NCBI GenBank assembly: GCA_963699755.1 | Contig: CAVOVB010000001.1 | Location: 1,280,001 to 1,344,000 of the forward strand | Length of the DNA: 64,000 nucleotides | Origin: an uncultured delta proteobacterium | GTDB lineage: Bacteria; Myxococcota_A; Polyangia; Polyangiales; Houyiibacteriaceae | Reading direction: 5' to 3' | Shown here: piece after piece, positions 1 through 64,000 of the stretch | Layout: the number at the start of each line of letters is the position of its first letter | Position numbering within the stretch: position 1 is the first letter of the stretch | Translations under genes and position numbers: made by a program | The notes under the pieces: model-generated | The model's input: the letters and a program-made list of their open reading frames with translations, nothing else | Databases searched by the model: none | What the model was told of the DNA's origin: nothing

Positions 1-1
1 G

Positions 2-163
2 CAACTGGTCGTCACCGGTGACGTGCCGAGACTGCTCTCGCACGGTGACAGCTCACCCCTGCGCTTCGGTCTCCAGCCCGAAATTTCGCTCTCCGAAGAC
101 GGTCAAGAGCTCCTCGACACGTTCGTCGTCGTCCACGAGGCCTGCTGGGACGCAGCCGACTAG
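2..163 (+). CDS. 3' end of a hypothetical protein (partial, runs off window start)
   Basis: Open frame QLVVTGDVPRLLSHG...VVVHEACWDAAD ending TAG at 161-163, sharing a CTAG with the stop of the convergent sulfotransferase; not in ORF track. Confidence 0.55.
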   Translation, partial: QLVVTGDVPRLLSHGDSSPLRFGLQPEISLSEDGQELLDTFVVVHEACWDAAD

Positions 164-1476
164 CCGAGCAGCTCGAAGCGATCGCAATAGCCCGCGAAAC
201 GTTCGTGGATTGCATCGGTGTCGAGGCCGAAGCCCTCGCTGCTATGAACGTGTCGCGGGCTCGGCTTCGCGCGCTTTGCCCGCATGTACTCGTGCATCGC
301 GATCCTCGCCTCCTCTGTAAGCTCCATCCCGAGTGCCTGATACGCCTTCGCGATCGTCCCCACCGGGTCCCGACTCAGATCCGGCGATCGGACGTGTGCG
401 ACGCGTCCGGCGGGAAGGCGGTCTAGCGTGCGAACCGCAGGCTCGAGCAATCGAGTCATGTAGCTCTCCGAGAGCTCGGCGCCGATCGCCCTGGCGTCGA
501 CATCAGTGCTGAAGACCGAACGCGCGTAGGCGTGAAGACTACAAATCGAGCTCAGCGTCTCGGCCGGATCCCGGTGCATGAACACGAACTTCGCGCCCGG
601 AAACACCTCGAGGATCTCCTTCACGAAAAAGGTGTGCGTAGGATCCTTGAGGACGAACCTCTTTCCATAGGGCCGATGGTGCTGCACCAGCTGGAGCTGG
701 CGGCGGTGCTGGCGGTACGCGATGCGGGCATCCTGCACGAGGAGCCAATCCAGGTAGCCGGCCACCCTGTACTGCACGTTGAATTGTGGCGTCCGAAAGA
801 CGTTGGTGAACATGCCGCGGCACTCGTCGGTTTGCTCCGCATCCATCGGATGAATCGCTTTGATGCTTGGCGAGAGGATGTCGGCGAGCATGAGCGTTCT
901 AGCGAGCTTTCGCTGTCGCGGCTCCGGTCCTTCCGGCGTATAGACAGGATCGAAGCTCTCCCAGTGAGGCAGGGTTCGGTTGTCGGGGTCTTCGCCGAGC
1001 AAGCGATGCAGAACGGTCGTCCCGCTCCGGAAGAGACCCAAGACGAAGACAGGGCTTGGGAGCGAGGTCTCCTCGATTGCGGGAGTGTCACGAAGCGCCT
1101 GCTCGACCCGCAAGTGCGTGCCAGCCATGCGCGTGCAGTCGATCCACGCCGCAATCTTCCCGATGAAGTTGAGCGCCGCGTCCTGATTGAGCGATTCCGT
1201 CAGAGCGACTAGCGCTGATTGTGCCTCCGCACTTGGATCGCCGGCATCAGGGTTCAAGCGCTGCGCGCGCTCCCAGTAGAGGTCCGCCGAAGGCCGGCCC
1301 AGGGGCTCAAATGAACCGCCCATCGCGTTGATCGCGCGCACCCACCATGGATGCGAATCGCGCGCATGAGTGAACTGAGGAACCCGTACCTCCGGGCGCC
1401 GTCGCAGTCGAATTGCGGACGGAAGCTCGAGGTCGATCGCAACAGGTGGCGGCGGATAGGTAGACTGTCGGCCCAT
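160..1476 (-). CDS. Sulfotransferase family protein (Sulfotransfer_3-like)
   Basis: PAPS-binding loop VFVLGLFRSGTTVLH, VLKDPTH and FVFMHRDP motifs; ATG at 1476 chosen. Confidence 0.85.
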   Translation of the reverse strand: MGRQSTYPPPPVAIDLELPSAIRLRRRPEVRVPQFTHARDSHPWWVRAINAMGGSFEPLGRPSADLYWERAQRLNPDAGDPSAEAQSALVALTESLNQDAALNFIGKIAAWIDCTRMAGTHLRVEQALRDTPAIEETSLPSPVFVLGLFRSGTTVLHRLLGEDPDNRTLPHWESFDPVYTPEGPEPRQRKLARTLMLADILSPSIKAIHPMDAEQTDECRGMFTNVFRTPQFNVQYRVAGYLDWLLVQDARIAYRQHRRQLQLVQHHRPYGKRFVLKDPTHTFFVKEILEVFPGAKFVFMHRDPAETLSSICSLHAYARSVFSTDVDARAIGAELSESYMTRLLEPAVRTLDRLPAGRVAHVRSPDLSRDPVGTIAKAYQALGMELTEEARIAMHEYMRAKRAKPSPRHVHSSEGFGLDTDAIHERFAGYCDRFELLG

Positions 1477-1591
1477 GGACAACTGGCGGTACCAAACCAC
1501 GATCGACGATCTGCGGGTAGTTTTCGACGTTTTCTGGCTTTGAGGGGGTGACCCCGGGCCCAAAGAGGCCTAAAGTCGCCGTACTGAGCCG

Positions 1592-2203
1592 ATGAGAAGT
1601 CTCGCACCAGTCCTAGCCGCGAGTCTGCTGTGCCTGATGGGCGCTGCGCCAGCATCGGCCGAAAACCCGGGGCAGGAGGGTGCGGTCGTGACGGTCGACA
1701 CCCTCGGCGCGGCAGCCGACTACCCGGTGCTCACCCGCGGCCAGGTGATGCTCATCAACGCGCAGCGCCTCATCGTCACCGAGGAGCCGCTCCCGCTTGC
1801 CAAGGTCGCCGAAGCGCCGCCCGCGCCAGAAGCGATCGAGGCCGACAGACCCAGCGCGCCCTATGCCGGCGCGATTTGGGTCGCACCGCACTGGATCTAC
1901 GGTCCAACGGGCTTCTCCTGGGTCGCCGGCCGCTACGTCGCGCCGCGGGCAGGTCACGTCTTCGTCCCGCCGCGCTGGGCCTCTTTCGAGGAGCAGTACT
2001 TCTACTTCTCGGGCTTCTACGTTCCGTACGGTGTCTATGTGCGCAGCTACTTCAACCGCTACTACTACAGCGGGGTGCCCAACCGGCAGTCACGGCCCGA
2101 CCACGGTCCGTACTGGCCTATCGGCGCACCGACCCGGGCGAACAGCGCGCTGAGCAGCGCCAGCGCGCGTGACCCGTACTGGCCGATCGGCGCTCGCCGC
2201 TAG
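1592..2203 (+). CDS. Secreted YXWGXW (WXXGXW) repeat-containing protein
   Basis: Signal peptide; repeats IWVAPHW, SWVAGRY, VFVPPRW, FYFSGFY. Confidence 0.7.
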   Translation: MRSLAPVLAASLLCLMGAAPASAENPGQEGAVVTVDTLGAAADYPVLTRGQVMLINAQRLIVTEEPLPLAKVAEAPPAPEAIEADRPSAPYAGAIWVAPHWIYGPTGFSWVAGRYVAPRAGHVFVPPRWASFEEQYFYFSGFYVPYGVYVRSYFNRYYYSGVPNRQSRPDHGPYWPIGAPTRANSALSSASARDPYWPIGARR

Positions 2204-3573
2204 AGCGCCAAGCCGCTCAAGGGGCCCTGGCTGTACTGCGGCACACCGAAGGTGCTGGCGGGTTTGTCCATCGCGTGCGTCAGCGAGACCAGAAGCTTGC
2301 CGTGGGGCTCACCTCCGAAGTCGATGTGCTGCCCGGTCCTGAAATAGCCCTGACAGCCTCCCGCCAAGATGATCGGAATGTCGCGGCGCGTGTGCGAGTT
2401 CCCTTTGCCGAGCTCGTTGACCCAAACGACCACGGTGTTGTCCAGCAAGCTGTTGTCGCCCTCCTGAATGCCATCCATCAGGCCGAGCAAGTAGGCGAAC
2501 TGCTCCGAATACCACTTGTTGATCTCGAGAAGGTCCGCTTTCGCGCTGCCATCGCTGTCGTCGTAGTGCGAAAGGCCATGGTGCCCTTCACCGAGGAGCT
2601 GCGGGACCCAGTTGAAGCGGACGCCACTCACCGAGCGTGACCATTGGAGCGAGGCGACCCGCGTGAGGTCGCAGGCGAGCGCCATCACGAGCATGTCCAT
2701 TTGGGCCTTGCCGGTGAGCGGATACATGTCGTTCTGCTCAAAGGCGCTCCCAGGCAGATTCAGCGCGGGAGAGACGCAGGCCTCACCAAAGCTCGTCGTG
2801 ATTTCGAGCCTTTGCTCGAGGTCTCGAATCGACTGCAGGTGCTTGTCGAGCTTCTGCTTGTCCTCGTAGCCGAGCCGGCTCTGGAACGCCGCGTGGTCCT
2901 CCATGACCGCGTCGAGCACGCTCTTTCGCCGTTTCTGGATGAGCCTCAGCGCGAACGGATCGGAGTCGATGTCACTGAAGAAGTCGGTGAAGTTCTGGTT
3001 CGGGTCTTCGCGCGGAGGTACGGGCTGATCGGGAGCCGAGTACGACATCCGGGACCAGACCGACGAGCTCTTCACCTGTACGCCGAGCTCGAGCGACTTG
3101 AACTTGGTGACGACGTCCTTGGCGACTTCGTCCGCAATGTACTGATCGACCGACTGGCCGCCGCCCCAGCCGACGTATTGCTCGTTGCCCGCGTCGCAGT
3201 TCCCCTCGCAGAACAAGCTGCCGGGAAGGATCTCGGCGTTGGTCAGCAGGCAGGCCATACCGGTCTGATGGCCGTCGCCGATCGAGTCGTAGGCCACGTC
3301 TTGGTCGACGCCGTCGAGGAAGATCAGCTTGTTCGAGAAGGGCGCCATCGCTGCGTGAAGAGGGTGCCCGCTCAAGTCCATGTTCCCGGGTGGGCTCCAG
3401 ATGTCTTGTCTCGTGCCGTTCGCCGTGAACCAGAAGACGATGCGCTTGGGCCCCGCCCCGGCTTGAGCGAAGCCCTTACGCGGCAGCATCGCATCGAGCA
3501 TCGGCAAGCCGATGGCCACCGTGCCGCCAAAGAGCGTGCCCTTGAGCATGGCGCGACGTTTGATCCGCTTCAC
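2200..3573 (-). CDS. DUF1552 domain-containing protein, twin-arginine-like N-terminus
   Basis: KRRAMLKG...IGLPMLDAM N-terminus, SVDQ, ALACDLTRVASL, HHGLSH, LLDNT motifs; GTGA overlap with upstream DUF1592 gene. Confidence 0.85.
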   Translation of the reverse strand: MKRIKRRAMLKGTLFGGTVAIGLPMLDAMLPRKGFAQAGAGPKRIVFWFTANGTRQDIWSPPGNMDLSGHPLHAAMAPFSNKLIFLDGVDQDVAYDSIGDGHQTGMACLLTNAEILPGSLFCEGNCDAGNEQYVGWGGGQSVDQYIADEVAKDVVTKFKSLELGVQVKSSSVWSRMSYSAPDQPVPPREDPNQNFTDFFSDIDSDPFALRLIQKRRKSVLDAVMEDHAAFQSRLGYEDKQKLDKHLQSIRDLEQRLEITTSFGEACVSPALNLPGSAFEQNDMYPLTGKAQMDMLVMALACDLTRVASLQWSRSVSGVRFNWVPQLLGEGHHGLSHYDDSDGSAKADLLEINKWYSEQFAYLLGLMDGIQEGDNSLLDNTVVVWVNELGKGNSHTRRDIPIILAGGCQGYFRTGQHIDFGGEPHGKLLVSLTHAMDKPASTFGVPQYSQGPLSGLAL

Positions 3574-5252
3574 AGCACACCTCCATTGGCGTCGGGTTCG
3601 AGCCCGACCGCGCGGCGGTAGAGGAAGGCATTGGTCTGCGTCAGGGCGACCAGGAGCGCCTTGATGTTGAAGCCCGAGGCACGAAACACATCATTGAGCT
3701 GCTCGACGCTGCAGCTGTCTTCGGCCGTGACGGTTCGGTTGTATGCGAAACGGAACCACTGGGACGAGACGCACTCTCGTACTTGCGTACTCCCGGCGAG
3801 AGCGCTCGCGAGCTCGATCGCGCCGTCGTAGTCGCCATCGATGTCATCGGTCTGCACGACCTCCCCGGTCGCATCGATGTTCTTGCCGTTCTGCTGGTCA
3901 CGCCACTGCCCAATGGCGTCGTAGTGCTCGAAGATGAAGCCGATCGGGTTCATCAGGGTATGGCAGCCGGCGCAGGCTGGATTAGCGCCGATCTCCTCGA
4001 ACTGCTCCTTGGTGGTTTTGGTCGGGTCGAGCTCTGGCGGCACGATGACCAAATCGTTGGGCGGAGGCGGCAGCGTGTTGCACATCAGCTGCTCGCGCAC
4101 GAACTTTCCGCGAAAGACCGGCGAGCTCTGGTTGACGTTCGCATGCGTCGCCATGAGGCCTGCGCTCGTGAGGAAGCCCGCCCTGCGTTCCGGATCGACC
4201 TGCACCTGCCGAAACTCCGGTCCCGAGACCGATTCGAGCACGTCACCACCGTAAAAGCTCGCGAGCTCTTCGTTCATGAAGCTGTAGTCGGCGGTCAGGA
4301 GGGTTTCGAGCGAGCCGTCACCTTCGAGAATCACCTGCTCGACGAAGGTTTGAATCTCTTCCTTCCACAGCCCGCGGAGGGAGCTCTGGTAGGCGGGGTA
4401 GACCGCCGTGTCTTTGGTCACGCTGTCGAGATGGGTCAGCTGGAGCCACTGCGTGTGGAAGTTTCGGATGAGGTCGCGCGCCTTCTCGTCCTCGAGCATG
4501 CGCGTGGCCTGGGCCGCGATTTGCTCTTTCGTTCGCAGCTCGTCGGCCTCAGCCGCAGCGAAGAGCGCGTCGTCGGGCATCGTGTTCCAGAGCATGTAGG
4601 AGAGCTTGGTGGCCATCTCCCAGCTAGTAAACGGCACCACATCGCCTTCGATGGGAGTCTCCGCGCCAAGCTCGGGACGATAAAGGAAGGAAGGAGATTG
4701 CAGCATCACTTGAAGAACGACTTCGATGCCGTCTTCGAATCGCCCGAGGTCGGCGTCGGCGATCGCCCAGTCGAATACGCTCTGGAAGCGTTCGATTTCA
4801 GGCTCAGACAACGGTCGCCTGAACGCGCGCTTTCCAAAGTCCTCGATGAAGGACGAGGCGCAGGCGTCGTGGCCGTCGAGCTCCGGGTCGCAGCCGGGGA
4901 TGAGTGCGCTCATGTTGCCGACGGCCCGCGCGCTGATGTCCTCGGCGACCTTCATGTACTGCTCGATCAGCAGGTCACTGCTCGTGAGCGCGGCGGCCTG
5001 GTTGTTGAAGCCCGCGACTTCTTCTTCGGGCGGAAGCGCATCGGCCGGACTGCTGGTATCGCCGAGCAGGTCGCGGACGGTGCGGTTGTACTCGAACCGC
5101 GTTAGGCGCCGGATCGGCGTGTCGACGACGCAGAGGCTCTTGGCAACGGTATCGTTGATGGCGCGTTCGCCTTCGCCACCGATTGCACCGTTGCAGCCCG
5201 CGAGGAAAACGGCGGCGAGCATTGGATAGAATTTACTCCCTTGGGGCGGCAA
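3570..5252 (-). CDS. DUF1592-family lipoprotein (DUF1587/1595/1592/1588/1585) with c-type heme motif
   Basis: Lipobox FLAGC, RRLTRFEYNRTVRDLL, RAFRRPL, LQSPSFLYR, LSYMLWNTMPD, SPVFRGKFV, CAGCH; AAGGAG RBS before TTG. Confidence 0.85.
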   Translation of the reverse strand: MPPQGSKFYPMLAAVFLAGCNGAIGGEGERAINDTVAKSLCVVDTPIRRLTRFEYNRTVRDLLGDTSSPADALPPEEEVAGFNNQAAALTSSDLLIEQYMKVAEDISARAVGNMSALIPGCDPELDGHDACASSFIEDFGKRAFRRPLSEPEIERFQSVFDWAIADADLGRFEDGIEVVLQVMLQSPSFLYRPELGAETPIEGDVVPFTSWEMATKLSYMLWNTMPDDALFAAAEADELRTKEQIAAQATRMLEDEKARDLIRNFHTQWLQLTHLDSVTKDTAVYPAYQSSLRGLWKEEIQTFVEQVILEGDGSLETLLTADYSFMNEELASFYGGDVLESVSGPEFRQVQVDPERRAGFLTSAGLMATHANVNQSSPVFRGKFVREQLMCNTLPPPPNDLVIVPPELDPTKTTKEQFEEIGANPACAGCHTLMNPIGFIFEHYDAIGQWRDQQNGKNIDATGEVVQTDDIDGDYDGAIELASALAGSTQVRECVSSQWFRFAYNRTVTAEDSCSVEQLNDVFRASGFNIKALLVALTQTNAFLYRRAVGLEPDANGGVL

Positions 5253-5347
5253 TCTGGATGCTCCTTTAGCTGGAGCCTTCCAGGATACATCCTAAAGGGT
5301 CGTGACGCACATTCAGTGTTCAGTTGAAATCGTATGCCGTCTCACCG

Positions 5348-5385
5348 AAAAAGGGGACAGTCTCCTTTTCTGGAACTGTCCCCTT
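5348..5385 (-). terminator. Rho-independent terminator after the acs-actP-porin operon
   Basis: Perfect 11-bp inverted repeat AAGGGGACAGT (5351-5361) / ACTGTCCCCTT (5375-5385) running into a T-tract on the minus strand, 50 bp past the porin stop. Confidence 0.65.
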
Positions 5386-5435
5386 CGTTGGTTTGTGCGC
5401 TATCCCACGGACAGCCCACGGCCGCTGCCGCCTGC

Positions 5436-7046
5436 CTAGATGAACAGGTGCATTTGAAGGATGAACGAGTTGCCTTTTCGGCTTTCCACCGTCCCGTCCG
5501 GGTTGAAGATCGGGCGATTCCGGTATTCGAGGGTCACCTTGGCGTTGTGCTTCTCGATGAACATGTTCACGCCGAGACCGAAGTGAGCCATGATGTCGCT
5601 GTAGGCCTCCCACTTCGAGATCTGCGTGTTGACGTACGGCTGGAACTGGATCGACTGGCCCACCGTCCCCGGCAGCAGGAACCCGAGCTCGCTGTACGCC
5701 GTGTGGCCAGTTCCGAGAAGGGTGTACGCGTTTCCTCCTCCGTTCAAACCCGTGCCCGGGTCCGCGGGATTCATGATGCCGATGGGGCGGATGTGGTTCG
5801 GCCCGTAGTCGTTGTAGTAGTAGACGCCGTACCAGGTCGCCGCTCCTCCGTGTTCGGTCTTGAACGGCATGTCGAGGAACAAGTCCGCCCCAATGTTCAA
5901 CAAAGTCCGCTCTCGGATCGATGCCGGGTCGGCCGCATCCGCTAGGTACACGATACCCTTGGGTTGTGCGTGGAATCCAAACCCGAAGTTGAAGACCTTC
6001 TTCGATCCGATATAGGTCCCCACCGTGTACGGAAGCACGTTCGATTCGATGTCGAGAAACTGGAACTGGAAGTATCCCTGGTAGGCCCAGTTGTTCGCGG
6101 TGGCGTTGTAGTTCCCAACCGCGCCGACCTCGGGCACCGTCCCGGCGACCAACGAGACTTCGTAGGGAGTAAACGGCCTGGTGAACGCGAAACGGTAGTC
6201 GAACAGCCCGAGCTTGCCTTTGGCGTAGATCCCCAATTGGCGCGCGAACTGGTCGGTGCGCTCGATGGTGGTCCAGTTCACGATCGGTGCATCCAGGCTC
6301 ATCAAGGTGATCGTACTCGCGTTGGTCATACGTGAGACGCCGTTCCAGTACAGAAGCCCGGCGCCGACGTAGAGCTTGTTGTTCCTCGATAGCTGGAACT
6401 CGGCCCAGGCGTCGTGAAAGAAGAGCTGGGGCTTCCGAGCGTTTCGGAAGGTCTGGTTGTTGATGCCGATGTGCATCAGGAGAAACACGCGCGGGAAGAT
6501 CTGACCAAACGCCAGAAAGCGTGCGCGCCGGAGGCCGACGTCCGCATACCAGGGGTCCGCGTTCCCAAGCACCTCGGTGCCGGGGTTGAGCTGCATCGCC
6601 CGCGTCCAGACCTGCAGCCACATGGCGAGCCGGAAATACAGGGTTCCGTCGTCGTTCAAGCTCCATTGAAGCTTCTTGGCGCGGCCATCCGCCGAGACCA
6701 GGCCCACTCCAGTGCCCGGCGCTGATGTGGGCTCGGGGGCCAGCTTGCGGCCCATCAGCTGCATCTGGCGTTTGGCGTCCGCTAGCCGCTTTTCCATTTC
6801 CGCGATGGCCGCCTCGGCCTCGTCGAGCTCTTGCTCGAGGTCCTGCTCTGTCGGCTCGGCCGCTGGCTGGAACGCCTCCGCTTCCGCTGCGTCGTCCGCG
6901 TCGTCGATGGCTGTCTCCCCAGGAGCCGGTTGGGCCAAGGTTGAGGTGGGGACGAATCCCGCTAGCGCAACCCAGGCGATCGCTGTGAACCAGGCGCTCC
7001 ATGCTCGTTGCGGCCGAGGGCCGTCTCTACGTTCTTGCCTCATCAC
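5436..7046 (-). CDS. Putative outer-membrane beta-barrel porin with acidic/coiled-coil N-terminal extension
   Basis: Signal-like N-terminus, acidic coiled stretch, alternating aromatic beta-strands, LRRAR porin-like motif, C-terminus ILQMHLFI; last gene of acetate operon. Confidence 0.65.
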   Translation of the reverse strand: MMRQERRDGPRPQRAWSAWFTAIAWVALAGFVPTSTLAQPAPGETAIDDADDAAEAEAFQPAAEPTEQDLEQELDEAEAAIAEMEKRLADAKRQMQLMGRKLAPEPTSAPGTGVGLVSADGRAKKLQWSLNDDGTLYFRLAMWLQVWTRAMQLNPGTEVLGNADPWYADVGLRRARFLAFGQIFPRVFLLMHIGINNQTFRNARKPQLFFHDAWAEFQLSRNNKLYVGAGLLYWNGVSRMTNASTITLMSLDAPIVNWTTIERTDQFARQLGIYAKGKLGLFDYRFAFTRPFTPYEVSLVAGTVPEVGAVGNYNATANNWAYQGYFQFQFLDIESNVLPYTVGTYIGSKKVFNFGFGFHAQPKGIVYLADAADPASIRERTLLNIGADLFLDMPFKTEHGGAATWYGVYYYNDYGPNHIRPIGIMNPADPGTGLNGGGNAYTLLGTGHTAYSELGFLLPGTVGQSIQFQPYVNTQISKWEAYSDIMAHFGLGVNMFIEKHNAKVTLEYRNRPIFNPDGTVESRKGNSFILQMHLFI

Positions 7047-7074
7047 AACCTACCTCTCTGCTTCGAGTAAATCG

Positions 7075-8901
7075 CTAGTGCATAGCCGTTGGTGCCGACG
7101 AGCCCGCGGGGATGCGGATGTGCTCGACCATCTCCTGTACGTCCTGGGGTGGCGGCGGGGTGAAGCGGCCAACCACGAATGCCACCACGAAGTTGAGCAG
7201 CATGCCGAGCGCGCCGATCCCCTCCGGTGAGATCCCGAACCAGTATTGGTCGGGGGTGCCGCCCATGAACTTGAAGTAGATGATGTACGCTGCGGTGAAG
7301 GTGATTCCCACCAGCATGCCGCTGACCACGCCTTCTCGGTTGGCCTTCTTGGCAAAGACGCCGAGGATGATCGCCGGGAAGAACGACGAGCATGCGAGAC
7401 CGAAGGCAAAGGCGACGACTTGCGCGACGAACCCCGGTGGGTTGATGCCAAAGTAGCCGGCGATCAAGACCGCGACGCCGGCCGCGACACGCGCGGCAAG
7501 CAGCTCCTGTTTCTCCGTGATCGACGGGACAAACACGCGCTTGAGCAGGTCGTGGCTGATCGACGTGCTCACGACGAGCAACAAGCCAGCCGCCGTTGAA
7601 AGCGCAGCAGCCAAGCCGCCCGCAGCGACCAGCGCGATGACCCAGGCCGGCAGGTTTGCGATCTCCGGGTTGGCGAGGACGATGATGTCGCGGTCGACGT
7701 AGAGCTCGTTCTTGGTGTTCGGGTCAGCGTTGCTAACGACGCGTTGGCCGTGATCGCCGCGTGCCGGGCTGCCATCGGCGGCCTTGGCGAACTCGGGCTT
7801 ACCGGCGAGCGCAGCCCCTGCGACGTATTGGACCTTGCCATCGCCGTTCTTGTCTGCCCACGCGAGTAGGCCGGTGTCCTCCCAGGTCTTGAACCACTGG
7901 GGAATCGACTTCTCTCCCTCGACCTGCGCGTAGTTGGCTTCGCTGACCGTCTCAATCAGATTCGTACGTGCGAAGGCAGCGACTGCGGGAGCCGTGGTGT
8001 AGAGAAGCGCGATGAAGAAGAGTGCCCAGCCGGCGCTGAGGCGGGCATCACGAACTCTCGGCACCGTGTAGAAACGAACGATGACGTGGGGTAGGCCAGC
8101 GGTACCCGCCATGAGCGCGCCGGTGATGCACAGGACGTCCAATGTCGATTTGCTGCCCGACGTGTACTCGGCAAAACCGAGCTCCGTATTCAACTGATTG
8201 AGCTTGTCCAGTAGCTTGATCGTTTCTCCCCCTGCGACTTTCGAACCGACCGCACCGCCGAGCGACGCGCCGAAGCCAATCTGGGGAATCAGGTGATCGG
8301 TGAGCAGAATGCTGATGAAGATGGCCGGAACCAGATAGGCGAAGATCAAGACACAGTACTGGGCGGCCTGCGTGTACGTGATGCCTTTCATGCCGCCGAG
8401 AACGGCATAGAAGAAGACGATCGCCATGCCGATAGCGACGCCGACGTTGATCTCGACCTCGAGGAAGCGGCTGAAGACGACGCCCACGCCGCGCATCTGC
8501 CCGGCGACGTAAGTAAACGAAACGAACACGGCGCAGACGACCGCGACGATACGGGCACCAGTCGAGTAGTACCTGTCTCCGACGAAGTCAGGGACTGTGA
8601 ACTTGCCGAACTTGCGCAGATACGGTGCCAATAAGAGCGCGAGTAAGACATAGCCACCGGTCCAGCCCATCAGGTAGACGGCTCCGTCGTAGCCCATGAA
8701 CGAGATCAGGCCCGCCATGCTGATGAACGAGGCTGCGCTCATCCAGTCAGCGCCGGTCGCCATGCCGTTGACCACTGGGTGGATCCCTCGGCCGGCGATG
8801 TAGAAGTCACCGGTCGTGCTGGCACGCGACCAGATCGCGATGCCGATATAGAGCGCGAAGGTCCCGCCCACGATGATGAATGTCCAAGTCTGTACGTCCA
8901 T
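7075..8901 (-). CDS. actP: Cation:acetate symporter, sodium:solute symporter family (ActP-like)
   Basis: GMATGADWMSAASF, APYLRKFGKFTVPDF, GTAGLPHVIVRFYT, AAALSTAAGLLL motifs; between DUF4212 and porin. Confidence 0.88.
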   Translation of the reverse strand: MDVQTWTFIIVGGTFALYIGIAIWSRASTTGDFYIAGRGIHPVVNGMATGADWMSAASFISMAGLISFMGYDGAVYLMGWTGGYVLLALLLAPYLRKFGKFTVPDFVGDRYYSTGARIVAVVCAVFVSFTYVAGQMRGVGVVFSRFLEVEINVGVAIGMAIVFFYAVLGGMKGITYTQAAQYCVLIFAYLVPAIFISILLTDHLIPQIGFGASLGGAVGSKVAGGETIKLLDKLNQLNTELGFAEYTSGSKSTLDVLCITGALMAGTAGLPHVIVRFYTVPRVRDARLSAGWALFFIALLYTTAPAVAAFARTNLIETVSEANYAQVEGEKSIPQWFKTWEDTGLLAWADKNGDGKVQYVAGAALAGKPEFAKAADGSPARGDHGQRVVSNADPNTKNELYVDRDIIVLANPEIANLPAWVIALVAAGGLAAALSTAAGLLLVVSTSISHDLLKRVFVPSITEKQELLAARVAAGVAVLIAGYFGINPPGFVAQVVAFAFGLACSSFFPAIILGVFAKKANREGVVSGMLVGITFTAAYIIYFKFMGGTPDQYWFGISPEGIGALGMLLNFVVAFVVGRFTPPPPQDVQEMVEHIRIPAGSSAPTAMH

Positions 8902-8928
8902 GGTTCTCTCCTTTTGTGACTCGAACGA

Positions 8929-9267
8929 TCAGTCCTCGTGAACGTCAAACTCTTTGTCGAGCTTGTTCATCAACCAGGAGTAGATGAAGATCAGGGCTAC
9001 GAACACGTAGATCGAACCCTGCTGCGCAAACCAGAAACCAACCTTGAAGCCGGTGCCCGGGATGGTGAAATTGTCGAGCGCGCCCACCCAGAGAATCCCG
9101 GCGCCGTACGAGACGAGCCACCAGATAGCGAGAAATGCGAACAAGAGTCGAAGATTCCTTTTCCAGTAGCGCGTCGCGTGCTCCGCGCTGTGTGGCGCGC
9201 GGTCGTCCCTTCGTTTCGATTCGGTCGTCATCGTGTGTTCCGTTTCTCCGCCGTCGGCGGTAGTCAC
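8929..9267 (-). CDS. DUF4212 small membrane subunit of solute:sodium symporter
   Basis: YWKRNLRL...GFWFAQQGSIYVF...MNKLDKEFDVHE; directly upstream of symporter; alternative ATG at 9231. Confidence 0.88.
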   Translation of the reverse strand: MTTADGGETEHTMTTESKRRDDRAPHSAEHATRYWKRNLRLLFAFLAIWWLVSYGAGILWVGALDNFTIPGTGFKVGFWFAQQGSIYVFVALIFIYSWLMNKLDKEFDVHED

Positions 9268-11180
9268 CCCTTCTTCAACAGCGCCTCGACCACGCTTGGG
9301 TCGGCTAGGGTCGAAAGATCTCCGAGTTGGTCTCCTTCACCGGCAGCGATCTTGCGGAGGATGCGCCGCATGATCTTTCCGGAGCGGGTCTTCGGAAGGC
9401 CGGGCACGACCCGGATTTCATCCGGCGTGGCGATCGGACCGATCGCCTGGCGCACCTGCTCTTTGAGTGCGCCTTGAAGCTCGTGTGGCTCCCAGTCTCC
9501 GCCCGCGATCGGGACGACGAAGGCAAAGATGCCCTGACCTTTGATCTCGTGCGGGCAGGGAACCACCGCTGCCTCCGCGACTGCCTGGTGCGCCACGAGC
9601 GCACTTTCCACCTCGGCAGTGCCCAGACGATGGCCGGAGACATTGATCACGTCGTCAACGCGCCCCGTAATCCAGTAGTACCCATCCTCGTCGCGTCGGC
9701 AGCCGTCGCCGGTGAAGTAGTACGGTGGATACTGAGAGAAGTACGTCTCGATGAAGCGCTTGTGGTTGCCATGAATCGTACGCGCCTGGCCCGGCCATGG
9801 GTGCTTGATGCAGAGCAAACCACTGACGTCGTTCCCCTCGAGCACCTTGCCTTCTGGGTCTACGATGACCGGCTCGATGCCGAATAGCGGGAGGGTCGCC
9901 GAGCCTGGTTTGGTAGGAGTTGCGTTCGGAAGCGGGCTGATCAGGATCCCGCCGGTTTCGGTCTGCCACCAGGTGTCAACGATGGGCACTTTACCGTTGC
10001 CCACGACCTCGCTGTACCAGCGCCATACCTCGGGGTTGATTGGCTCACCAACGGTGCCCAAGACCCGCAGGGACTTGCGGCTCGAGCCCTTGACCGGCTC
10101 CGAGCCCTCGCGCATGAGGGCTCGGAGCGCGGTGGGCGAGGTGTAGAGCGTCGTCGCGCCGATGTCATCGATGACGTTCCAGTACCTACTCGCGTTGGGA
10201 TATGTGGGAACCGATTCGAACATCACCGTGGTTATGCCGTTCGCGAGCGGACCATAAATGATATAGCTGTGGCCCGTGATCCAACCGATGTCCGCTGCGC
10301 AGAAATGAATGTCATCGGGCCGAATGTCGAAGACGTACTTGAACGTCGACGCCGCGTACGTGAGGTATCCCGCGGTGGTGTGAACCAAACCCTTCGGCTT
10401 TCCAGTCGAGCCGGAGGTATAGAGAATGAAAAGCGGGTCTTCCGAAGCCATCCATTCGCTCGGGCAGGTGATGCGCTGCTCGGCCATTGCCTCGTGCATC
10501 CAGATGTCCCGGCCTTGCTCCATGGGCACTTCGGTGTCGGTGCGCTTCACGACCAAAACACTCTCGACGATGGCAAGGCCCTCGACCGCATCGTCGGTGA
10601 TCTTCTTCAGAGGGATGCGTTTCCCGCCACGCAGGCCCTCGTTTGACGTGACCACCACCTTTGCCTCCGCATCGATGATCCGGTCACGGAGCGCGTCGGC
10701 GCTGAAACCCCCGAACACAATCGAGTGAACCGCCCCGATACGGGCGCATGCAAGCATTGTGTAGGCCAGCTCGGGAATCATCGGAAGATAGATACAAACC
10801 CTGTCGCCCTTCCGGACACCCAATGATTTCAGCGCGTTGGCTACTCGACCGACGTAGGTCTTCAGGTCGCCGAAGGAGATGTGCTCGTATTCGCCGGGCT
10901 CGTCCGCGACGAAGATGATCGCGGTCTTGTTGGGGTCCTTGGCCACGTGCCGATCGATGCAGTTGACCGCCGCATTGAGTCGACCGCCTCCAAACCAGAC
11001 GAACTCCCCCGGCCCATGTTCCTCGAACACACTGTAGGACGGGTAGAACCAGTGCAGTTCCTCGCCCTGACGTTTCCAATACTCCTGGGGGTCGGTGACG
11101 CTGTCTTCGTAGAGGCTCTGGTACTCCTCCAGATCGGTGATGCGTCTTCTGTATTTGAGCGGGGGTTGTGAGAGTGTCAT
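9264..11180 (-). CDS. acs: Acetate--CoA ligase (AMP-forming)
   Basis: YTSGSTGKPKG, DTWWQTETGG, GRVDDVINVSGHRLGT, PKTRSGKIMRR; ATG at 11180 with AAGGT RBS (TTG 11186 alternative). Confidence 0.95.
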   Translation of the reverse strand: MTLSQPPLKYRRRITDLEEYQSLYEDSVTDPQEYWKRQGEELHWFYPSYSVFEEHGPGEFVWFGGGRLNAAVNCIDRHVAKDPNKTAIIFVADEPGEYEHISFGDLKTYVGRVANALKSLGVRKGDRVCIYLPMIPELAYTMLACARIGAVHSIVFGGFSADALRDRIIDAEAKVVVTSNEGLRGGKRIPLKKITDDAVEGLAIVESVLVVKRTDTEVPMEQGRDIWMHEAMAEQRITCPSEWMASEDPLFILYTSGSTGKPKGLVHTTAGYLTYAASTFKYVFDIRPDDIHFCAADIGWITGHSYIIYGPLANGITTVMFESVPTYPNASRYWNVIDDIGATTLYTSPTALRALMREGSEPVKGSSRKSLRVLGTVGEPINPEVWRWYSEVVGNGKVPIVDTWWQTETGGILISPLPNATPTKPGSATLPLFGIEPVIVDPEGKVLEGNDVSGLLCIKHPWPGQARTIHGNHKRFIETYFSQYPPYYFTGDGCRRDEDGYYWITGRVDDVINVSGHRLGTAEVESALVAHQAVAEAAVVPCPHEIKGQGIFAFVVPIAGGDWEPHELQGALKEQVRQAIGPIATPDEIRVVPGLPKTRSGKIMRRILRKIAAGEGDQLGDLSTLADPSVVEALLKKG

Positions 11181-11215
11181 CGGCAAACCTTACATTTAGG
11201 CGCACCGATTTCCAC

Positions 11216-11230
11216 GCAATACTCGTACCA
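11216..11230 (-). promoter_or_regulatory. Sigma-54 (-24/-12) promoter for the acs operon
   Basis: Minus strand TGGTACGAGTATTGC = GG-N10-GC, one mismatch to TGGCACG-N4-TTGC, 36 bp upstream of acs and next to a GAFTGA activator gene. Confidence 0.8.
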
Positions 11231-11282
11231 ACAAGGCCGATCAAGAAACCACTTTGGATCTTCGTCTAACGCGGCGCGGCAA

Positions 11283-11332
11283 GCGTTACGATTCGTAGCA
11301 GCGCGCTACAGATCGAAACGCTCTGGAAACGC
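11283..11332. promoter_or_regulatory. Putative upstream activator sites for the CbrB-like protein
   Basis: GTTAC-N5-GTAGC (11285-11299) and GCTAC-N5-GAAAC (11305-11319) 20 bp apart, plus GAAACGC repeat (11315, 11326), about -80 to -130 from the predicted start site. Confidence 0.5.
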
Positions 11333-11336
11333 GTAT

Positions 11337-12674
11337 TCACTGTCCAGGTGGGCGGGAATCGCGCCGAGGAATGCCCATGCGTTGTCGGCGTTCCCAGAGA
11401 GTCTTGCGGCTGATGCCAAGACGCTTCGCCAGCTCGGTCTCGCTCAGCTCGTCCTGATGCGAAAGGACGAATCGCTTGAGGTATGCTTCGAGGGACGCGT
11501 CGTCGCCATTGACCTCGCTCGGGATGCTATCGGACGGACGCGACGAAGGCAGTCCAAGCAGCTCCGCAGTGATTGGCCCAGACTCGTGAAGAATCACCGC
11601 GCGTTCGACGGCGTGCTGAAGCTCGCGCACGTTTCCGGGCCATCTGTACCCTCGCATCGCAATCACCGCGCCCCTGTCGAGCTCGAGCGGTTGGCGCCCG
11701 AGCTTCGTCGTGGCGCGTGCGATGAACACTTCGGCGAGCGCGGGGATATCGTCGCCACGTTCGCAAAGCGGTGGGAGCTCGATCTCGACGACCTTGATGC
11801 GGAAATACAGATCGGCCCGGAATTGCCCGTGTTCTACGAGCATTGGAAGGTTCCGATGAGTCGCCGCAACGAGCCGGATGTCGACCGACTCGGCCTTTCG
11901 CGCGCCGACGCGCCGGACCTCGCGCTGTTGAAGGATTCGCAGCAAGCGCGCCTGTGCGGCCTGGGACAACTCGCCGATCTCATCGAGGAAGAGCGTTCCG
12001 CCGTCGGCGGCATGCACCAGACCTTGCTGCCGGCTCGAAGCGCCCGTGAACGCGCCCTTCTCGTGTCCGAACAGCTCGGATTCGAGCAGCGTTTCTGGAA
12101 TCGACGCGCAGTTCACCGGGACGAATGCACCCGTGCGGGCGCTTTGGTTGTGCACCGCGCGCGCGATCAGCTCTTTGCCCGTGCCCGACTCACCGAGGAT
12201 CAACACCGTTGCCTCGGTCGGCGCGACTTTGCGCGCCCAACGCAAGGTTTCCTGCATTGGGCTCGATTGGGTTGCAACGATGTCGTAGGGATCTGCCTTT
12301 GCGCTCACGTCGCCCAATGCGAGCGCGGCACGCTGGCGGAGCACGCGCTCGACGGCGGCGCTCAACTCGTCTGGCTCGAAGGGCTTCGAAAGATAGTCGG
12401 CCGCACCCCGTTTCATCGCGTCCACCGCCGCGCTCACCGAACCATAGGCCGTCATCACGATGACCGGGACCTGACCTACGCGTTCAAGCAAGACGTCACC
12501 CGCCTCACCGGCCAGCCTCACGTCGGTGATCACCAAGTCGAAGCACTCGGGGCGCTCTCTTTCGGCCGCCGCAACACTCGCGACGGCGATGAGCTCGTGC
12601 CCATCCCGTTTGAGGATACGCTCGATCTCCGCGCGGATGACCCGCTCATCCTCCACCAAAAGGATCTTCGCCAC
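11337..12674 (-). CDS. cbrB: Sigma-54-dependent response regulator, CbrB-like (REC-AAA-HTH)
   Basis: REC (DLVITDVRL), GESGTGKE, GAFTGA, LFLDEIG, WPGNVREL; C-terminus LEAYLKRFVLSHQDELSETELAKRLGISRKTLWERRQRMGIPR resembles the CbrB tail as I recall it. Confidence 0.8.
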   Translation of the reverse strand: MAKILLVEDERVIRAEIERILKRDGHELIAVASVAAAERERPECFDLVITDVRLAGEAGDVLLERVGQVPVIVMTAYGSVSAAVDAMKRGAADYLSKPFEPDELSAAVERVLRQRAALALGDVSAKADPYDIVATQSSPMQETLRWARKVAPTEATVLILGESGTGKELIARAVHNQSARTGAFVPVNCASIPETLLESELFGHEKGAFTGASSRQQGLVHAADGGTLFLDEIGELSQAAQARLLRILQQREVRRVGARKAESVDIRLVAATHRNLPMLVEHGQFRADLYFRIKVVEIELPPLCERGDDIPALAEVFIARATTKLGRQPLELDRGAVIAMRGYRWPGNVRELQHAVERAVILHESGPITAELLGLPSSRPSDSIPSEVNGDDASLEAYLKRFVLSHQDELSETELAKRLGISRKTLWERRQRMGIPRRDSRPPGQ

Positions 12675-12714
12675 CGGTGATTAGTACCAAAGGAGTGCAC
12701 TGTCCTTCAATCCC

Positions 12715-15582
12715 TCAGTTTTCATAGGCTTGGAGGGCGATCGTGAACCGGCTTCCGCCGGCCCGACGTGGCTCGTAACGGAGTGAGCCCCCAAAGCGCT
12801 CCACGATCTGGCGAGACACCGAAAGACCCAGCCCCGTGCCCTGGCCGTCCGGCTTCGTAGTAAAAAAGGGCTCGAAAACGCGGGAAGAAAGCTCTTCGGG
12901 GATGCCCGGGCCCTCGTCGTCCACCTCGATGAGCACCGAACCGTTGTCGACGCGCGTCCGCACGTACACGGTTGCGCCGGACGAGCAGGCCTGGCGCGCG
13001 TTGTTCAACAGGTTTACAAGGACCTGAGTTAACCCATCAGGGCTTGCCATCGCAGGTGCGTCGACGGAGAGATCCAGGTCGATTCGACAGCCCTCGGTCT
13101 CGAGCTTCGCGAGCTCCGCGGCGTTGCGGATCACTCCAGCGACGGGGATAGCCTGTAGCTCGACCGGGGTCTCATCCCGCCGGCTGAAGGTGAGCAGGCT
13201 CTGCACGATCCCGTGAATGCGCTGTGCCTCATCCACGATGATTCCGAGTCGATCGGCGGCGTCGGCCGCGCCCGGGTCCGCTGCGAGGTTCTTGGCAACC
13301 ATCAAGATTCCGGTCAGCGGGTTGCCCACTTCGTGGGCGACGCCCGAGGCCAGGGTGCCAATCGAGGAGAGGCGATCCTTGTGTGCCACGTGCCGTTCGA
13401 GCTGCCGGAGCGCAGTCACGTCTTCGACGACGAACACTCGACCCTCCTCGGACTCGCCGGGGATCGTCGCGGTTTGCGCACGCAGCTCGATCTTTCCGTC
13501 TCCCAGGTCGTACTCACGTTCGACGACCGAGCCCGTTGGCTGACGGGCGAGCTCGTCGAACAGCGGCCACCAAGGGTCTGGGATGTCATGCATCGCGTGA
13601 CCGCAAATGTCGTCTTCATCCAGGCCCGAAATGCGCTCGAGCTGTGCGTTCCAGATGACCACCTCTTCGTGGTCATCGACCGTACAGACGCCCACTGGCA
13701 GCTCCGACATCAGCCGTGAAAGGTAGCGGCGCGCCGCCTGTGCGGGTGAGTTTCGCTGCGACCCTACGGCGTAGCGCGAGTCGAGCTCTCTGAAAGCGCG
13801 CAGCCGTTCCGCGAGCGCATCTGCACGAACCGGTCGGCCACCTTGGACGTAGGTCCGGGCCGCCAGAGGGCCTATGCGCTCGCTGAGGCGTCCTTCGAGC
13901 TCGGTGATCAACCGAAGGAGCTCCGGCCGGTCCCGCGGCGGCCAGAAGACGTCGGCCGCGGCCGCGGCCTGGTAGATCTCCTCGATTGCGGTTCTCTTTC
14001 CGACGTACGAGGTCAAGCGTTCCTGAAGCGCCTCGGCGGAATCGGGGACTTGCAAGAGCCGAGTCACGCGCGGTTCACGACAGGCCTCCGCGGCGTTGCG
14101 CTCCTCAGCAGAGCGTGTGGTGAGCAGGGAGACGCCCATGAAGACGAACGCATGCGCCGTGAAGCTCAGCCAGATCGCCGGTCCTCTGGCGCCCGGGTCG
14201 GTGAAACCAAAGAGCGCGTAAAGGCTCGACGCGTCGAACTCGACGCCGAACAATGGTGATGCGGTCAGCAGCGCCCAAGAGGTCGCGCCCACGAATAACC
14301 CCGCTAGCACTCCGGCCCGTGTCGCGCGCCGCCAAAAGAGCGCGCCGAGCAATCCGGGTAGCAGATGAGTGACCGCGACGAACGAGGCGAGCCCGAGATC
14401 GACGAGCGAGCGCGTCCGCGGAAGGGTGAAATGAATGAGCAAGCCGGCGACGACGACCCCGATGATGGTCGAGCGGCGAAAGACCGCCCAACGCGTCAGC
14501 AGCGACTCAGGACTCGGCCCGAACCGCGGTACGAGATAGTTCGAAACCATGCCACTGAGGGCGATCGAAGACACCAAGATCATCGCACTTGCGGCGGACA
14601 CGGCTCCGAGGAATGCAAGCGTTTGGAGAGCTGGAGAGCTTTGAACCGCGACGAGAACATAGACGTCGGGTCGGACGCCCGGCGCTGCGAGGTCGCGGCC
14701 GGCCCAGTAGAGGATCGGCACCGGTAGGTTGATCGCGAATAGGTAGAGTGGCAGGGCCCATCGGGCGGTTTTGAGGCTTCGCGGGCCGGGTCGCTGAACA
14801 AACGCGACGAAGAACTGACGAGGAAGCAGGAACGCCGCGCAAAACGTGACGAACACAAGTGCGATCCAGGAGTCGCCCATCACCGGGCTGACCATGTTCT
14901 CGACGAGATTAGGCTGCGCTCGCAGATACTCGTTGAGGTCGCGGAACCCGCCAAAGACGGCGAACAAGGCCGCACCGCCGACCACAAGCAAAGCGATGAG
15001 CTTGAACACGCTCTCGAACGCCAGCGTTGCGATGAGCCCGGGCCGATGCGCGCGACCGTCGGCGTAACGCACGCCGAGCGTCACGGCAAATGCGCTCAAC
15101 AAGAGCGCGTAGACGGAGCCGAGCTCTTCGCTTGGTGCCTCGCCGACCAGAATCGCGGCCCCGTCCGCAACCGCACGGAGCTGCAGCGCGATATAGGGCA
15201 GCAGACCTGCGACCATGAAAAGCGAAACCGCAGCGCCCAGGGTGCGGCTTTGGTATCGAAAGGCGAAGACATCAGCGATGCTCCCGAGCCGATAACGGTC
15301 GACGAGCTCCGCCACTGGCGCCCAGAGAAAGGGGATCGCGATGCAGGACAGGGTGACGCCGAAGTAGATCGCCAAGAAGTCGTAGCCTTCGGTCGCAGCG
15401 AACCCGACGCTTCCGAACAAGGTCCAGGTCGTGGCGTAGACGCCGAGAGCGAGCGCGTAGCTGAAACGGTTGCGCCCCAGGCGGCCCCAGCGTGGCGAGC
15501 GTTCGACGACCTCTGAGCCGAGGATGTAGAGGCCGAGCAGTGCGACCGCGAGGAAGAAGAGGATGAAGTGATTAAGCTGCAT
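12715..15582 (-). CDS. cbrA: SLC5 transporter-STAC-PAS-histidine kinase fusion, CbrA-like
   Basis: N-terminal multi-TM SLC5 region (YALALGVYATTWTLFGSVG, LPYIALQLRAV, LLPRQF), STAC-like helical linker, PAS (LPVGVCTVD..VVIWN), H-box GVAHEVGNPL, N/G boxes; no C-terminal receiver. Confidence 0.8.
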   Translation of the reverse strand: MQLNHFILFFLAVALLGLYILGSEVVERSPRWGRLGRNRFSYALALGVYATTWTLFGSVGFAATEGYDFLAIYFGVTLSCIAIPFLWAPVAELVDRYRLGSIADVFAFRYQSRTLGAAVSLFMVAGLLPYIALQLRAVADGAAILVGEAPSEELGSVYALLLSAFAVTLGVRYADGRAHRPGLIATLAFESVFKLIALLVVGGAALFAVFGGFRDLNEYLRAQPNLVENMVSPVMGDSWIALVFVTFCAAFLLPRQFFVAFVQRPGPRSLKTARWALPLYLFAINLPVPILYWAGRDLAAPGVRPDVYVLVAVQSSPALQTLAFLGAVSAASAMILVSSIALSGMVSNYLVPRFGPSPESLLTRWAVFRRSTIIGVVVAGLLIHFTLPRTRSLVDLGLASFVAVTHLLPGLLGALFWRRATRAGVLAGLFVGATSWALLTASPLFGVEFDASSLYALFGFTDPGARGPAIWLSFTAHAFVFMGVSLLTTRSAEERNAAEACREPRVTRLLQVPDSAEALQERLTSYVGKRTAIEEIYQAAAAADVFWPPRDRPELLRLITELEGRLSERIGPLAARTYVQGGRPVRADALAERLRAFRELDSRYAVGSQRNSPAQAARRYLSRLMSELPVGVCTVDDHEEVVIWNAQLERISGLDEDDICGHAMHDIPDPWWPLFDELARQPTGSVVEREYDLGDGKIELRAQTATIPGESEEGRVFVVEDVTALRQLERHVAHKDRLSSIGTLASGVAHEVGNPLTGILMVAKNLAADPGAADAADRLGIIVDEAQRIHGIVQSLLTFSRRDETPVELQAIPVAGVIRNAAELAKLETEGCRIDLDLSVDAPAMASPDGLTQVLVNLLNNARQACSSGATVYVRTRVDNGSVLIEVDDEGPGIPEELSSRVFEPFFTTKPDGQGTGLGLSVSRQIVERFGGSLRYEPRRAGGSRFTIALQAYEN

Positions 15583-15739
15583 GGTCGGTGCGATGAATCA
15601 GCGCCACGACCGCGATCATCCCCAGCCAGAATGCAAAGGGAGACCACCAGGTCTGAAGCCAGACAGCCCGAACCGGGGTCGCGATGAGCACGATCGCAAC
15701 CGCGAACAGAAGCAGCGCACGCTCTTGCTCCCTGTTCAT
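15572..15739 (-). CDS. cbrX: 55-aa two-TM small protein, CbrX-like
   Basis: MNREQERALLLFAVAIVLIATPVRAVWLQTWWSPFAFWLGMIAVVALIHRTDHAA; ATG abuts the prpE stop, stop overlaps the cbrA start by 11 nt; absent from ORF track. Confidence 0.75.
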   Translation of the reverse strand: MNREQERALLLFAVAIVLIATPVRAVWLQTWWSPFAFWLGMIAVVALIHRTDHAA

Positions 15740-17626
15740 TTATGCGTAGCCGATGGCCTGCAGGCGTTCGGCGATTTCGTCGAGGATGACCGGGTCGTCG
15801 ATCGTTGCCGGCATCTTCCATTGCGCCCCGTCCGCGATCTTCTTCATCGTGCCGCGCAGAATCTTGCCTGAACGAGTCTTGGGTAGGCGCTGCACGACGA
15901 TCGCGGTCTTAAAAGCCGCAACCGGGCCAATCTCGTCGCGGACCATCTGGATGACCTCGGACACGATCTCGTGCTCGGGGCGATCGACGCCCGCATTGAG
16001 TACCAAGAGGCCAAGTGGGATCTCGCCCTTGAGCTGATCGGCGACGCCCATGACCGCGCATTCGGCCACGTCTGCGTGCGCCGAAATGACTTCTTCCATG
16101 CCGCCGGTCGATAGGCGATGTCCGGCAACGTTGATGATGTCGTCGGTCCGGGACATCACGTAGACGTAGCCATCGTCATCGATGAAGCCCGCGTCCGCGG
16201 TCTTGTAGTAGCCGGGAAACTCGGTCATGTACGAGCTCACGAAGCGGTCGTCGTCGTTCCAAAGCGTCGGCAGCGATCCTGGAGGAAGCGGAAGCTTGAC
16301 CACCAACGCCCCTGTCTTCCCGCGCGGAAGCTCGTGACAACCCTCGTCGACGACGCGAACGTCCCAGCCGGGCACGGCAATCGTCGGCGACCCGTGCTTG
16401 ATCGGAAGCTGCTCGATTCCTAGGCAATTCGCACAGATTGCCCAGCCGGTTTCGGTTTGCCACCAATGATCGATGACCGGTACGCCAAGCTTTGCTTCCG
16501 CCCATTGCAAGGTATCGGGGTCAGACCGCTCGCCGGCTAAGAACAAGGCGCGCAGCGTGCTCGTGTCGTAGTCGCCGAGCAGCTCTCCGTTGGGGTCTTC
16601 CTTCTTGATCGCACGAAACGCGGTCGGAGCGGTGAAGAGGCAGTTGACCCCATGGTCCTCGATGACTCGCCAGAATGCACCGGCATCCGGCGTCCCCACC
16701 GGCTTCCCCTCGTAGAGGATCGTCGTGGTTCCGTTCAGAAGCGGCCCGTAAACGATGTAGGAATGGCCGACGACCCAGCCCACGTCTGAGGCAGCCCAGT
16801 ACACTTCACCAGGCTGAACACCATAGACATTGCGCATCGACCACCGAAGCGCGACCGCATGACCTCCGTTGTCACGAACCACGCCTTTGGGGATGCCAGT
16901 GGTTCCGGAGGTGTACAGGATATACAGGGGATCGGTGGCGGCAACGGGCACGCAATCGTGTGGCTTGGCTGCTGCCACCGCGTCTTGCCAGGATGTGTCA
17001 CGGCCCTCGGTCAACTCACACTCGCAGCTTTCGCGCTGCCGGATGATGCATCTCTCGGGCTTGTGCTTCGATAGCTCGATCGCCTGATCGAGCAAGGGCT
17101 TGTATTCGATGACGCGCATGCCTTCGATGCCGCAAGACGCGGAAACGATGATCTTTGGCTCGGCATCGTCGATGCGGGTTGCCAGCTCCTGCGGGGCGAA
17201 TCCACCGAACACCACCGAGTGCACTGCACCTAGCCGCGCGCAGGCTAGCATCGCGATGACCGCCTCGGGGATCATCGGCATGTAGAGCAGGATCCGGTCG
17301 CCCTTGACGACGCCTTGCGATGCCAGAGCGCCTGCGAAGATGGCGACCTCCTTTCGGAGCTGACGATAGGTGTAGGTTCTTCGCTGGCGTGTGACCGCGC
17401 TGTCGTAGATGAGGGCCGCTTGATTCCCGCGCTTCTCGACGTGCCGGTCCAGGGCGTTGTAACAGGTGTTGAGTTGCGCTCCGGTGAACCAACGATAGAA
17501 CGGAGGGTTCGAGCTATCGAGGACCTTGTCCCAGCGCTTGATCCAGTCAATTCCCTCTGCCTGCTCTGCCCAAAAACCTTCTGGGTCTTCGAGCGAACGA
17601 CGACGCATTTCCAAAGTTGCCGACAT
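15740..17626 (-). CDS. prpE: Propionyl-CoA synthetase (acyl-CoA synthetase short-chain family)
   Basis: YTSGTTGIPKGVVRDNGGH, DHWWQTETGW, SRTDDIINVAGHRLSTG, PKTRSGKILRG, MPATIDDP. Confidence 0.88.
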   Translation of the reverse strand: MSATLEMRRRSLEDPEGFWAEQAEGIDWIKRWDKVLDSSNPPFYRWFTGAQLNTCYNALDRHVEKRGNQAALIYDSAVTRQRRTYTYRQLRKEVAIFAGALASQGVVKGDRILLYMPMIPEAVIAMLACARLGAVHSVVFGGFAPQELATRIDDAEPKIIVSASCGIEGMRVIEYKPLLDQAIELSKHKPERCIIRQRESCECELTEGRDTSWQDAVAAAKPHDCVPVAATDPLYILYTSGTTGIPKGVVRDNGGHAVALRWSMRNVYGVQPGEVYWAASDVGWVVGHSYIVYGPLLNGTTTILYEGKPVGTPDAGAFWRVIEDHGVNCLFTAPTAFRAIKKEDPNGELLGDYDTSTLRALFLAGERSDPDTLQWAEAKLGVPVIDHWWQTETGWAICANCLGIEQLPIKHGSPTIAVPGWDVRVVDEGCHELPRGKTGALVVKLPLPPGSLPTLWNDDDRFVSSYMTEFPGYYKTADAGFIDDDGYVYVMSRTDDIINVAGHRLSTGGMEEVISAHADVAECAVMGVADQLKGEIPLGLLVLNAGVDRPEHEIVSEVIQMVRDEIGPVAAFKTAIVVQRLPKTRSGKILRGTMKKIADGAQWKMPATIDDPVILDEIAERLQAIGYA

Positions 17627-17754
17627 GATGAAGCTCTCCGGCGCGTTACAATACTGCGGCGCTCCGTCGAAAGCGAGCGTCTTCGAACGAAGAGAGCGCC
17701 CCTGGGGTTGACTTCGCGCGTCAGCTAGTCAGTGTTTCCGGAGGAGACTCGTGA

Positions 17755-18609
17755 ATGAAGTCTGGAATTTCTTGCTGCTCCCGCATGTTCGCATTCGCTT
17801 TCGTGTTCGGTCTTGGATTCTCGCTCGTTTCCTGCAAGGCGGATCAGCTCAGCGGCCTCGGCGCCGAGATTGTTCTGCTCTACGACGAGCCCCTAGGTTG
17901 CGAGAACCTCGGCGAGGTCATCGGGCGAGGCGGCGGCCTGACGGGAGCCTACTCCAAGCCATCCATCAATGAGGAGTCCGCGGAGAACAACGCCCGGAAT
18001 CAGGCCGCCGAAAGAGGCGCAACCCATCTCTTGTTGCGTGCGGAGGAAGTCGCTCAGGGCGATGGCCATCAGCCGGACGAGAAAGACACGGAGCCTGAAT
18101 TGGCCCATGGGTACGGCACGGGCTCCAACGTCACGGTCTCGGGAACGGCGTTCAAGTGCCCTCCAGGGGCGGCTCCAAAGACGAGCGCGATGCAGATCGA
18201 GCGGGGGACCGCCCTCGTCGAAATTCCTGCGCCGACGTCGATCTCGGTGGCTCCCCTCGGACCGCTCAAGAGGGTGATCGTCTTCCATCGATCTCCGCTT
18301 CCATCGGGGGGCGGGATGGGTGAAACCGAACAACTCAAGGTCGAGGACCCAGCGGAGATCCAGCAGGTTGTCGATTCGTTGCAAGAGCTGGCTTTGGATC
18401 CGATGAAGTTCATTCCTACACATCGCGTGGAGCTCGTGGGTGAGCTGGGTGTTCAATCGCTGCTCTATGGATTTGGGTATCTGCAGTACGCGGGCGCAGT
18501 CTACCGACTCACGACCGCTGACTTCGAGCTCGTCTTGCAGCTGAGGGAAGCGCCGCCGCCGGAGCTCGAGCCGCGGCCACCCATGGTGGAAGACTCGGCG
18601 GGGCCGTAG
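17755..18609 (+). CDS. DUF4156-like lipoprotein with extra C-terminal domain
   Basis: GGAGGAG RBS, lipobox LVSC, CENLGEV...NNARNQAAERGATH...GTAFKC. Confidence 0.6.
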   Translation: MKSGISCCSRMFAFAFVFGLGFSLVSCKADQLSGLGAEIVLLYDEPLGCENLGEVIGRGGGLTGAYSKPSINEESAENNARNQAAERGATHLLLRAEEVAQGDGHQPDEKDTEPELAHGYGTGSNVTVSGTAFKCPPGAAPKTSAMQIERGTALVEIPAPTSISVAPLGPLKRVIVFHRSPLPSGGGMGETEQLKVEDPAEIQQVVDSLQELALDPMKFIPTHRVELVGELGVQSLLYGFGYLQYAGAVYRLTTADFELVLQLREAPPPELEPRPPMVEDSAGP

Positions 18610-18622
18610 TCCTTCGAGCCGC

Positions 18623-19648
18623 CTATGCGAGATCGAGCCTTCGTACGAATCGGCGCAGGTGGCCGATCGCGCTCGGCATGTGGGGGATGAATCCCATGTG
18701 GCCCGTTCGGTACCAATGAATCTCGGGCTCGCCCCAGCGTCTCCACATCGCGCGCATCACCTCTGCATCGAAGAAGCGGTCGTGCTCTGCCGCGAGGAGC
18801 AGGATGCGTTCGCTCGGTATGACGGGCACTAGCTCGTTCCAGCCGATTCTTTCGAAAAAATTGCCAAAGTCCGAAGGAGTCCAGCCAAACCGGGCGAGGT
18901 CTTTCCGCATCGCGCCCAGCACCGGGGCATCCCGGAGCAGCGCGCCCATGTGCATGTGCGCGATGAGCGGTGCTGCAAAGGCGAAGCGAGGCTCGAGGCA
19001 GGCTAGGCTTGCGGTAAACGCCCCCCCGAGTGAAAGGCCCGCCACGCCGACCGGGCTCGGCGATTGGTCGAACATGACCGAAAGCAGGGTTCGGGCGTCG
19101 AGAATGGTTTGGCGCATGGCCTCGAAGCTCCGCACCACGTCGGCCGTCCAGAAGCGCTCGCCGTCATAGGGGGAGCTGCGCGGCTTGCGGCGGCCGTGGT
19201 ACGGCGGCTGAAGGTGGAAGATCTCGATGTCGAGCGTTCGAGCGATTGCACCTAGCAATCCGTGCTCCTCGACCACCGTCTCCGGCTGCATGTAGCCATG
19301 GATGTAAAGAAGTCGCGGACGGCCCTCAGTGCCCTTGGGTCGAATACGCCGTACGTAGACGGTCTGGATGCGGCGGCTGCGCGCATGGTAGTGCGCGTTG
19401 AAACTCGGCTCGATGGGCTCGTGCTGCGAAGCGAAAGACAAGTCCTCGTTGTCGAAACCGGGCAGCGACCATCGCCGGCGCTTACGAACCCGCGGAAGTC
19501 GGTCGGGCGCGGGGAAGAGCTCCTCGCGCGTGGCGCCCTCGTAGGCGGCAAGACGGCCGAGCGTATTGTGCGGACGCGAACGAAGGAGCTGCAGCGGGCG
19601 CACCAGCACGCCCGTTACGTCATCGAGATTCGGCAAGGAGCCCTTCAT
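18623..19648 (-). CDS. Alpha/beta hydrolase family protein
   Basis: LYIHGY, PYHGRR, nucleophile elbow GLSLGG, AEHDRF, GH. Confidence 0.75.
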   Translation of the reverse strand: MKGSLPNLDDVTGVLVRPLQLLRSRPHNTLGRLAAYEGATREELFPAPDRLPRVRKRRRWSLPGFDNEDLSFASQHEPIEPSFNAHYHARSRRIQTVYVRRIRPKGTEGRPRLLYIHGYMQPETVVEEHGLLGAIARTLDIEIFHLQPPYHGRRKPRSSPYDGERFWTADVVRSFEAMRQTILDARTLLSVMFDQSPSPVGVAGLSLGGAFTASLACLEPRFAFAAPLIAHMHMGALLRDAPVLGAMRKDLARFGWTPSDFGNFFERIGWNELVPVIPSERILLLAAEHDRFFDAEVMRAMWRRWGEPEIHWYRTGHMGFIPHMPSAIGHLRRFVRRLDLA

Positions 19649-20612
19649 TCACCAACCAGTCGTAGTTGTCTTTGACGGCAGCCTGCATGGGTTGGATTCG
19701 ATAACCGAGCTCGCGAATCGCTCGGTCGCTCGAGAAGTGTGCCTCGGTTCCGCTCGTGATTGCGGCGATCTCAGGCGTAATGTCAGGCTCGTTGCCGGTA
19801 ACGGCGGCCAGCATCACGGAAAGCCGGCCGAATACCTTGAGCACCCAGGCGGGTGCAGTCCTCGGGGCCTTGGCGCCTGACAGCCGAGCTACTTCTGCCA
19901 CGAACTCCGCCATGGTGCAGTCCTGGCCGCATAGAATGTATCGCTCGCCGTTCCGGCCTTGGGTAACCGCGCTGAGATGCGCCTCCACCACGTCCCGGAC
20001 GTGGGTGAACGAGGTCAGACCAGGGGGAACTGCCGGTAGAGCACGGTCGCGGAGCAAAAAGAAGATCTGCCCCCAGTTGCTGGTATCATACGGACCCACG
20101 ACGTTCCCGGGGTTCAACACCACGACTTTCATGCCGAGCTGGACCCCTTTGAGCGCCTCGAGCTCGCCCAGATGCTTACTGCGTTCGTAGTTGATCCACG
20201 AGTCCTTGCCCTCGCGCGGAGTTTCTTCGGTCACGCGACCTTTGACACGCCCCCAGGCGGCGTTGCTCGAGGTGTGAACGAAGGTGCCGACCCCCTTTGC
20301 CGCGGCCGCCTCGACCATGTTTCGGGTTCCGTCGATGTTGATCTCGTTCTGCCTGGCATTGCCTTTCGACCAGAAGCTGGTGTCCCCTGCAACATGGAAG
20401 ACGACGTCGGTGCCAGCGGGGATCGCTCGATCGAGCGATGCGCGATCGGTGATGGAGCCTTCGGCGAGCTCGATCGGCAAACGGTTCAGATAGCCGAGCT
20501 TGGAGCTAGAGCGATGGAGCGCCGTGACTTTCCAGCCGCGCTCTACGAGCAATTCGACGAGATTGATTCCGATGAAGCCGGTCCCGCCGGTTACGAATGC
20601 GGACTGTGGCAT
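19620..20612 (-). CDS. NAD-dependent epimerase/dehydratase (dihydroflavonol reductase-like extended SDR)
   Basis: VTGGTGFIG, FHVAG, HTSS, YERSK. Confidence 0.85.
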   Translation of the reverse strand: MPQSAFVTGGTGFIGINLVELLVERGWKVTALHRSSSKLGYLNRLPIELAEGSITDRASLDRAIPAGTDVVFHVAGDTSFWSKGNARQNEINIDGTRNMVEAAAAKGVGTFVHTSSNAAWGRVKGRVTEETPREGKDSWINYERSKHLGELEALKGVQLGMKVVVLNPGNVVGPYDTSNWGQIFFLLRDRALPAVPPGLTSFTHVRDVVEAHLSAVTQGRNGERYILCGQDCTMAEFVAEVARLSGAKAPRTAPAWVLKVFGRLSVMLAAVTGNEPDITPEIAAITSGTEAHFSSDRAIRELGYRIQPMQAAVKDNYDWLVNEGLLAESR

Positions 20613-20762
20613 AGCGAGTCTTCTTTCTTGCGCACGATAGTCTCCGCTTGATCGCGGCCGTGTCAATCAGCCAGGCGAGGTCCGAGGAGTCTCCTCGGAG
20701 TGCGGCCCATGTCCGCATGACCCGATCTTGCGGCGGCTATCGGATCGACCCAGACTCCGGCC

Positions 20763-21977
20763 GTGGCTGGAAATGAGACTCGCGTCCTTCTTCTCGAAGG
20801 CATTCACGAAACCGCCGTCGACAGCTTCGCCGCCGCCGGCTACCCGAACGTCGAGCGCCTCGGCCATTCCTTGGCCGGCTCGGATCTGCTTACTGCCATT
20901 GCGAACGTCGATCTGATTGGGATCCGATCCGGCACCAAAATCGACGCTGCGGCGCTCGCCGCTGCGAAGAAACTCAAGGCCGTCGGATGCTTCTGTATCG
21001 GCACCAACCAGGTCGACCTGGACTCGGCTCGACGCCTCGGCATCCCCGTTTTCAATGCGCCCTTTTCAAACACCCGAAGCGTTGCCGAGCTTGCAATCGC
21101 CGACATCATCTTGCTGATGCGCGGAATTCCCGAGAAGTCGGCTCGCGCCCGGCGTGGCGAATGGGCCAAGACGGCACGTAACGCCTACGAGGTTCGCGGG
21201 AAGTGCTTGGGGATCGTCGGCTACGGCCGAATCGGAACCCAGCTCGGTATCCTAGCAGAGGGCCTCGGGATGCGCGTGCTCTACTACGACATCGAGCACA
21301 AGCTTCCGCTCGGCAACGCCGCGCCCGCGGCCACTCTCGAAGAGCTCTTCGCCCAGGCTGACGTCGTCAGCCTCCACGTCCCCGAGACGCCGGCCACACT
21401 CAACATGATCGACGCGAAGGCGCTGAGCGGCATGCGTCCGGGCTCACTCTTGATCAACGCGGCGCGCGGCACCGTGGTCGACATCGAGGCGCTCGCCGAA
21501 GCCCTCGCATCGGGGCAGATCGGAGGCGCAGCAATCGATGTCTTCCCAGTCGAGCCCAAGTCGAACCAAGAGATCTTCGAGTCACCGCTTCGCCAGTTCG
21601 ACAACGTGATTCTCACGCCACACATCGGCGGCGCCACCGAAGAAGCACAATACAACATCGCCCGCGAGGTGGTGGCCAAGCTGGTGAAGTATCATGCCAA
21701 CGGCTCCAGCGTGTCGGCCGTAAACTTCCCGCAGGTCACGATTCCCGATCACCGAGGTCGCCGACGCATTTTACATATCCACAGAAACGAGCCCGGAGTC
21801 ATGGAGCAGATCAACCGCGTATTCTCTTCGCACGGGGTGAACGTCGCTGCACAGTACCTGGAGACCTACGCGGACGTCGGCTATGTCGTGATGGATGTGG
21901 AGCTCGACGACGCCGGCTCGCTTCTCAGCGAGCTCGAGGCCATTGCGGCAACGATCCGGGTACGAATTCTTCGTTGA
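20763..21977 (+). CDS. serA: D-3-phosphoglycerate dehydrogenase with C-terminal ACT domain
   Basis: GCFCIGTNQVDL, FNAPFSNTRSVAE, GIVGYGRIG, TPHIGGAT, SAVNFP. Confidence 0.93.
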   Translation: MAGNETRVLLLEGIHETAVDSFAAAGYPNVERLGHSLAGSDLLTAIANVDLIGIRSGTKIDAAALAAAKKLKAVGCFCIGTNQVDLDSARRLGIPVFNAPFSNTRSVAELAIADIILLMRGIPEKSARARRGEWAKTARNAYEVRGKCLGIVGYGRIGTQLGILAEGLGMRVLYYDIEHKLPLGNAAPAATLEELFAQADVVSLHVPETPATLNMIDAKALSGMRPGSLLINAARGTVVDIEALAEALASGQIGGAAIDVFPVEPKSNQEIFESPLRQFDNVILTPHIGGATEEAQYNIAREVVAKLVKYHANGSSVSAVNFPQVTIPDHRGRRRILHIHRNEPGVMEQINRVFSSHGVNVAAQYLETYADVGYVVMDVELDDAGSLLSELEAIAATIRVRILR

Positions 21978-21979
21978 GG

Positions 21980-23092
21980 CTACCGTATCTCGGTCGCCGC
22001 GGTTGCGACGTCCCCCTCGTCCGTTTGGGAATCGTCGACCCAGGCCATGAATACCGTATAGCCGAGCGACAAGACCACTGCGCCGACGAACAAGCCGAGG
22101 ATACCACCCGCGATGAACCCGCCAATCGAACCCATGAAGAGGACTAACATCGGCACGGGCGAGCCGCGCCCCATCAGCAAGGGTTTCAGGACATTGTCGC
22201 TCAGTCCGACCGAGACAGACCAGATCGCGAACAGAACGGCTACGGCCGTCGAGCTCGTGTAGAACACGTAGACGATCACCGGAATCAAGACCAGCGCCGG
22301 CGGAAGCTGCATCACCGCGAGAATCAGGATGAATAGCGTCCACAAGCCGGCGGCTGGTACGCCTACCAGCAGCATCCCCAGGCCGGAAAGGAGGGACTGA
22401 ATCGCGGCGACCCCGAGAACGCCACGCGTCACGCTTTGCACGCTGGATGCTGCCAAATCGGCGAGCTTGGGGCCTCGTGGCCCGACGATGATGTACGCGA
22501 CCTTCTCTGCCAGTCGTGCAGCTCGCTCGCCATTAGGGAGGATTGCGCCCGCAATCAAGATCGCCACGATGAAGAAGGCCAGACCCACGCCTAGGTTCCC
22601 GACGCTCGACACCAGCCAAACTCCAAAGTCCCTCATGTAGGGTGCGAGCTTCACCAAAGCGGTCTCCAAATTCTGAGACGCCCCGAGCCACAGTGCGTGC
22701 AGTTGAGAGCCGATGACCGGCCAGTCCGCAACGAAATCTGGCGGCGCTGGGATCGTAATCTGGTCGCGGGTGAAATCAGCCGACAGACGGTCGATCGAAT
22801 CCACCAGGCTTGCTCCGAGGGCGACGGTTGGAACGATGAGCAGGAGCAGTGCGACCACCACCATTAGCACGGCGGCGAGCTTCGGGCGCCCGCCGAGCGC
22901 GCGGGTCAGCTTCGCATAGGGCGTCTTTACGGCGATCGCGATCACGACGCCACCGATGATCGGGTTGAGGAACGGCGCCAGGATCCTCAGGCACCAGAAT
23001 ACCAGCAGAGCGAGAAGGCTCAGGCGAACCGCGGCCTGCGTCACGCGACGGTCAAATGCGCGTTCCTCTTCCGTGCTTTGGCGGGCTGTCAT
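21980..23092 (-). CDS. AI-2E family transporter (YdiK-like)
   Basis: Multi-TM; DNVLKPLLMG, GILGLFVGAVVL motifs; ATG at 23092. Confidence 0.85.
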   Translation of the reverse strand: MTARQSTEEERAFDRRVTQAAVRLSLLALLVFWCLRILAPFLNPIIGGVVIAIAVKTPYAKLTRALGGRPKLAAVLMVVVALLLLIVPTVALGASLVDSIDRLSADFTRDQITIPAPPDFVADWPVIGSQLHALWLGASQNLETALVKLAPYMRDFGVWLVSSVGNLGVGLAFFIVAILIAGAILPNGERAARLAEKVAYIIVGPRGPKLADLAASSVQSVTRGVLGVAAIQSLLSGLGMLLVGVPAAGLWTLFILILAVMQLPPALVLIPVIVYVFYTSSTAVAVLFAIWSVSVGLSDNVLKPLLMGRGSPVPMLVLFMGSIGGFIAGGILGLFVGAVVLSLGYTVFMAWVDDSQTDEGDVATAATEIR

Positions 23093-23093
23093 T

Positions 23094-23834
23094 TCAGCTC
23101 TCGCCAACCCAGAGCAGCGCTTGGTCTCTCGCGTCCATCGGGAAGGCGCGAACCTCGGCATCGACGAAGCGTGATGCAATTCGTGGCAGCGACGACACCA
23201 CGCGGTCGCCAGTCACGAACGCGACCCGCCGAATCTTGCTGTGATGCTCCCGGACGAAGCGAACATGTGAGCTGAGCGCGGCGAAGTCATCCCAGCCAGG
23301 GAAGTGCTCCGTGACGACCATCAATCCTTTGAGAAGCCCTGCCTTCTCGATGTAAGGGTCCACCTCCGCGCTCAGGCGTTCGAAGTCGGCGGCCTCGAGC
23401 TCTCCCTTTGGCTGCAGAATCAAGACGCCCTTATCCTCGATGAGCTCGAACGACAAATGGCCGCGCGATGGCGGCTCCGATATCCATTGGCGTGCGTCCT
23501 CGAGATCGTCGCCGTCGAACACGCGAACCTCTCCCGGCAATGCGAAGCCGAACGCCTTCACCATCTTTTCGATCCAGTCGACATTCGTCACGACGGCGAC
23601 TCGCTCGAAGGAGGTCAGGTGCTTCATGCCAACCTTGGCGTCTTCCCATGCGGCCCCGCCCGAATAGCCTTTGAACTCGTCCCCGACGACGTACAAGAGG
23701 CGCACCTTCCGGTGCTTGCTGAGCCGCGCTTCGATGGCGGGAACCAGCACGGTTCTGTAGTCCTCAGCGGTGACTTCGCCGCGGGCTCTGAGCCCCAGCA
23801 CGCGGTCGGGAAGGTCGGTCATCACTTCGATCAT
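23094..23834 (-). CDS. Tandem SpoIIAA-like (STAS/SEC14) domain protein
   Basis: Domain 1 GEVTAEDY...AAWEDAKVG...FERVAVVT; domain 2 GELEAADF...FPGWDDF...IRRVAFVT. Confidence 0.75.
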   Translation of the reverse strand: MIEVMTDLPDRVLGLRARGEVTAEDYRTVLVPAIEARLSKHRKVRLLYVVGDEFKGYSGGAAWEDAKVGMKHLTSFERVAVVTNVDWIEKMVKAFGFALPGEVRVFDGDDLEDARQWISEPPSRGHLSFELIEDKGVLILQPKGELEAADFERLSAEVDPYIEKAGLLKGLMVVTEHFPGWDDFAALSSHVRFVREHHSKIRRVAFVTGDRVVSSLPRIASRFVDAEVRAFPMDARDQALLWVGES

Positions 23835-23976
23835 GGGAGGCTCCTCTCGATAGGTTGGCGATCCTGCCACAATCGCAGAGGCAGACCAATCTGCGCTCCT
23901 CTGCACGCCGACGATTCCTTCGGGCGTGCAGAGCGGTAGCGCTTCGCTTGAAATATGGCACCTTCCCACCAAGCTC

Positions 23977-24465
23977 ATGAGCCGCAAGATCACAATAAAC
24001 AAGGTCGTCACGCTCTCCTACGTCCTGCGCGACAACAGTGGCGAAGTCATCGACGAGTCTAGCGACGGAAGCCCGCTGCTCTACCTTCACGGCGCCCAGA
24101 ACATCGTTCCCGGTCTCGAGGAGCAGCTCGAGGGCGTGGCCGAAGGCGCGTCGATCAAAGCCACGGTCTCGCCTGAAAAGGGATACGGCCCGCGCATCGG
24201 TCAAGCCCAGGAAGTTCCGCGCAACCTCTTTCCCGCCGACGCCGAGCTCACAGCAGGCATGCAGGTCGTTGCACACGACGATCAGGGCCGACAGATCCCA
24301 TTCTTCATCACCGCGATCACCGAAGAGACGATCACGGTGGATCCGAACCATCCGCTCGCCGGTGAAACCCTGCACTTCGAGGTGACCGTCGAGTCGCTCC
24401 GCGATGCATCCGACGAGGAGATCGCGCACGGTCATCCACACGGCCCTGGTGGTCACCACCACTAG
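23977..24465 (+). CDS. slyD: FKBP-type peptidyl-prolyl isomerase SlyD
   Basis: PLLYLHGAQNIVPGLE, VDPNHPLAGETLHFEV, His-rich tail HGHPHGPGGHHH. Confidence 0.92.
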   Translation: MSRKITINKVVTLSYVLRDNSGEVIDESSDGSPLLYLHGAQNIVPGLEEQLEGVAEGASIKATVSPEKGYGPRIGQAQEVPRNLFPADAELTAGMQVVAHDDQGRQIPFFITAITEETITVDPNHPLAGETLHFEVTVESLRDASDEEIAHGHPHGPGGHHH

Positions 24466-24477
24466 CCCTTCCCGAAA

Positions 24478-26112
24478 TCAGAAGAGGAACTGGAGCTGCA
24501 GGAGGAACGCAAAGCCGTTCCGTCGACCGGCCTCCCAGCGCTGTGCAACCCAAGCGGCTTCGGCGACCACCTTGAGACTGTTTCCGATGATGTGTGAGGT
24601 GCCTGCGATCGCCAGCTCATTGTTCGTGGTTTGCTCGCCGTTCTGGCCGTACTGCTGGAGCGCGGACGCCCGGTCCGTGGCAATTTCGATCTGAAACGCT
24701 CCGTAGCTGCTGCTGTCGCTCCGGAGCCAAGGGGTCAGGTAGGTCATGCTGTACCGAACTGCGAGCTCCCAGGTGACGGAGAACCGATAGCCCGTCTCCG
24801 CCATGAACCCGATCGGCCCAAAGAGGATCTTCCCTCCCTGCCAGGGCTTGTACCAAGCCAGGTAGCTGATGATGTTCATGTGCAGGTGCCTGATTTTGCC
24901 GAGCCACTCGGCGGAGAGTCGCAGCCCTAGGTCCTGCGCTGCGACGGGGCGCGCATCCCAGGCGATGCCCGCGCCCAGACTGTGGCGAAGCTCTTTGGAG
25001 CCCGTGACGTCACTATTGGTGTCGGTGTTGATCTCTCCGAAATTCTTTGCGACACGGCCGACGAGCTCGGGATGGAACGAGCTCACGACCTCCCCATCGC
25101 CGAAGTTCGATGGGTTATCGGGCGGGTTGCCGTAGACCTCGCTAATCGCCACGCCATGGGATGCCCGGGCGTTGACTCCGCTGAAGATCCCGGCGGCATA
25201 CTCCAGGTTGAGAAAGCCGCCGCTTGCCAGCATCTCGGCGCCAACCTGGCGTTCGGAGCCGAACATGCGCGTCGTAGGCGCCCAGTCGACGAGCGAAAGA
25301 GCGGCAAAGGATTGGGCGCGATATCGGTCGTAGGGGATCTTGAACTGACCCATGCGGAAGGTCGCGAACTTGAAGCGCGTGAACGAGAACCACATGTCGA
25401 TTAGCTCGAACGCGCTCGGCGTCATGTTGATTTGAAAACGGCTCTGGATCCGCCCGTCGATGAAGGAGCTCGACAAGGTCGTTCGAATCCGGCGAAATTC
25501 GAGCGTCGTGCTGGACGCGCTTGGAATCCCAGCGCCCGCAAACTGCTGCTCGTACTCGAGCTCCATTTGTGCGGCAAAGCCGATCCCGATCCAGTCCTCG
25601 GTCTTCCCCACCTTGATGCGAACGGGGCCAAGCCGCATCGGAAGCGTTCGGCCGGCAGGAGCCTCTCCCTCCGCTTCGGCAAGTGTCGTCGTGCTGGGCT
25701 CGGCGGCGAGTGCGTCCCCCGAGTCGTCGCCCGTTTCCTCGCTGATCGAGCCTTTTTCCCTGGCGACCTGCAGCGTGCCCTTCTTCTGCTCTTCCTTCTT
25801 TTCTTCCTCGGCGAGCTGGGCCTCGAGACAATCGAGGTCGCAGGCGTCCTCTTCGGTCGCGGTCTCACCCCCTACGTTGGCAGCCGGCCCCTGCTCGGTC
25901 TCGGTCAGCGACGGCTCGCCCCCGAGCTGCACGTTGTCCTCGCGATCGCCCTTGGGCTTCAGCAGGCGCGGGTGCTTGTCATCCGGCTCCGCTTCGGGCG
26001 CGGAGTCGGCGTCCCCCTGGCCTGGCGCAACGGCATCCGGCTCCTCGGCTAGCGCGGCCGAGGCACAACCCAGCATCATGATCGCCAGCATCGATCGTAC
26101 CTCGAAGCGCAT
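24478..26112 (-). CDS. Porin (OprO/OprP-like fold) with long acidic N-terminal extension
   Basis: Signal peptide, EFRRIR, RMGQFKIPY motifs, C-terminal LQLQFLF. Confidence 0.7.
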   Translation of the reverse strand: MRFEVRSMLAIMMLGCASAALAEEPDAVAPGQGDADSAPEAEPDDKHPRLLKPKGDREDNVQLGGEPSLTETEQGPAANVGGETATEEDACDLDCLEAQLAEEEKKEEQKKGTLQVAREKGSISEETGDDSGDALAAEPSTTTLAEAEGEAPAGRTLPMRLGPVRIKVGKTEDWIGIGFAAQMELEYEQQFAGAGIPSASSTTLEFRRIRTTLSSSFIDGRIQSRFQINMTPSAFELIDMWFSFTRFKFATFRMGQFKIPYDRYRAQSFAALSLVDWAPTTRMFGSERQVGAEMLASGGFLNLEYAAGIFSGVNARASHGVAISEVYGNPPDNPSNFGDGEVVSSFHPELVGRVAKNFGEINTDTNSDVTGSKELRHSLGAGIAWDARPVAAQDLGLRLSAEWLGKIRHLHMNIISYLAWYKPWQGGKILFGPIGFMAETGYRFSVTWELAVRYSMTYLTPWLRSDSSSYGAFQIEIATDRASALQQYGQNGEQTTNNELAIAGTSHIIGNSLKVVAEAAWVAQRWEAGRRNGFAFLLQLQFLF

Positions 26113-26162
26113 CGGCCCCAGGATGCCAGCCGACTAGCCCTTGGGACCAGTTTTTCGGGGGG

Positions 26163-26618
26163 CTATCGGCGAAGTCGATGCTTGAGGATCGCGGGCAGAC
26201 TCCGGCCCATCTCGCCGAGGAGCTTTGCCCAGCTGAACCGGTCGACCCAGTCGGCGACCAGGCCATCCTTGACGCGGAACTCGCCCTGGACGGGAAGGTT
26301 CATCGTCAGGCCGCCCCCCTCGAAGATGTCGATCCGGTCCGTGTAGACAACGCCGTCTCCACGCTCGTGGATGTCGGAGTACTGGACCTCGAAGCGGGTG
26401 GCATCCTTGAACATCGCTCTCAGCACCTTCTTGAAGCGGTTCTTGTTGGTGGAGGTCTTCCACGGGACGTTGACCCATCGGATGTCGTCCGAAACGAGTG
26501 CGGACGCTCCTTCCAGGTCTAGGCGCTCCAAAGCGGAGAGGAAGGCTTCGACGACTTGCTGAGGGGAACGCTCGCTCGGGGCTTCTGTCGTGGTGTGGTG
26601 GCCGATTTCGTTGGTCAT
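26163..26618 (-). CDS. Limonene-1,2-epoxide hydrolase / SnoaL (NTF2-like) family protein
   Basis: VVEAFL, WVNVP, VYTDRID, LPVQGEFRVKDGLVADWVDRF. Confidence 0.75.
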   Translation of the reverse strand: MTNEIGHHTTTEAPSERSPQQVVEAFLSALERLDLEGASALVSDDIRWVNVPWKTSTNKNRFKKVLRAMFKDATRFEVQYSDIHERGDGVVYTDRIDIFEGGGLTMNLPVQGEFRVKDGLVADWVDRFSWAKLLGEMGRSLPAILKHRLRR

Positions 26619-26707
26619 GGCCGGATCATAGCGAGATCGAAAGCGAAGAAAAGGGGCCGAGCCTCGATGCTCTCATAGAGCCCGGATTTGTGGTACTCCA
26701 CTCGTCC

Positions 26708-27919
26708 ATGGGGGCTCCCCCTCGCTCCGCCATTCAGCTCGCACTCGTGGCTCCGGCGATCGCCCTGGTCACCGCTTGTGCCCACGTGCCCAAGCGCTCC
26801 CCGCTTCCTGTCGACCACGTTTACGACGCCGAGGTCCTGGGGATTCCCCGCGCCCGCATGTGGGGGGATGCGCCTCCGCCCTGGGAGCCCGACTGGTTCG
26901 AGAGGAGCAAGGCGGAGCTCCAGGAACGATACTCCGGCGTGTTTGGCCGTCCTCACACCTATCTCGCGATTTCTGGCGGAGGCGAGAACGGCGCCTTTGC
27001 GGCCGGGATGCTCCTAGGCTGGACCGCGGCGGGGGATCGCCCGGAGTTCACCACAGTCACCGGAATCAGCGCCGGGGCGCTCGTGGCCCCTTTTGCGTTT
27101 CTTGGACCCGAGTACGACGAGGTCCTCAAGCGCGTCTCCTCGGAGCTCAAGGCGGGCGACGTCTACAAGAAGCGCGGCTTGATTCGGGCCCTTCGCACAG
27201 ATGCTATGGCCACCACCGAGCCGCTGCAAGCCCTGATCGCGAAGTACGTGGACGAAGAGGTCATCGAGAAGATTGCCGCGGCGCATCGCGAGGGGCGCTC
27301 GCTCAACATCGGCACGGCGAATCTCGACTCGATGAGGCCGGTCATTTGGCGCATCGGGCCGATCGCCAATAGTGGTCACCCCGATGCCCTGGCGCTCATC
27401 CGAAAGATCCTTCTCGCCTCCGCCTCCGTGCCCGCTGCGTTTTCTCCCGTGCTCATTCCGGTCGAGGTGGACGGTCGGACCTACGACGAGCTGCACGTCG
27501 ACGGCGGCGCTGCCTCGCAGGTGTTCCTCTACCCCGTCGGCGTCGACTACGATGAAGTGTTGACGAAGCTCCGGGTGCCCGGCCGCCCGAAGGTCTACAT
27601 CATTCGCAATTCCCGCCTCGACCCCATGTACGAGCAGGTCGAGAACAAGCTCTTCCCGATCGCTGGGCGCTCGCTCGCCTCCCTCATTCGCACGCAAGGC
27701 ATCGGCGACCTCTACCGCATATACCTCCAGACCTGTCGGGACGGGCTGGAGTTCAACCTCGCCTATATCCCTCCCGATTTCACTGCGAAGCCCGACGAAG
27801 AGTTCGATCGGGCCTACATGCAGGCGCTGTTCGACCTGGCCTACGAACGGAGCAAAGCCGGCTACCCCTGGTCGAAAATGCCGCCCGAGCTTCAGCAAGC
27901 CCCGATCGAGTGCCGATGA
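26708..27919 (+). CDS. Patatin-like phospholipase, lipoprotein
   Basis: Lipobox LVTAC, SGGGENGAF, GISAG, ASASVP, VDGG. Confidence 0.85.
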   Translation: MGAPPRSAIQLALVAPAIALVTACAHVPKRSPLPVDHVYDAEVLGIPRARMWGDAPPPWEPDWFERSKAELQERYSGVFGRPHTYLAISGGGENGAFAAGMLLGWTAAGDRPEFTTVTGISAGALVAPFAFLGPEYDEVLKRVSSELKAGDVYKKRGLIRALRTDAMATTEPLQALIAKYVDEEVIEKIAAAHREGRSLNIGTANLDSMRPVIWRIGPIANSGHPDALALIRKILLASASVPAAFSPVLIPVEVDGRTYDELHVDGGAASQVFLYPVGVDYDEVLTKLRVPGRPKVYIIRNSRLDPMYEQVENKLFPIAGRSLASLIRTQGIGDLYRIYLQTCRDGLEFNLAYIPPDFTAKPDEEFDRAYMQALFDLAYERSKAGYPWSKMPPELQQAPIECR

Positions 27920-27972
27920 GGAGCTTGCTTGCTGGCCTTGCTAGGCCCTGAGCTGGCTCTACGATCTGGATC

Positions 27973-28425
27973 ATGCGAACACTTCTCCTCTCCCTTCTCC
28001 TCACCGTCGTCCTCGCGGGCTGCAGGGACGCCAAGCCATCGGCCGCGGCGGAGCCTGCCTCTGACCAGAAGTCCGAGCCAGCTTCCGAAGCCGCGGTTTC
28101 AATCATCTCGGTCGATGACGCCGACAAGGCACTTCAATCGGGTGCCGTTGCGGTGGATGCCAACTCCGACAGCACGCGCAAAAAGAATGGCACCGTGCCG
28201 AACGCTGTCCTTCTGACCTCGTCGTACAAGTACGACCTCGCGCAGCTACCAGACGACAAGAGCAAGGATCTGATCTTCTACTGCTCGAACACGAGCTGCA
28301 CCGCTTCGGACGCCGCTGCCGGGCGGGCCTCCACGAATGGATACAAAAACGTCCACATCATGCGTGAAGGCATCAAAGGCTGGAAAGACGCCGGCAAGGC
28401 CACCACCCCTTACCCGCAGAGCTAG
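27973..28425 (+). CDS. Rhodanese-like lipoprotein
   Basis: Lipobox LAGC, LIFYCSNTSC, GIKGWKDAG. Confidence 0.8.
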   Translation: MRTLLLSLLLTVVLAGCRDAKPSAAAEPASDQKSEPASEAAVSIISVDDADKALQSGAVAVDANSDSTRKKNGTVPNAVLLTSSYKYDLAQLPDDKSKDLIFYCSNTSCTASDAAAGRASTNGYKNVHIMREGIKGWKDAGKATTPYPQS

Positions 28426-28447
28426 AAACGCAACCGGGCCGCAGCGG

Positions 28448-29848
28448 TCAGCGTTCCATCAGAGCGAGTAGGATCCGATCTGGCGCGTCTTCGAAACTAC
28501 CGTTCGACATGACTACGATCGTGTCCCCCGGACGCGCTTCAGCCGCTGCCGCGTCGACCGCTTCGCGAACGCTTCTGCACGCCCGTGCCTGCCCGCCACG
28601 AGCCACGATCGCTGCTGCGATCTCCTGCGTGTTGAGCTTCTCCTCCGAGGGGATCTCAGTCCGAGCTACCGGCGCCAATATGCAAACGTCTGCCGGCGCG
28701 AAGGCATCTGCATAGGCGTCCTGGTGCAAGCGCCGTGACGCGGTCGCACTCCTTGGTTCATAAAGCGCGATCAGTCTTCCCTTCATGCGCTCGCGGAAGC
28801 CGAACAGAGTTTCCTTCACAGCCGTCGGATGGTGCGCGAAGTCGTCGTAGACTTCCACTCCGTTGCTGATTCCGACGAGCTCTTGGCGACGCTTGGTTCC
28901 ACGAAAGCCGGGCACAGCGGCCATCAACTTGTCGAGAGGCGCGCCAGCGGCTTCGCATGCCATGGCAAGCGCCGCAACGGTGTTCCGCGCATTGTAGCGG
29001 CCCAGCAATGGCAGTTTGGCGCGCCCGCAGAGCGAGCCGCTCCCGAATAGGTCCATGGTGCCGCCCGGAGCGGGCATACCGAGCCACGTCGGGTGAATGT
29101 CGCCGCAATCGTCGCCGTCCAGTGCGTAGAAATGCACCTTGCAATGCGCGACGGAGGCGACCTCGCGGACCAGTGGGTCTCCCGCCCATGCGAAGAGCCA
29201 GCCGCCTCGAGGAATCAGCTCGACGAACCGACGAAACGCAGCGACGTATGCGTCCGCGTTGGGATAGATGTCGACGTGGTCGTACTCGATCGAGGTTAGA
29301 ATCGCGGCGCTTGGATGGTAGCTCCAGAACTTAGGCTCTTTTTCGAAGAACGCGCTGTCGTATTCGTCGCCCTCAACCACGAAGGGAGCGCCTTCGGACC
29401 CGAGGCGTGAGCTTCGATCGAAGTTCAATGCGATCCCCCCAATGAAGAAGCCGGCGTCTATCCCGGCCTGCCGAAGAAGGTATGCGAGCAACGTCGACGT
29501 CGTCGTCTTTCCATGTGTACCGGCAACGACCAAGGGCTTGCGCCGCGCAAGAACTTTTGCCGCGAGCGCTCCGGGCATCGATAGCGTCGGAAGCCCGCGA
29601 CTCATCGCCTCTTGGGCTTCGGGGTTGTCTCGCCTACAAACGTTGCCAACCACGACGAGATCCGGATTCGTGTCCAGGTTCTTGCTTCGCCAACCCTCGA
29701 GGCATTCGATGCCGAGCTCTGCCAGGTACGGGCCAACCGGCGGGTCAAACGCCGTGTCGCTCCCGCTGACGCGATGCCCCCCCTCGATCAGGAGCGCCGC
29801 GAGCGCGCTCATCCCCGTGCCTGCGATCCCGATCAGATGAACGTGCAT
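28448..29848 (-). CDS. mpl: UDP-N-acetylmuramate:L-Ala-gamma-D-Glu-mDAP ligase (murein peptide ligase)
   Basis: HLIGIAGTGM, AGTHGKTTT, EGDEYDSAFF, DDFAHHPT, EPRSAT, MSNGSF. Confidence 0.88.
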   Translation of the reverse strand: MHVHLIGIAGTGMSALAALLIEGGHRVSGSDTAFDPPVGPYLAELGIECLEGWRSKNLDTNPDLVVVGNVCRRDNPEAQEAMSRGLPTLSMPGALAAKVLARRKPLVVAGTHGKTTTSTLLAYLLRQAGIDAGFFIGGIALNFDRSSRLGSEGAPFVVEGDEYDSAFFEKEPKFWSYHPSAAILTSIEYDHVDIYPNADAYVAAFRRFVELIPRGGWLFAWAGDPLVREVASVAHCKVHFYALDGDDCGDIHPTWLGMPAPGGTMDLFGSGSLCGRAKLPLLGRYNARNTVAALAMACEAAGAPLDKLMAAVPGFRGTKRRQELVGISNGVEVYDDFAHHPTAVKETLFGFRERMKGRLIALYEPRSATASRRLHQDAYADAFAPADVCILAPVARTEIPSEEKLNTQEIAAAIVARGGQARACRSVREAVDAAAAEARPGDTIVVMSNGSFEDAPDRILLALMER

Positions 29849-29894
29849 GCGCGCTCCAGATCACTGCAATTGCCATGCAATATTGGGTCCGGTG

Positions 29895-29922
29895 TTGACA
29901 GAGTCACTGCTGGTTCCATTAT
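29895..29922 (+). promoter_or_regulatory. Sigma-70-type promoter upstream of 49-aa ORF
   Basis: Perfect TTGACA (29895-29900), 16-nt spacer, CATTAT (29917-29922). Confidence 0.5.
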
Positions 29923-29931
29923 GAAGGGAAC

Positions 29932-30081
29932 GTGGCCGAAAGTTCGAAAAAGTTTTCCGATCGGGTGCGCGAGGTGATGGATGCCTTGATCGACGCGCTC
30001 GAAGGCTTGCTCAGCCCGCCCCCGGTAGCCGTTCCGGTGCGCGTCAGGCCGCCACGTCTGCCTAGCAGACGCCGTCGCTGA
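29932..30081 (+). CDS. 49-aa small hypothetical protein
   Basis: GTG-started MAESSKKFSDRVREVMDALIDALEGLLSPPPVAVPVRVRPPRLPSRRRR fills the mpl-oxidoreductase gap; GAAGGGA just upstream; not in ORF track. Confidence 0.55.
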   Translation: MAESSKKFSDRVREVMDALIDALEGLLSPPPVAVPVRVRPPRLPSRRRR

Positions 30082-30088
30082 GTCCGGG

Positions 30089-32269
30089 TCACTCGGCTGC
30101 GGCGACCCGTTCTGCGGCCTTGAGCGTCACGGGTACTCCGCTGAACGCTGCGTTTCCACTGAGCTCGTCGATCAGCTGGTCGTCGGTCAGGTCGTTGACG
30201 CTCACGCCCGGGTGATTCGTGGCAACGCCCAGCTTCACGCCTTCGCGACCATGACCGAAGCCGTGCGGGAGGCTTACGACCCCGGGCATCATGTCGGCTG
30301 TGATCTCGGCTGGAGCGGTAACCTCGCCGACGCGCGAGCGCAATGTGACCTCGTCACCGGCCTTCACACCGAATCGCTCGGCGTCGTCCGGGTGGATCAT
30401 CAGCGTGCACCGCGTCTTTCCCTTCATGAGTCGAGGGCTGTTGTGCATCCAGGAGTTGTTGCTGCGAAGGTGCCTGCGCCCGATGAGGAGGAGCTTGCCC
30501 TCCGGGGTGGCCGACACCTGGGAAGCGAATCGCGAACGAAGCCGCGCGAGGTCCTCTACGAAGAGCTGAGGCGCCAAGTCGATCGCGCCATGGGCTTCAG
30601 GGATCCGTTCCGGCAAACAACTCTGAAGGGGCCCGAGGTCGACTCCGTGTGATTCCTTCTTGAGCTTGCCGAGCGAAAGGCCGGCTCCGAGCGGGTTGAA
30701 TCGTCTTCCATAAGGGCCCAGTCGAAGGCCGAGGTCGAGCACACGCTCTGGGCCCGCCTTCTGCGCTGCCCGAGCCATCAAGTACTCCTTGCTCAGCTTT
30801 CCGTGACGCTTGGCCGCCATTCGGCAGCTCAGCTCGCTCAGGATCTCCCAGTCGTCGAGCTCGTCTTCGGCAGTAGCGAAGGGCGGTGGGGAGTAGTTCG
30901 CAGTATTGCGGACAGCCACCAGATTGAGGGCAAGGTCGTAGTGGCTCCGCTGAATCGGCGAGACCGGGGGTAGGATCAAGTCCGCGTGCCGGCTCGTCTC
31001 GTTGATGAAGAAATCGATCGCCAAGGTGAACTCGAGCGATTGGAACGCCTGGTCGAGGCGTCCGCCGTTCGGGGTCGACAGAATCGGGTTGCCCGCAAGG
31101 ATCACCATCGCCCGGATCTGCCCATCGCCCTCGGTGAGGATTTCTTCAGCCATCACCGACGACGGCAACTCGCCTCCAAACTCGGGCAAGCCCCGAACGC
31201 GACTGCGCCAACGTCCGTACGAGCCGCGTCCGAGGCCGAAACCCGCGATCTTCTGAAGGGAGTCGATCGCTGGGGTCGCGAACATCCAGCCACCGGGCTC
31301 GTCGAGGTTCCCAGTGACCGCGTTGAGGGCGTTGATGAGCCACATGTTGAGACCGCCGAACTCCTGCGTGCAGGCGCCCATTCGGCCATACGCGACGGCT
31401 GTGGCGGCGCCTTGCATCTCGCGCGCAAGCCGTTTTACCGTGGCTGCCGGAATTCCGGTGATCGCCTCGCTCGTTTCGGGTGGATACGTCTCGGCGATTT
31501 CGATCAGACGATCGAGGTTTTTCACGTGCGATTTCAATCGACCGAGGTCGACCCCCGAAGCGCACACTTCGTGCAGCATGCCGAGAAGGAACAGCGCGTC
31601 GGTACCCGGTTGGATGAAGACGTGCTCGTCCGCGATCTGCGCGGTCTCGGACCTCCGGGGGTCCACCACGACGACTTTGCCGCCGCGCTTGCCGATCGCT
31701 TCGAGACGCTTCTTGATTCCGGGGGCCGACATGAGGCTCCCGTTCGATGCAAGCGGGTTGGCGCCGATGAGCATCATGAAGTCGGTCCGATCGACGTCCG
31801 GCACGGGAAACAGCAACTGGTGCCCGTACATGAAGTACGAGGCGAACATGAGCGGCCACTGGTCACAGGAGCTTGCCGAGAACCGATTTTTGGTACCGAG
31901 CGCACGGAAAAACGCAGGGCCGTAGACGAGCGTTCCGAAATTGTGGGCGTTCGGGTTGCCGAAATAGAGCCCAACAGCGCTGAGGCCGCTCTCTTGCTGA
32001 ACAGCGTCGAGCCGGTCGATGGCCAAGTCGAAGGCTTCATCCCAGGAGATGGGCTCCCAACGGCTTCCGACTTTGCGGACCGGCTGCTTCAATCGGTCGG
32101 GGTCGTCATAGAGGTCTTTGAGTGCGGTCGCTTTGGGGCAGATGTGGCCGTGACTGAGGACGTCTGCATCGTCGCCGCGGATCGACTTGACTTCGGTGCC
32201 GTCGATTTCGACTTCGAGTCCGCACATCGCTTCGCAGAGATTGCAGGTTCGGTAGTGGGTACTGCTCAT
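30089..32269 (-). CDS. Molybdopterin oxidoreductase family protein (uncharacterised MopB subgroup)
   Basis: [4Fe-4S] motif CNLCEAMC...CPK, ISWDEA, VVVDPR, GTDA, NSWMHN, IHPDDA, LPHGFGH. Confidence 0.88.
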   Translation of the reverse strand: MSSTHYRTCNLCEAMCGLEVEIDGTEVKSIRGDDADVLSHGHICPKATALKDLYDDPDRLKQPVRKVGSRWEPISWDEAFDLAIDRLDAVQQESGLSAVGLYFGNPNAHNFGTLVYGPAFFRALGTKNRFSASSCDQWPLMFASYFMYGHQLLFPVPDVDRTDFMMLIGANPLASNGSLMSAPGIKKRLEAIGKRGGKVVVVDPRRSETAQIADEHVFIQPGTDALFLLGMLHEVCASGVDLGRLKSHVKNLDRLIEIAETYPPETSEAITGIPAATVKRLAREMQGAATAVAYGRMGACTQEFGGLNMWLINALNAVTGNLDEPGGWMFATPAIDSLQKIAGFGLGRGSYGRWRSRVRGLPEFGGELPSSVMAEEILTEGDGQIRAMVILAGNPILSTPNGGRLDQAFQSLEFTLAIDFFINETSRHADLILPPVSPIQRSHYDLALNLVAVRNTANYSPPPFATAEDELDDWEILSELSCRMAAKRHGKLSKEYLMARAAQKAGPERVLDLGLRLGPYGRRFNPLGAGLSLGKLKKESHGVDLGPLQSCLPERIPEAHGAIDLAPQLFVEDLARLRSRFASQVSATPEGKLLLIGRRHLRSNNSWMHNSPRLMKGKTRCTLMIHPDDAERFGVKAGDEVTLRSRVGEVTAPAEITADMMPGVVSLPHGFGHGREGVKLGVATNHPGVSVNDLTDDQLIDELSGNAAFSGVPVTLKAAERVAAAE

Positions 32270-32314
32270 CGGCGAAGCATACCCGAGTCTAGGCCCTCGG
32301 CGTACCCGGCGCGT

Positions 32315-34528
32315 TCAGCCCTTTCCGAACGAGAATGACGTGCCGTCGGAGTCGACAGCGATCGTATCGCCTTCGCCGAACTGGCCGCCCAGAAGAGCCT
32401 CCGCCAGAGGGTCCTGTAGCTCCCGAACGAGGACCCGCTTCAAGGGACGCGCTCCGAACGCCGGCTCGTAACCCAGGTCGATCAGTCGCGCTTTTGCACC
32501 ATCGGTCAGCGTCAGGCTGATCTCTCGAGGTGCCAGGAGCTGCTGGAGCTGCCGAAGCTGAATTTCGAGAATCGCCGCGAGATCGCCCTTGTCGAGCCGA
32601 TCGAAGATCAGCACTTCGTCGACGCGGTTGAGGAACTCCGGCCGGAAATAGTCGTGGAGCCGATCTTCGATCCGCTCTCGCAGCTTTTCGTCGGAGCCTT
32701 CGTGCTCGAGGATGAGCTCGCTTCCCACGTTCGAAGTCATGATGATGACCGTGTCGTGGAAGTGTGCGACCCGTCCTCGCGAGTCGCTCAGCCGACCGTC
32801 CTCCAAAACCTGGAGCAGGATGTTGAAAACGTCGGGGTGAGCCTTCTCGACTTCGTCGAACAAGATGACGGAGTAGGGTCGGCGCCTGACCGCCTCCGTC
32901 AGAAAGCCGCCTGCCTCGCTGTCGACGTATCCCGGTGGCGCGCCGAGCAGGCGAGCGACCATGTGCCTTTCCATGAACTCGCTCATGTCTAGCCGGGTCA
33001 GCGCAGCCTCGTCGTCGAACAAAAACGCCGCAAGGGCCTTGGCAAGCTCGGTCTTGCCCACACCTGTCGGGCCGAGAAAGAGAAAGGAGCCGATGGGACG
33101 CTTGGGATCGCGGAGGCCGACGCGGCCACGGCGCACCGCCTTGCTCAGCGCGCTCACGGCATGATCCTGGCCCACAACCCGCTCGCGAAGCCGATCCTCC
33201 ATCTGAAGAAGCTTCTGCGCTTCTTCCTCCATCATCTTTGCGGCGGGCACTCCAGTCCAAAGCGCCACGACGGCAGCGACGTCTTCGGGGCCAACCGTTC
33301 TGTCTGACTCGTCACCGTCGAGCCCCAGGCGAACACGCGCCGCGCTCTCATCGATGAGATCGATTGCGCTCTTCGGAAGCTCGCGCCCCGCGACGTAGCG
33401 CCGCGCAAAGCGAACGGCGGCCTCGATCGCCGGCTCGGTGATTTCCACCTCATGAGCGGCCTCAAAACGGCCTTTCACCCCTTGCAAAATCGCGACCGCC
33501 TCCTCTGGGCCTGGCGGTTCGATCTGAATGGGGACGAACCTCCGCGAGAGCGTGCTCGCTTCGTCGTTGATCTCCCGAAGCTCGTCCGGCGTACAGCGGG
33601 CGAGGGCTCGAACCTCGCCTCGGCTCAGCGCGTTGGCGAGCATGTCCCCGGCGCCTCCCTTTGCACGCAGGAACGAGGCCAGGTTCGGCAGAAACAAGAT
33701 CACTTGCCCCCCGGAATCGCGGACGGAGTCGAGGATCGCGCGCATGCGCTCTTCGAGTTGCCCACGAAGCCTCGTTCCCGCGACGAGCTCGCCCGAGTCG
33801 AGCGCGATGATCCGTTTGTCATCCAAGAGGTCGGGCACCTCACCTGCCGCAATCCTCGAGGCGAGCGCATGGACGAGCGCCGTGCGCCCCGTTCCGTCTT
33901 CGCCAACGAGCAGAGGGTTCTTCTCCTCGCGCCGTGCGAGGACCTGGAGCATCCGGCGAAGCTCGGCCTCCCGACCCACGAGAGGATCGAAGGCATCTTG
34001 GCTCGCCAAACGCGTCAGATCGAGGCCGTACTCCTCCAAAACGCCCGTTTTTGCAACTGCTGCGCGGCCAGGCTCGCGGTTTTCGCTGCCGTCTCCCAAG
34101 GCCTCCCGCAAAATCGCGCTGCTCAAGCCGGCGCTTCGCAGAACCGAGTGCAATGAACCGTTAGGCTCTTGAGCGCAGGCCAGAACCAAGTTCGCCGTTT
34201 CGACCGGCAGCCCAGCGTGCTGCGTCGCTTCGCGCTCTGCCCGCGACAGCAGCTCTAGAAATCGAGATGAAAGATACGCTTCCCCCCCGCCGTCGGTCTT
34301 CGCGAGCCTCCGAAGCGCCCACTCGGAATCGATCAGAAGGTCGGTCGCGTTCACGCCTGCTCTCTCGAGTGCGGCTTGCGCCTCCGGCGCCTGATCCACC
34401 AGCTCATACCAAAGATGGATCGGTTGGACTTCTGCGTGCTTGCGATCGTCTGCGAGTCGTTGCGCCGCCGCGACGTACCGCCGCGCTTCCTCGCCGTATG
34501 AATCGAGCCGCAGGGTGAGTTTCTTCAA
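32315..34528 (-). CDS. ClpB-like Hsp100 AAA+ protein with degenerate NBD1 and no middle domain
   Basis: Clp N domain; NBD2 intact (GPTGVGKT, GYVD, LFDEVEK, RPEFLNR, GARPLKR); NBD1 GEDGTGRT / ILFLPNL; 737 aa. Confidence 0.85.
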   Translation of the reverse strand: MKKLTLRLDSYGEEARRYVAAAQRLADDRKHAEVQPIHLWYELVDQAPEAQAALERAGVNATDLLIDSEWALRRLAKTDGGGEAYLSSRFLELLSRAEREATQHAGLPVETANLVLACAQEPNGSLHSVLRSAGLSSAILREALGDGSENREPGRAAVAKTGVLEEYGLDLTRLASQDAFDPLVGREAELRRMLQVLARREEKNPLLVGEDGTGRTALVHALASRIAAGEVPDLLDDKRIIALDSGELVAGTRLRGQLEERMRAILDSVRDSGGQVILFLPNLASFLRAKGGAGDMLANALSRGEVRALARCTPDELREINDEASTLSRRFVPIQIEPPGPEEAVAILQGVKGRFEAAHEVEITEPAIEAAVRFARRYVAGRELPKSAIDLIDESAARVRLGLDGDESDRTVGPEDVAAVVALWTGVPAAKMMEEEAQKLLQMEDRLRERVVGQDHAVSALSKAVRRGRVGLRDPKRPIGSFLFLGPTGVGKTELAKALAAFLFDDEAALTRLDMSEFMERHMVARLLGAPPGYVDSEAGGFLTEAVRRRPYSVILFDEVEKAHPDVFNILLQVLEDGRLSDSRGRVAHFHDTVIIMTSNVGSELILEHEGSDEKLRERIEDRLHDYFRPEFLNRVDEVLIFDRLDKGDLAAILEIQLRQLQQLLAPREISLTLTDGAKARLIDLGYEPAFGARPLKRVLVRELQDPLAEALLGGQFGEGDTIAVDSDGTSFSFGKG

Positions 34529-34806
34529 GCCTCGTCGTCCGCTGCTTTCACCGCCGCCACGAATCGAAGCCGCAAGTCGTACAGGACTTCGGAGATCAGC
34601 CGCTCCTCCTCACCAGTGAGGTTTCCCCTCGTCTTCTCTTCGAGCAGTGCGATGCAGTCGATCGATTGCTTGGCGTGGGCTAGGTTGACCGGCGAGTCGT
34701 CTTCAACGCCCGGCAGCTTGCCGAGATGCATGAGCGCGGATGTGCTCAGCGACAAGATGAAGGTGTTGAAGTCGATGATCGGTTCGTCGCTCTCTTCATC
34801 ACTCAT
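34525..34806 (-). CDS. DUF1844 domain-containing protein
   Basis: IDFNTFILSLSTSALMHLG...AKQSIDCIALLEEKTRGNLTGEE...LYDLRLRFV; TTGA overlap with clp gene. Confidence 0.85.
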   Translation of the reverse strand: MSDEESDEPIIDFNTFILSLSTSALMHLGKLPGVEDDSPVNLAHAKQSIDCIALLEEKTRGNLTGEEERLISEVLYDLRLRFVAAVKAADDEA

Positions 34807-34820
34807 GGGCGTTGCTCCGC

Positions 34821-34991
34821 CTACGGCTCGTCTTTCGAATCGCCGGGGTCGATCTCGACCGTATCGTACGAACCTTCGCGATCGACGAGGGCCGTCAGGT
34901 GCTGCTCGTACTCTTCCTTCGAAATCAAGCCTTTCGTGATGTTGCGTTCCACGATGCGCTTGTCGACTAGTCTATCACCCAAGGTTGCCAT
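34821..34991 (-). CDS. 56-aa small hypothetical protein
   Basis: MATLGDRLVDKRIVERNITKGLISKEEYEQHLTALVDREGSYDTVEIDPGDSKDEP; stop 14 bp before the DUF1844 ATG; not in ORF track. Confidence 0.7.
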   Translation of the reverse strand: MATLGDRLVDKRIVERNITKGLISKEEYEQHLTALVDREGSYDTVEIDPGDSKDEP

Positions 34992-35051
34992 GCGGCCGAG
35001 TGTAGATTCGCCTCACCCGCTGTCAACTCACACTAGTTTGACACCCTCGCG

Positions 35052-36578
35052 GTGACCTCCGATCCTGAATTCGTGCTCCGGACCGTACCACCATCGGCCG
35101 ACCAGCTGCGCGAGCTGGAGATCCTGATTCGCGCACACCACCCACTCTTGCTCGTGGATACCGTCGAGGAACAGCGTGTTCACGTGCTGCTCGAGCATGC
35201 CGCGGAGCGCATCGGCTTGCCACTTTTCTCCTGGACTCAGGTCGATGGTCTCCGCCGTGAGCTTCCAGAGCCAGGGCACACCCCGGAGAGCGGACCCCCT
35301 CAGAAGGCGCTCTCTTTCATCGAGCGATCGAACCTGGAAGCGATCTTTCATCTTCAAGGGCTCGGACCCTATCTTCACGAGCCCGCCGTCGTTGCGCGGA
35401 TCAAGAACATCCACAAGAAGTACTTCGGGCACCGCGGAGCTGTCGTCGTATCCGGCCAGGGCCTCGACATGCCTCCGGCGATCGAGCATCTCTTCACGCC
35501 GCTCAGTCTGCATGCTCCGTCGTCAGAGGCCTATCATTCGTTCGTGCAAGCGGTGCTCCGCGACCTGGCCAAGCGTCATCGCGTAAAGGTGGAGCTATCG
35601 AGCGTCGACGTGTCGAAGCTCCTTGCCGCCTTGCACGGCCTCACCTTCTTCGAGGTACAGAAGATCATTACCCAGGCCGTGGTCGAGGACGGCGTCTTGG
35701 GGCGCGAGGATATCGTCAAGGTTCTCGAGGCCAAGCGTCAGATCATCGAACGCTCCGGGGTGCTCGAGTACTTCCCGCACGAGCACCAGATGGGCGACGT
35801 TGCGGGTCTCACCGAGCTCAAGGGCTGGCTTCGCAAGCGCCAGGCGGCCTTCGAAGACCCGAAGCGAGCGAAAGAGTACGGACTATCCCCGCCCAAAGGT
35901 CTGATGTTGATCGGTGTCCAGGGTTGCGGAAAGAGCCTATGTGCCAAAGCGGTGGCCGCCGAGTGGAAGCTCCCCTTGATCCGTCTAGACCCATCGAACC
36001 TCTACAACCGCTACGTCGGCGAGAGCGAAAAGAACCTGAAGCGAGCGATCAAGCTCGCAGAAGCGATGGCGCCAGTGGTCCTTTGGATCGATGAGATCGA
36101 AAAGGCGCTTTCACAAGAGGACGCAGAGGGCGGGCCCGCACAGCGGATCTTCGGTACCTTCCTCGCCTGGCTTCAGGACAAGAAGGAGAATGTCTTCGTC
36201 ATTGCCACCGCCAATGACATTTCAAAGCTTCCGCCGGAGCTGATGCGCAAAGGCCGCTTCGACGAGATCTTCTTCGTGGACCTTCCTGGAACCGAGGCGC
36301 GCAAGCGGATCTTGGAGATCCACCTGGAGCGCCGAAAACGCAATCCGGAGAAGTTCGACATCCGACGGCTGGTCGACCTGACCGACGGTTTCAGCGGTGC
36401 CGAGATCGAGCAAGCCGTCGTCTCCGCCCTATACACGGCCTTCTCCCGGCAAGAAGATCTCACGACCGAAGTCATCGCGGACGAGCTCGAACTGACGAGG
36501 CCGCTCTCGGTCACGATGGCCGAGCGGATTGACGCCCTCCGCGAATGGGCCAAGGATCGCGCGGTTTTCGCCGGCTGA
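35052..36578 (+). CDS. AAA+ ATPase, Ycf46-like
   Basis: GVQGCGKS, LWIDEIEK, ATAND, RKGRFDEIFFVDLP, GFSGAEIE, LREWAKDRA. Confidence 0.85.
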   Translation: MTSDPEFVLRTVPPSADQLRELEILIRAHHPLLLVDTVEEQRVHVLLEHAAERIGLPLFSWTQVDGLRRELPEPGHTPESGPPQKALSFIERSNLEAIFHLQGLGPYLHEPAVVARIKNIHKKYFGHRGAVVVSGQGLDMPPAIEHLFTPLSLHAPSSEAYHSFVQAVLRDLAKRHRVKVELSSVDVSKLLAALHGLTFFEVQKIITQAVVEDGVLGREDIVKVLEAKRQIIERSGVLEYFPHEHQMGDVAGLTELKGWLRKRQAAFEDPKRAKEYGLSPPKGLMLIGVQGCGKSLCAKAVAAEWKLPLIRLDPSNLYNRYVGESEKNLKRAIKLAEAMAPVVLWIDEIEKALSQEDAEGGPAQRIFGTFLAWLQDKKENVFVIATANDISKLPPELMRKGRFDEIFFVDLPGTEARKRILEIHLERRKRNPEKFDIRRLVDLTDGFSGAEIEQAVVSALYTAFSRQEDLTTEVIADELELTRPLSVTMAERIDALREWAKDRAVFAG

Positions 36579-36644
36579 GCGATGTGGGATAGCGCCGGCT
36601 GGGCGGGTGCTCTAGCTTCTACTCCTTAGTTTGCGGGGTCTCCG

Positions 36645-38360
36645 ATGATTGCACGATTGATTCCTGGCGTAGCCGGGCTAGCGGTCTTTTTGGCGAGCTG
36701 CAGCACAGCCTCGATCGACACGATCTGTGTGAGCAATTGCGCGAATGATCGCGGTCCACTCGTCGAGACCGCGTTCGGTCCGGTAGAGGGTTACGAGGAG
36801 GACGGCGTGCTCTCATACCGTGGTATTCCCTACGCCGCCGCACCGGTCGACATGCTTCGCTGGAAGCCCCCGGTCGACCCAACGCCATGGACCGACGCGC
36901 TTCCGGTCGTCGATAAGCCCAAGATCTGTCCTCAGCTTGCGTTCGCGGGCCTTCCGGTGCCTGGCTTCATGCCGGACGAAGACTGCCTCTACCTCAACAT
37001 CGACACGCCGGCCCAGGGCTCGGGCATCCCGGTCATGGTCTGGATCCACGGAGGCGGCTTCACGCTAGGTGAGGGCGTGCAGACCGACGGCGGCACGGCC
37101 GGCGACCTGATTGCGCGCGAAATGGGCGCAGTCGTGGTCAGCATGAACTATCGGCTCGGCCAGCTTGGATTCCTCGCACACAGCGAGCTTTCGGCGGAGA
37201 GCCCGGACGGAGCGTCCGGCAACTATGGCCTGATGGATCAAACCGCTGCCCTTCGGTGGGTGCGCGACAACATCGCGAGCTTTGGCGGCGATCCGGGGAA
37301 CGTCACGATTTTCGGCGAGTCCGCTGGTGCCTTCAGTGTCTGCAGCCATCTGGCCTCGGCAAAGAGCGAGGGCCTCTTCCACAAAGCGATCATACAAAGC
37401 GGCTCCTGCGAGCGGCCCTGGCCCACGCTTGCCGCCGCAGAAGCGCAGGGCGACGCTTTTGCCGCCGCGCTCGGCTGTGACACGAACCAAGACGTCCTGG
37501 CCTGCATGCGCGCCAAGTCGACGAGCGAGGTGCTGGGAGCCCTCCCACCCGCCCCAAACTTCGGGTTCACGCCGACCGAAGAGACGTCGGGTAGCTGGGG
37601 CCCCGTGCTCGACGGCTCGTTCTTCACCGAGCAGCCGAGCGACTCGTTCAGCTCGGGCAACTTCAACCGAGTACCGACGATCATCGGCTTCACTCGGGAA
37701 GAGGCAAGGCTCTTCGTCTGGCTCGGCGAGATCGCCGATCCACCTCTCGAGGTGACGGCCGAGAACTATGAAGAGCTGATCGCTCACTTGCTCGGAGGCA
37801 ACAGCGAGCTTGCCGCCAAAGCCGTCAACGAATATCCACTGTCGGACTACTCCGAGCCTGCCGTGGCCCTTGCAGCGGTCGCGACGGACGCAATCTTCCG
37901 CTGTCCAGGCAAGCTCGAAGCCGCGAAGCTCAGCGCGTTCACCCCGACATACCTCTATCAGTTCGAGTACCAGGAGGGACACTCCCAGCTCGAAGTGGCC
38001 TTGCCGTTCATCAAGGCAGCCCTGCCGACCTACGGCCTGGGCGCCTTTCACGCTGCGGATATCCCGTACGTCTTCGGCTACGATCCGCTCATCGAGATCA
38101 ACCCCGAAGACTTTTCGACCACGCTCAAGCCCTGGGGGGTCGGGACGGCGGACTGGGAGCTCTGGGTGGCGATCTTGAGCGACTTCTGGCGATTCGCGCT
38201 GACCGATGATCCGAGCCCTTTGGGCGGTGTGCAGTGGCCGACCTACGACGAAGAGACCGATCAGCATCGGGTCTTCGATACCCTGGTGTACGTCGGCAGC
38301 AACGCCGCCGAGAGCTGCGACTTCTGGGCCGGCGAAGACTACCTGGTCAGCGAGCTCTGA
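36645..38360 (+). CDS. Carboxylesterase type B, lipoprotein
   Basis: Lipobox FLASC, GIPYA, EDCLYLN, WIHGGG, FGESAG, FHAADI. Confidence 0.9.
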   Translation: MIARLIPGVAGLAVFLASCSTASIDTICVSNCANDRGPLVETAFGPVEGYEEDGVLSYRGIPYAAAPVDMLRWKPPVDPTPWTDALPVVDKPKICPQLAFAGLPVPGFMPDEDCLYLNIDTPAQGSGIPVMVWIHGGGFTLGEGVQTDGGTAGDLIAREMGAVVVSMNYRLGQLGFLAHSELSAESPDGASGNYGLMDQTAALRWVRDNIASFGGDPGNVTIFGESAGAFSVCSHLASAKSEGLFHKAIIQSGSCERPWPTLAAAEAQGDAFAAALGCDTNQDVLACMRAKSTSEVLGALPPAPNFGFTPTEETSGSWGPVLDGSFFTEQPSDSFSSGNFNRVPTIIGFTREEARLFVWLGEIADPPLEVTAENYEELIAHLLGGNSELAAKAVNEYPLSDYSEPAVALAAVATDAIFRCPGKLEAAKLSAFTPTYLYQFEYQEGHSQLEVALPFIKAALPTYGLGAFHAADIPYVFGYDPLIEINPEDFSTTLKPWGVGTADWELWVAILSDFWRFALTDDPSPLGGVQWPTYDEETDQHRVFDTLVYVGSNAAESCDFWAGEDYLVSEL

Positions 38361-38370
38361 GACGCTGCGC

Positions 38371-38862
38371 TCAGCCCGCTTCCTTGAGGGCGCGCTGGTT
38401 GTAGTCGTGCTCGTCGCGCATGCCTTCCATCGTGCTCTTTTCGATGAAAGCTTCGAGCTTCTTGCGAATCAGAGGCACCTTTGCAGTGGCCTCGAACTCG
38501 ATGTCGTAGGTGCAGCCGCTCCCGTTCGGGGAGATCGTGACATTGGAGTCGATCGCACCGGGTGTACCGACGACGTCGATGTGGCTCTTGCAGGTCTTCT
38601 TTTCGCCCGCATCTCGCCACTCGCGGCGCTCGACAATCGTATTGGTCGCGTTGAAGAGCTTCTTCGCAAAGCCGGGAAGGTCGCTGTCGATTTCGCGGGT
38701 CGAAGTGATGATGGTCGTGCCGCCCGACTTCTCCACTTGGATGCGCACGTTTCGCTCGCCAGACGCCTCGCAGCGCTTCTTGATGTGATCGGGATCGGTC
38801 ACGAGGCGATACACTGTATCGACGTCTTGGCTGTAGTTGATGGTCAGTTTCGGCATGTCCAA
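38371..38862 (-). CDS. DUF2505 family (SRPBCC-like) protein
   Basis: Size and pattern DLPGFAKK...ERREW...KVPLIRKKLE. Confidence 0.65.
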   Translation of the reverse strand: MDMPKLTINYSQDVDTVYRLVTDPDHIKKRCEASGERNVRIQVEKSGGTTIITSTREIDSDLPGFAKKLFNATNTIVERREWRDAGEKKTCKSHIDVVGTPGAIDSNVTISPNGSGCTYDIEFEATAKVPLIRKKLEAFIEKSTMEGMRDEHDYNQRALKEAG

Positions 38863-38913
38863 CTCCCGTTGCGAAGGAGGGAGCCTAACACGGTTGCGGC
38901 CGAGATCGAGGAC

Positions 38914-40296
38914 CTAATGACCGAAGACGACGTGCAAGATCAGCTCTGCCACTGCGAAATAGACGAGGAGTCCGAGCACGTCGACGACCGACGCGATGAA
39001 CGGAGTCGAAGAGACGGCAGGATCGAGACCTGCGCGCCGGATCAGCAGCGGAAGCAACGAGCCGATCATCGTACTCAAGGTCACGATGGCGAGGATGCTG
39101 GTGCCAATGGCCGTGGCGATGGCGATCGGCGCAACGCTTTCGCCCGCGAACCAGCCCCGCGCAAAGCCAATCATGCCCAGGGCGATTCCCAACGACAAGC
39201 CGATGAGCAGCTCGCGCCCGGCCACCTTCGCCCAGTCCCGGGGCCGAAGCTCGCCGACCGCCATTGCGCGGATGACGAGCGTGGCGGACTGCGACCCTGC
39301 ATTTCCTCCCGACGCGATGATCAAGGGAATGAAGAGAACCAGCTCGACCGTGGCGGAGAGGAAATCCTGGTTCCGGCGGATCACCGTCGCGGTGAGCAGC
39401 TGCGCGATGAAGAGGAGGACGAGCCACGAGCCGCGCTTCCAAACGAACTCGGCCCAGCCGGTGTCGAAGTACGAGTCCTCGAGAGGCACGACACCACCCA
39501 TCTTCTGCGCGTCTTCGGTCGCCTCTTCGATGACGACGTCGACGACGTCATCGACGGTGACGACCCCTAGCATCCTCGAAAGATTGTCGACCACGGGAAG
39601 GGCAGCCAAGTCGTAGCGAGCGATCGCGTGGGCTACTTTCTCCTGATCGTCGAACGCCGATACCTTGAATACATTCTCGGTCATGATCTCCGAGAGCGAC
39701 TGCCCCGGCTCGCTCAAGATCAAGTCGCGAAGGGAAACCACGCCCAAGAGCTCGCCGTTGGTCCGACAGACGTAGATGTAGTAAAGTATCTCCGCCATCT
39801 CGTCGCGGCCCAAGCGCCGCGCAGCTTCCATTGCCTCCCAAACTTTCGTCTCCGGTGGCAAGGACGCGAACTCGGTGGTCATCAGACCACCGGCGGTTTC
39901 CGGCTCGTACCGGACGAGCTCGCGGACTTCCTCGGCGGCCTCTGGCTCGTGGCGCTCGAGCGCGCGAAGTAAGGCGGTTGCCTCTTCTTCTTCGAGCTCC
40001 TGGAGCAAGTCGACGCGATCGTCGGGGTCCATTTCCCGAAGCAGCTCGACAGCGCGTCGGATGTCGATCGCGTTGAAGACCAGAACCTGGCGACGCGGGC
40101 TCAGTCGCTCGACGACGTCGGCGGCAGTTTCCGTAGGCAAGGCGCGGACCAGCGAGACCGCCTCCCGCGCAGACAGGTCCTCGAGCAGCTCTGCGACGTC
40201 TTCGGCGTGGAACTCGGACACCGCCTCGCGAACGGCCTCGGGACCGATCGCTATCGCGTCCTGGAGGTCCGGTCCTATCAGTGGTGCCAAGCGCAT
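38914..40296 (-). CDS. mgtE: Magnesium transporter MgtE
   Basis: ETAGGLMT, CBS pair (GVVSLRDL, GVVTVDD), SGGNAGSQ, DPAVSSTPFIASVVDVLG. Confidence 0.93.
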   Translation of the reverse strand: MRLAPLIGPDLQDAIAIGPEAVREAVSEFHAEDVAELLEDLSAREAVSLVRALPTETAADVVERLSPRRQVLVFNAIDIRRAVELLREMDPDDRVDLLQELEEEEATALLRALERHEPEAAEEVRELVRYEPETAGGLMTTEFASLPPETKVWEAMEAARRLGRDEMAEILYYIYVCRTNGELLGVVSLRDLILSEPGQSLSEIMTENVFKVSAFDDQEKVAHAIARYDLAALPVVDNLSRMLGVVTVDDVVDVVIEEATEDAQKMGGVVPLEDSYFDTGWAEFVWKRGSWLVLLFIAQLLTATVIRRNQDFLSATVELVLFIPLIIASGGNAGSQSATLVIRAMAVGELRPRDWAKVAGRELLIGLSLGIALGMIGFARGWFAGESVAPIAIATAIGTSILAIVTLSTMIGSLLPLLIRRAGLDPAVSSTPFIASVVDVLGLLVYFAVAELILHVVFGH

Positions 40297-40345
40297 CGCG
40301 CCCGATTCTGGCGCATACAGGTGACCGCCGCAGCAAAAATCTGGC

Positions 40346-41062
40346 CTACTCGGTCTCTTGTTTCGATCGGAAGCGGATGTTGATCAGCTCGACCATCAAG
40401 GCGAAAGCCATGGCGAAATAGATGTAGCCCTTGTTGATGTGCTGCCCTAGGCCCTCTGCCGTGAGTAAGACCCCGATGAGCAGGAGGAAGGAGAGGGCGA
40501 GAATCTTCATCGAAGGGTACTTGTTGACGAAGTCACCGATCTGCTTGGCGAAGAGCAGCATCACCCCAATCGCGATGACCACCGCGGTCACCATCACCTC
40601 GATGTGCTCCGCCATGCCGACGGCGGTGATCACCGAGTCGAGCGAGAAGATGATGTCGAGCACCATGATCTGCGCGACGATGCCCGGCATGCCATGAAAC
40701 CAACCGGCGATGTCCTCCTGGTGCTCGCCTTCGACCTTCTCGTAGATCTCTTGGGCGCTCTTGGCGATGAGGAACAGGCCGCCTCCGAGCAGGATGAGGT
40801 CGCGGCCCGAGAAGGGATGGCCGAGGACTTCGAACAGCGGATGGGTCAGCTGCATCACCCAATTGATGGTCATCAGGAGACCGATGCGGGTGAACATGGC
40901 CCCAAGAAGACCAAGCCGATAAGCCAGCCCCTGTTTCTCCACCGGCAGGCGGGATGCCAGAATCGCGATGAAGACGATATTGTCGATCCCGAGAACGATC
41001 TCGAGGAGCGTGAGGGTCAGGAGCGCGACCCAGGCGTCGGGATTGAAGAGCAGCTCGGTCAT
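40346..41062 (-). CDS. TerC family integral membrane protein
   Basis: LEIVLGIDNIVFI, LDIIFSLDSVITAVGM, KGYIYFAMAF. Confidence 0.9.
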   Translation of the reverse strand: MTELLFNPDAWVALLTLTLLEIVLGIDNIVFIAILASRLPVEKQGLAYRLGLLGAMFTRIGLLMTINWVMQLTHPLFEVLGHPFSGRDLILLGGGLFLIAKSAQEIYEKVEGEHQEDIAGWFHGMPGIVAQIMVLDIIFSLDSVITAVGMAEHIEVMVTAVVIAIGVMLLFAKQIGDFVNKYPSMKILALSFLLLIGVLLTAEGLGQHINKGYIYFAMAFALMVELINIRFRSKQETE

Positions 41063-41249
41063 CTGCGCGGCCCGTTTTAGCGTGACGCAAGCGTGTGCGG
41101 CAAACCCTCTTGGGCGACGGATGGCTTGATACGGCCTTCGGTGGCCTCGAAGGCACAGCGGATCTCCAAGAAGGCCTCGCGCAGGCGCTTTCTCTCCGAT
41201 AGTTGCGGGGCTTGGATGGTCTGGCTAACCTGAGCCTGTGGGGTTCAAA

Positions 41250-41843
41250 ATGAGCACAAGCCGTCTTGCATGCATGCTCCTCGCAGCTCTCGTGCTCTCT
41301 TGTGCGCAGGATGACGGCCCGGTTCTGGTGGATGCGCAGTGGAACCTGACCTGCCCGTCCGGCGGTGAGATCGATTGCGCGGCACCCGCCGAGACTTGCC
41401 TCGGCGATTCGGGCCAACGCGAGATCGTAGGTGAGCATCGGCAAGTTGCTTGCACCGGTGATCCAATGGTCGTGATCTGCGAAGCGATCCAGCGGTCCGA
41501 CGGAACGAGGGTCCTTTACCTCGAAGCCAACATCAGCGAAGAGTTCGCCTTCGAGCTCCGCGGGGCGACCGTCGATGTCGGAAATGGCTCGATGGCACCC
41601 ACCGCTTGCAACGTCACCATCATCGAAGACCAGGTCCCTTACGACGTCGGCGACTGCGGGCAAGATCCGCCCTCGATCGCGCAGCCCTGCCAACTCTCGA
41701 ACATCGAGATCTCGGGTAACGAGTTGGTCTTCAACCTCGAGTGCGACGCATTGCTGAGCAGCACGACGGGCGCCGGCTTCGACGTAGGCGCAGTCGGCGG
41801 CGGCCCGACGACGATCCGCTTCGCCAATTGCACTGGCTTCTAG
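41250..41843 (+). CDS. Cysteine-rich lipoprotein of unknown function
   Basis: Lipobox LVLSC plus 10 further Cys; CTAG stop overlap with spoVR. Confidence 0.65.
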
Positions 41844-43378
41844 AGGGCCTTCTGAGCGAGGTCACTGCCGTCGAAGCGAAGGGCCGTCGGCTTTTCGTCG
41901 ACGATCGTGTGAATTTCGACAGGGCGCGTCCAGACGCGGCTCAGCGCTTTCACGACTTCCTTGGCCCAATCCAATCGTAGGTCGGCGCCCTGGTGGCGAT
42001 GCTCGAGAAGCAGCTCTGAGCGATTCCCATGGTTTGCATCTACCACGGAGATGATTGGATTGCCCGCATTGGTGAGGCTCGTCAGCAGCTGTCTCTTCAC
42101 GTCCTGGAAGGTGCGACTTTCGATTTCCCAGCGATCGTTTCGCTGGTTGTACCCGAAGGCATAGAGCTTCTGGTCGATGACGAAGTCCTCCGTGAGGTAC
42201 TCGTCTATGAACGTCACGTCGTTGTACAGGGCGCGCACTTCGAAGATCTTCTCGCGCCCGAGACCGGTGCGACGGTCCCAATGGCGGCGAAGCCCCCAGT
42301 CGTCGCAATCATCCCACTCCTTCCCGAACTGCCCTTTGTTCCAGCGCTCTTCGATGTGTCGGAAGAGCTCGATGCCGAGCTTGTAGGGGTTGAGCTGCCC
42401 GGGTGTGGTCGCAAGGACGCTGGCGCAGCGGTCGGCGTAGTCCACAATCTCGCTCGAGTCGCAGATGTTCTCCGTCATGAGGCGGCTGTGCCAGTAGCTG
42501 GCCCAACCTTCATTCATGATCTTGGTCTGCATCTGCGGGAGGAAGTAATAGGCTTCCTCCCGGACGACCGCGAGGCACTCGCGCTCCCATCGCTGAAGAG
42601 GAGCGTTCTCGAGAAGGAAGCCAAGCACGTCCCGCTGGGGCTCCGCCGGGAATCGCTGCGCTTGCGCAGCCTCGTCGACCATTTTCTGTTTCTGTGATTG
42701 GACGAACTCCTCGGGGTTGATGAAGGACTCCATGTACTCGCGGTCGACGCGGAGAAGCGGTACCTCCGGAGTTTCGGGCAGCTCTTCCTCTTCGGAGCTG
42801 CTTGGAGAGCTGTCTTTCGGCAGGAAAGGCTTTTGTGGATCGATCAGGTTCTCGAGGCTCAAGCAGGCGTCGATGAACTGCTCTACGGTCTCTATCCCGA
42901 TGCGATTGGCCCACTTGCGGATGACCGCTCCGTGGTTGGCCATAGCATCGATCCACTTGCGCACGTCGGCGCCGCTCTTTGGGTCGCGTCCTTGGCTCGT
43001 CATGCGAAAGCAGAAGTTGTTCTTGAAAAAGTCGACGTGCGCATACACATGCGCCATCACGAGCTTCTGGTCGACGAGACTGTTGCCTTCCAGAAGGTAA
43101 GCGATCGACGGATTGTTGTTGATCACCAGCTCGTAGATTTTGGAGAGCCCGTACTCGTGGCTCTTGCTCAAACGCTCGTACTCCATGCCCCAGCGCCAAT
43201 GCGGGTAGCGAGTCGGGAAGCCACCGTAGGCGGCGACTTCGTTCATCTGGTCATAGCTCAGAACTTCGAAAATCGTTGGAAAGAAATCCAAGCCCACGCC
43301 GCGCGCGAACTCTTCAATCCGTCGTTGCTCGTCGCGAAGGTAGTTCGGAAGAGCGGTTTTCAGTGCGAATTGCGCCAC
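41840..43378 (-). CDS. SpoVR family protein (YcgB-like)
   Basis: [48 protein letters not shown]. Confidence 0.93.
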
Positions 43379-43381
43379 GCG

Positions 43382-44494
43382 CTACTTCCCCTTCCCGAGA
43401 AACTCTCGAATCGATTCGACGATAGCTTCACGGTCATTGATCTCGCTCGTGATTAGTTGATCGTCTCCTGAGAAGTGCTCCTTGAGGTCCTTGATGAACT
43501 GTCCGGAGCCATACGGGCTATCGACCTGTCCGTAGCAAAAGACGTTGGAAGATGGGAGGAGGAGCTTCTTCAGGATGTCGACGCAGAGCAACGTGTCGTC
43601 GACGCTCCAATTGTCACCATCCGAAAAATGGAAAGGGTAAATGTTCCACTCCGAGGAGGGATAGTCGCGTTCGATCATGTCGGCAGCGAGCCGGTAGGCC
43701 GAGGAGATCATGGTGCCGCCAGATTCCCTTGTGCGGAAGAACGTATCGCGGTCGACTTCGCGCGCGGCCGCATCGTGAATGATGAAGCGTGTTTCGATGC
43801 CCTTGTATTGCTTGCGCAGCCAGGTATCAATCCAGAACGACTCGATGCGAACGATTTCCTTCTGCTCGTCGCCCATCGAGCCAGACACGTCCATCATGTA
43901 GATGATGACCGCGTTCGCGACGGGCTCTTCCTCGGTCTTCCAGGACTTGTAGCGCATGTCCTCGCGAGTCGGGATGATCACCGGATGCTTCGGGTCGTAG
44001 GTGCCGAGCGCGATTTGGCGGCGGAGCGCGCTTCGAAACGTACGCTTGAAGTGACGGAGCGAGTTTGGGCCCACGTTGCGCACGCCTATGTAGCGATCCT
44101 TCTTGTCGACGACTGCACTCTTGCCCTTGTTCTCGATGTTCGGGAGCGCCAGCTCCTCGCCGAGGATGTCTGCCAGCTCGTCGAGCGTGAGCTCTACTTC
44201 GAGCGGATGATCGCCGGCCTGATCGCCCGCTCGCTTCCCGTCACCCTCTCCCTCCTGCGGGCTTCCAGACAAGGGATCCCCTGGGTCCCCGTCGCCCTGG
44301 GCCACGCCGCCTTGTTGCTTGTCGCCGAAGCGCAACTTCGGAATGTCGATGTGCGGGATTGGGATCGAGACGATGTCTTTTCCCTGGCGGCCCAGCAGCT
44401 CACCCTTGGAGATGTACTTGCGAAGATTCTGACGAATCCGACCGCGAACGATGTTGCGGAACCGGGAATGATCCTGGTCGATGCGCAGCGACAC
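43382..44494 (-). CDS. DUF444 family protein (YeaH/YhbH)
   Basis: [28 protein letters not shown]; between prkA and spoVR. Confidence 0.92.
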
Positions 44495-44497
44495 CCT

Positions 44498-46543
44498 TTA
44501 CTCCTTTACGTCGCCCCTCGCGAAGATGCTGGCGACATAAGCGAGCACATCGGTAGCTGATGCCTCGTTGTAGCCGTAGTATTTGATGAGCCGATTCTTG
44601 ATGATGTCGATCTTGTCCTGCGTTTCTTTGTCGATCACGTTCGACACGAAGCTCGACAGCTTGATCGAGTCCTTCTGATCTTCGAAGAGCTTCATCTCGA
44701 GCGCGCGCCGCAATCGATCGTTCGTTTCGTAGGTGAACTTCTTTCCTTCGAGCGCCAGATGACCGATGAAGTTCATGATTTCCCGTCGGAAGTCGTCTTT
44801 GCGTGGATCGGTGATGTCAATCTTCTCTTCGATGGAACGCATCAGCCGCTCGTCCGGCTCCTCGTCTTTGCCGGTGTACTTGTTCTTCACCTTCTGCTTC
44901 ATCAAGTAAGCGCGAATGTTGTCGATGTAGTTCGCGGAAAGTCGTCCAATCGCCTCTTCGTCGGCGCTGATCGCGCGCTGCACTTCGTTCTTGACGATCT
45001 CGTCGTACTCGGCCTTCACGACGCCGATCAGCTCCGCATAGCGCTTGCCTTGTTCGTCGCCGACGGTGAGGGAGGCGGTGAGCCCCTTCTCGAGCTCGTT
45101 GAGCACCATGAACGGGTTGATGTACCCCTCGGTGCCTTCACGAACGAGCGAGTTGCTGATCTTGTCCTGCACGTAGCGAGGCGACATGCCTTCGAGGCCT
45201 TCGCGATTCGCTTCCTTGCGGAGCTCCTTCACGTTGTCTTGCGTGTACCCCGGGAGAATTTTGCCATCGTAGAGCTTCAGCTTCTGCAACAAGGCGAGCT
45301 GATGCTTCTTGGGCTCTTCCAGGCGCGTCAAGACAGCCCACATCGCCGCCACTTCGAGCGTGTGGGGCGCCACGTGCTTGCCGCGCAAGCGAGCCGAGCT
45401 GAAGTCTTTTTGGTAAATCTTGATCTCTTCGCTCATCTTCGTGATGTACGGGATGTCGATCTTGATCGTGCGGTCGCGAAGCGCTTCCATGAACTCGTTG
45501 TTGATGAGCTTTTTGTACTCCGCTTCGTTCGTGTGACCGATGATTACCTCGTCGATGTCGGTCTGCGCAAACTTCTTCGGCTTGATCTTGTGCTCTTGGG
45601 TCGCACCGAGCAGGTCGTAGAGGAAGGCGACGTCGAGCTTCAAGACCTCGACGAACTCGACCACGCCACGATTCGCGATGTTGAACTCGCCATCGAAGTT
45701 GAAGGCGCGCGGGTCCGAGTCAGAACCGTATTCGGCAATCTTTCGATAGTTGATATCACCTGTCAGCTCGGTCGAATCTTGGTTCTTTTCGTCTTTCGGC
45801 TGAAAGGTGCCGATGCCTACGCGGTCCTGTTCGCTCAAGAGCAGACGTTTCACGTTGACGTGATTGGACATCACTTTCGACCAGTCGCCGTCGTAGCGTT
45901 CGAGCAGGCTCTTGAAGATGAACCTGCATGCGGGGTTGAGCTCGCCCTGTACCCGGACACGCCTCCGATCGTCGCCCAGGCGAAGCTCCTGCACGGCTTG
46001 CTCCCGCCACTCGGCTGGTATCAATCGAAGTGGCTCGTCGTGCATGGGGCAGGGGAAGACGTCGTCACCGCCCGCGAGCCCGGTTTGGTGCAAGTTGGTC
46101 CACTCGTAGGTGTAGAGCGCACCTTCCGGAGTTCGCGAGTAGCGCTCGAGCCCCTTCTTGAGCAGACGCGCGATCGTGCTCTTCGACGAGCCGACCGGCC
46201 CGTGCAGCAGGATGATTCGCTTTTCAGGGCCGTAACCTTGTGCGGCGGCGTGAAGAACGTGAACCAAGCGCATCAATGGTATGTCCAAGCCGAAGATCGC
46301 ATCCTTGCCGTTTTCGATTGGATCTTTGAAGAAGGGATATCGAATCAGCTTCTTCTTGTTATCGATGTACTCCTCTTCACCGTACGAGATCACCATGTCG
46401 TAGAGTCGCTGGAACGCGTTGCGCGTCACCTGCGGTTTGTCTCGTACGATCTGAAGATAGTCTTCGAAGGAGCCTTCCCAGTGTAGGTCCTGGTAGCTTT
46501 CGTAGTCCTGCAGGGCAGCAATCTGCTTGACCATTTCCCCCAT
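44498..46543 (-). CDS. prkA: PrkA/YeaG family AAA+ serine protein kinase
   Basis: [45 protein letters not shown] 46543 with GGAGG RBS. Confidence 0.92.
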
Positions 46544-46595
46544 GTGCGAAGTCCTCCTTGTCGAGCAGGGTAGCACCAACCCCGATCCTTGTTAA

Positions 46596-47357
46596 CTATC
46601 GAAGCCAGGCGGCAATGCAGGTCGCGACCACGGCTGCGAACACGAACCATCTCAAGCCTGCGGTGGGGACTCTGAGCATGAGGCGAACGCCGAGCCGGGC
46701 GCCGATGATCGAAGCGGCTGCCAATACGACGGCGGGAGTCCAGGACACCAGGCCCGCCCAGGCGAAGATGCCAAGGGAGACCGAGCCAAAGGCTAGCGTC
46801 ACCACCAACTTGAGCGCATTGCCGCCCACCAGATCATGACGCAGCGTCCCAACTAGGACGCCGAGCAATAGAAAACCCACTCCCGCCTGTATGAATCCCC
46901 CGTAGAGACCGGCCAGGAAGAGACCAAGATAGGAACGAGGTGCTTGCCGAGGACGGAGTGTCGGCCCGTCGGCTGGAATCAGAGTCTGCTTCCGGAGCGC
47001 GATGAGCGCTGCCATCAGAACCATCGTGGCGAGCATAATTGGCTTGAGCACCTCTCGCGGGACCCGCGTTGCAAGGAGCGCGCCGACGATCGCGCCGAGC
47101 ACGGTAGGGACCAGAATCGGAACAATCGAGCCGCGGTCGAGCTTGCCTGCGCGACTCAGCGCTGCGGTGCCGGCGATACTCTGCGTGACCACACCCAGTC
47201 GATAGGTGCCGTTTGCGACATCCGCCGGGAGGCCGAGTGCGATCAACGCAGGCAGGACGATCATGCCGCCGCCGCCGGCCATGACGTTCACAATCGTGGC
47301 GAGCACGCCAGCTACTGCGAGGATCGCGAGGCTTTGGTAACTCAGCTCCTCGATCAT
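46596..47357 (-). CDS. Sulfite exporter TauE/SafE family protein
   Basis: MAGGGGMIVLP, ANGT, GLYGGFIQAGVG. Confidence 0.85.
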   Translation of the reverse strand: MIEELSYQSLAILAVAGVLATIVNVMAGGGGMIVLPALIALGLPADVANGTYRLGVVTQSIAGTAALSRAGKLDRGSIVPILVPTVLGAIVGALLATRVPREVLKPIMLATMVLMAALIALRKQTLIPADGPTLRPRQAPRSYLGLFLAGLYGGFIQAGVGFLLLGVLVGTLRHDLVGGNALKLVVTLAFGSVSLGIFAWAGLVSWTPAVVLAAASIIGARLGVRLMLRVPTAGLRWFVFAAVVATCIAAWLR

Positions 47358-47435
47358 GAACGCTCCGCGTACGCACTATACCGTGTTTTCGTTTCTCGCT
47401 ACGGCTGGAGCCAAAGCGTGCTAGCGTTCGGCAAC

Positions 47436-48758
47436 TTGAAGAAGACCTACGTCTTGGACACCAATGTGGTCCTTCACGACCCGTTAGCAGTCTACAAATT
47501 CGAAGACAACGCGGTCGTTCTACCGATCTTCGTAATCGAAGAGGTCGATCAGTTCAAAAAGGAGCTCAGCGAGCTCGGGCAAAACGCCCGCCACCTCTCG
47601 CGCATTCTCGACGAGCTGCGAACGCAGAACGGACACACGCTCGATCAAGGGGTGCCGCTCGAAAACACTGGTGGTCAGCTTCGCGTCGCCGTCCCTGCCC
47701 AGATGCCCAAACGAGCTCCCGGGCCTGGAGAGATGGACCGCTTCATCTTGCAGATGGCGCTCGATCTCCGGGACGAACATCCCGAGCAGCCTCTCGTTTT
47801 CGTAACGATGGATACGAATCTCCGCATCCGCGCCGACGCGCTCGGGCTTCGAGCCGAAACCTACGAAGGAGGCCGTGTTTCGATCGACGAGCTCTACTCG
47901 GGCGTGGTCACCGCTGATGTCGATCGCTCGCTGGTCGACCAGCTCGCCCAACGCGAACGGGTCGATGCCACCGAGCTCGACGTCGAGCTCTATCCGCATG
48001 CCGGGGTAGTGCTTCGCCAGCAGGATCAGCAGAGGCACACCGCGCTAGGGCGCTTCGATCCGAAGATCGGCGCGGTCGTTCCTCTCGGAATTGGGAGGGA
48101 AGGAGTGTGGCGTGTTCGGCCTCGAAACCTCGAGCAGTACTTCGCGCTCGACATGCTCCTTTCGCCCGACATTCATCTGCTCACCTTGGTTGGCAAGGCG
48201 GGCACCGGCAAGACCTTGCTCGCAATTGCTGCGGGTCTTCAGTCCGTCGTTCAAGATGGTGCCTACAGTCGAATGCTGGTCTCCCGCCCGATCTTTCCCA
48301 TGGGCCGCGATGTCGGCTATCTACCGGGGACGGTGGAAGAGAAGCTCAATCCCTGGATGCAACCGATCTTCGACAACCTGGAGTACATCTTCAGTACTGG
48401 TCGCGGGCGGATGTCCGAGCATCGCAACTACGAGGAGCTGCTGGCATCGGGCGTGATTCAGATCGAACCGCTCACCTACATCCGCGGCCGCTCGCTCCCC
48501 AATCAGTTCCTCGTCGTCGACGAGGCGCAAAACCTCACCCCTCATCAAGTGAAAACGGTCATCACACGTTGCGGCGCCGACACCAAGATCGTCCTCACCG
48601 GTGACCCCTATCAGATCGACAACCCATACGTGGACGCTGCGAGCAACGGTCTCACCGTCGTTGCGCAGCGGTTTCAGGGCGAGGACATCGGTGCCCACGT
48701 GACCCTCTCGAAAGGTGAGCGAAGTGAGCTCGCAGAGCGCGCGACCCAGCTCCTCTGA
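47436..48758 (+). CDS. PIN-PhoH family protein (PhoH2/YlaK-like)
   Basis: PIN YVLDTNVVLHDP, DTNLRIRADALG; PhoH GKAGTGKT, GYLPG, YIRGRS, DEAQN, GDPYQID; TTG start. Confidence 0.9.
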   Translation: MKKTYVLDTNVVLHDPLAVYKFEDNAVVLPIFVIEEVDQFKKELSELGQNARHLSRILDELRTQNGHTLDQGVPLENTGGQLRVAVPAQMPKRAPGPGEMDRFILQMALDLRDEHPEQPLVFVTMDTNLRIRADALGLRAETYEGGRVSIDELYSGVVTADVDRSLVDQLAQRERVDATELDVELYPHAGVVLRQQDQQRHTALGRFDPKIGAVVPLGIGREGVWRVRPRNLEQYFALDMLLSPDIHLLTLVGKAGTGKTLLAIAAGLQSVVQDGAYSRMLVSRPIFPMGRDVGYLPGTVEEKLNPWMQPIFDNLEYIFSTGRGRMSEHRNYEELLASGVIQIEPLTYIRGRSLPNQFLVVDEAQNLTPHQVKTVITRCGADTKIVLTGDPYQIDNPYVDAASNGLTVVAQRFQGEDIGAHVTLSKGERSELAERATQLL

Positions 48759-49962
48759 TCACCCTCGCGCTCGCCTCCGCGCAGAGCTCGACGTCGCCCT
48801 GCGCCGTTTGCACAACGCGGCGCGGCTTCTCGTCGGCTCGACCACGCACAGCGATCCAGGCGAACGACACCGGCTCGTCCGATCCGTTGCCAGAGGCGAG
48901 CATGCCAAGCCCCGATGGGAGTGGAAGCCGGTTCCCATCGAGCGAAGCGTCTGGCGTGAATTAGCGTCTGCGAGGAAGCTAGCTGCCGAGACGGAGGCGT
49001 CCGAGCTCTATCTTCCCAGGCTCGAAGAGCTCGAAACGGAGCTGCTGATTCTGGAAAACCTGGGCCGAAGCAAGCAAATTCGTCCGATGGCTGCACGGCT
49101 CTTCGGGACCGGCAGCGAACGGCTTTTTGCCGATGGCGAGCAGACCGTCCTATGCGCAGCGCACGAAATTCTCGCCCACGCGTCCCTAAAGCAAGAGCCA
49201 AAAACGATCCCAGCAGCGTCGGCCAATCGCAGCAGTCTTCGCGAGCTCATGCTCGCGTACGCCAAGCACGTCGGTCTGCACATCGCGGTGCGGGTCGATC
49301 CGGACTTGATCGCGAACGCGGCGGTTGGCGAACGCACCGTCTTCATCGCGGATCGGCTCTTCGGAGCGCACGAAGCGCAACGGCTTGCGACGCACGAGGT
49401 GTACGGGCACTTGGTGTCGGCGTTCAATGGGCGCACGCAGCCGCTCGGTGTATTTGCAATTGGCACCGCCGACTCCTACGGCGACCAGGAGGGGGTCGCG
49501 ATCTATCTCGAGGAGCTTGCAGGCCTGCTCGACGCGTCGCGACAGCGAACGTTGGCCGGTCGCCTGCTCGCAACCCATGCGATGCACGCCGGCGTGTCGT
49601 TCGGTGACGCTGCGCGCGCGCTGGTCAGCGAGCATCAGTTCTCCGCTGCGTGCGCCGTCACTCTCTGTGAGAGGGCGTTCCGGGCGGGCGGCGTCGCACG
49701 CGATGCCGTGTATCTCACGAGCTGGCTGCGCGTGCGCCGTGCTGTAGCCCGTGGAGAGGTCCACCTGAGCGAGCTGCAGCTCGGTAAGGTGTCGCTCAGC
49801 GCGCTCCCAGAGGCCCGCAGGCTCCTTCGTGAGGGGCTGATCAACCAGCCGATCTACTTGTCGAACTTGGCGAGAAGCCGGGGCAGCACCGGAGCAGGGA
49901 CGAGATCCGCGACGTTGCCTCCAAGCCTCGTGACCTCTTTGACCAGATTGGACGCAACGTAG
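48715..49962 (+). CDS. DUF1704 family (QEGLA-motif / tyrosine carboxypeptidase-like) metallopeptidase
   Basis: HEVYGH (HExxxH), NGRTQP, QEGVA, RDAVYL, GKV; start uncertain. Confidence 0.75.
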   Translation: MSEVSSQSARPSSSDHPRARLRAELDVALRRLHNAARLLVGSTTHSDPGERHRLVRSVARGEHAKPRWEWKPVPIERSVWRELASARKLAAETEASELYLPRLEELETELLILENLGRSKQIRPMAARLFGTGSERLFADGEQTVLCAAHEILAHASLKQEPKTIPAASANRSSLRELMLAYAKHVGLHIAVRVDPDLIANAAVGERTVFIADRLFGAHEAQRLATHEVYGHLVSAFNGRTQPLGVFAIGTADSYGDQEGVAIYLEELAGLLDASRQRTLAGRLLATHAMHAGVSFGDAARALVSEHQFSAACAVTLCERAFRAGGVARDAVYLTSWLRVRRAVARGEVHLSELQLGKVSLSALPEARRLLREGLINQPIYLSNLARSRGSTGAGTRSATLPPSLVTSLTRLDAT

Positions 49963-50348
49963 AAGTATGCGTCGTTGGCCATGATGAACACCGTTTCCAC
50001 CTCGGGGTTGAGGTGACGGTTCATGTTGGCCATCTGGAGCTCGTACTCGAAGTCCGCAACCGCGCGGAGGCCTCGCAGGATTACGCGTGCGTTTCTCCGG
50101 TGCGCGTAGTTGACCAGGAGGCCATCGAAGCTGTCGACCTCGATGCGGCCCGGGTCGGCGCCCATGTCAGCTGCCGACTCGCGGATCATCTCCATGCGCT
50201 CGGCGACGCTGAACAGCGGATGCTTCTTGTCGTTGTTCAAGACCGCGACGATGATCTTCTCGAACGCGACCAAACCGCTTTGAAGGATGGCGGTATGACC
50301 CTTGGTGATCGGGTCGAACGAACCGGGATAAACGGCGATGCCTCTCAC
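49854..50348 (-). CDS. coaD: Pantetheine-phosphate adenylyltransferase
   Basis: YPGSFDPITKGH, RGLRAVADFEYE, MANMN, SNLVKEV; GTGA overlap with rsmD. Confidence 0.95.
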   Translation of the reverse strand: MRGIAVYPGSFDPITKGHTAILQSGLVAFEKIIVAVLNNDKKHPLFSVAERMEMIRESAADMGADPGRIEVDSFDGLLVNYAHRRNARVILRGLRAVADFEYELQMANMNRHLNPEVETVFIMANDAYFYVASNLVKEVTRLGGNVADLVPAPVLPRLLAKFDK

Positions 50349-50932
50349 TGCTTGCCTTTCTCGGCCGCGTAGGTGCCGAGGCTGATAGCGGTTTGACCAT
50401 AGCGGTACTCGGCCTCCGGCGCGAGGACATTGGGCCAAATCCAATCGTGGCCAGCCGGGTGCTCCACGACGAGCCATGCACCGACTGCAAGCCGGCCGGC
50501 TGAGACCAACGCGTCTAGAATCGCTGCGATCGAATCGACTTCCGAATAGGGCGCATCGGCAAACACCAGGCTGAAGCCTAGGTCCGAGGGGGGAAGCTTG
50601 CGCACGACGTTTTCTGGCTCGCCCAGAAGGTCGAGTCGGGCCACACGGACCTCCTCGTCGAGGCCGAGCTCTCGCGCGCTCTGCCTGATCTGACGGACAG
50701 TCCGTGGATCGGCATCCACCAGCACGGCATCCGAAGCGCCACGGGATATCGCTTCGAAGCTGAGAGCCCCGGATCCGGCGAAGAGATCCAAGACCTTTGC
50801 ACCTTCAAAGGCTCCACGCGATTCGAGCGCGGAGCCAAGCGCTTCTCGCACTCGATCGGACGTAGGTCGAGTCCCTCGTCCGCTCGGTGCACTAAACCTG
50901 CGTCCCGAAAGTCGGCCCCCTACGATGCGCAT
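50345..50932 (-). CDS. rsmD: 16S rRNA (guanine966-N2)-methyltransferase
   Basis: MRIVGG, TRPTSDRVRE, LDLFAGSGAL, EAISRGA, FADAPY. Confidence 0.92.
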   Translation of the reverse strand: MRIVGGRLSGRRFSAPSGRGTRPTSDRVREALGSALESRGAFEGAKVLDLFAGSGALSFEAISRGASDAVLVDADPRTVRQIRQSARELGLDEEVRVARLDLLGEPENVVRKLPPSDLGFSLVFADAPYSEVDSIAAILDALVSAGRLAVGAWLVVEHPAGHDWIWPNVLAPEAEYRYGQTAISLGTYAAEKGKQ

Positions 50933-50936
50933 GACC

Positions 50937-51932
50937 TCAGAACTCGAGTCGAGCGGTTAGGCCGCCGCGTCGCCTGCTTGCAACCGGTGTGAGCTGCAAC
51001 CGCGCGCGGTCCGAGCGTTTCTTGCTCTTCGCCGACCTCACGAGCAGCCAAGTGCCCACGCCAGCTGAAGCCAATGCCATACTCAAGAACACCCACTGCA
51101 AAGTCTCGTGTCGATCTGCTGTGGAGCACAGAGAGCCAAGTTCTTCAACTCCGAAGTTGCGTCCTGCCGCACAAACGTCGTTCACCTCTGGGCCTGCGAG
51201 CAGTCGAGCGCGCTGGAACGCCGGGTCTTTCTGGACGTTCCGAATCGTGCTCCAGCTCCAAGCCGACAGCCCGAGGAATACGAGCGTTCCGGTGTAGCTC
51301 ACGGCGGCCGGCCAAACGGGAAGCTCCCTGGGTTGCTCGCTCAAGAGATCCAGAGTCGATTGCTGCAAGCCGAGCTCAGTGTCGCGACTCAAGATCAGAT
51401 CCAGAGCTTGCTCCTTGCCGAGCTCGTCGAGGGGGGCATCCGCGAGAGCCTGGACTTCGATCTGTCCCATCACCGCAAGGTCCTGAGGTGTGCTCCGAGT
51501 CTTTGGGAACCGCAATGTGGAGGTCTTCTCGAACTGGCCCGTCGACGCGTTGAAATAGAACAGGTCTGCCCGAAAGTCGTAACCATCGCCGTCCTCGGAG
51601 GGCACCCTCGACACGGAGCCCGAGATCAGGCCGTCCGCCTTGATGCCTTCTGCGATTCTCGAAAGACAGTCTTCATCGGCGGCTTCACAACCGTGAACGA
51701 TCATCAGCTGTTCGAGCGAGACCATGGCACTGTGAAGCTGCCAACCTCGGACGGCGCTCGCGCCTGCGCGAAGCCAGCCCGTCAGCTCATTGGCAACGCC
51801 GTCGTCACCGTCGACTGCCCGTAGCCCGGGCACCGCAACGGCCAGCTCGGTCGGCTCATCCTGAGCGCGGGCGTCCTGAGCGGATGCGAGCACCGCGATC
51901 AAGAGCAAGACTCCCCTAAGCCACTTCTTCAT
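50937..51932 (-). CDS. Hypothetical exported/membrane protein
   Basis: Signal peptide, GC...CL, two C-terminal TMs flanking a Cys pair, tail LTPV...GGLTARLEF of the kind seen in myxobacterial PEGA/TPR proteins. Confidence 0.6.
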   Translation of the reverse strand: MKKWLRGVLLLIAVLASAQDARAQDEPTELAVAVPGLRAVDGDDGVANELTGWLRAGASAVRGWQLHSAMVSLEQLMIVHGCEAADEDCLSRIAEGIKADGLISGSVSRVPSEDGDGYDFRADLFYFNASTGQFEKTSTLRFPKTRSTPQDLAVMGQIEVQALADAPLDELGKEQALDLILSRDTELGLQQSTLDLLSEQPRELPVWPAAVSYTGTLVFLGLSAWSWSTIRNVQKDPAFQRARLLAGPEVNDVCAAGRNFGVEELGSLCSTADRHETLQWVFLSMALASAGVGTWLLVRSAKSKKRSDRARLQLTPVASRRRGGLTARLEF

Positions 51933-52062
51933 TTGCCCCAAGTTCCTACTCAAAAAGAATAGGCAAAACTGAAGCTTGTGGCCAAACGCACGTCCCAGGG
52001 AGGAATTGTCCTACCCTCTGCCAGATGCTACGCCCTTCGGGCCTTTAGGGAAGCTTACCGAC

Positions 52063-53775
52063 ATGCGGAAGATTTGCCTTCGCTGCGGTTCGAAGTTTGG
52101 GAGCCGAGCGGAATACTGTCCACACGATGGCAGCCAGCTCGTGACGGACGATGAGATTGTCGATCCGTTGCTCGGTAGCGTCTTGCTCGAGCAGTTTCGC
52201 ATCGATGAGCAAATTGGTACCGGCGGGATGGGCACGGTCTATCGCGCCCACCAGACCACGGTGGGCCGCGACGTGGCGATCAAGGTCTTGAGGCCTGAGC
52301 TTGCGAGGGATGAGCAGGCCGTCTTCCGATTCGAGCGTGAAGCCCGCGTGGCGATCTCGCTCGACCACCCGAATCTCGTGCGCGTGTTTCTTTCCGGACG
52401 TCTAGGCGATGGAAGGCTCTACATCGTGATGGAGCTGCTCGAAGGCCGATCGCTTGCGGAGGAGCTTGAAGATAATGACCTGCTGTCGCTCGAGCGGGCC
52501 CTGATCATCATCATGAAGCTTTGCGCCGGCCTCGGTGCGGTCCATGCGGCTGGCATCGTGCATCGAGACATCAAGCCCGAGAACGTCTACTTGGTGAAGC
52601 GCGGTCGGGATGAAGACTTCGTGAAGCTCGTCGACTTCGGAATCGCCCGCGTGCTCCAAGCAGAGGGGATCGGGCCGACGACGACACAGAGCGGCCGGGT
52701 CTTCGGAACGGCCACCTACATTTCACCAGAGGCGGCGACCGGTGGGGAGACCGACCAGCGGAGCGACATCTATTCCTTGGGCGTCCTGACCTATCAACTT
52801 CTGACGGGTACGCTCCCGTTCGAAGGCAAGACCGCCGGCGCGGTCCTGATGCAGCACGTGCACCAGGAGCCGCCCATGCTCCAGACCAGAGGCCGGGGCG
52901 CCAGAGTTCCAGATGACCTCGCACAGGTGGTGATGCGCGCTCTCAGCAAGGATCCCGATGCGCGACAGCAAAACTTGGCGGCGTTCCTCGACTCGCTGGC
53001 GGAAGCTGCGGGGAACGCTGGCTTGTTGCGCGACGCGCGGGCCTTGCTCATTGGCACCATCTGGGGCGAGGAGCTTGCGTCGCCTGGCTCGTATCTCGGT
53101 GAGCTTCTCGGGTCTAGCTCGCTGCCAAGCTCGCCATCTTCTCTAGCGGCGACGCAGCCCGTCTCGGTCCCGCGGGATCCGGACGATGAAGAGCTTCTTT
53201 CGTCAGCCCCCCAGCCATTTGGCACCACCTCGCACGAGCTCGAGATTCTGTCGGGGCCCAAGCGCCGAGCAGTTGGCTGGCTCTGGGCCTCACTGGGCCT
53301 GCTGGCTTTGGTATTCGGCGGTGTCGTCGCCGGTACTTGGTGGTGGAAGCGCCCGCCGGCCGCGGTCGCCGACGGGCAGAAGGCCGAGCCGATCGAAGCC
53401 GCACCGATCGCGGTGCCAGCGGACGCTGCAATTGTAGAGGTCGGGACCGACGCGGTCCTCGGGGAAGCGCCCCCGCCAGAGGAGCCACTGGTCGAAGAGG
53501 TCGAAGTTCAGGAAGCGCCGACTGTGGAGCCTGAGCCCGAATCGGGGAAGGCGAAGCCGAAGAAGAAGCGGAAAAAGCCGGTGAAGAAGACGGCGCCAGC
53601 GCCAAAGTCAGCGCCAGTGCTACTCCCGGATTCAGCGCCCGAGCCAGTGCCCGAACCCGACGACGGGATCGATTGGACGGTGCCAGACTTTCCCGAACAG
53701 CCGTCACCTCCCACTGGGACGCCCGACGCCCCCGCGCGCAATCCGGTCGTCATCGACGAACCGCCCGGGCAATAA
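52063..53775 (+). CDS. Membrane Ser/Thr protein kinase (Hanks type)
   Basis: CLRC..CPHDG N-terminus, IGTGGMGTVY, VAIK, HRDIKPEN, DFG, YISPE; TM and Pro/Glu/Lys-rich tail. Confidence 0.92.
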   Translation: MRKICLRCGSKFGSRAEYCPHDGSQLVTDDEIVDPLLGSVLLEQFRIDEQIGTGGMGTVYRAHQTTVGRDVAIKVLRPELARDEQAVFRFEREARVAISLDHPNLVRVFLSGRLGDGRLYIVMELLEGRSLAEELEDNDLLSLERALIIIMKLCAGLGAVHAAGIVHRDIKPENVYLVKRGRDEDFVKLVDFGIARVLQAEGIGPTTTQSGRVFGTATYISPEAATGGETDQRSDIYSLGVLTYQLLTGTLPFEGKTAGAVLMQHVHQEPPMLQTRGRGARVPDDLAQVVMRALSKDPDARQQNLAAFLDSLAEAAGNAGLLRDARALLIGTIWGEELASPGSYLGELLGSSSLPSSPSSLAATQPVSVPRDPDDEELLSSAPQPFGTTSHELEILSGPKRRAVGWLWASLGLLALVFGGVVAGTWWWKRPPAAVADGQKAEPIEAAPIAVPADAAIVEVGTDAVLGEAPPPEEPLVEEVEVQEAPTVEPEPESGKAKPKKKRKKPVKKTAPAPKSAPVLLPDSAPEPVPEPDDGIDWTVPDFPEQPSPPTGTPDAPARNPVVIDEPPGQ

Positions 53776-53784
53776 GCAGGGCCG

Positions 53785-54300
53785 CTAGGGAGCGGCCCTT
53801 CGGTCTCGCCGAAGGAGCAGGCCCCAGAGACGATTGAAGGGGTGCACCCGGTCGACGCGCTCGCCACCGCGGTAGATGGGTCGGTCTTGATTGGCCCAGT
53901 CGAAGAGACCTCCTTCGAGGTTGTAGACGTTTCGAATTCCGGCGCGCTCCAGGTCTTCGATGATCGCCGCGCTTCGATAGCCGATCGAGCAGTAGACGAC
54001 GACCTTGGCATCCTCCGGAATCCTCAGCCCGGCGATGTTCGGACTGCCTGGGTCCAAGGCTTGTGCGCCGCGCAGCTGGCTTAGTGCCTGCTCCTCTGGA
54101 TTGCGCACGTCGAGGAGAACCAGCTCGTTCGCATCCGATTCTCCCATCCAACCAAGGAGCGTTTCGGGCTCGACCCAGCGCACGTCGGGAAAACGTACGG
54201 AGATCAAAGCCCTCCAAGCGCTCGCGCTTCTCGCCGCCATTGCAAACGACATCGTGATGCCGAGGACTAGCACGGCGACCCATGCGGAGCGACGGTTCAA
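53785..54300 (-). CDS. Rhodanese-like domain protein
   Basis: [27 protein letters not shown] start overlapping upstream stop. Confidence 0.8.
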
Positions 54301-56336
54301 ACCGCCTCCAACTGCTCCGCGAGCTCTCTGGGACTCGTCACCGGGGCCCGACAAAGAAACTGCCGGCAGACGTACGCGGTTGCCTTGCCGTCGATCTGGC
54401 TGCGATTGGCGAGGAGAGGCACAGGCGCATCTTCGCCACCGGGCCCAGCGGCGATGACTTGAAACGGCCGGTACCCGGTTTGCAAGACCGCAAGCAAGGG
54501 CCTGAGCTCGTCTCGAGTGCCAATCAGCGCGATCTCGCGCGGCTCGGCGAGGATGAAGCTGGTGGCATTGAGCCATTGTGCGAAACCCGAAGGATATTGG
54601 CTCATGAACTTGGTCATGGTTGCGACGCTTCGCTCAGCGACCTGCCAGTATTCGCCCTTGCCCGTCAGCAGGCTGAGCCTGAGCAGCACGGTAGCAGCCA
54701 TCGAGCTCGCGCTTGGCACGGCGTTGTCCTGCAAATCCTTGGGACGGTGAATCAGCTGCTCATGGTCGTCCGAGGTGTCGAAGAACCCGCTATTGTTCAA
54801 GTCGCGAAAATGGCCGAGCATCAGCTCCGCCAGCTCCCGCGCCCAGTCGAGCCAGCGCGGCTCGAAGGTCGCCTCGTAGAGCGCCAGCAGGCCATCGGCC
54901 AGAAAGGCATAGTCTTCGAGGTAGGCGTTGTACTTCGCGTCTGCACCGGCTTTCCAAGTTCGGAAGAGACGGCCCGACTCACGCCGCATCGTGCGATACA
55001 CAAACTCGCCGCTCGACCTGGCGGCTGCGATGTAGTCGGGTCGGTCGCAGGCTTTCCCCGCCTCGGCCAGTGCAGAGAGCATCAGCCCGTTCCAAGAGGT
55101 CAGGACTTTGTCGTCGAGCCCGGGCCAGGTTCGCTTGGAGCGGAGCTCATAGAGCTTGCTGCGAGCGGCCGCCATGCGCGCCCTCAGGCGCCCGGCATCG
55201 ATCCCCAGCTGCGCCGCGAGGGCATCCGAGTCGAGATGCAGGTTGAGGATGTTCTTTCCTTCCCAGTTCCCCTGATCGGACACGCCGTACATCCGCATGA
55301 AGGTGTCGGCATCCTCGCCCAGCGCGTCGCGAATCTCGTCGGCCGACCAGACGTAGAACTTCCCTTCGACGCCTTCGCTGTCGGCATCCTGGCTGCTGTA
55401 GAAGCCGCCGTCTTCGTGGCGCATCTCGCGCAGGACGTAGTCGAGCGTTTCCTCGGTGATCCGGAGGTAGAAATCATTGCCCGTGATCTGCCAGGCGTGA
55501 AGGTAGACGCGCGCGAGCTGGGCATTGTCATACAGCATCTTCTCGAAATGCGGGACGAGCCAACGATGGTCGACCGAGTATCGCGCGAAGCCGCCCCCAA
55601 GCTGATCATAGATCCCCCCCTGCGCCATCTTGCGAAGACTGCCCTCGGCCATCTCGAGGGCGTTGGAGTCGCCTGTGCGAACGAATTCTCTGAGCAAGAG
55701 CTCGATCGTCATGGCCTGGGGGAACTTGGGGGCATCGCCGAAGCCGCCCCAGCTCGCATCGAAGCGCTGTCCCAGGCTTCGCAGTGCGACCCGAAGGATC
55801 TCCGGGTCGAGTGCTTGGGCTTCGAAGCCGACGTCCGAAAGCGCTTGAAGCTGCTCGGCGACTTGGCCGGCGCTGCGGACGACGTTCTCACGGTCCTCGT
55901 TCCACGCCTTGGTGATGCCGGTTAGAATCTGCCGGAAGCTGGGCATCCCGTGGCGTGGCTCGTTCGGGAAATACGTCCCCGCATAGAACGGCTTTCCATC
56001 CGGTGTGAGAAAGACCGTCATCGGCCAGCCGCCACGACCGATCATCGCGTTGACCGCCTGCATGTAGATGCTGTCGATGTCGGGACGCTCTTCGCGGTCG
56101 ACCTTCACGTTGACGAAGTCGGCGTTCATCTGCGCTGCCGTGGCTTCGTCTTCGAACGACTCGTGCGCCATGACGTGGCACCAGTGGCACGCCGCATAGC
56201 CGATGCTGAGCAGGATGGGTTTGTCTCGGTCCTCGGCGAGCCGCATCGCTTCTTCGCCCCAAGGGTACCAGTCGACGGGATTGCGGACGTGCTGAAGGAG
56301 ATAAGGGCTCGTTTCGTTCTCAAGATGGTTCGCCAT
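54297..56336 (-). CDS. Thioredoxin domain-containing protein (YyaL/SPATA20, DUF255)
   Basis: [45 protein letters not shown]. Confidence 0.92.
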
Positions 56337-56360
56337 GGGCTCGTCGGAGTCTGTGTGGCT

Positions 56361-56549
56361 CTAGGCGCTCCGGTCAACAGTGGTGGATACGCGGCGGGTG
56401 ATGACGAAACAAGCTTCGCCCGCCGCGTTGGCCACGACCGTCATTGCCACGGCGGCAGGGCGAAGGGAGGGATCAAGTTCTTCGGACCGAGCGTGAACGG
56501 CTAGGTTGGTCCTGATCTTTGCTCGCAGGTTTTCGTCAGCCCTAAGCAC
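56361..56549 (-). pseudogene. Truncated CoA-pyrophosphatase-like Nudix hydrolase remnant
   Basis: LRPAAVAMTVV...FVITRR matches the N-terminus of CoA Nudix enzymes, but the ORF stops before the expected H.GQ..LPGG/Nudix box. Confidence 0.55.
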
Positions 56550-56985
56550 CGGTCGGGTTCATTCGACGAAGCTGGTAACGATTCGACGACACCGCTACGA
56601 CCTGACCGTTGGCGTCTTTGAGCTCACAGTCCCAGTCGTAGTCGGCCTTGCCGGCCTCGTTCGCCTCTTCTTGAGTCTTAGCCGCGTATTCGGGGCTGAG
56701 CCGGACTTCTACCGTGATGTCGCTGGTCGCGGGCTTGAGGAACTTGATCTCCATGCCCTTGATGAGCGGATAGAATTGACTTGCGTCGAAGGTCGAGAGG
56801 AAGATCGCCCCGCCGGGAAGCTCGGCGAGGGTGAAGAGGGCGCCCGCGTACATCGTTCCGACGTGATTGATGTTCGGCTGAAGCGGCATCATCATCTTCA
56901 CGTAGCCTGGCGCGAGCTCCAGAACCTTCACTTCCGTCCGTGCCGCAAACGGAATCGCTTTCTCGATGGCGAATTTTGGATCCAT
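56542..56985 (-). CDS. Hot-dog fold thioesterase (PaaI/YiiD C-terminal-like)
   Basis: NINHVGTMYAGALFTLAE, IKFLKPA. Confidence 0.8.
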   Translation of the reverse strand: MDPKFAIEKAIPFAARTEVKVLELAPGYVKMMMPLQPNINHVGTMYAGALFTLAELPGGAIFLSTFDASQFYPLIKGMEIKFLKPATSDITVEVRLSPEYAAKTQEEANEAGKADYDWDCELKDANGQVVAVSSNRYQLRRMNPTGA

Positions 56986-57087
56986 GCGGGCGATATAGCC
57001 CGAAGGCGGCTCAGGGGATAGTGTCGAGGCGTGGTGGTGGGACAATCTGCTGCCGAAGGTGCCCCAGAAGAAGGTACACTTTCCCCG

Positions 57088-57942
57088 ATGCGAAAAGTCC
57101 TCTACGAGCGTGACGGCCGAATAGGCCGCATTACCTTGAACCGGCCCGAGGTGATGAACGCGATCGACAATGAGCTTCCCTCGGAGCTCGCCGAGTGCGT
57201 CGCGCAAGCCAATGCCGACGAGCACGTGCACGTGATCGTTTTGTCGGGGGCCGGCCGCGGCTTCTGTGCCGGCTACGACCTCAAGTACTACGCGGAAGCG
57301 ACCGGTTCGGCGTCGGGGACGCAGGAGATGCCCTGGGACCCGATGAAGGACTACGCCTTCATGATGCGGAACACGGAGCTCTTCATGTCGCTCTGGCGTT
57401 CGTACCGGCCGGTGATCTGCAAGGTACACGGATACGCCGTGGCCGGGGGCTCCGACATCGCGCTCTGCTCCGACCTAATCGTCATGGCCGAGGATGCCCG
57501 CATTGGTTACATGCCGGTGCGCGTCTGGGGCTGTCCGACGACGGCGATGTGGGTGTATCGGCTTGGCCCGCAGCGCGCGAAACGGATGCTCTTCACGGGA
57601 GACAAGATTGACGGCCGCGAAGCGGAGCGAATCGGCCTGGTTCACAAGGCGGTTCCAGCCGAGCAACTTGACGCGGAGGTTGACGCGCTTGCCGAACGCA
57701 TTTCCACTGTGCCCGTCAACCAGCTCATGATGCAGAAGCTCGTCATCAACCAGGCGGTCGAAGCGATGGGCATGCACCAGACGCAAATGTTCGCCACGAT
57801 CTTCGACGGCATCACGCGCCACTCCCCCGAAGGGATCAACTTCAAGCAGCGTGCGGAGCAGCTTGGTTGGAAGCAAGCCGTGCGAGAGCGCGACGACGGC
57901 AGCTTCGACTGGACGAGCAACCGGCCCTTCGAGGAGGGCTAA
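57088..57942 (+). CDS. Crotonase/enoyl-CoA hydratase family protein
   Basis: ITLNRPEVMNA, FCAGYDL, HGYAVAGG, EAERIGLV. Confidence 0.9.
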   Translation: MRKVLYERDGRIGRITLNRPEVMNAIDNELPSELAECVAQANADEHVHVIVLSGAGRGFCAGYDLKYYAEATGSASGTQEMPWDPMKDYAFMMRNTELFMSLWRSYRPVICKVHGYAVAGGSDIALCSDLIVMAEDARIGYMPVRVWGCPTTAMWVYRLGPQRAKRMLFTGDKIDGREAERIGLVHKAVPAEQLDAEVDALAERISTVPVNQLMMQKLVINQAVEAMGMHQTQMFATIFDGITRHSPEGINFKQRAEQLGWKQAVRERDDGSFDWTSNRPFEEG

Positions 57943-58060
57943 TCGCCGTGACTGCTGACGACCTCCACAAGATCGCGCGTATCAGAACGAATTTCGGCCC
58001 GGGGGCTCAAGTGGCAGCCTCGCATAGCCCAAGCGAAGCTAGCGCTTTATCGTTACGCCG

Positions 58061-58804
58061 ATGCAAGTGATCCCCGTCCCATGCCTGAGTGACAACTATG
58101 CGTACCTAGTGATCGAGGACGGCCAGGCAGCGGTCGTCGACCCGTCCCAAGCTGACCCGGTCTTGAGAGCGATCGACGAGGCCAGAGTCAGGCTCAGCGA
58201 GGTCTGGCTCACCCATCACCACTGGGATCACATCGGAGGGATCGAGCCGCTGATCGAGGAGTGTCCCATCAAGCACATTCGGGGTTCGAAGTACGATGCA
58301 GATCATCAACGAATCCCTCGGCAGACCGATGCCTATTCGGACGGCGATGCTTTCGACTTCGGTGGCAGCACCGTGAACATTCTCGAGATCCCGGGCCACA
58401 CGCTGGGCGCCATCGCCTTTATCACAGAAGGAAACCTCTTCAGCGGCGACACCCTCTTCATCGCGGGTTGCGGTAGGGTCTTCGAAGGCACGATGGAGAT
58501 GATGTCGCAGTCGCTTGCGAAGCTTCGCGACCTGCCGGGGGACACCAAGGTCTGGTGCGGCCACGAGTACACGGTCAACAATCTTCGCTTCGCGAAGACC
58601 GTCGAACCGAGCAACCGCGAAATCGAACGCGCACTCGCAGTGGCAACGGCCACACGTGCGGCAAAGAAGTTCACAGTGCCCGGGCGGCTCGACACTGAGC
58701 GCGCTACCAATCCGTTTCTCCGTTTCGACGAGCCTGCGGTCGCGGCTGGCAGAGACCCGGTCGCCTCATTCACCGCGATTCGCGCAGCCAAGGACAAGTT
58801 CTAG
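58061..58804 (+). CDS. gloB: Hydroxyacylglutathione hydrolase (glyoxalase II)
   Basis: DNYAYL, THHHWDHIGG, PGHT, FSGDTLFIAGCGR, GHEYT, TNPFLR. Confidence 0.92.
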   Translation: MQVIPVPCLSDNYAYLVIEDGQAAVVDPSQADPVLRAIDEARVRLSEVWLTHHHWDHIGGIEPLIEECPIKHIRGSKYDADHQRIPRQTDAYSDGDAFDFGGSTVNILEIPGHTLGAIAFITEGNLFSGDTLFIAGCGRVFEGTMEMMSQSLAKLRDLPGDTKVWCGHEYTVNNLRFAKTVEPSNREIERALAVATATRAAKKFTVPGRLDTERATNPFLRFDEPAVAAGRDPVASFTAIRAAKDKF

Positions 58805-58806
58805 CC

Positions 58807-60954
58807 ATGAACCCTCCGCGCACGCGAAGGGCTAGCTGGGCTCGCGACGAAAACGGTATTCCCCAAATCATGGCCCAGGACATCCAAGGTCTCTACTGGG
58901 GCATGGGGTATTGCCACGCCATGGATCGCGGCCTGCAGATGCTGATCATGCGGATCCTCGGGCAGGGCCGGGCCGCAGAGCTCCTCGATGGAAGCGACGA
59001 GATGGTAGAGGTGGATAGGTTCTTTCGGCGCATGAATTGGAGTGGCGGGATCGCCAAGCAAACCAAGAAGCTCAGCACCGAAGCCCGCATCGCTTGCGAA
59101 GCTTATTGCGACGGCGTGAACGCGCGTTTTTCTCAGTCGTCGCCCTGGGAGCTCAAGCTCGTGGGGGTCCGGCCCGAGCCCTGGACCATTGCAGACAGCT
59201 TGTTGTTGGCGCGGATGACGGGCTTTCTCACCTTGGCACAGTCACAGGGCGAAGTGGAGCGGCTCTTCGTCGAGATGGTTCAAGCTGGCATAGGCGAGGA
59301 GCATCTCGAGGCGCTCTTTCCGGGAAGCACCGACGGGCTCGACCGAGCCATGGTGAATCAGGTCGAGCTCAATGAGCGCGTCGTTCCCGAGGTCGCCAAA
59401 TGGGGAGTCGCTGCGCCGCGGATGATGGCGTCGAACAACTGGTGCGTGTCGGGCTCACGGACGGCTTCTGGGGCGGCGATGCTCGGCAACGATCCGCATC
59501 TCGAAACCAACCGGCTACCAAACATTTGGGTCGAGCAGAGCTTTCGCTGGCCCGATGGGTACGCTCTGCTCATGACCATGCCCGGCTTGCCCGCCCCGCT
59601 CGTCGGGCGGAACGAGAACCTGTCCTGGGGCGCAACCTACACCTTTATGGATGCGGTTGATTCCTGGGTCGAGCACTGCCGGGATGGGCAGTTCCGTCGC
59701 GGCGATGGCTGGGTCGATTTCGATCGGCGCGTCGAAACGATCAAGCGAAAGAAGGGCTCGCCAGTCGTCGAAACCTTCTGGGAGAACCTGCACGGCGTGC
59801 TCGACGGTGACGCGACTGCCGAGGGATACCGACTTGCCACGCGTTGGACGGGTTCCGATGGCGGGGCGCAGTCGATCAACGCGCTGCTTCCGATGTGGAC
59901 GGCACGGACGGTGATCGAAGGCATGGCCGCGTTCGCGGTCGTCGAGTCATCGATGAACTGGGTCTTTGCAGACAGTGCCGGTGACATCGGCTACCAGATG
60001 TCGGGCTTGATGCCGAAACGCCGCGACGACTGGTCTGGCTTCGCACCCCGGCCAGGCTGGGACGAGCGCTTCGACTGGAAGGGCTTCGTCCGTCCCGAGG
60101 AGCTGCCTCGGGTCCGCAACCCCCGAGACGGAATGGTCGTTACCGCCAATCAGGATCTCAATCACCTCGGCGTTGCAAACCCGATCAATGCGCCGATGGG
60201 CGACTACCGCGCGCGTCGCATCGCCGAGCTGTTGCAGGAACGCGACGACCACGACGTGGACTCCTTTCGCGCGATACAGCTGGACACCTACTCCATTCAA
60301 GCGGCAGAGTTCCTCGAGATCCTCGCGCCGCTCCTCGGAACGGGGCCCATCGCAGACGCCCTCCGCGATTGGGACTGCCGCTACGAGCTCGAGTCCACCG
60401 GCGCGACCGCGTTTGAGATCTTCTACGCGGAGCTGCTCGTCGAGATGTTTGGCCCAGCGTGCGGCGCGGCGGTCGTCGAGCATCTGCGCGACTCGACCGG
60501 CACCTTCATCGACTTCTACCAGAGCTTCGACCGCGTCCTCGTCGACCCCTCGTCGCCATGGCTTGGCGAGCGCCAGCGCGACGATGTATGGCGGGCCGCC
60601 CTTGCGAAGATCGCTGACCGCCAGCCAAAACCCTGGGGCAAGCGAAACCAGCTCACCCTCAGCAACATGTTCTTTGGAGGCAAGCTCCCCCGCTTTCTCG
60701 GATTCGATCGCGGCCCGATCCCGATCCGCGGCGGGCGCGCAACGCCACACCAGGGTCAGATCTACAACTCCGCCGGGCGGCTCACCTCCTTCACCCCATC
60801 TCTTCGCTTCGTCGCCGACATGAGCACGAGCGTCCTGCACACCGCGCTCTGCGGAGGTCCCTCCGACCGTCGGTTTTCCAAATGGTACACTAGCGGGATT
60901 GCCGGCTGGCTCACTGGTGAGCTGAAAATTCGAAAGCCACCGACCCAAGGCTGA
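58807..60954 (+). CDS. Penicillin acylase family (Ntn hydrolase) protein
   Basis: RDENGIPQI, GYCHAMDR, ASNNW autocleavage site, NDPHL, TANQ. Confidence 0.88.
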   Translation: MNPPRTRRASWARDENGIPQIMAQDIQGLYWGMGYCHAMDRGLQMLIMRILGQGRAAELLDGSDEMVEVDRFFRRMNWSGGIAKQTKKLSTEARIACEAYCDGVNARFSQSSPWELKLVGVRPEPWTIADSLLLARMTGFLTLAQSQGEVERLFVEMVQAGIGEEHLEALFPGSTDGLDRAMVNQVELNERVVPEVAKWGVAAPRMMASNNWCVSGSRTASGAAMLGNDPHLETNRLPNIWVEQSFRWPDGYALLMTMPGLPAPLVGRNENLSWGATYTFMDAVDSWVEHCRDGQFRRGDGWVDFDRRVETIKRKKGSPVVETFWENLHGVLDGDATAEGYRLATRWTGSDGGAQSINALLPMWTARTVIEGMAAFAVVESSMNWVFADSAGDIGYQMSGLMPKRRDDWSGFAPRPGWDERFDWKGFVRPEELPRVRNPRDGMVVTANQDLNHLGVANPINAPMGDYRARRIAELLQERDDHDVDSFRAIQLDTYSIQAAEFLEILAPLLGTGPIADALRDWDCRYELESTGATAFEIFYAELLVEMFGPACGAAVVEHLRDSTGTFIDFYQSFDRVLVDPSSPWLGERQRDDVWRAALAKIADRQPKPWGKRNQLTLSNMFFGGKLPRFLGFDRGPIPIRGGRATPHQGQIYNSAGRLTSFTPSLRFVADMSTSVLHTALCGGPSDRRFSKWYTSGIAGWLTGELKIRKPPTQG

Positions 60955-60962
60955 CGGCCGGG

Positions 60963-61775
60963 TCAGGCGCGCATCTTATCGATCGATCGCTTCATGATCG
61001 AAAGCATCCACGCTCTCGGCAAGAGCTTCGAGAGCAGGCCGGCAGACATACGGTCGGCCCATGTCGGGAGCAGCGCGGGTTGCTTGCCAAGGGCACGGAG
61101 CGCGCCGAGCGCGACAGGCTCGGGTCGATGGAGAGGGATGTAGAACGGCAAGTCCTTCTCGAGGTTCTGATCCTGGACGGGCTTGGTCTCGGTCATCCCC
61201 GGACAAACAGCGAGCGTGTCGACACCGCTGCCGCGAAGCTCGGACCAGAGGCCGCAAGCGAGGTTCAAACCGTAGCCCTTGGTGGCGGCGTAGTGACAGA
61301 AGTAAGGCGAGCCGGAGAGCCCAGAGGCCGACGAGACGATGATGATCCCGCCACGGCCGCGTGAAGCCATGGTTTTGCCGATGACGTGGGTCAGCACGAG
61401 CGTCGCTCGGCAGTTCAAGTCCAGGGTCGCCAAATGTGCGTCCAACGAGATGTCGAAGAAGGGATCGAGCAGGGAGATCCCGGCGTTGTTGACGAGAAGC
61501 CCAATTTCGAAGCTGTCCACCCACTGATTGGCTTTCTCGTCGAGGCCGGGCCGGGACAGGTCACAGATCAGCGCTCGCGCATCGATCCCGTGTGCCGCGC
61601 TCAGCTCCTCGGCGAGCGCGATCGTCTCGTCGCCCTCTTGATCGACCAGCAAGAGGTCGAAGCCGTCGGCTGCAAGATAGCCGGCGAACGCACGTCCGAT
61701 CCCCCGCGCCGCTCCGGTCACGAGTGCGTAGCCTCCGTAGCGGGCGTGGAGCCCGAGCTGCAGCGAGTCTCCCAA
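60963..61775 (-). CDS. Short-chain dehydrogenase/reductase
   Basis: TGAARGIG, LVNNAG, YAATK. Confidence 0.88.
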   Translation of the reverse strand: MGDSLQLGLHARYGGYALVTGAARGIGRAFAGYLAADGFDLLLVDQEGDETIALAEELSAAHGIDARALICDLSRPGLDEKANQWVDSFEIGLLVNNAGISLLDPFFDISLDAHLATLDLNCRATLVLTHVIGKTMASRGRGGIIIVSSASGLSGSPYFCHYAATKGYGLNLACGLWSELRGSGVDTLAVCPGMTETKPVQDQNLEKDLPFYIPLHRPEPVALGALRALGKQPALLPTWADRMSAGLLSKLLPRAWMLSIMKRSIDKMRA

Positions 61776-61785
61776 GTCGTCCTCC

Positions 61786-62700
61786 TCAGCTCGTGGTCAG
61801 TCGTCCCTTCGCACGAGTGCGGTCATGAATCCAGAAGAGAAGCCAGATGACCAAGAGTCCCACGAGGCCGCCCATGCCATAGAACGGAGCGAGCCAAGTT
61901 GGGGCGCCGAACGTGAGGTCGTGCGCGGCAGCTGTCAGAGCGATCATCGTCCCCCGGGTGACCGCGACCGCAATCACCGATTCGCTGCGCACACGGAGAT
62001 AAACGAGAAGCCAGGAAGCGACGATGCACCAGGGAAGGGCGAGCATGACGCTTCCAATGCCTGGCAGAGAGTACAGATTTCCAATCGCCACCGATGGCGC
62101 GAGCCAAAGCCACCAGAGGAGCCCGATCTTGGTCGAGCGCCCCCAGAATCCGCCTGGCATTTCTCTGAAGTAGTAACCGCGAAACGCTATCTCTTCGCAG
62201 AGCCCCGGGATGAGATTGAACGTGAGTCCCGCCGGCATTCCCATGACGATCAAGGTCAAAGGATGCGGTGGTGGGCTGTCGGAGAGGTACTCCTCGAACT
62301 GTGCGAGCTGCTCAGGCGGCACGGCCGAACGCTTGTTCTCGATCAGTTGCTCGACCGTCAGCACCGGATCGAAACCGGCGGCCCAGGTGACCAGCATGCC
62401 GACGAGGAGGATTGCGACCGGAAGCAGCCAGGCGATGCCCCACCATCGGTTGACCGAAAACCGAATACCGAGCGGCTTCAAGATTGGCTGCTTCAACCAA
62501 GGCCCCTGGACGAGCAGAGTCGACACCAGCGCTGGAACGGTGTACCAGAACGAGATCGCTCGACCCGCCGCGCCCGACCATTGCGTCCCGTTGAGCCACA
62601 TGCCGACGACCGGCGTCCAACTGCCGATCGCCATCAGAGCGAACGGAACCCAAATCAGGCGCGCCTTCGTGATTTTCGGGCTCACCGAAAGCGTTTCCAC
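61786..62700 (-). CDS. CPBP/Abi-family membrane protein, degenerate active site
   Basis: Multi-TM, EEIAFRGY motif 1 present; His of later motifs absent. Confidence 0.65.
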   Translation of the reverse strand: METLSVSPKITKARLIWVPFALMAIGSWTPVVGMWLNGTQWSGAAGRAISFWYTVPALVSTLLVQGPWLKQPILKPLGIRFSVNRWWGIAWLLPVAILLVGMLVTWAAGFDPVLTVEQLIENKRSAVPPEQLAQFEEYLSDSPPPHPLTLIVMGMPAGLTFNLIPGLCEEIAFRGYYFREMPGGFWGRSTKIGLLWWLWLAPSVAIGNLYSLPGIGSVMLALPWCIVASWLLVYLRVRSESVIAVAVTRGTMIALTAAAHDLTFGAPTWLAPFYGMGGLVGLLVIWLLFWIHDRTRAKGRLTTS

Positions 62701-63422
62701 GCGGCGAGCTCGGCTTCTTGGAACGCCGCATAGCGTTTTTGCAGCCTAACGAGCTCTCCGTAGATACGCGGCAACTGCGGCGCGAGCGCGAGCAGGATCC
62801 GCCCGGTTGCTTCTGCGTCGCCCGCCGCGCGGTGCGCCTCGACGAGCGGGATGCCCAAGTGCTTCGCCACGTCTGCGAGTCGGCGGTTCTTCAATTCCTT
62901 GAGGAGCTCACGTGCCCAGACCAGCGGGTCCACCCAGACCACCTCGTCGCGCGCTGCGGGCGGCATGTCGCCAGGCGTCATACCCTTGGGCACGGCGCGC
63001 GCGATTTCTGCGAGCAGGAACCCACGGTCGAAGGACGCGTTGTAGGCCGCCGGGAGCTTGCCCTGTAAGCGCTCCAGAAGCCGCGGCATGAGCGTTGCAA
63101 AGTTGGGGGCCCCTTCGAGCTCTTCGTCCGTGATGCCGTGAACAGCCCGAGACTCTTCGGGCACGGGCATCCCAGGGTTGACCAGCCAGCTTTCCTTGCT
63201 GCTGACTCTTCCTTTCTCGAATGTCACCAGTCCGATCTCGATGACGCGGTCGGTTTTCGCGTCGCGGCCCGTCGTCTCGAAGTCGATGACGGTGATTGGG
63301 ATCTCCTCCCAAGAAGCTCCCGGCTCGAATTCCCTACACAGGCCCTCGACGTTCTGAATCGCGTCCGCGATCAGGTCGGCAATGCCTGGATAGTGGCGCC
63401 CGGTTGGAAAGCAGCCACACAC
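62682..63422 (-). CDS. DnaQ-like 3'-5' exonuclease (DEDDh)
   Basis: IDFETTG, VHGIT, AYNASFD, AHRAAGDA; start uncertain (GTG 63422). Confidence 0.88.
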   Translation of the reverse strand: MCGCFPTGRHYPGIADLIADAIQNVEGLCREFEPGASWEEIPITVIDFETTGRDAKTDRVIEIGLVTFEKGRVSSKESWLVNPGMPVPEESRAVHGITDEELEGAPNFATLMPRLLERLQGKLPAAYNASFDRGFLLAEIARAVPKGMTPGDMPPAARDEVVWVDPLVWARELLKELKNRRLADVAKHLGIPLVEAHRAAGDAEATGRILLALAPQLPRIYGELVRLQKRYAAFQEAELAAWKRFR

Positions 63423-63496
63423 ATCGGTTCGTCCCCGCACGCGGGGAAGATGCACCGCATGGCCGCCCCGGCGCAAGTCGTATAAAAGGATGGATC

Positions 63497-64000
63497 GTGG
63501 CTTCGACGTATCGCACGCGCTTTGCTCCTTCGCCTACGGGCAAGATGCACCCGGGACACGCGCGCACAGCGCTGCTGACCTGGCTCCAGGCGCGAAAGCA
63601 CGGTGGGCGAATCGTCATGCGGATCGAGGACATCGATCGCCCCAGGGTGGTTCCCGGTTCAGCGGACGAGATCTGCCGCGACCACGAGTGGCTCGGGCTC
63701 GACTGGGACGAAGGTCCGCAGTTTCAATCCTCGCACGACGACTCTTACGAGCGCGCTCTCGCCAGACTACAAGGGGCGGGCCTGGTCTACCCCTGCTCCT
63801 GCTCCCGCCAAGACATCGCTGACATTGCCAGCGCGCCGCACGGCGACGAAGGGCCCCGCTATCCCGGGACCTGCCGCAACGGGGCGACGAACCCGGAGCG
63901 CGCTCCTGCGCTTCGCTTCCGCTTTGACGGTCCTTCTCCCGGGTTCGAAGACGTTTTGTGCGGACCCTTTCCCGAAGGCAGTGCGGGAGGGGACTTCGTG
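63497..64000 (+). CDS. gluQ: tRNA glutamyl-Q(34) synthetase GluQRS (partial, runs off window end)
   Basis: Frame not in ORF track: RFAPSPTGKMHPGH, MRIEDIDRPR, WLGLDWD, YPCSCSR, YPGTCR, GDFV. Confidence 0.85.
   Translation, partial: MASTYRTRFAPSPTGKMHPGHARTALLTWLQARKHGGRIVMRIEDIDRPRVVPGSADEICRDHEWLGLDWDEGPQFQSSHDDSYERALARLQGAGLVYPCSCSRQDIADIASAPHGDEGPRYPGTCRNGATNPERAPALRFRFDGPSPGFEDVLCGPFPEGSAGGDFV

Follow-up and report, generated by a model that had tools for sequence, protein, structure and literature searches.

What does a CbrXAB-like sensory system do in a myxobacterium, where it lies in one block with genes for the uptake and activation of acetate? Papers on CbrAB treat it as exclusive to, or known only from, Pseudomonadaceae. 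The locus lies in a 64,000-nucleotide stretch of contig CAVOVB010000001.1 (hereafter the window), whose host the names of close homologs identify as a Polyangiales myxobacterium; an earlier note on this DNA had supposed a probable myxobacterium. That note took the locus for a mosaic of CbrAB hardware and a CrbS/CrbR-type output, wired to acetate and propionate genes. We propose instead, with a probability of roughly 0.7, that CbrXAB is here a dedicated switch for one predicted sigma-54 operon (acs, DUF4212 gene, symporter and porin), probably responsive to acetate or a related carboxylate or acyl-CoA, and that it exemplifies a widespread, probably ancestral, non-hybrid form of CbrAB.

Organization of the locus

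The co-directional block described earlier is real: every listed element, from the prpE-like ligase to the porin, is present on the minus strand (Table 1). The 55-aa reading frame starts directly past the ligase stop and overlaps the kinase start by 11 nt, and acs begins about 155 nt past the activator gene. The terminator assigned to the block is also present, as a hairpin of -30.6 kcal/mol (z -5.6, 0/200 shuffles), but sits just outside the range given for the block. The pattern scan did not pick up this hairpin. In RNA runs X1-X3, 5-7% of the words were present, carried by contigs from relatives and from other organisms; their cover of the region is patchy and uninformative on strand, start or level.

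Table 1. Genes and predicted regulatory elements of the locus (window positions).
Feature	Positions	Strand	Remarks
PrpE-like short-chain acyl-CoA ligase, 628 aa	15740..17626	-	opens the predicted sensor operon
CbrX ortholog, 55-aa two-helix membrane peptide	15572..15739	-	
CbrA-type SLC5-STAC-PAS-DHp-CA kinase, 955 aa	12715..15582	-	
CbrB-type REC-AAA-HTH sigma-54 activator, 445 aa, GAFTGA intact	11337..12674	-	
Predicted activator site I, imperfect palindrome GTTTC-N5-GTAGC	11304..11320	-	
Predicted activator site II, GCTAC-N5-GTAAC	11284..11300	-	
Third conserved block, ends in GTTAG half-site	11266..11281	-	genus alignment, 17 sequences
Predicted sigma-54 promoter TGGTAC-N5-TTGC (-24/-12)	11215..11231	-	
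Acetyl-CoA synthetase Acs	9264..11180	-	
DUF4212 small symporter subunit	8929..9267	-	PF13937 E 9e-29; TIGR03647 above cut-off
VC_2705-family sodium/solute (SSS) symporter, predicted acetate (monocarboxylate) permease	7075..8901	-	
Predicted outer-membrane porin, OprO/OprP-like	5436..7046	-	
Predicted intrinsic terminator, GC-rich hairpin and U-run	5348..5385	-	

Kinase, peptide and activator

The SLC5-STAC-PAS-kinase architecture proposed for the sensor holds. Its SLC5 and STAC portions have no Pfam match, and we assign them because kinase residues 34-585 match PDB 10ED chain A (E 5e-94) and a structure model (pLDDT 73) predicts a four-helix bundle at residues 516-580, the STAC region. Foldseek returned PAS-kinase matches, with an SLC5-STAC structure absent among the matches listed. 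The kinase is 35% identical to Pseudomonas CbrA over 921 columns, carries His750 and, at the Na2 site, K194 (equivalent to CbrA K196), and is the only SLC5-kinase in the genome; it ends just past the CA domain and has no receiver domain. In three trees it groups with the CbrA clade, with CrbS outside (SH-aLRT 100), and a clade of Myxococcota with CrbS is rejected (p-AU 7e-9; 27 rows, LG+G4); RpuS/RpuR and PrlS/PrlR are absent by name from these trees.

The activator is 50% identical to Pseudomonas CbrB, HTH included, falls in the CbrB clade with support of 100 against 11 paralogs from its own genome, and has Asp51, Walker A and B motifs, GAFTGA and a CbrB-type HTH. An HMM built solely from 84 gammaproteobacterial CbrX sequences matches the 55-aa peptide with E 5e-10, the next-best match among 76145 genome ORFs having E 0.86. 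HHalign gives 95-97% for peptide against CbrX, and the only PDB match of the peptide, a weak one (E 0.2), is 10ed_X, which is CbrX. Searches before CrbS-type genes found no CbrX-like ORF (9/9). Phylogeny and profile tests agree that peptide, kinase and activator are, at the level of sequence, orthologs of CbrX, CbrA and CbrB, and the claim of CbrAB hardware, a receiver-less kinase with a sigma-54 partner, is borne out. A plasmid search yielded nothing beyond distant SLC5 kinases, and a contig scan with a generic kinase motif matched the SLC5 part in only 5/80 loci.

The window system shares its gene order and peptide-kinase overlap with CbrX-CbrA-CbrB of Pseudomonas and Azotobacter (PDB 10ED; PMC13488458, PMC8871633), and likewise the receiver-less kinase, the HTH, the GTTAC/GTAAC half-site and a sigma-54 promoter that follows the activator gene directly. 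In Pseudomonas that promoter leads into crcZ, whereas here it leads into acs. CrbS/CrbR (MxtR/ErdR; Vibrio, Pseudomonas, Sinorhizobium; PMC5715377, PMC5436829) has a kinase of the same SLC5-STAC-PAS family and acts on acs and on a permease for acetate, an output matched in the window by genomic evidence only; a cNMP-CBS-DUF294 gene, present in the gammaproteobacterial clusters, is a further similarity. However, CrbS is of the hybrid type, with a receiver at its C-terminus, CrbR is a LuxR-type regulator rather than a sigma-54 AAA activator, and the pair uses a sigma-70 promoter with an ACTU motif, whereas the predicted promoter of the window is of the sigma-54 type. In Alphaproteobacteria, RpuS/RpuR and PrlS/PrlR (PMC9100948, PMC7918813) also place a monocarboxylate permease under an SLC5/STAC kinase (MctP, for pyruvate, in the case of RpuSR), but these are hybrid kinases with LuxR partners, unlike the window system.

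A predicted sigma-54 promoter before acs

Between the activator gene and acs lie two tandem GTTAC-N5-GTAAC-type palindromes and the sigma-54 promoter that the earlier note had placed there. Site I has 2 mismatches to the consensus and is conserved in the genus alignment; site II follows 20 nt after site I and lies 69 nt before the -24 element, whose hexamer is invariant in 17/17 aligned genus sequences. The third conserved block may be an extra subsite or a small hairpin. Both palindromes had escaped the earlier note. The AANAANAA motif, looked for as a sign of crcZ, is absent from 17/17 genus loci. A pattern scan of 5000-18000 gave no sigma-70-like site.

When the region 11187-11336 was shuffled with dinucleotides preserved, a palindrome arose in 94/20000 shuffles and a strict sigma-54 site in 6/20000, but the two arose jointly in 0/20000, so the promoter signature is not a product of chance. 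The genome encodes rpoN, and the palindrome pair with its sigma-54 site occurs at exactly one place in the 5.35 Mb. A larger regulon is rejected under the motif used; this single predicted target compares with at least 61 for the Pseudomonas system (PMC6296734). These data make the acs operon the likely direct output of the activator.

The chain of events that we envisage begins with CbrX packed on the SLC5 domain of the kinase, which would autophosphorylate at His750 and pass the phosphate to Asp51 of the activator. Activator dimers on the two palindromes would then open the sigma-54 promoter downstream, giving a single transcript that would end at the hairpin behind the porin gene. Porin and symporter would import the acid, and Acs would activate it.

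Products of the operon and the upstream ligase

Acs scores above the cut-off of its model (TIGR02188, 967.5 bits against 725). The symporter, earlier called actP, does not deserve that name: ActP was rejected at 122.6 bits against a cut-off of 1099 (TIGR02711), while the VC_2705-family model TIGR03648 gives 849 against 321. The porin has no Pfam match and a weak ExtI match below cut-off; its Atlas neighbours stand at 0.97, with PF07396, the OprO/OprP model, on 11-14% of the cluster members. It accompanies the operon in two other Myxococcota families.

The first gene of the block is prpE-like rather than securely prpE, as the PrpE models TIGR02316 and NF007815 score best but stay below both cut-offs (717 against 827 bits and 771 against 955). 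The best PDB match of the ligase is 5gxd_A (E 6e-286), presumably a Roseobacter-clade PrpE that acts on acrylate and propionate. We rejected the gene as a direct target, since its upstream region holds neither a palindrome with up to 2 mismatches nor a sigma-54 site and its linkage was observed in this genus alone. By these site and linkage data it is a genus-level passenger, and the propionate arm of the system is weaker than had been claimed. The ligase gene and the sensor genes are likely transcribed together, from a promoter of the ligase gene. The enzyme may provide basal activation of C3 acids; more speculatively, the PAS domain would sense an acyl-CoA or acyl-AMP produced by it. Methylmalonyl-CoA mutase is present in the genome. 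Neither isocitrate lyase nor PrpD turned up there, so growth with acetate as the only source of carbon is not established.

The ligand pocket and the signal

In Pseudomonas CbrA the histidine pocket comprises Y51, S53, W55, A56, F71, C74, Y75, F248 and F406, with S53, A56, S/C74 and F248 among the reported histidine contacts (PMC13488458). The myxococcotal kinase retains the equivalents of Y51, W55, F71, Y75 and F406 but differs at four positions, reading T51, T54, I72 and T246 at CbrA positions 53, 56, 74 and 248. It is identical to CrbS at these four, and the T/T/I/T states are common to the acetate-linked CrbS-type kinases and other gammaproteobacterial proteins. Pseudomonas CbrA can signal without its SLC5 domain or with another in its place (PMC5715377, PMC8871633), so these residues inform on the ligand that is bound or transported and not necessarily on the signal. 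The activating signal of CbrA is described as unknown in the literature, and that of MxtR/CrbS may lie in acyl-CoA pools or in energetics (bioRxiv 10.64898/2026.09.07.749794); an MxtR ortholog has its stability shifted by short-chain fatty acids, as cited in the same preprint. We take the kinase to respond probably to acetate, or else to an acyl-CoA or short-chain carboxylate related to it.

The same wiring could carry another signal, with the PAS domain reading carbon limitation, energy or the CoA pool and the acetate operon serving as a starvation scavenging output. We consider this unlikely. A general-state signal has been proposed likewise for Pseudomonas CbrA, a chimera of CrbS SLC5 and CbrA kinase acts as CbrA, the MxtR/CrbS signal may itself be of this nature, and some CbrA-type loci have no acetate genes, one promoter match lying at another gene. 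Against these points stand the single predicted target in the genome, which fits a system of narrow purpose, the resemblance of the pocket to that of acetate-linked kinases, and the effect of short-chain fatty acids on the MxtR ortholog.

Conservation within the genus and beyond

The reading of CbrXAB as a dedicated acetate-operon switch can be compared with the fate of the promoter in relatives. In congeners that have the activator, which are non-independent observations, the palindrome is present in 16/16 and the strict sigma-54 site in 15/16, the exception (L109) having a GAFTGA decayed to AAPTGA. None of the 13 acs upstream regions from activator-less congeners retains the pair, as judged for the sigma-54 site by eye from the sequences: one keeps the palindromes alone, beside an activator stub, one keeps the sigma-54 site alone, and in four acs has been relocated under the prpE promoter. 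The symporter gene occurs in 18/20 genomes with the kinase, compared with 3/16 without.

CbrA-type kinases occur in at least 6 of the 255 Myxococcota genera drawn. The synteny search that the earlier note had suggested places acs in the DNA retrieved around 4/5 CbrA-type loci of other Myxococcota families, in varying orders and orientations, and tandem palindromes with a sigma-54 site are aimed at acetate genes in 3/5. Acetate genes also flank CbrAB in 26/41 gammaproteobacterial loci outside Pseudomonadales; in the DNA retrieved around the other 15 none was seen (12 kb or more of downstream sequence at 10, short contigs at 5). Thioalkalivibrio sulfidiphilus (L147) is a cultured gammaproteobacterium with the same layout. 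The full promoter signature was found in 11/41 of these loci and in 0/17 CrbS-type and related loci, one of the 11 matches (L168) pointing at an unrelated gene. Tandem palindromes are present in only 15 of the 26 acetate-linked loci, and four loci (L142, L144, L155, L165) have an intact GAFTGA and adjacent acs but no palindrome. The loci counted for the motif include some from which it had been derived. Through locus rearrangements in both phyla, the signature stays with the acetate genes.

These distributions bear on the idea that a Pseudomonas-type CbrAB-crcZ system was acquired by a myxobacterium and rewired to a CrbS/CrbR-type acetate regulon. The patchy presence in Myxococcota suggests transfer, and Pseudomonadales as the first CbrA branch is not formally rejected (p-AU 0.053). 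The gene order of E. coli, which we take to be dksA-gluQ-pcnB-folK-pan, suggests that the pcnB block is old at its address. However, the myxococcotal proteins form a deep clade of their own that is not nested in Pseudomonadales, most loci outside Pseudomonadales (26/41) are acetate-linked, pcnB follows the activator in 0/41 of those loci, and the pocket state is common to outgroups. In addition, neither Hfq (control working) nor CrcZ (control silent as well) was found in the genome. We regard such an origin as improbable: as a recent event it is largely refuted, with recent transfer from Pseudomonas rejected. The word mosaic does not fit the locus either, as CrbS/CrbR contributed none of its parts and the pairing of CbrAB with acetate genes is widespread in Myxococcota and Gammaproteobacteria. 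That the linkage is incidental, another sigma-54 activator (the genome has 22 other AAA activator-like ORFs) driving acs while the CbrB ortholog has other targets or is idle, is highly improbable given that the sites vanish upon activator loss and, in two phyla, keep to the acetate genes where loci are rearranged, and that the half-site is the published CbrB subsite (TGTTAC/GTAACA) and the HTH nearly identical to that of CbrB.

Evolution of CbrXAB

Acetate control was probably the ancestral job of CbrAB, with the CrcZ-type small RNA an innovation of Pseudomonadales, although tree support for this order is borderline (the p of 0.053 above). CrcZ-like RNA across Pseudomonadales is judged here only from sigma-54 sites and from counts of A-rich motifs; Rfam matched CrcZ in 2/7 loci and, separately, in 1/7 Pseudomonadales loci. 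A further step, which we offer tentatively and at somewhat less than even odds, is that CbrXAB was at first a switch for the uptake of short-chain carboxylates, a role that it keeps across Myxococcota and in many Gammaproteobacteria, the global regulator of Pseudomonas being derived. The promoter of the acetate operon would then be the ancestor of the crcZ promoter, left reading into an A-rich leader; this leader would have turned into a decoy RNA when pcnB-folK-panBC(-pgi) separated cbrB from acs, CrbS/CrbR would have taken over acetate, and the SLC5 pocket would have been remodelled for histidine. If so, the CbrA signal would most likely be related to acetate, acyl-CoA or CoA.

The locus suggests a route from a local uptake switch to a global catabolite-repression hub, and it predicts how acetate scavenging is regulated in myxobacteria that are uncultured and in many further Gammaproteobacteria. 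This stripped-down CbrXAB, which has a single predicted target, a clean palindromic site and a pocket like that of acetate-linked kinases, offers a simple system for the ligand hunt in the transceptor class. The palindromes also offer a testable explanation for the odd sites of Pseudomonas CbrB, TGTTAC-N12-14-GTAACA-N15-19-GTAACA, in place of which the window has compact tandem N5 palindromes: the "non-palindromic" sites may be decayed tandem palindromes. The half-site is the same and the GTAAC-GTAAC spacing similar, 20 nt in the window and 21-23 nt in four Pseudomonas-type loci, but in the window the left halves are set so as to form N5 palindromes.

Gene block and orthology

The system in the window is a version of the known CbrAB, and it is real and widespread. 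Every gene that the earlier note had named in the block is present, and all are co-directional on the minus strand. Acs scores above its equivalog cut-off and a family match confirms the DUF4212 protein, but the symporter that had been taken for ActP is a member of the VC_2705 family. The ligase encoded upstream resembles PrpE, but its score falls under the PrpE cut-off; its best PDB match, 5GXD, is a Roseobacter-clade PrpE. The porin does look OprO/P-like, but by Atlas features only. A hairpin that fits the claimed terminator is present (table), and close homologs of the kinase carry the names 'Polyangiales bacterium' or 'Myxococcales bacterium'.

Features with coordinates (G000, source assembly; C, its contigs; L, fetched loci; the window spans G000 C1:1280001-1344000)
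Feature	Location	Observation
Predicted terminator	window 5348-5385	strong hairpin and U-run, ends the block
DUF1592/DUF1588-type + DUF1552 gene pair	window 2200-5252	immediately past the terminator; contig C1 has four further such pairs
PrkA, DUF444, SpoVR trio	window 41840-46579	ordinary conserved cluster
Near-identical activator paralogs in G000	C7:269820-271328; C1:1731537-1733009	may reflect strain duplication or the assembly's stated 9% contamination
Short GAGACC/GAGGCC-type repeats, long run	L133:9518-9900	between activator and predicted promoter
Candidate CrcZ-like RNAs	L201-L240, first 600 nt past cbrB	cbrB-pcnB gap across Pseudomonadales; sigma-54 site with A-rich repeats on the sense strand; under Rfam's cut-off

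The anatomy and orthology of the block are established. The best PDB match of the window kinase is the CbrA SLC5-STAC structure 10ED (E 5e-94), and the kinase shares 35% identity with Pseudomonas fildesensis CbrA over 921 columns; its predicted model has a four-helix bundle at residues 516-580, preceding the PAS domain and kinase core. It lies inside the CbrA clade with SH-aLRT 100 in all three trees (74 rows for the N-terminal part, 38 rows at full length under a mixture model, and 27 rows), whose rows were hand-picked from about 130 kinases with most congeners omitted. The activator shares 50% identity with CbrB, HTH included, and joins it with support 100 in a tree holding 11 of the 22 paralogs encoded in the genome, so phylogeny bears out the CbrAB hardware proposed earlier. 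A profile of 84 gammaproteobacterial CbrX peptides finds the 55-aa ORF at E 5e-10, with the next match among 76145 ORFs at 0.86, and its sole PDB match is chain X of 10ED; by these sequence matches we assign it as CbrX.

Promoter and proposed mechanism

The 150-nt gap between activator and acs, where a sigma-54 promoter had been claimed, holds a predicted sigma-54 site together with two imperfect palindromes 20 nt apart and a third conserved block. The palindrome consensus, GTTAC-N5-GTAAC, was derived from the window locus plus other loci, and its half-site is the CbrB subsite of Pseudomonas published in PMC8871633. The genome has 16 matches at <=1 mismatch (both strands counted), and only the one in this gap is paired in tandem and followed by a sigma-54 site. 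Also encoded are rpoN and three HU/IHF-family genes.

Control of the acetate operon by the activator is strongly supported by the comparative evidence. The kinase would transfer phosphate to the activator, which would bind the palindromes and activate the sigma-54 promoter, and the acs operon would be read as one transcript. A short-chain acid may be the signal; this is the weakest step, because the SLC5 domain is dispensable for signalling by Pseudomonas CbrA according to PMC5715377 and PMC8871633. Neither isocitrate lyase nor PrpD was found in the G000 genome; methylmalonyl-CoA mutase was.

A natural deletion series in the genus

The activator and its predicted sites are co-inherited. The kinase occurs in 20 of 36 congeners, a set whose members are not independent and in which some absences may stem from incomplete assemblies. 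Gene order is collinear in 21/21 loci examined; ten of them span the whole prpE-porin stretch (one only to the porin start), the rest being cut by contig or region ends; no prpE was seen at L113. Where the activator and the acs start were both fetched, all 16 congeners have a palindrome and 15 a strict sigma-54 site. The single exception, L109 in G026, retains its palindromes with an altered -12, and its activator's GAFTGA has decayed to AAPTGA.

Fifteen of the 16 kinase-less congeners lack the activator C-terminus and one has a 25-residue stub; 14 retain a close acs. The acs upstream region was fetched from 13 of those 14, and none, with sigma-54 status judged by eye, carries an intact palindrome and sigma-54 pair: one retains palindromes with an altered -12 and another the sigma-54 site alone. 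Several bear stubs of the peptide, kinase, activator or ligase, and acs sits behind the prpE promoter in four. At these loci (L241-L253, congeners G012-G034) the regulatory cassette was deleted repeatedly, in events that look independent, leaving stubs and moving acs under the prpE promoter. The symporter is found in 18/20 kinase-bearing genomes but 3/16 kinase-less ones.

Distribution beyond the genus

A draw of 401 Myxococcota genomes gave at least 18 matches (a lower bound, with three candidates scored per genome): 11 from the same genus, five CbrA-type from five other families and two not CbrA-type. The proposed linkage to acs holds up in this synteny, with acs nearby in 4/5 CbrA-type loci outside the genus (divergent at one, where permease and porin match the window's; permease-first at another; beside a different SSS permease at two), and palindromes and a sigma-54 site aim at acetate genes in three of the five. 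The fifth, L134 (G336), has no acetate gene within 9 kb; its CbrA-type gene ends past the STAC region (604 aa) and the next activator is without HTH, making it a decaying or split locus.

In Gammaproteobacteria, a draw of 401 genomes (400 scored) yielded 43 full CbrA-type places, all fetched, of which three group with Pseudomonadales; the remainder plus L001 make 41 loci. Twenty-eight come after dksA/gluQ, as in Pseudomonas, and pcnB is at none of the 41; the E. coli order is dksA-gluQ-pcnB-folK-pan. Acetate genes are present at 26 (acs itself at 24), and cNMP-CBS-DUF294 was confirmed as first gene of the acetate cluster at one locus. Counting against linkage, acetate genes were not found in the fetched DNA of the other 15, and tandem palindromes are absent at 11 of the 26. 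The full promoter signature occurs at 11/41 loci, some standing 1-3 kb from the activator, and 10 of the 11 face acetate-cluster genes; it occurs at 0/17 CrbS-type and related loci (our own label, assigned by size and architecture), 0/5 Pseudomonas-type and 3/41 other Pseudomonadales loci.

At L168, palindromes and a sigma-54 site upstream of the kinase point instead at a divergently transcribed 465-aa gene with no tie to acetate, a putative alternative output. At L001, L172, L178, L179 and L183 the activator directly precedes acs and keeps HTH and receiver, but its GAFTGA and Walker B (at two loci Walker A as well) have decayed, and the loci showed no sigma-54 site; these CbrB orthologs are possibly sigma-54-independent regulators of acs.

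At E 1e-60, 241/301 Pseudomonadales genomes matched Pseudomonas CbrA, CrbS-type matches being counted too; among the 150 places listed, matches are mostly full length. Our sample of 41 (40 fetched loci on long contigs spread over the ranking, plus L182) includes 37 loci where pcnB comes after cbrB and 19 where acs is still no more than about 15 kb away. A sigma-54 site stands immediately behind cbrB in most, and AANAANAA motifs are in excess on the sense strand (typically 3-9 vs 0-2 antisense; 0-1 in other gammas); together these suggest that the order as a whole has CrcZ-like RNAs. Only 1/7 loci tested is confirmed by Rfam.

SLC5 pocket, history and prior knowledge

Histidine contacts in 10ED are those given in PMC13488458. 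Y51, W55, F71, Y75, F406 and K196 of Pseudomonas CbrA are retained in the window kinase. Position 53 is Ser in 5/5 Pseudomonas-type and 35/41 other Pseudomonadales kinases, and Thr in 21/21 of the window's genus, 5/5 other Myxococcota, 40/41 other gammas and 17/17 outgroup kinases. At position 248 the first two groups have Phe (5/5 and 37/41), and every other group has a small residue (one gap). The same split is seen at positions 56 and 74. The window's pocket state is likely ancestral, because it is common to the outgroup kinases.

The best trees nest Pseudomonadales inside acetate-linked lineages, although a basal placement is not rejected (p-AU 0.053). The myxococcotal clade is sister to the gammas with support 96 in the 27-row tree and unplaced in the 38-row tree. 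The earlier note had seen a mosaic of CbrAB with a CrbSR-type output; we read the CbrAB-acetate arrangement instead as widespread and probably ancestral, and joining the myxococcotal proteins to CrbS-type hybrids is rejected in the 27-row tree (p-AU 7e-9).

The open-access literature searched gave no account of a CbrAB ortholog controlling acs, nor of CbrAB in Myxococcota. The STAC survey of Korycinski 2015 may list such kinases already. CbrAB beyond Pseudomonadaceae is not wholly unrecorded, since PMC11290528 mentions CbrA in passing for Ca. Thalassolituus.

A third group of SLC5 kinases (L192-L199), non-hybrid and about 900-950 aa long, is sister to the CbrA clade. A different two-helix peptide lies upstream in 8/8, a lone receiver gene is often near, and two adjoin acetate genes.
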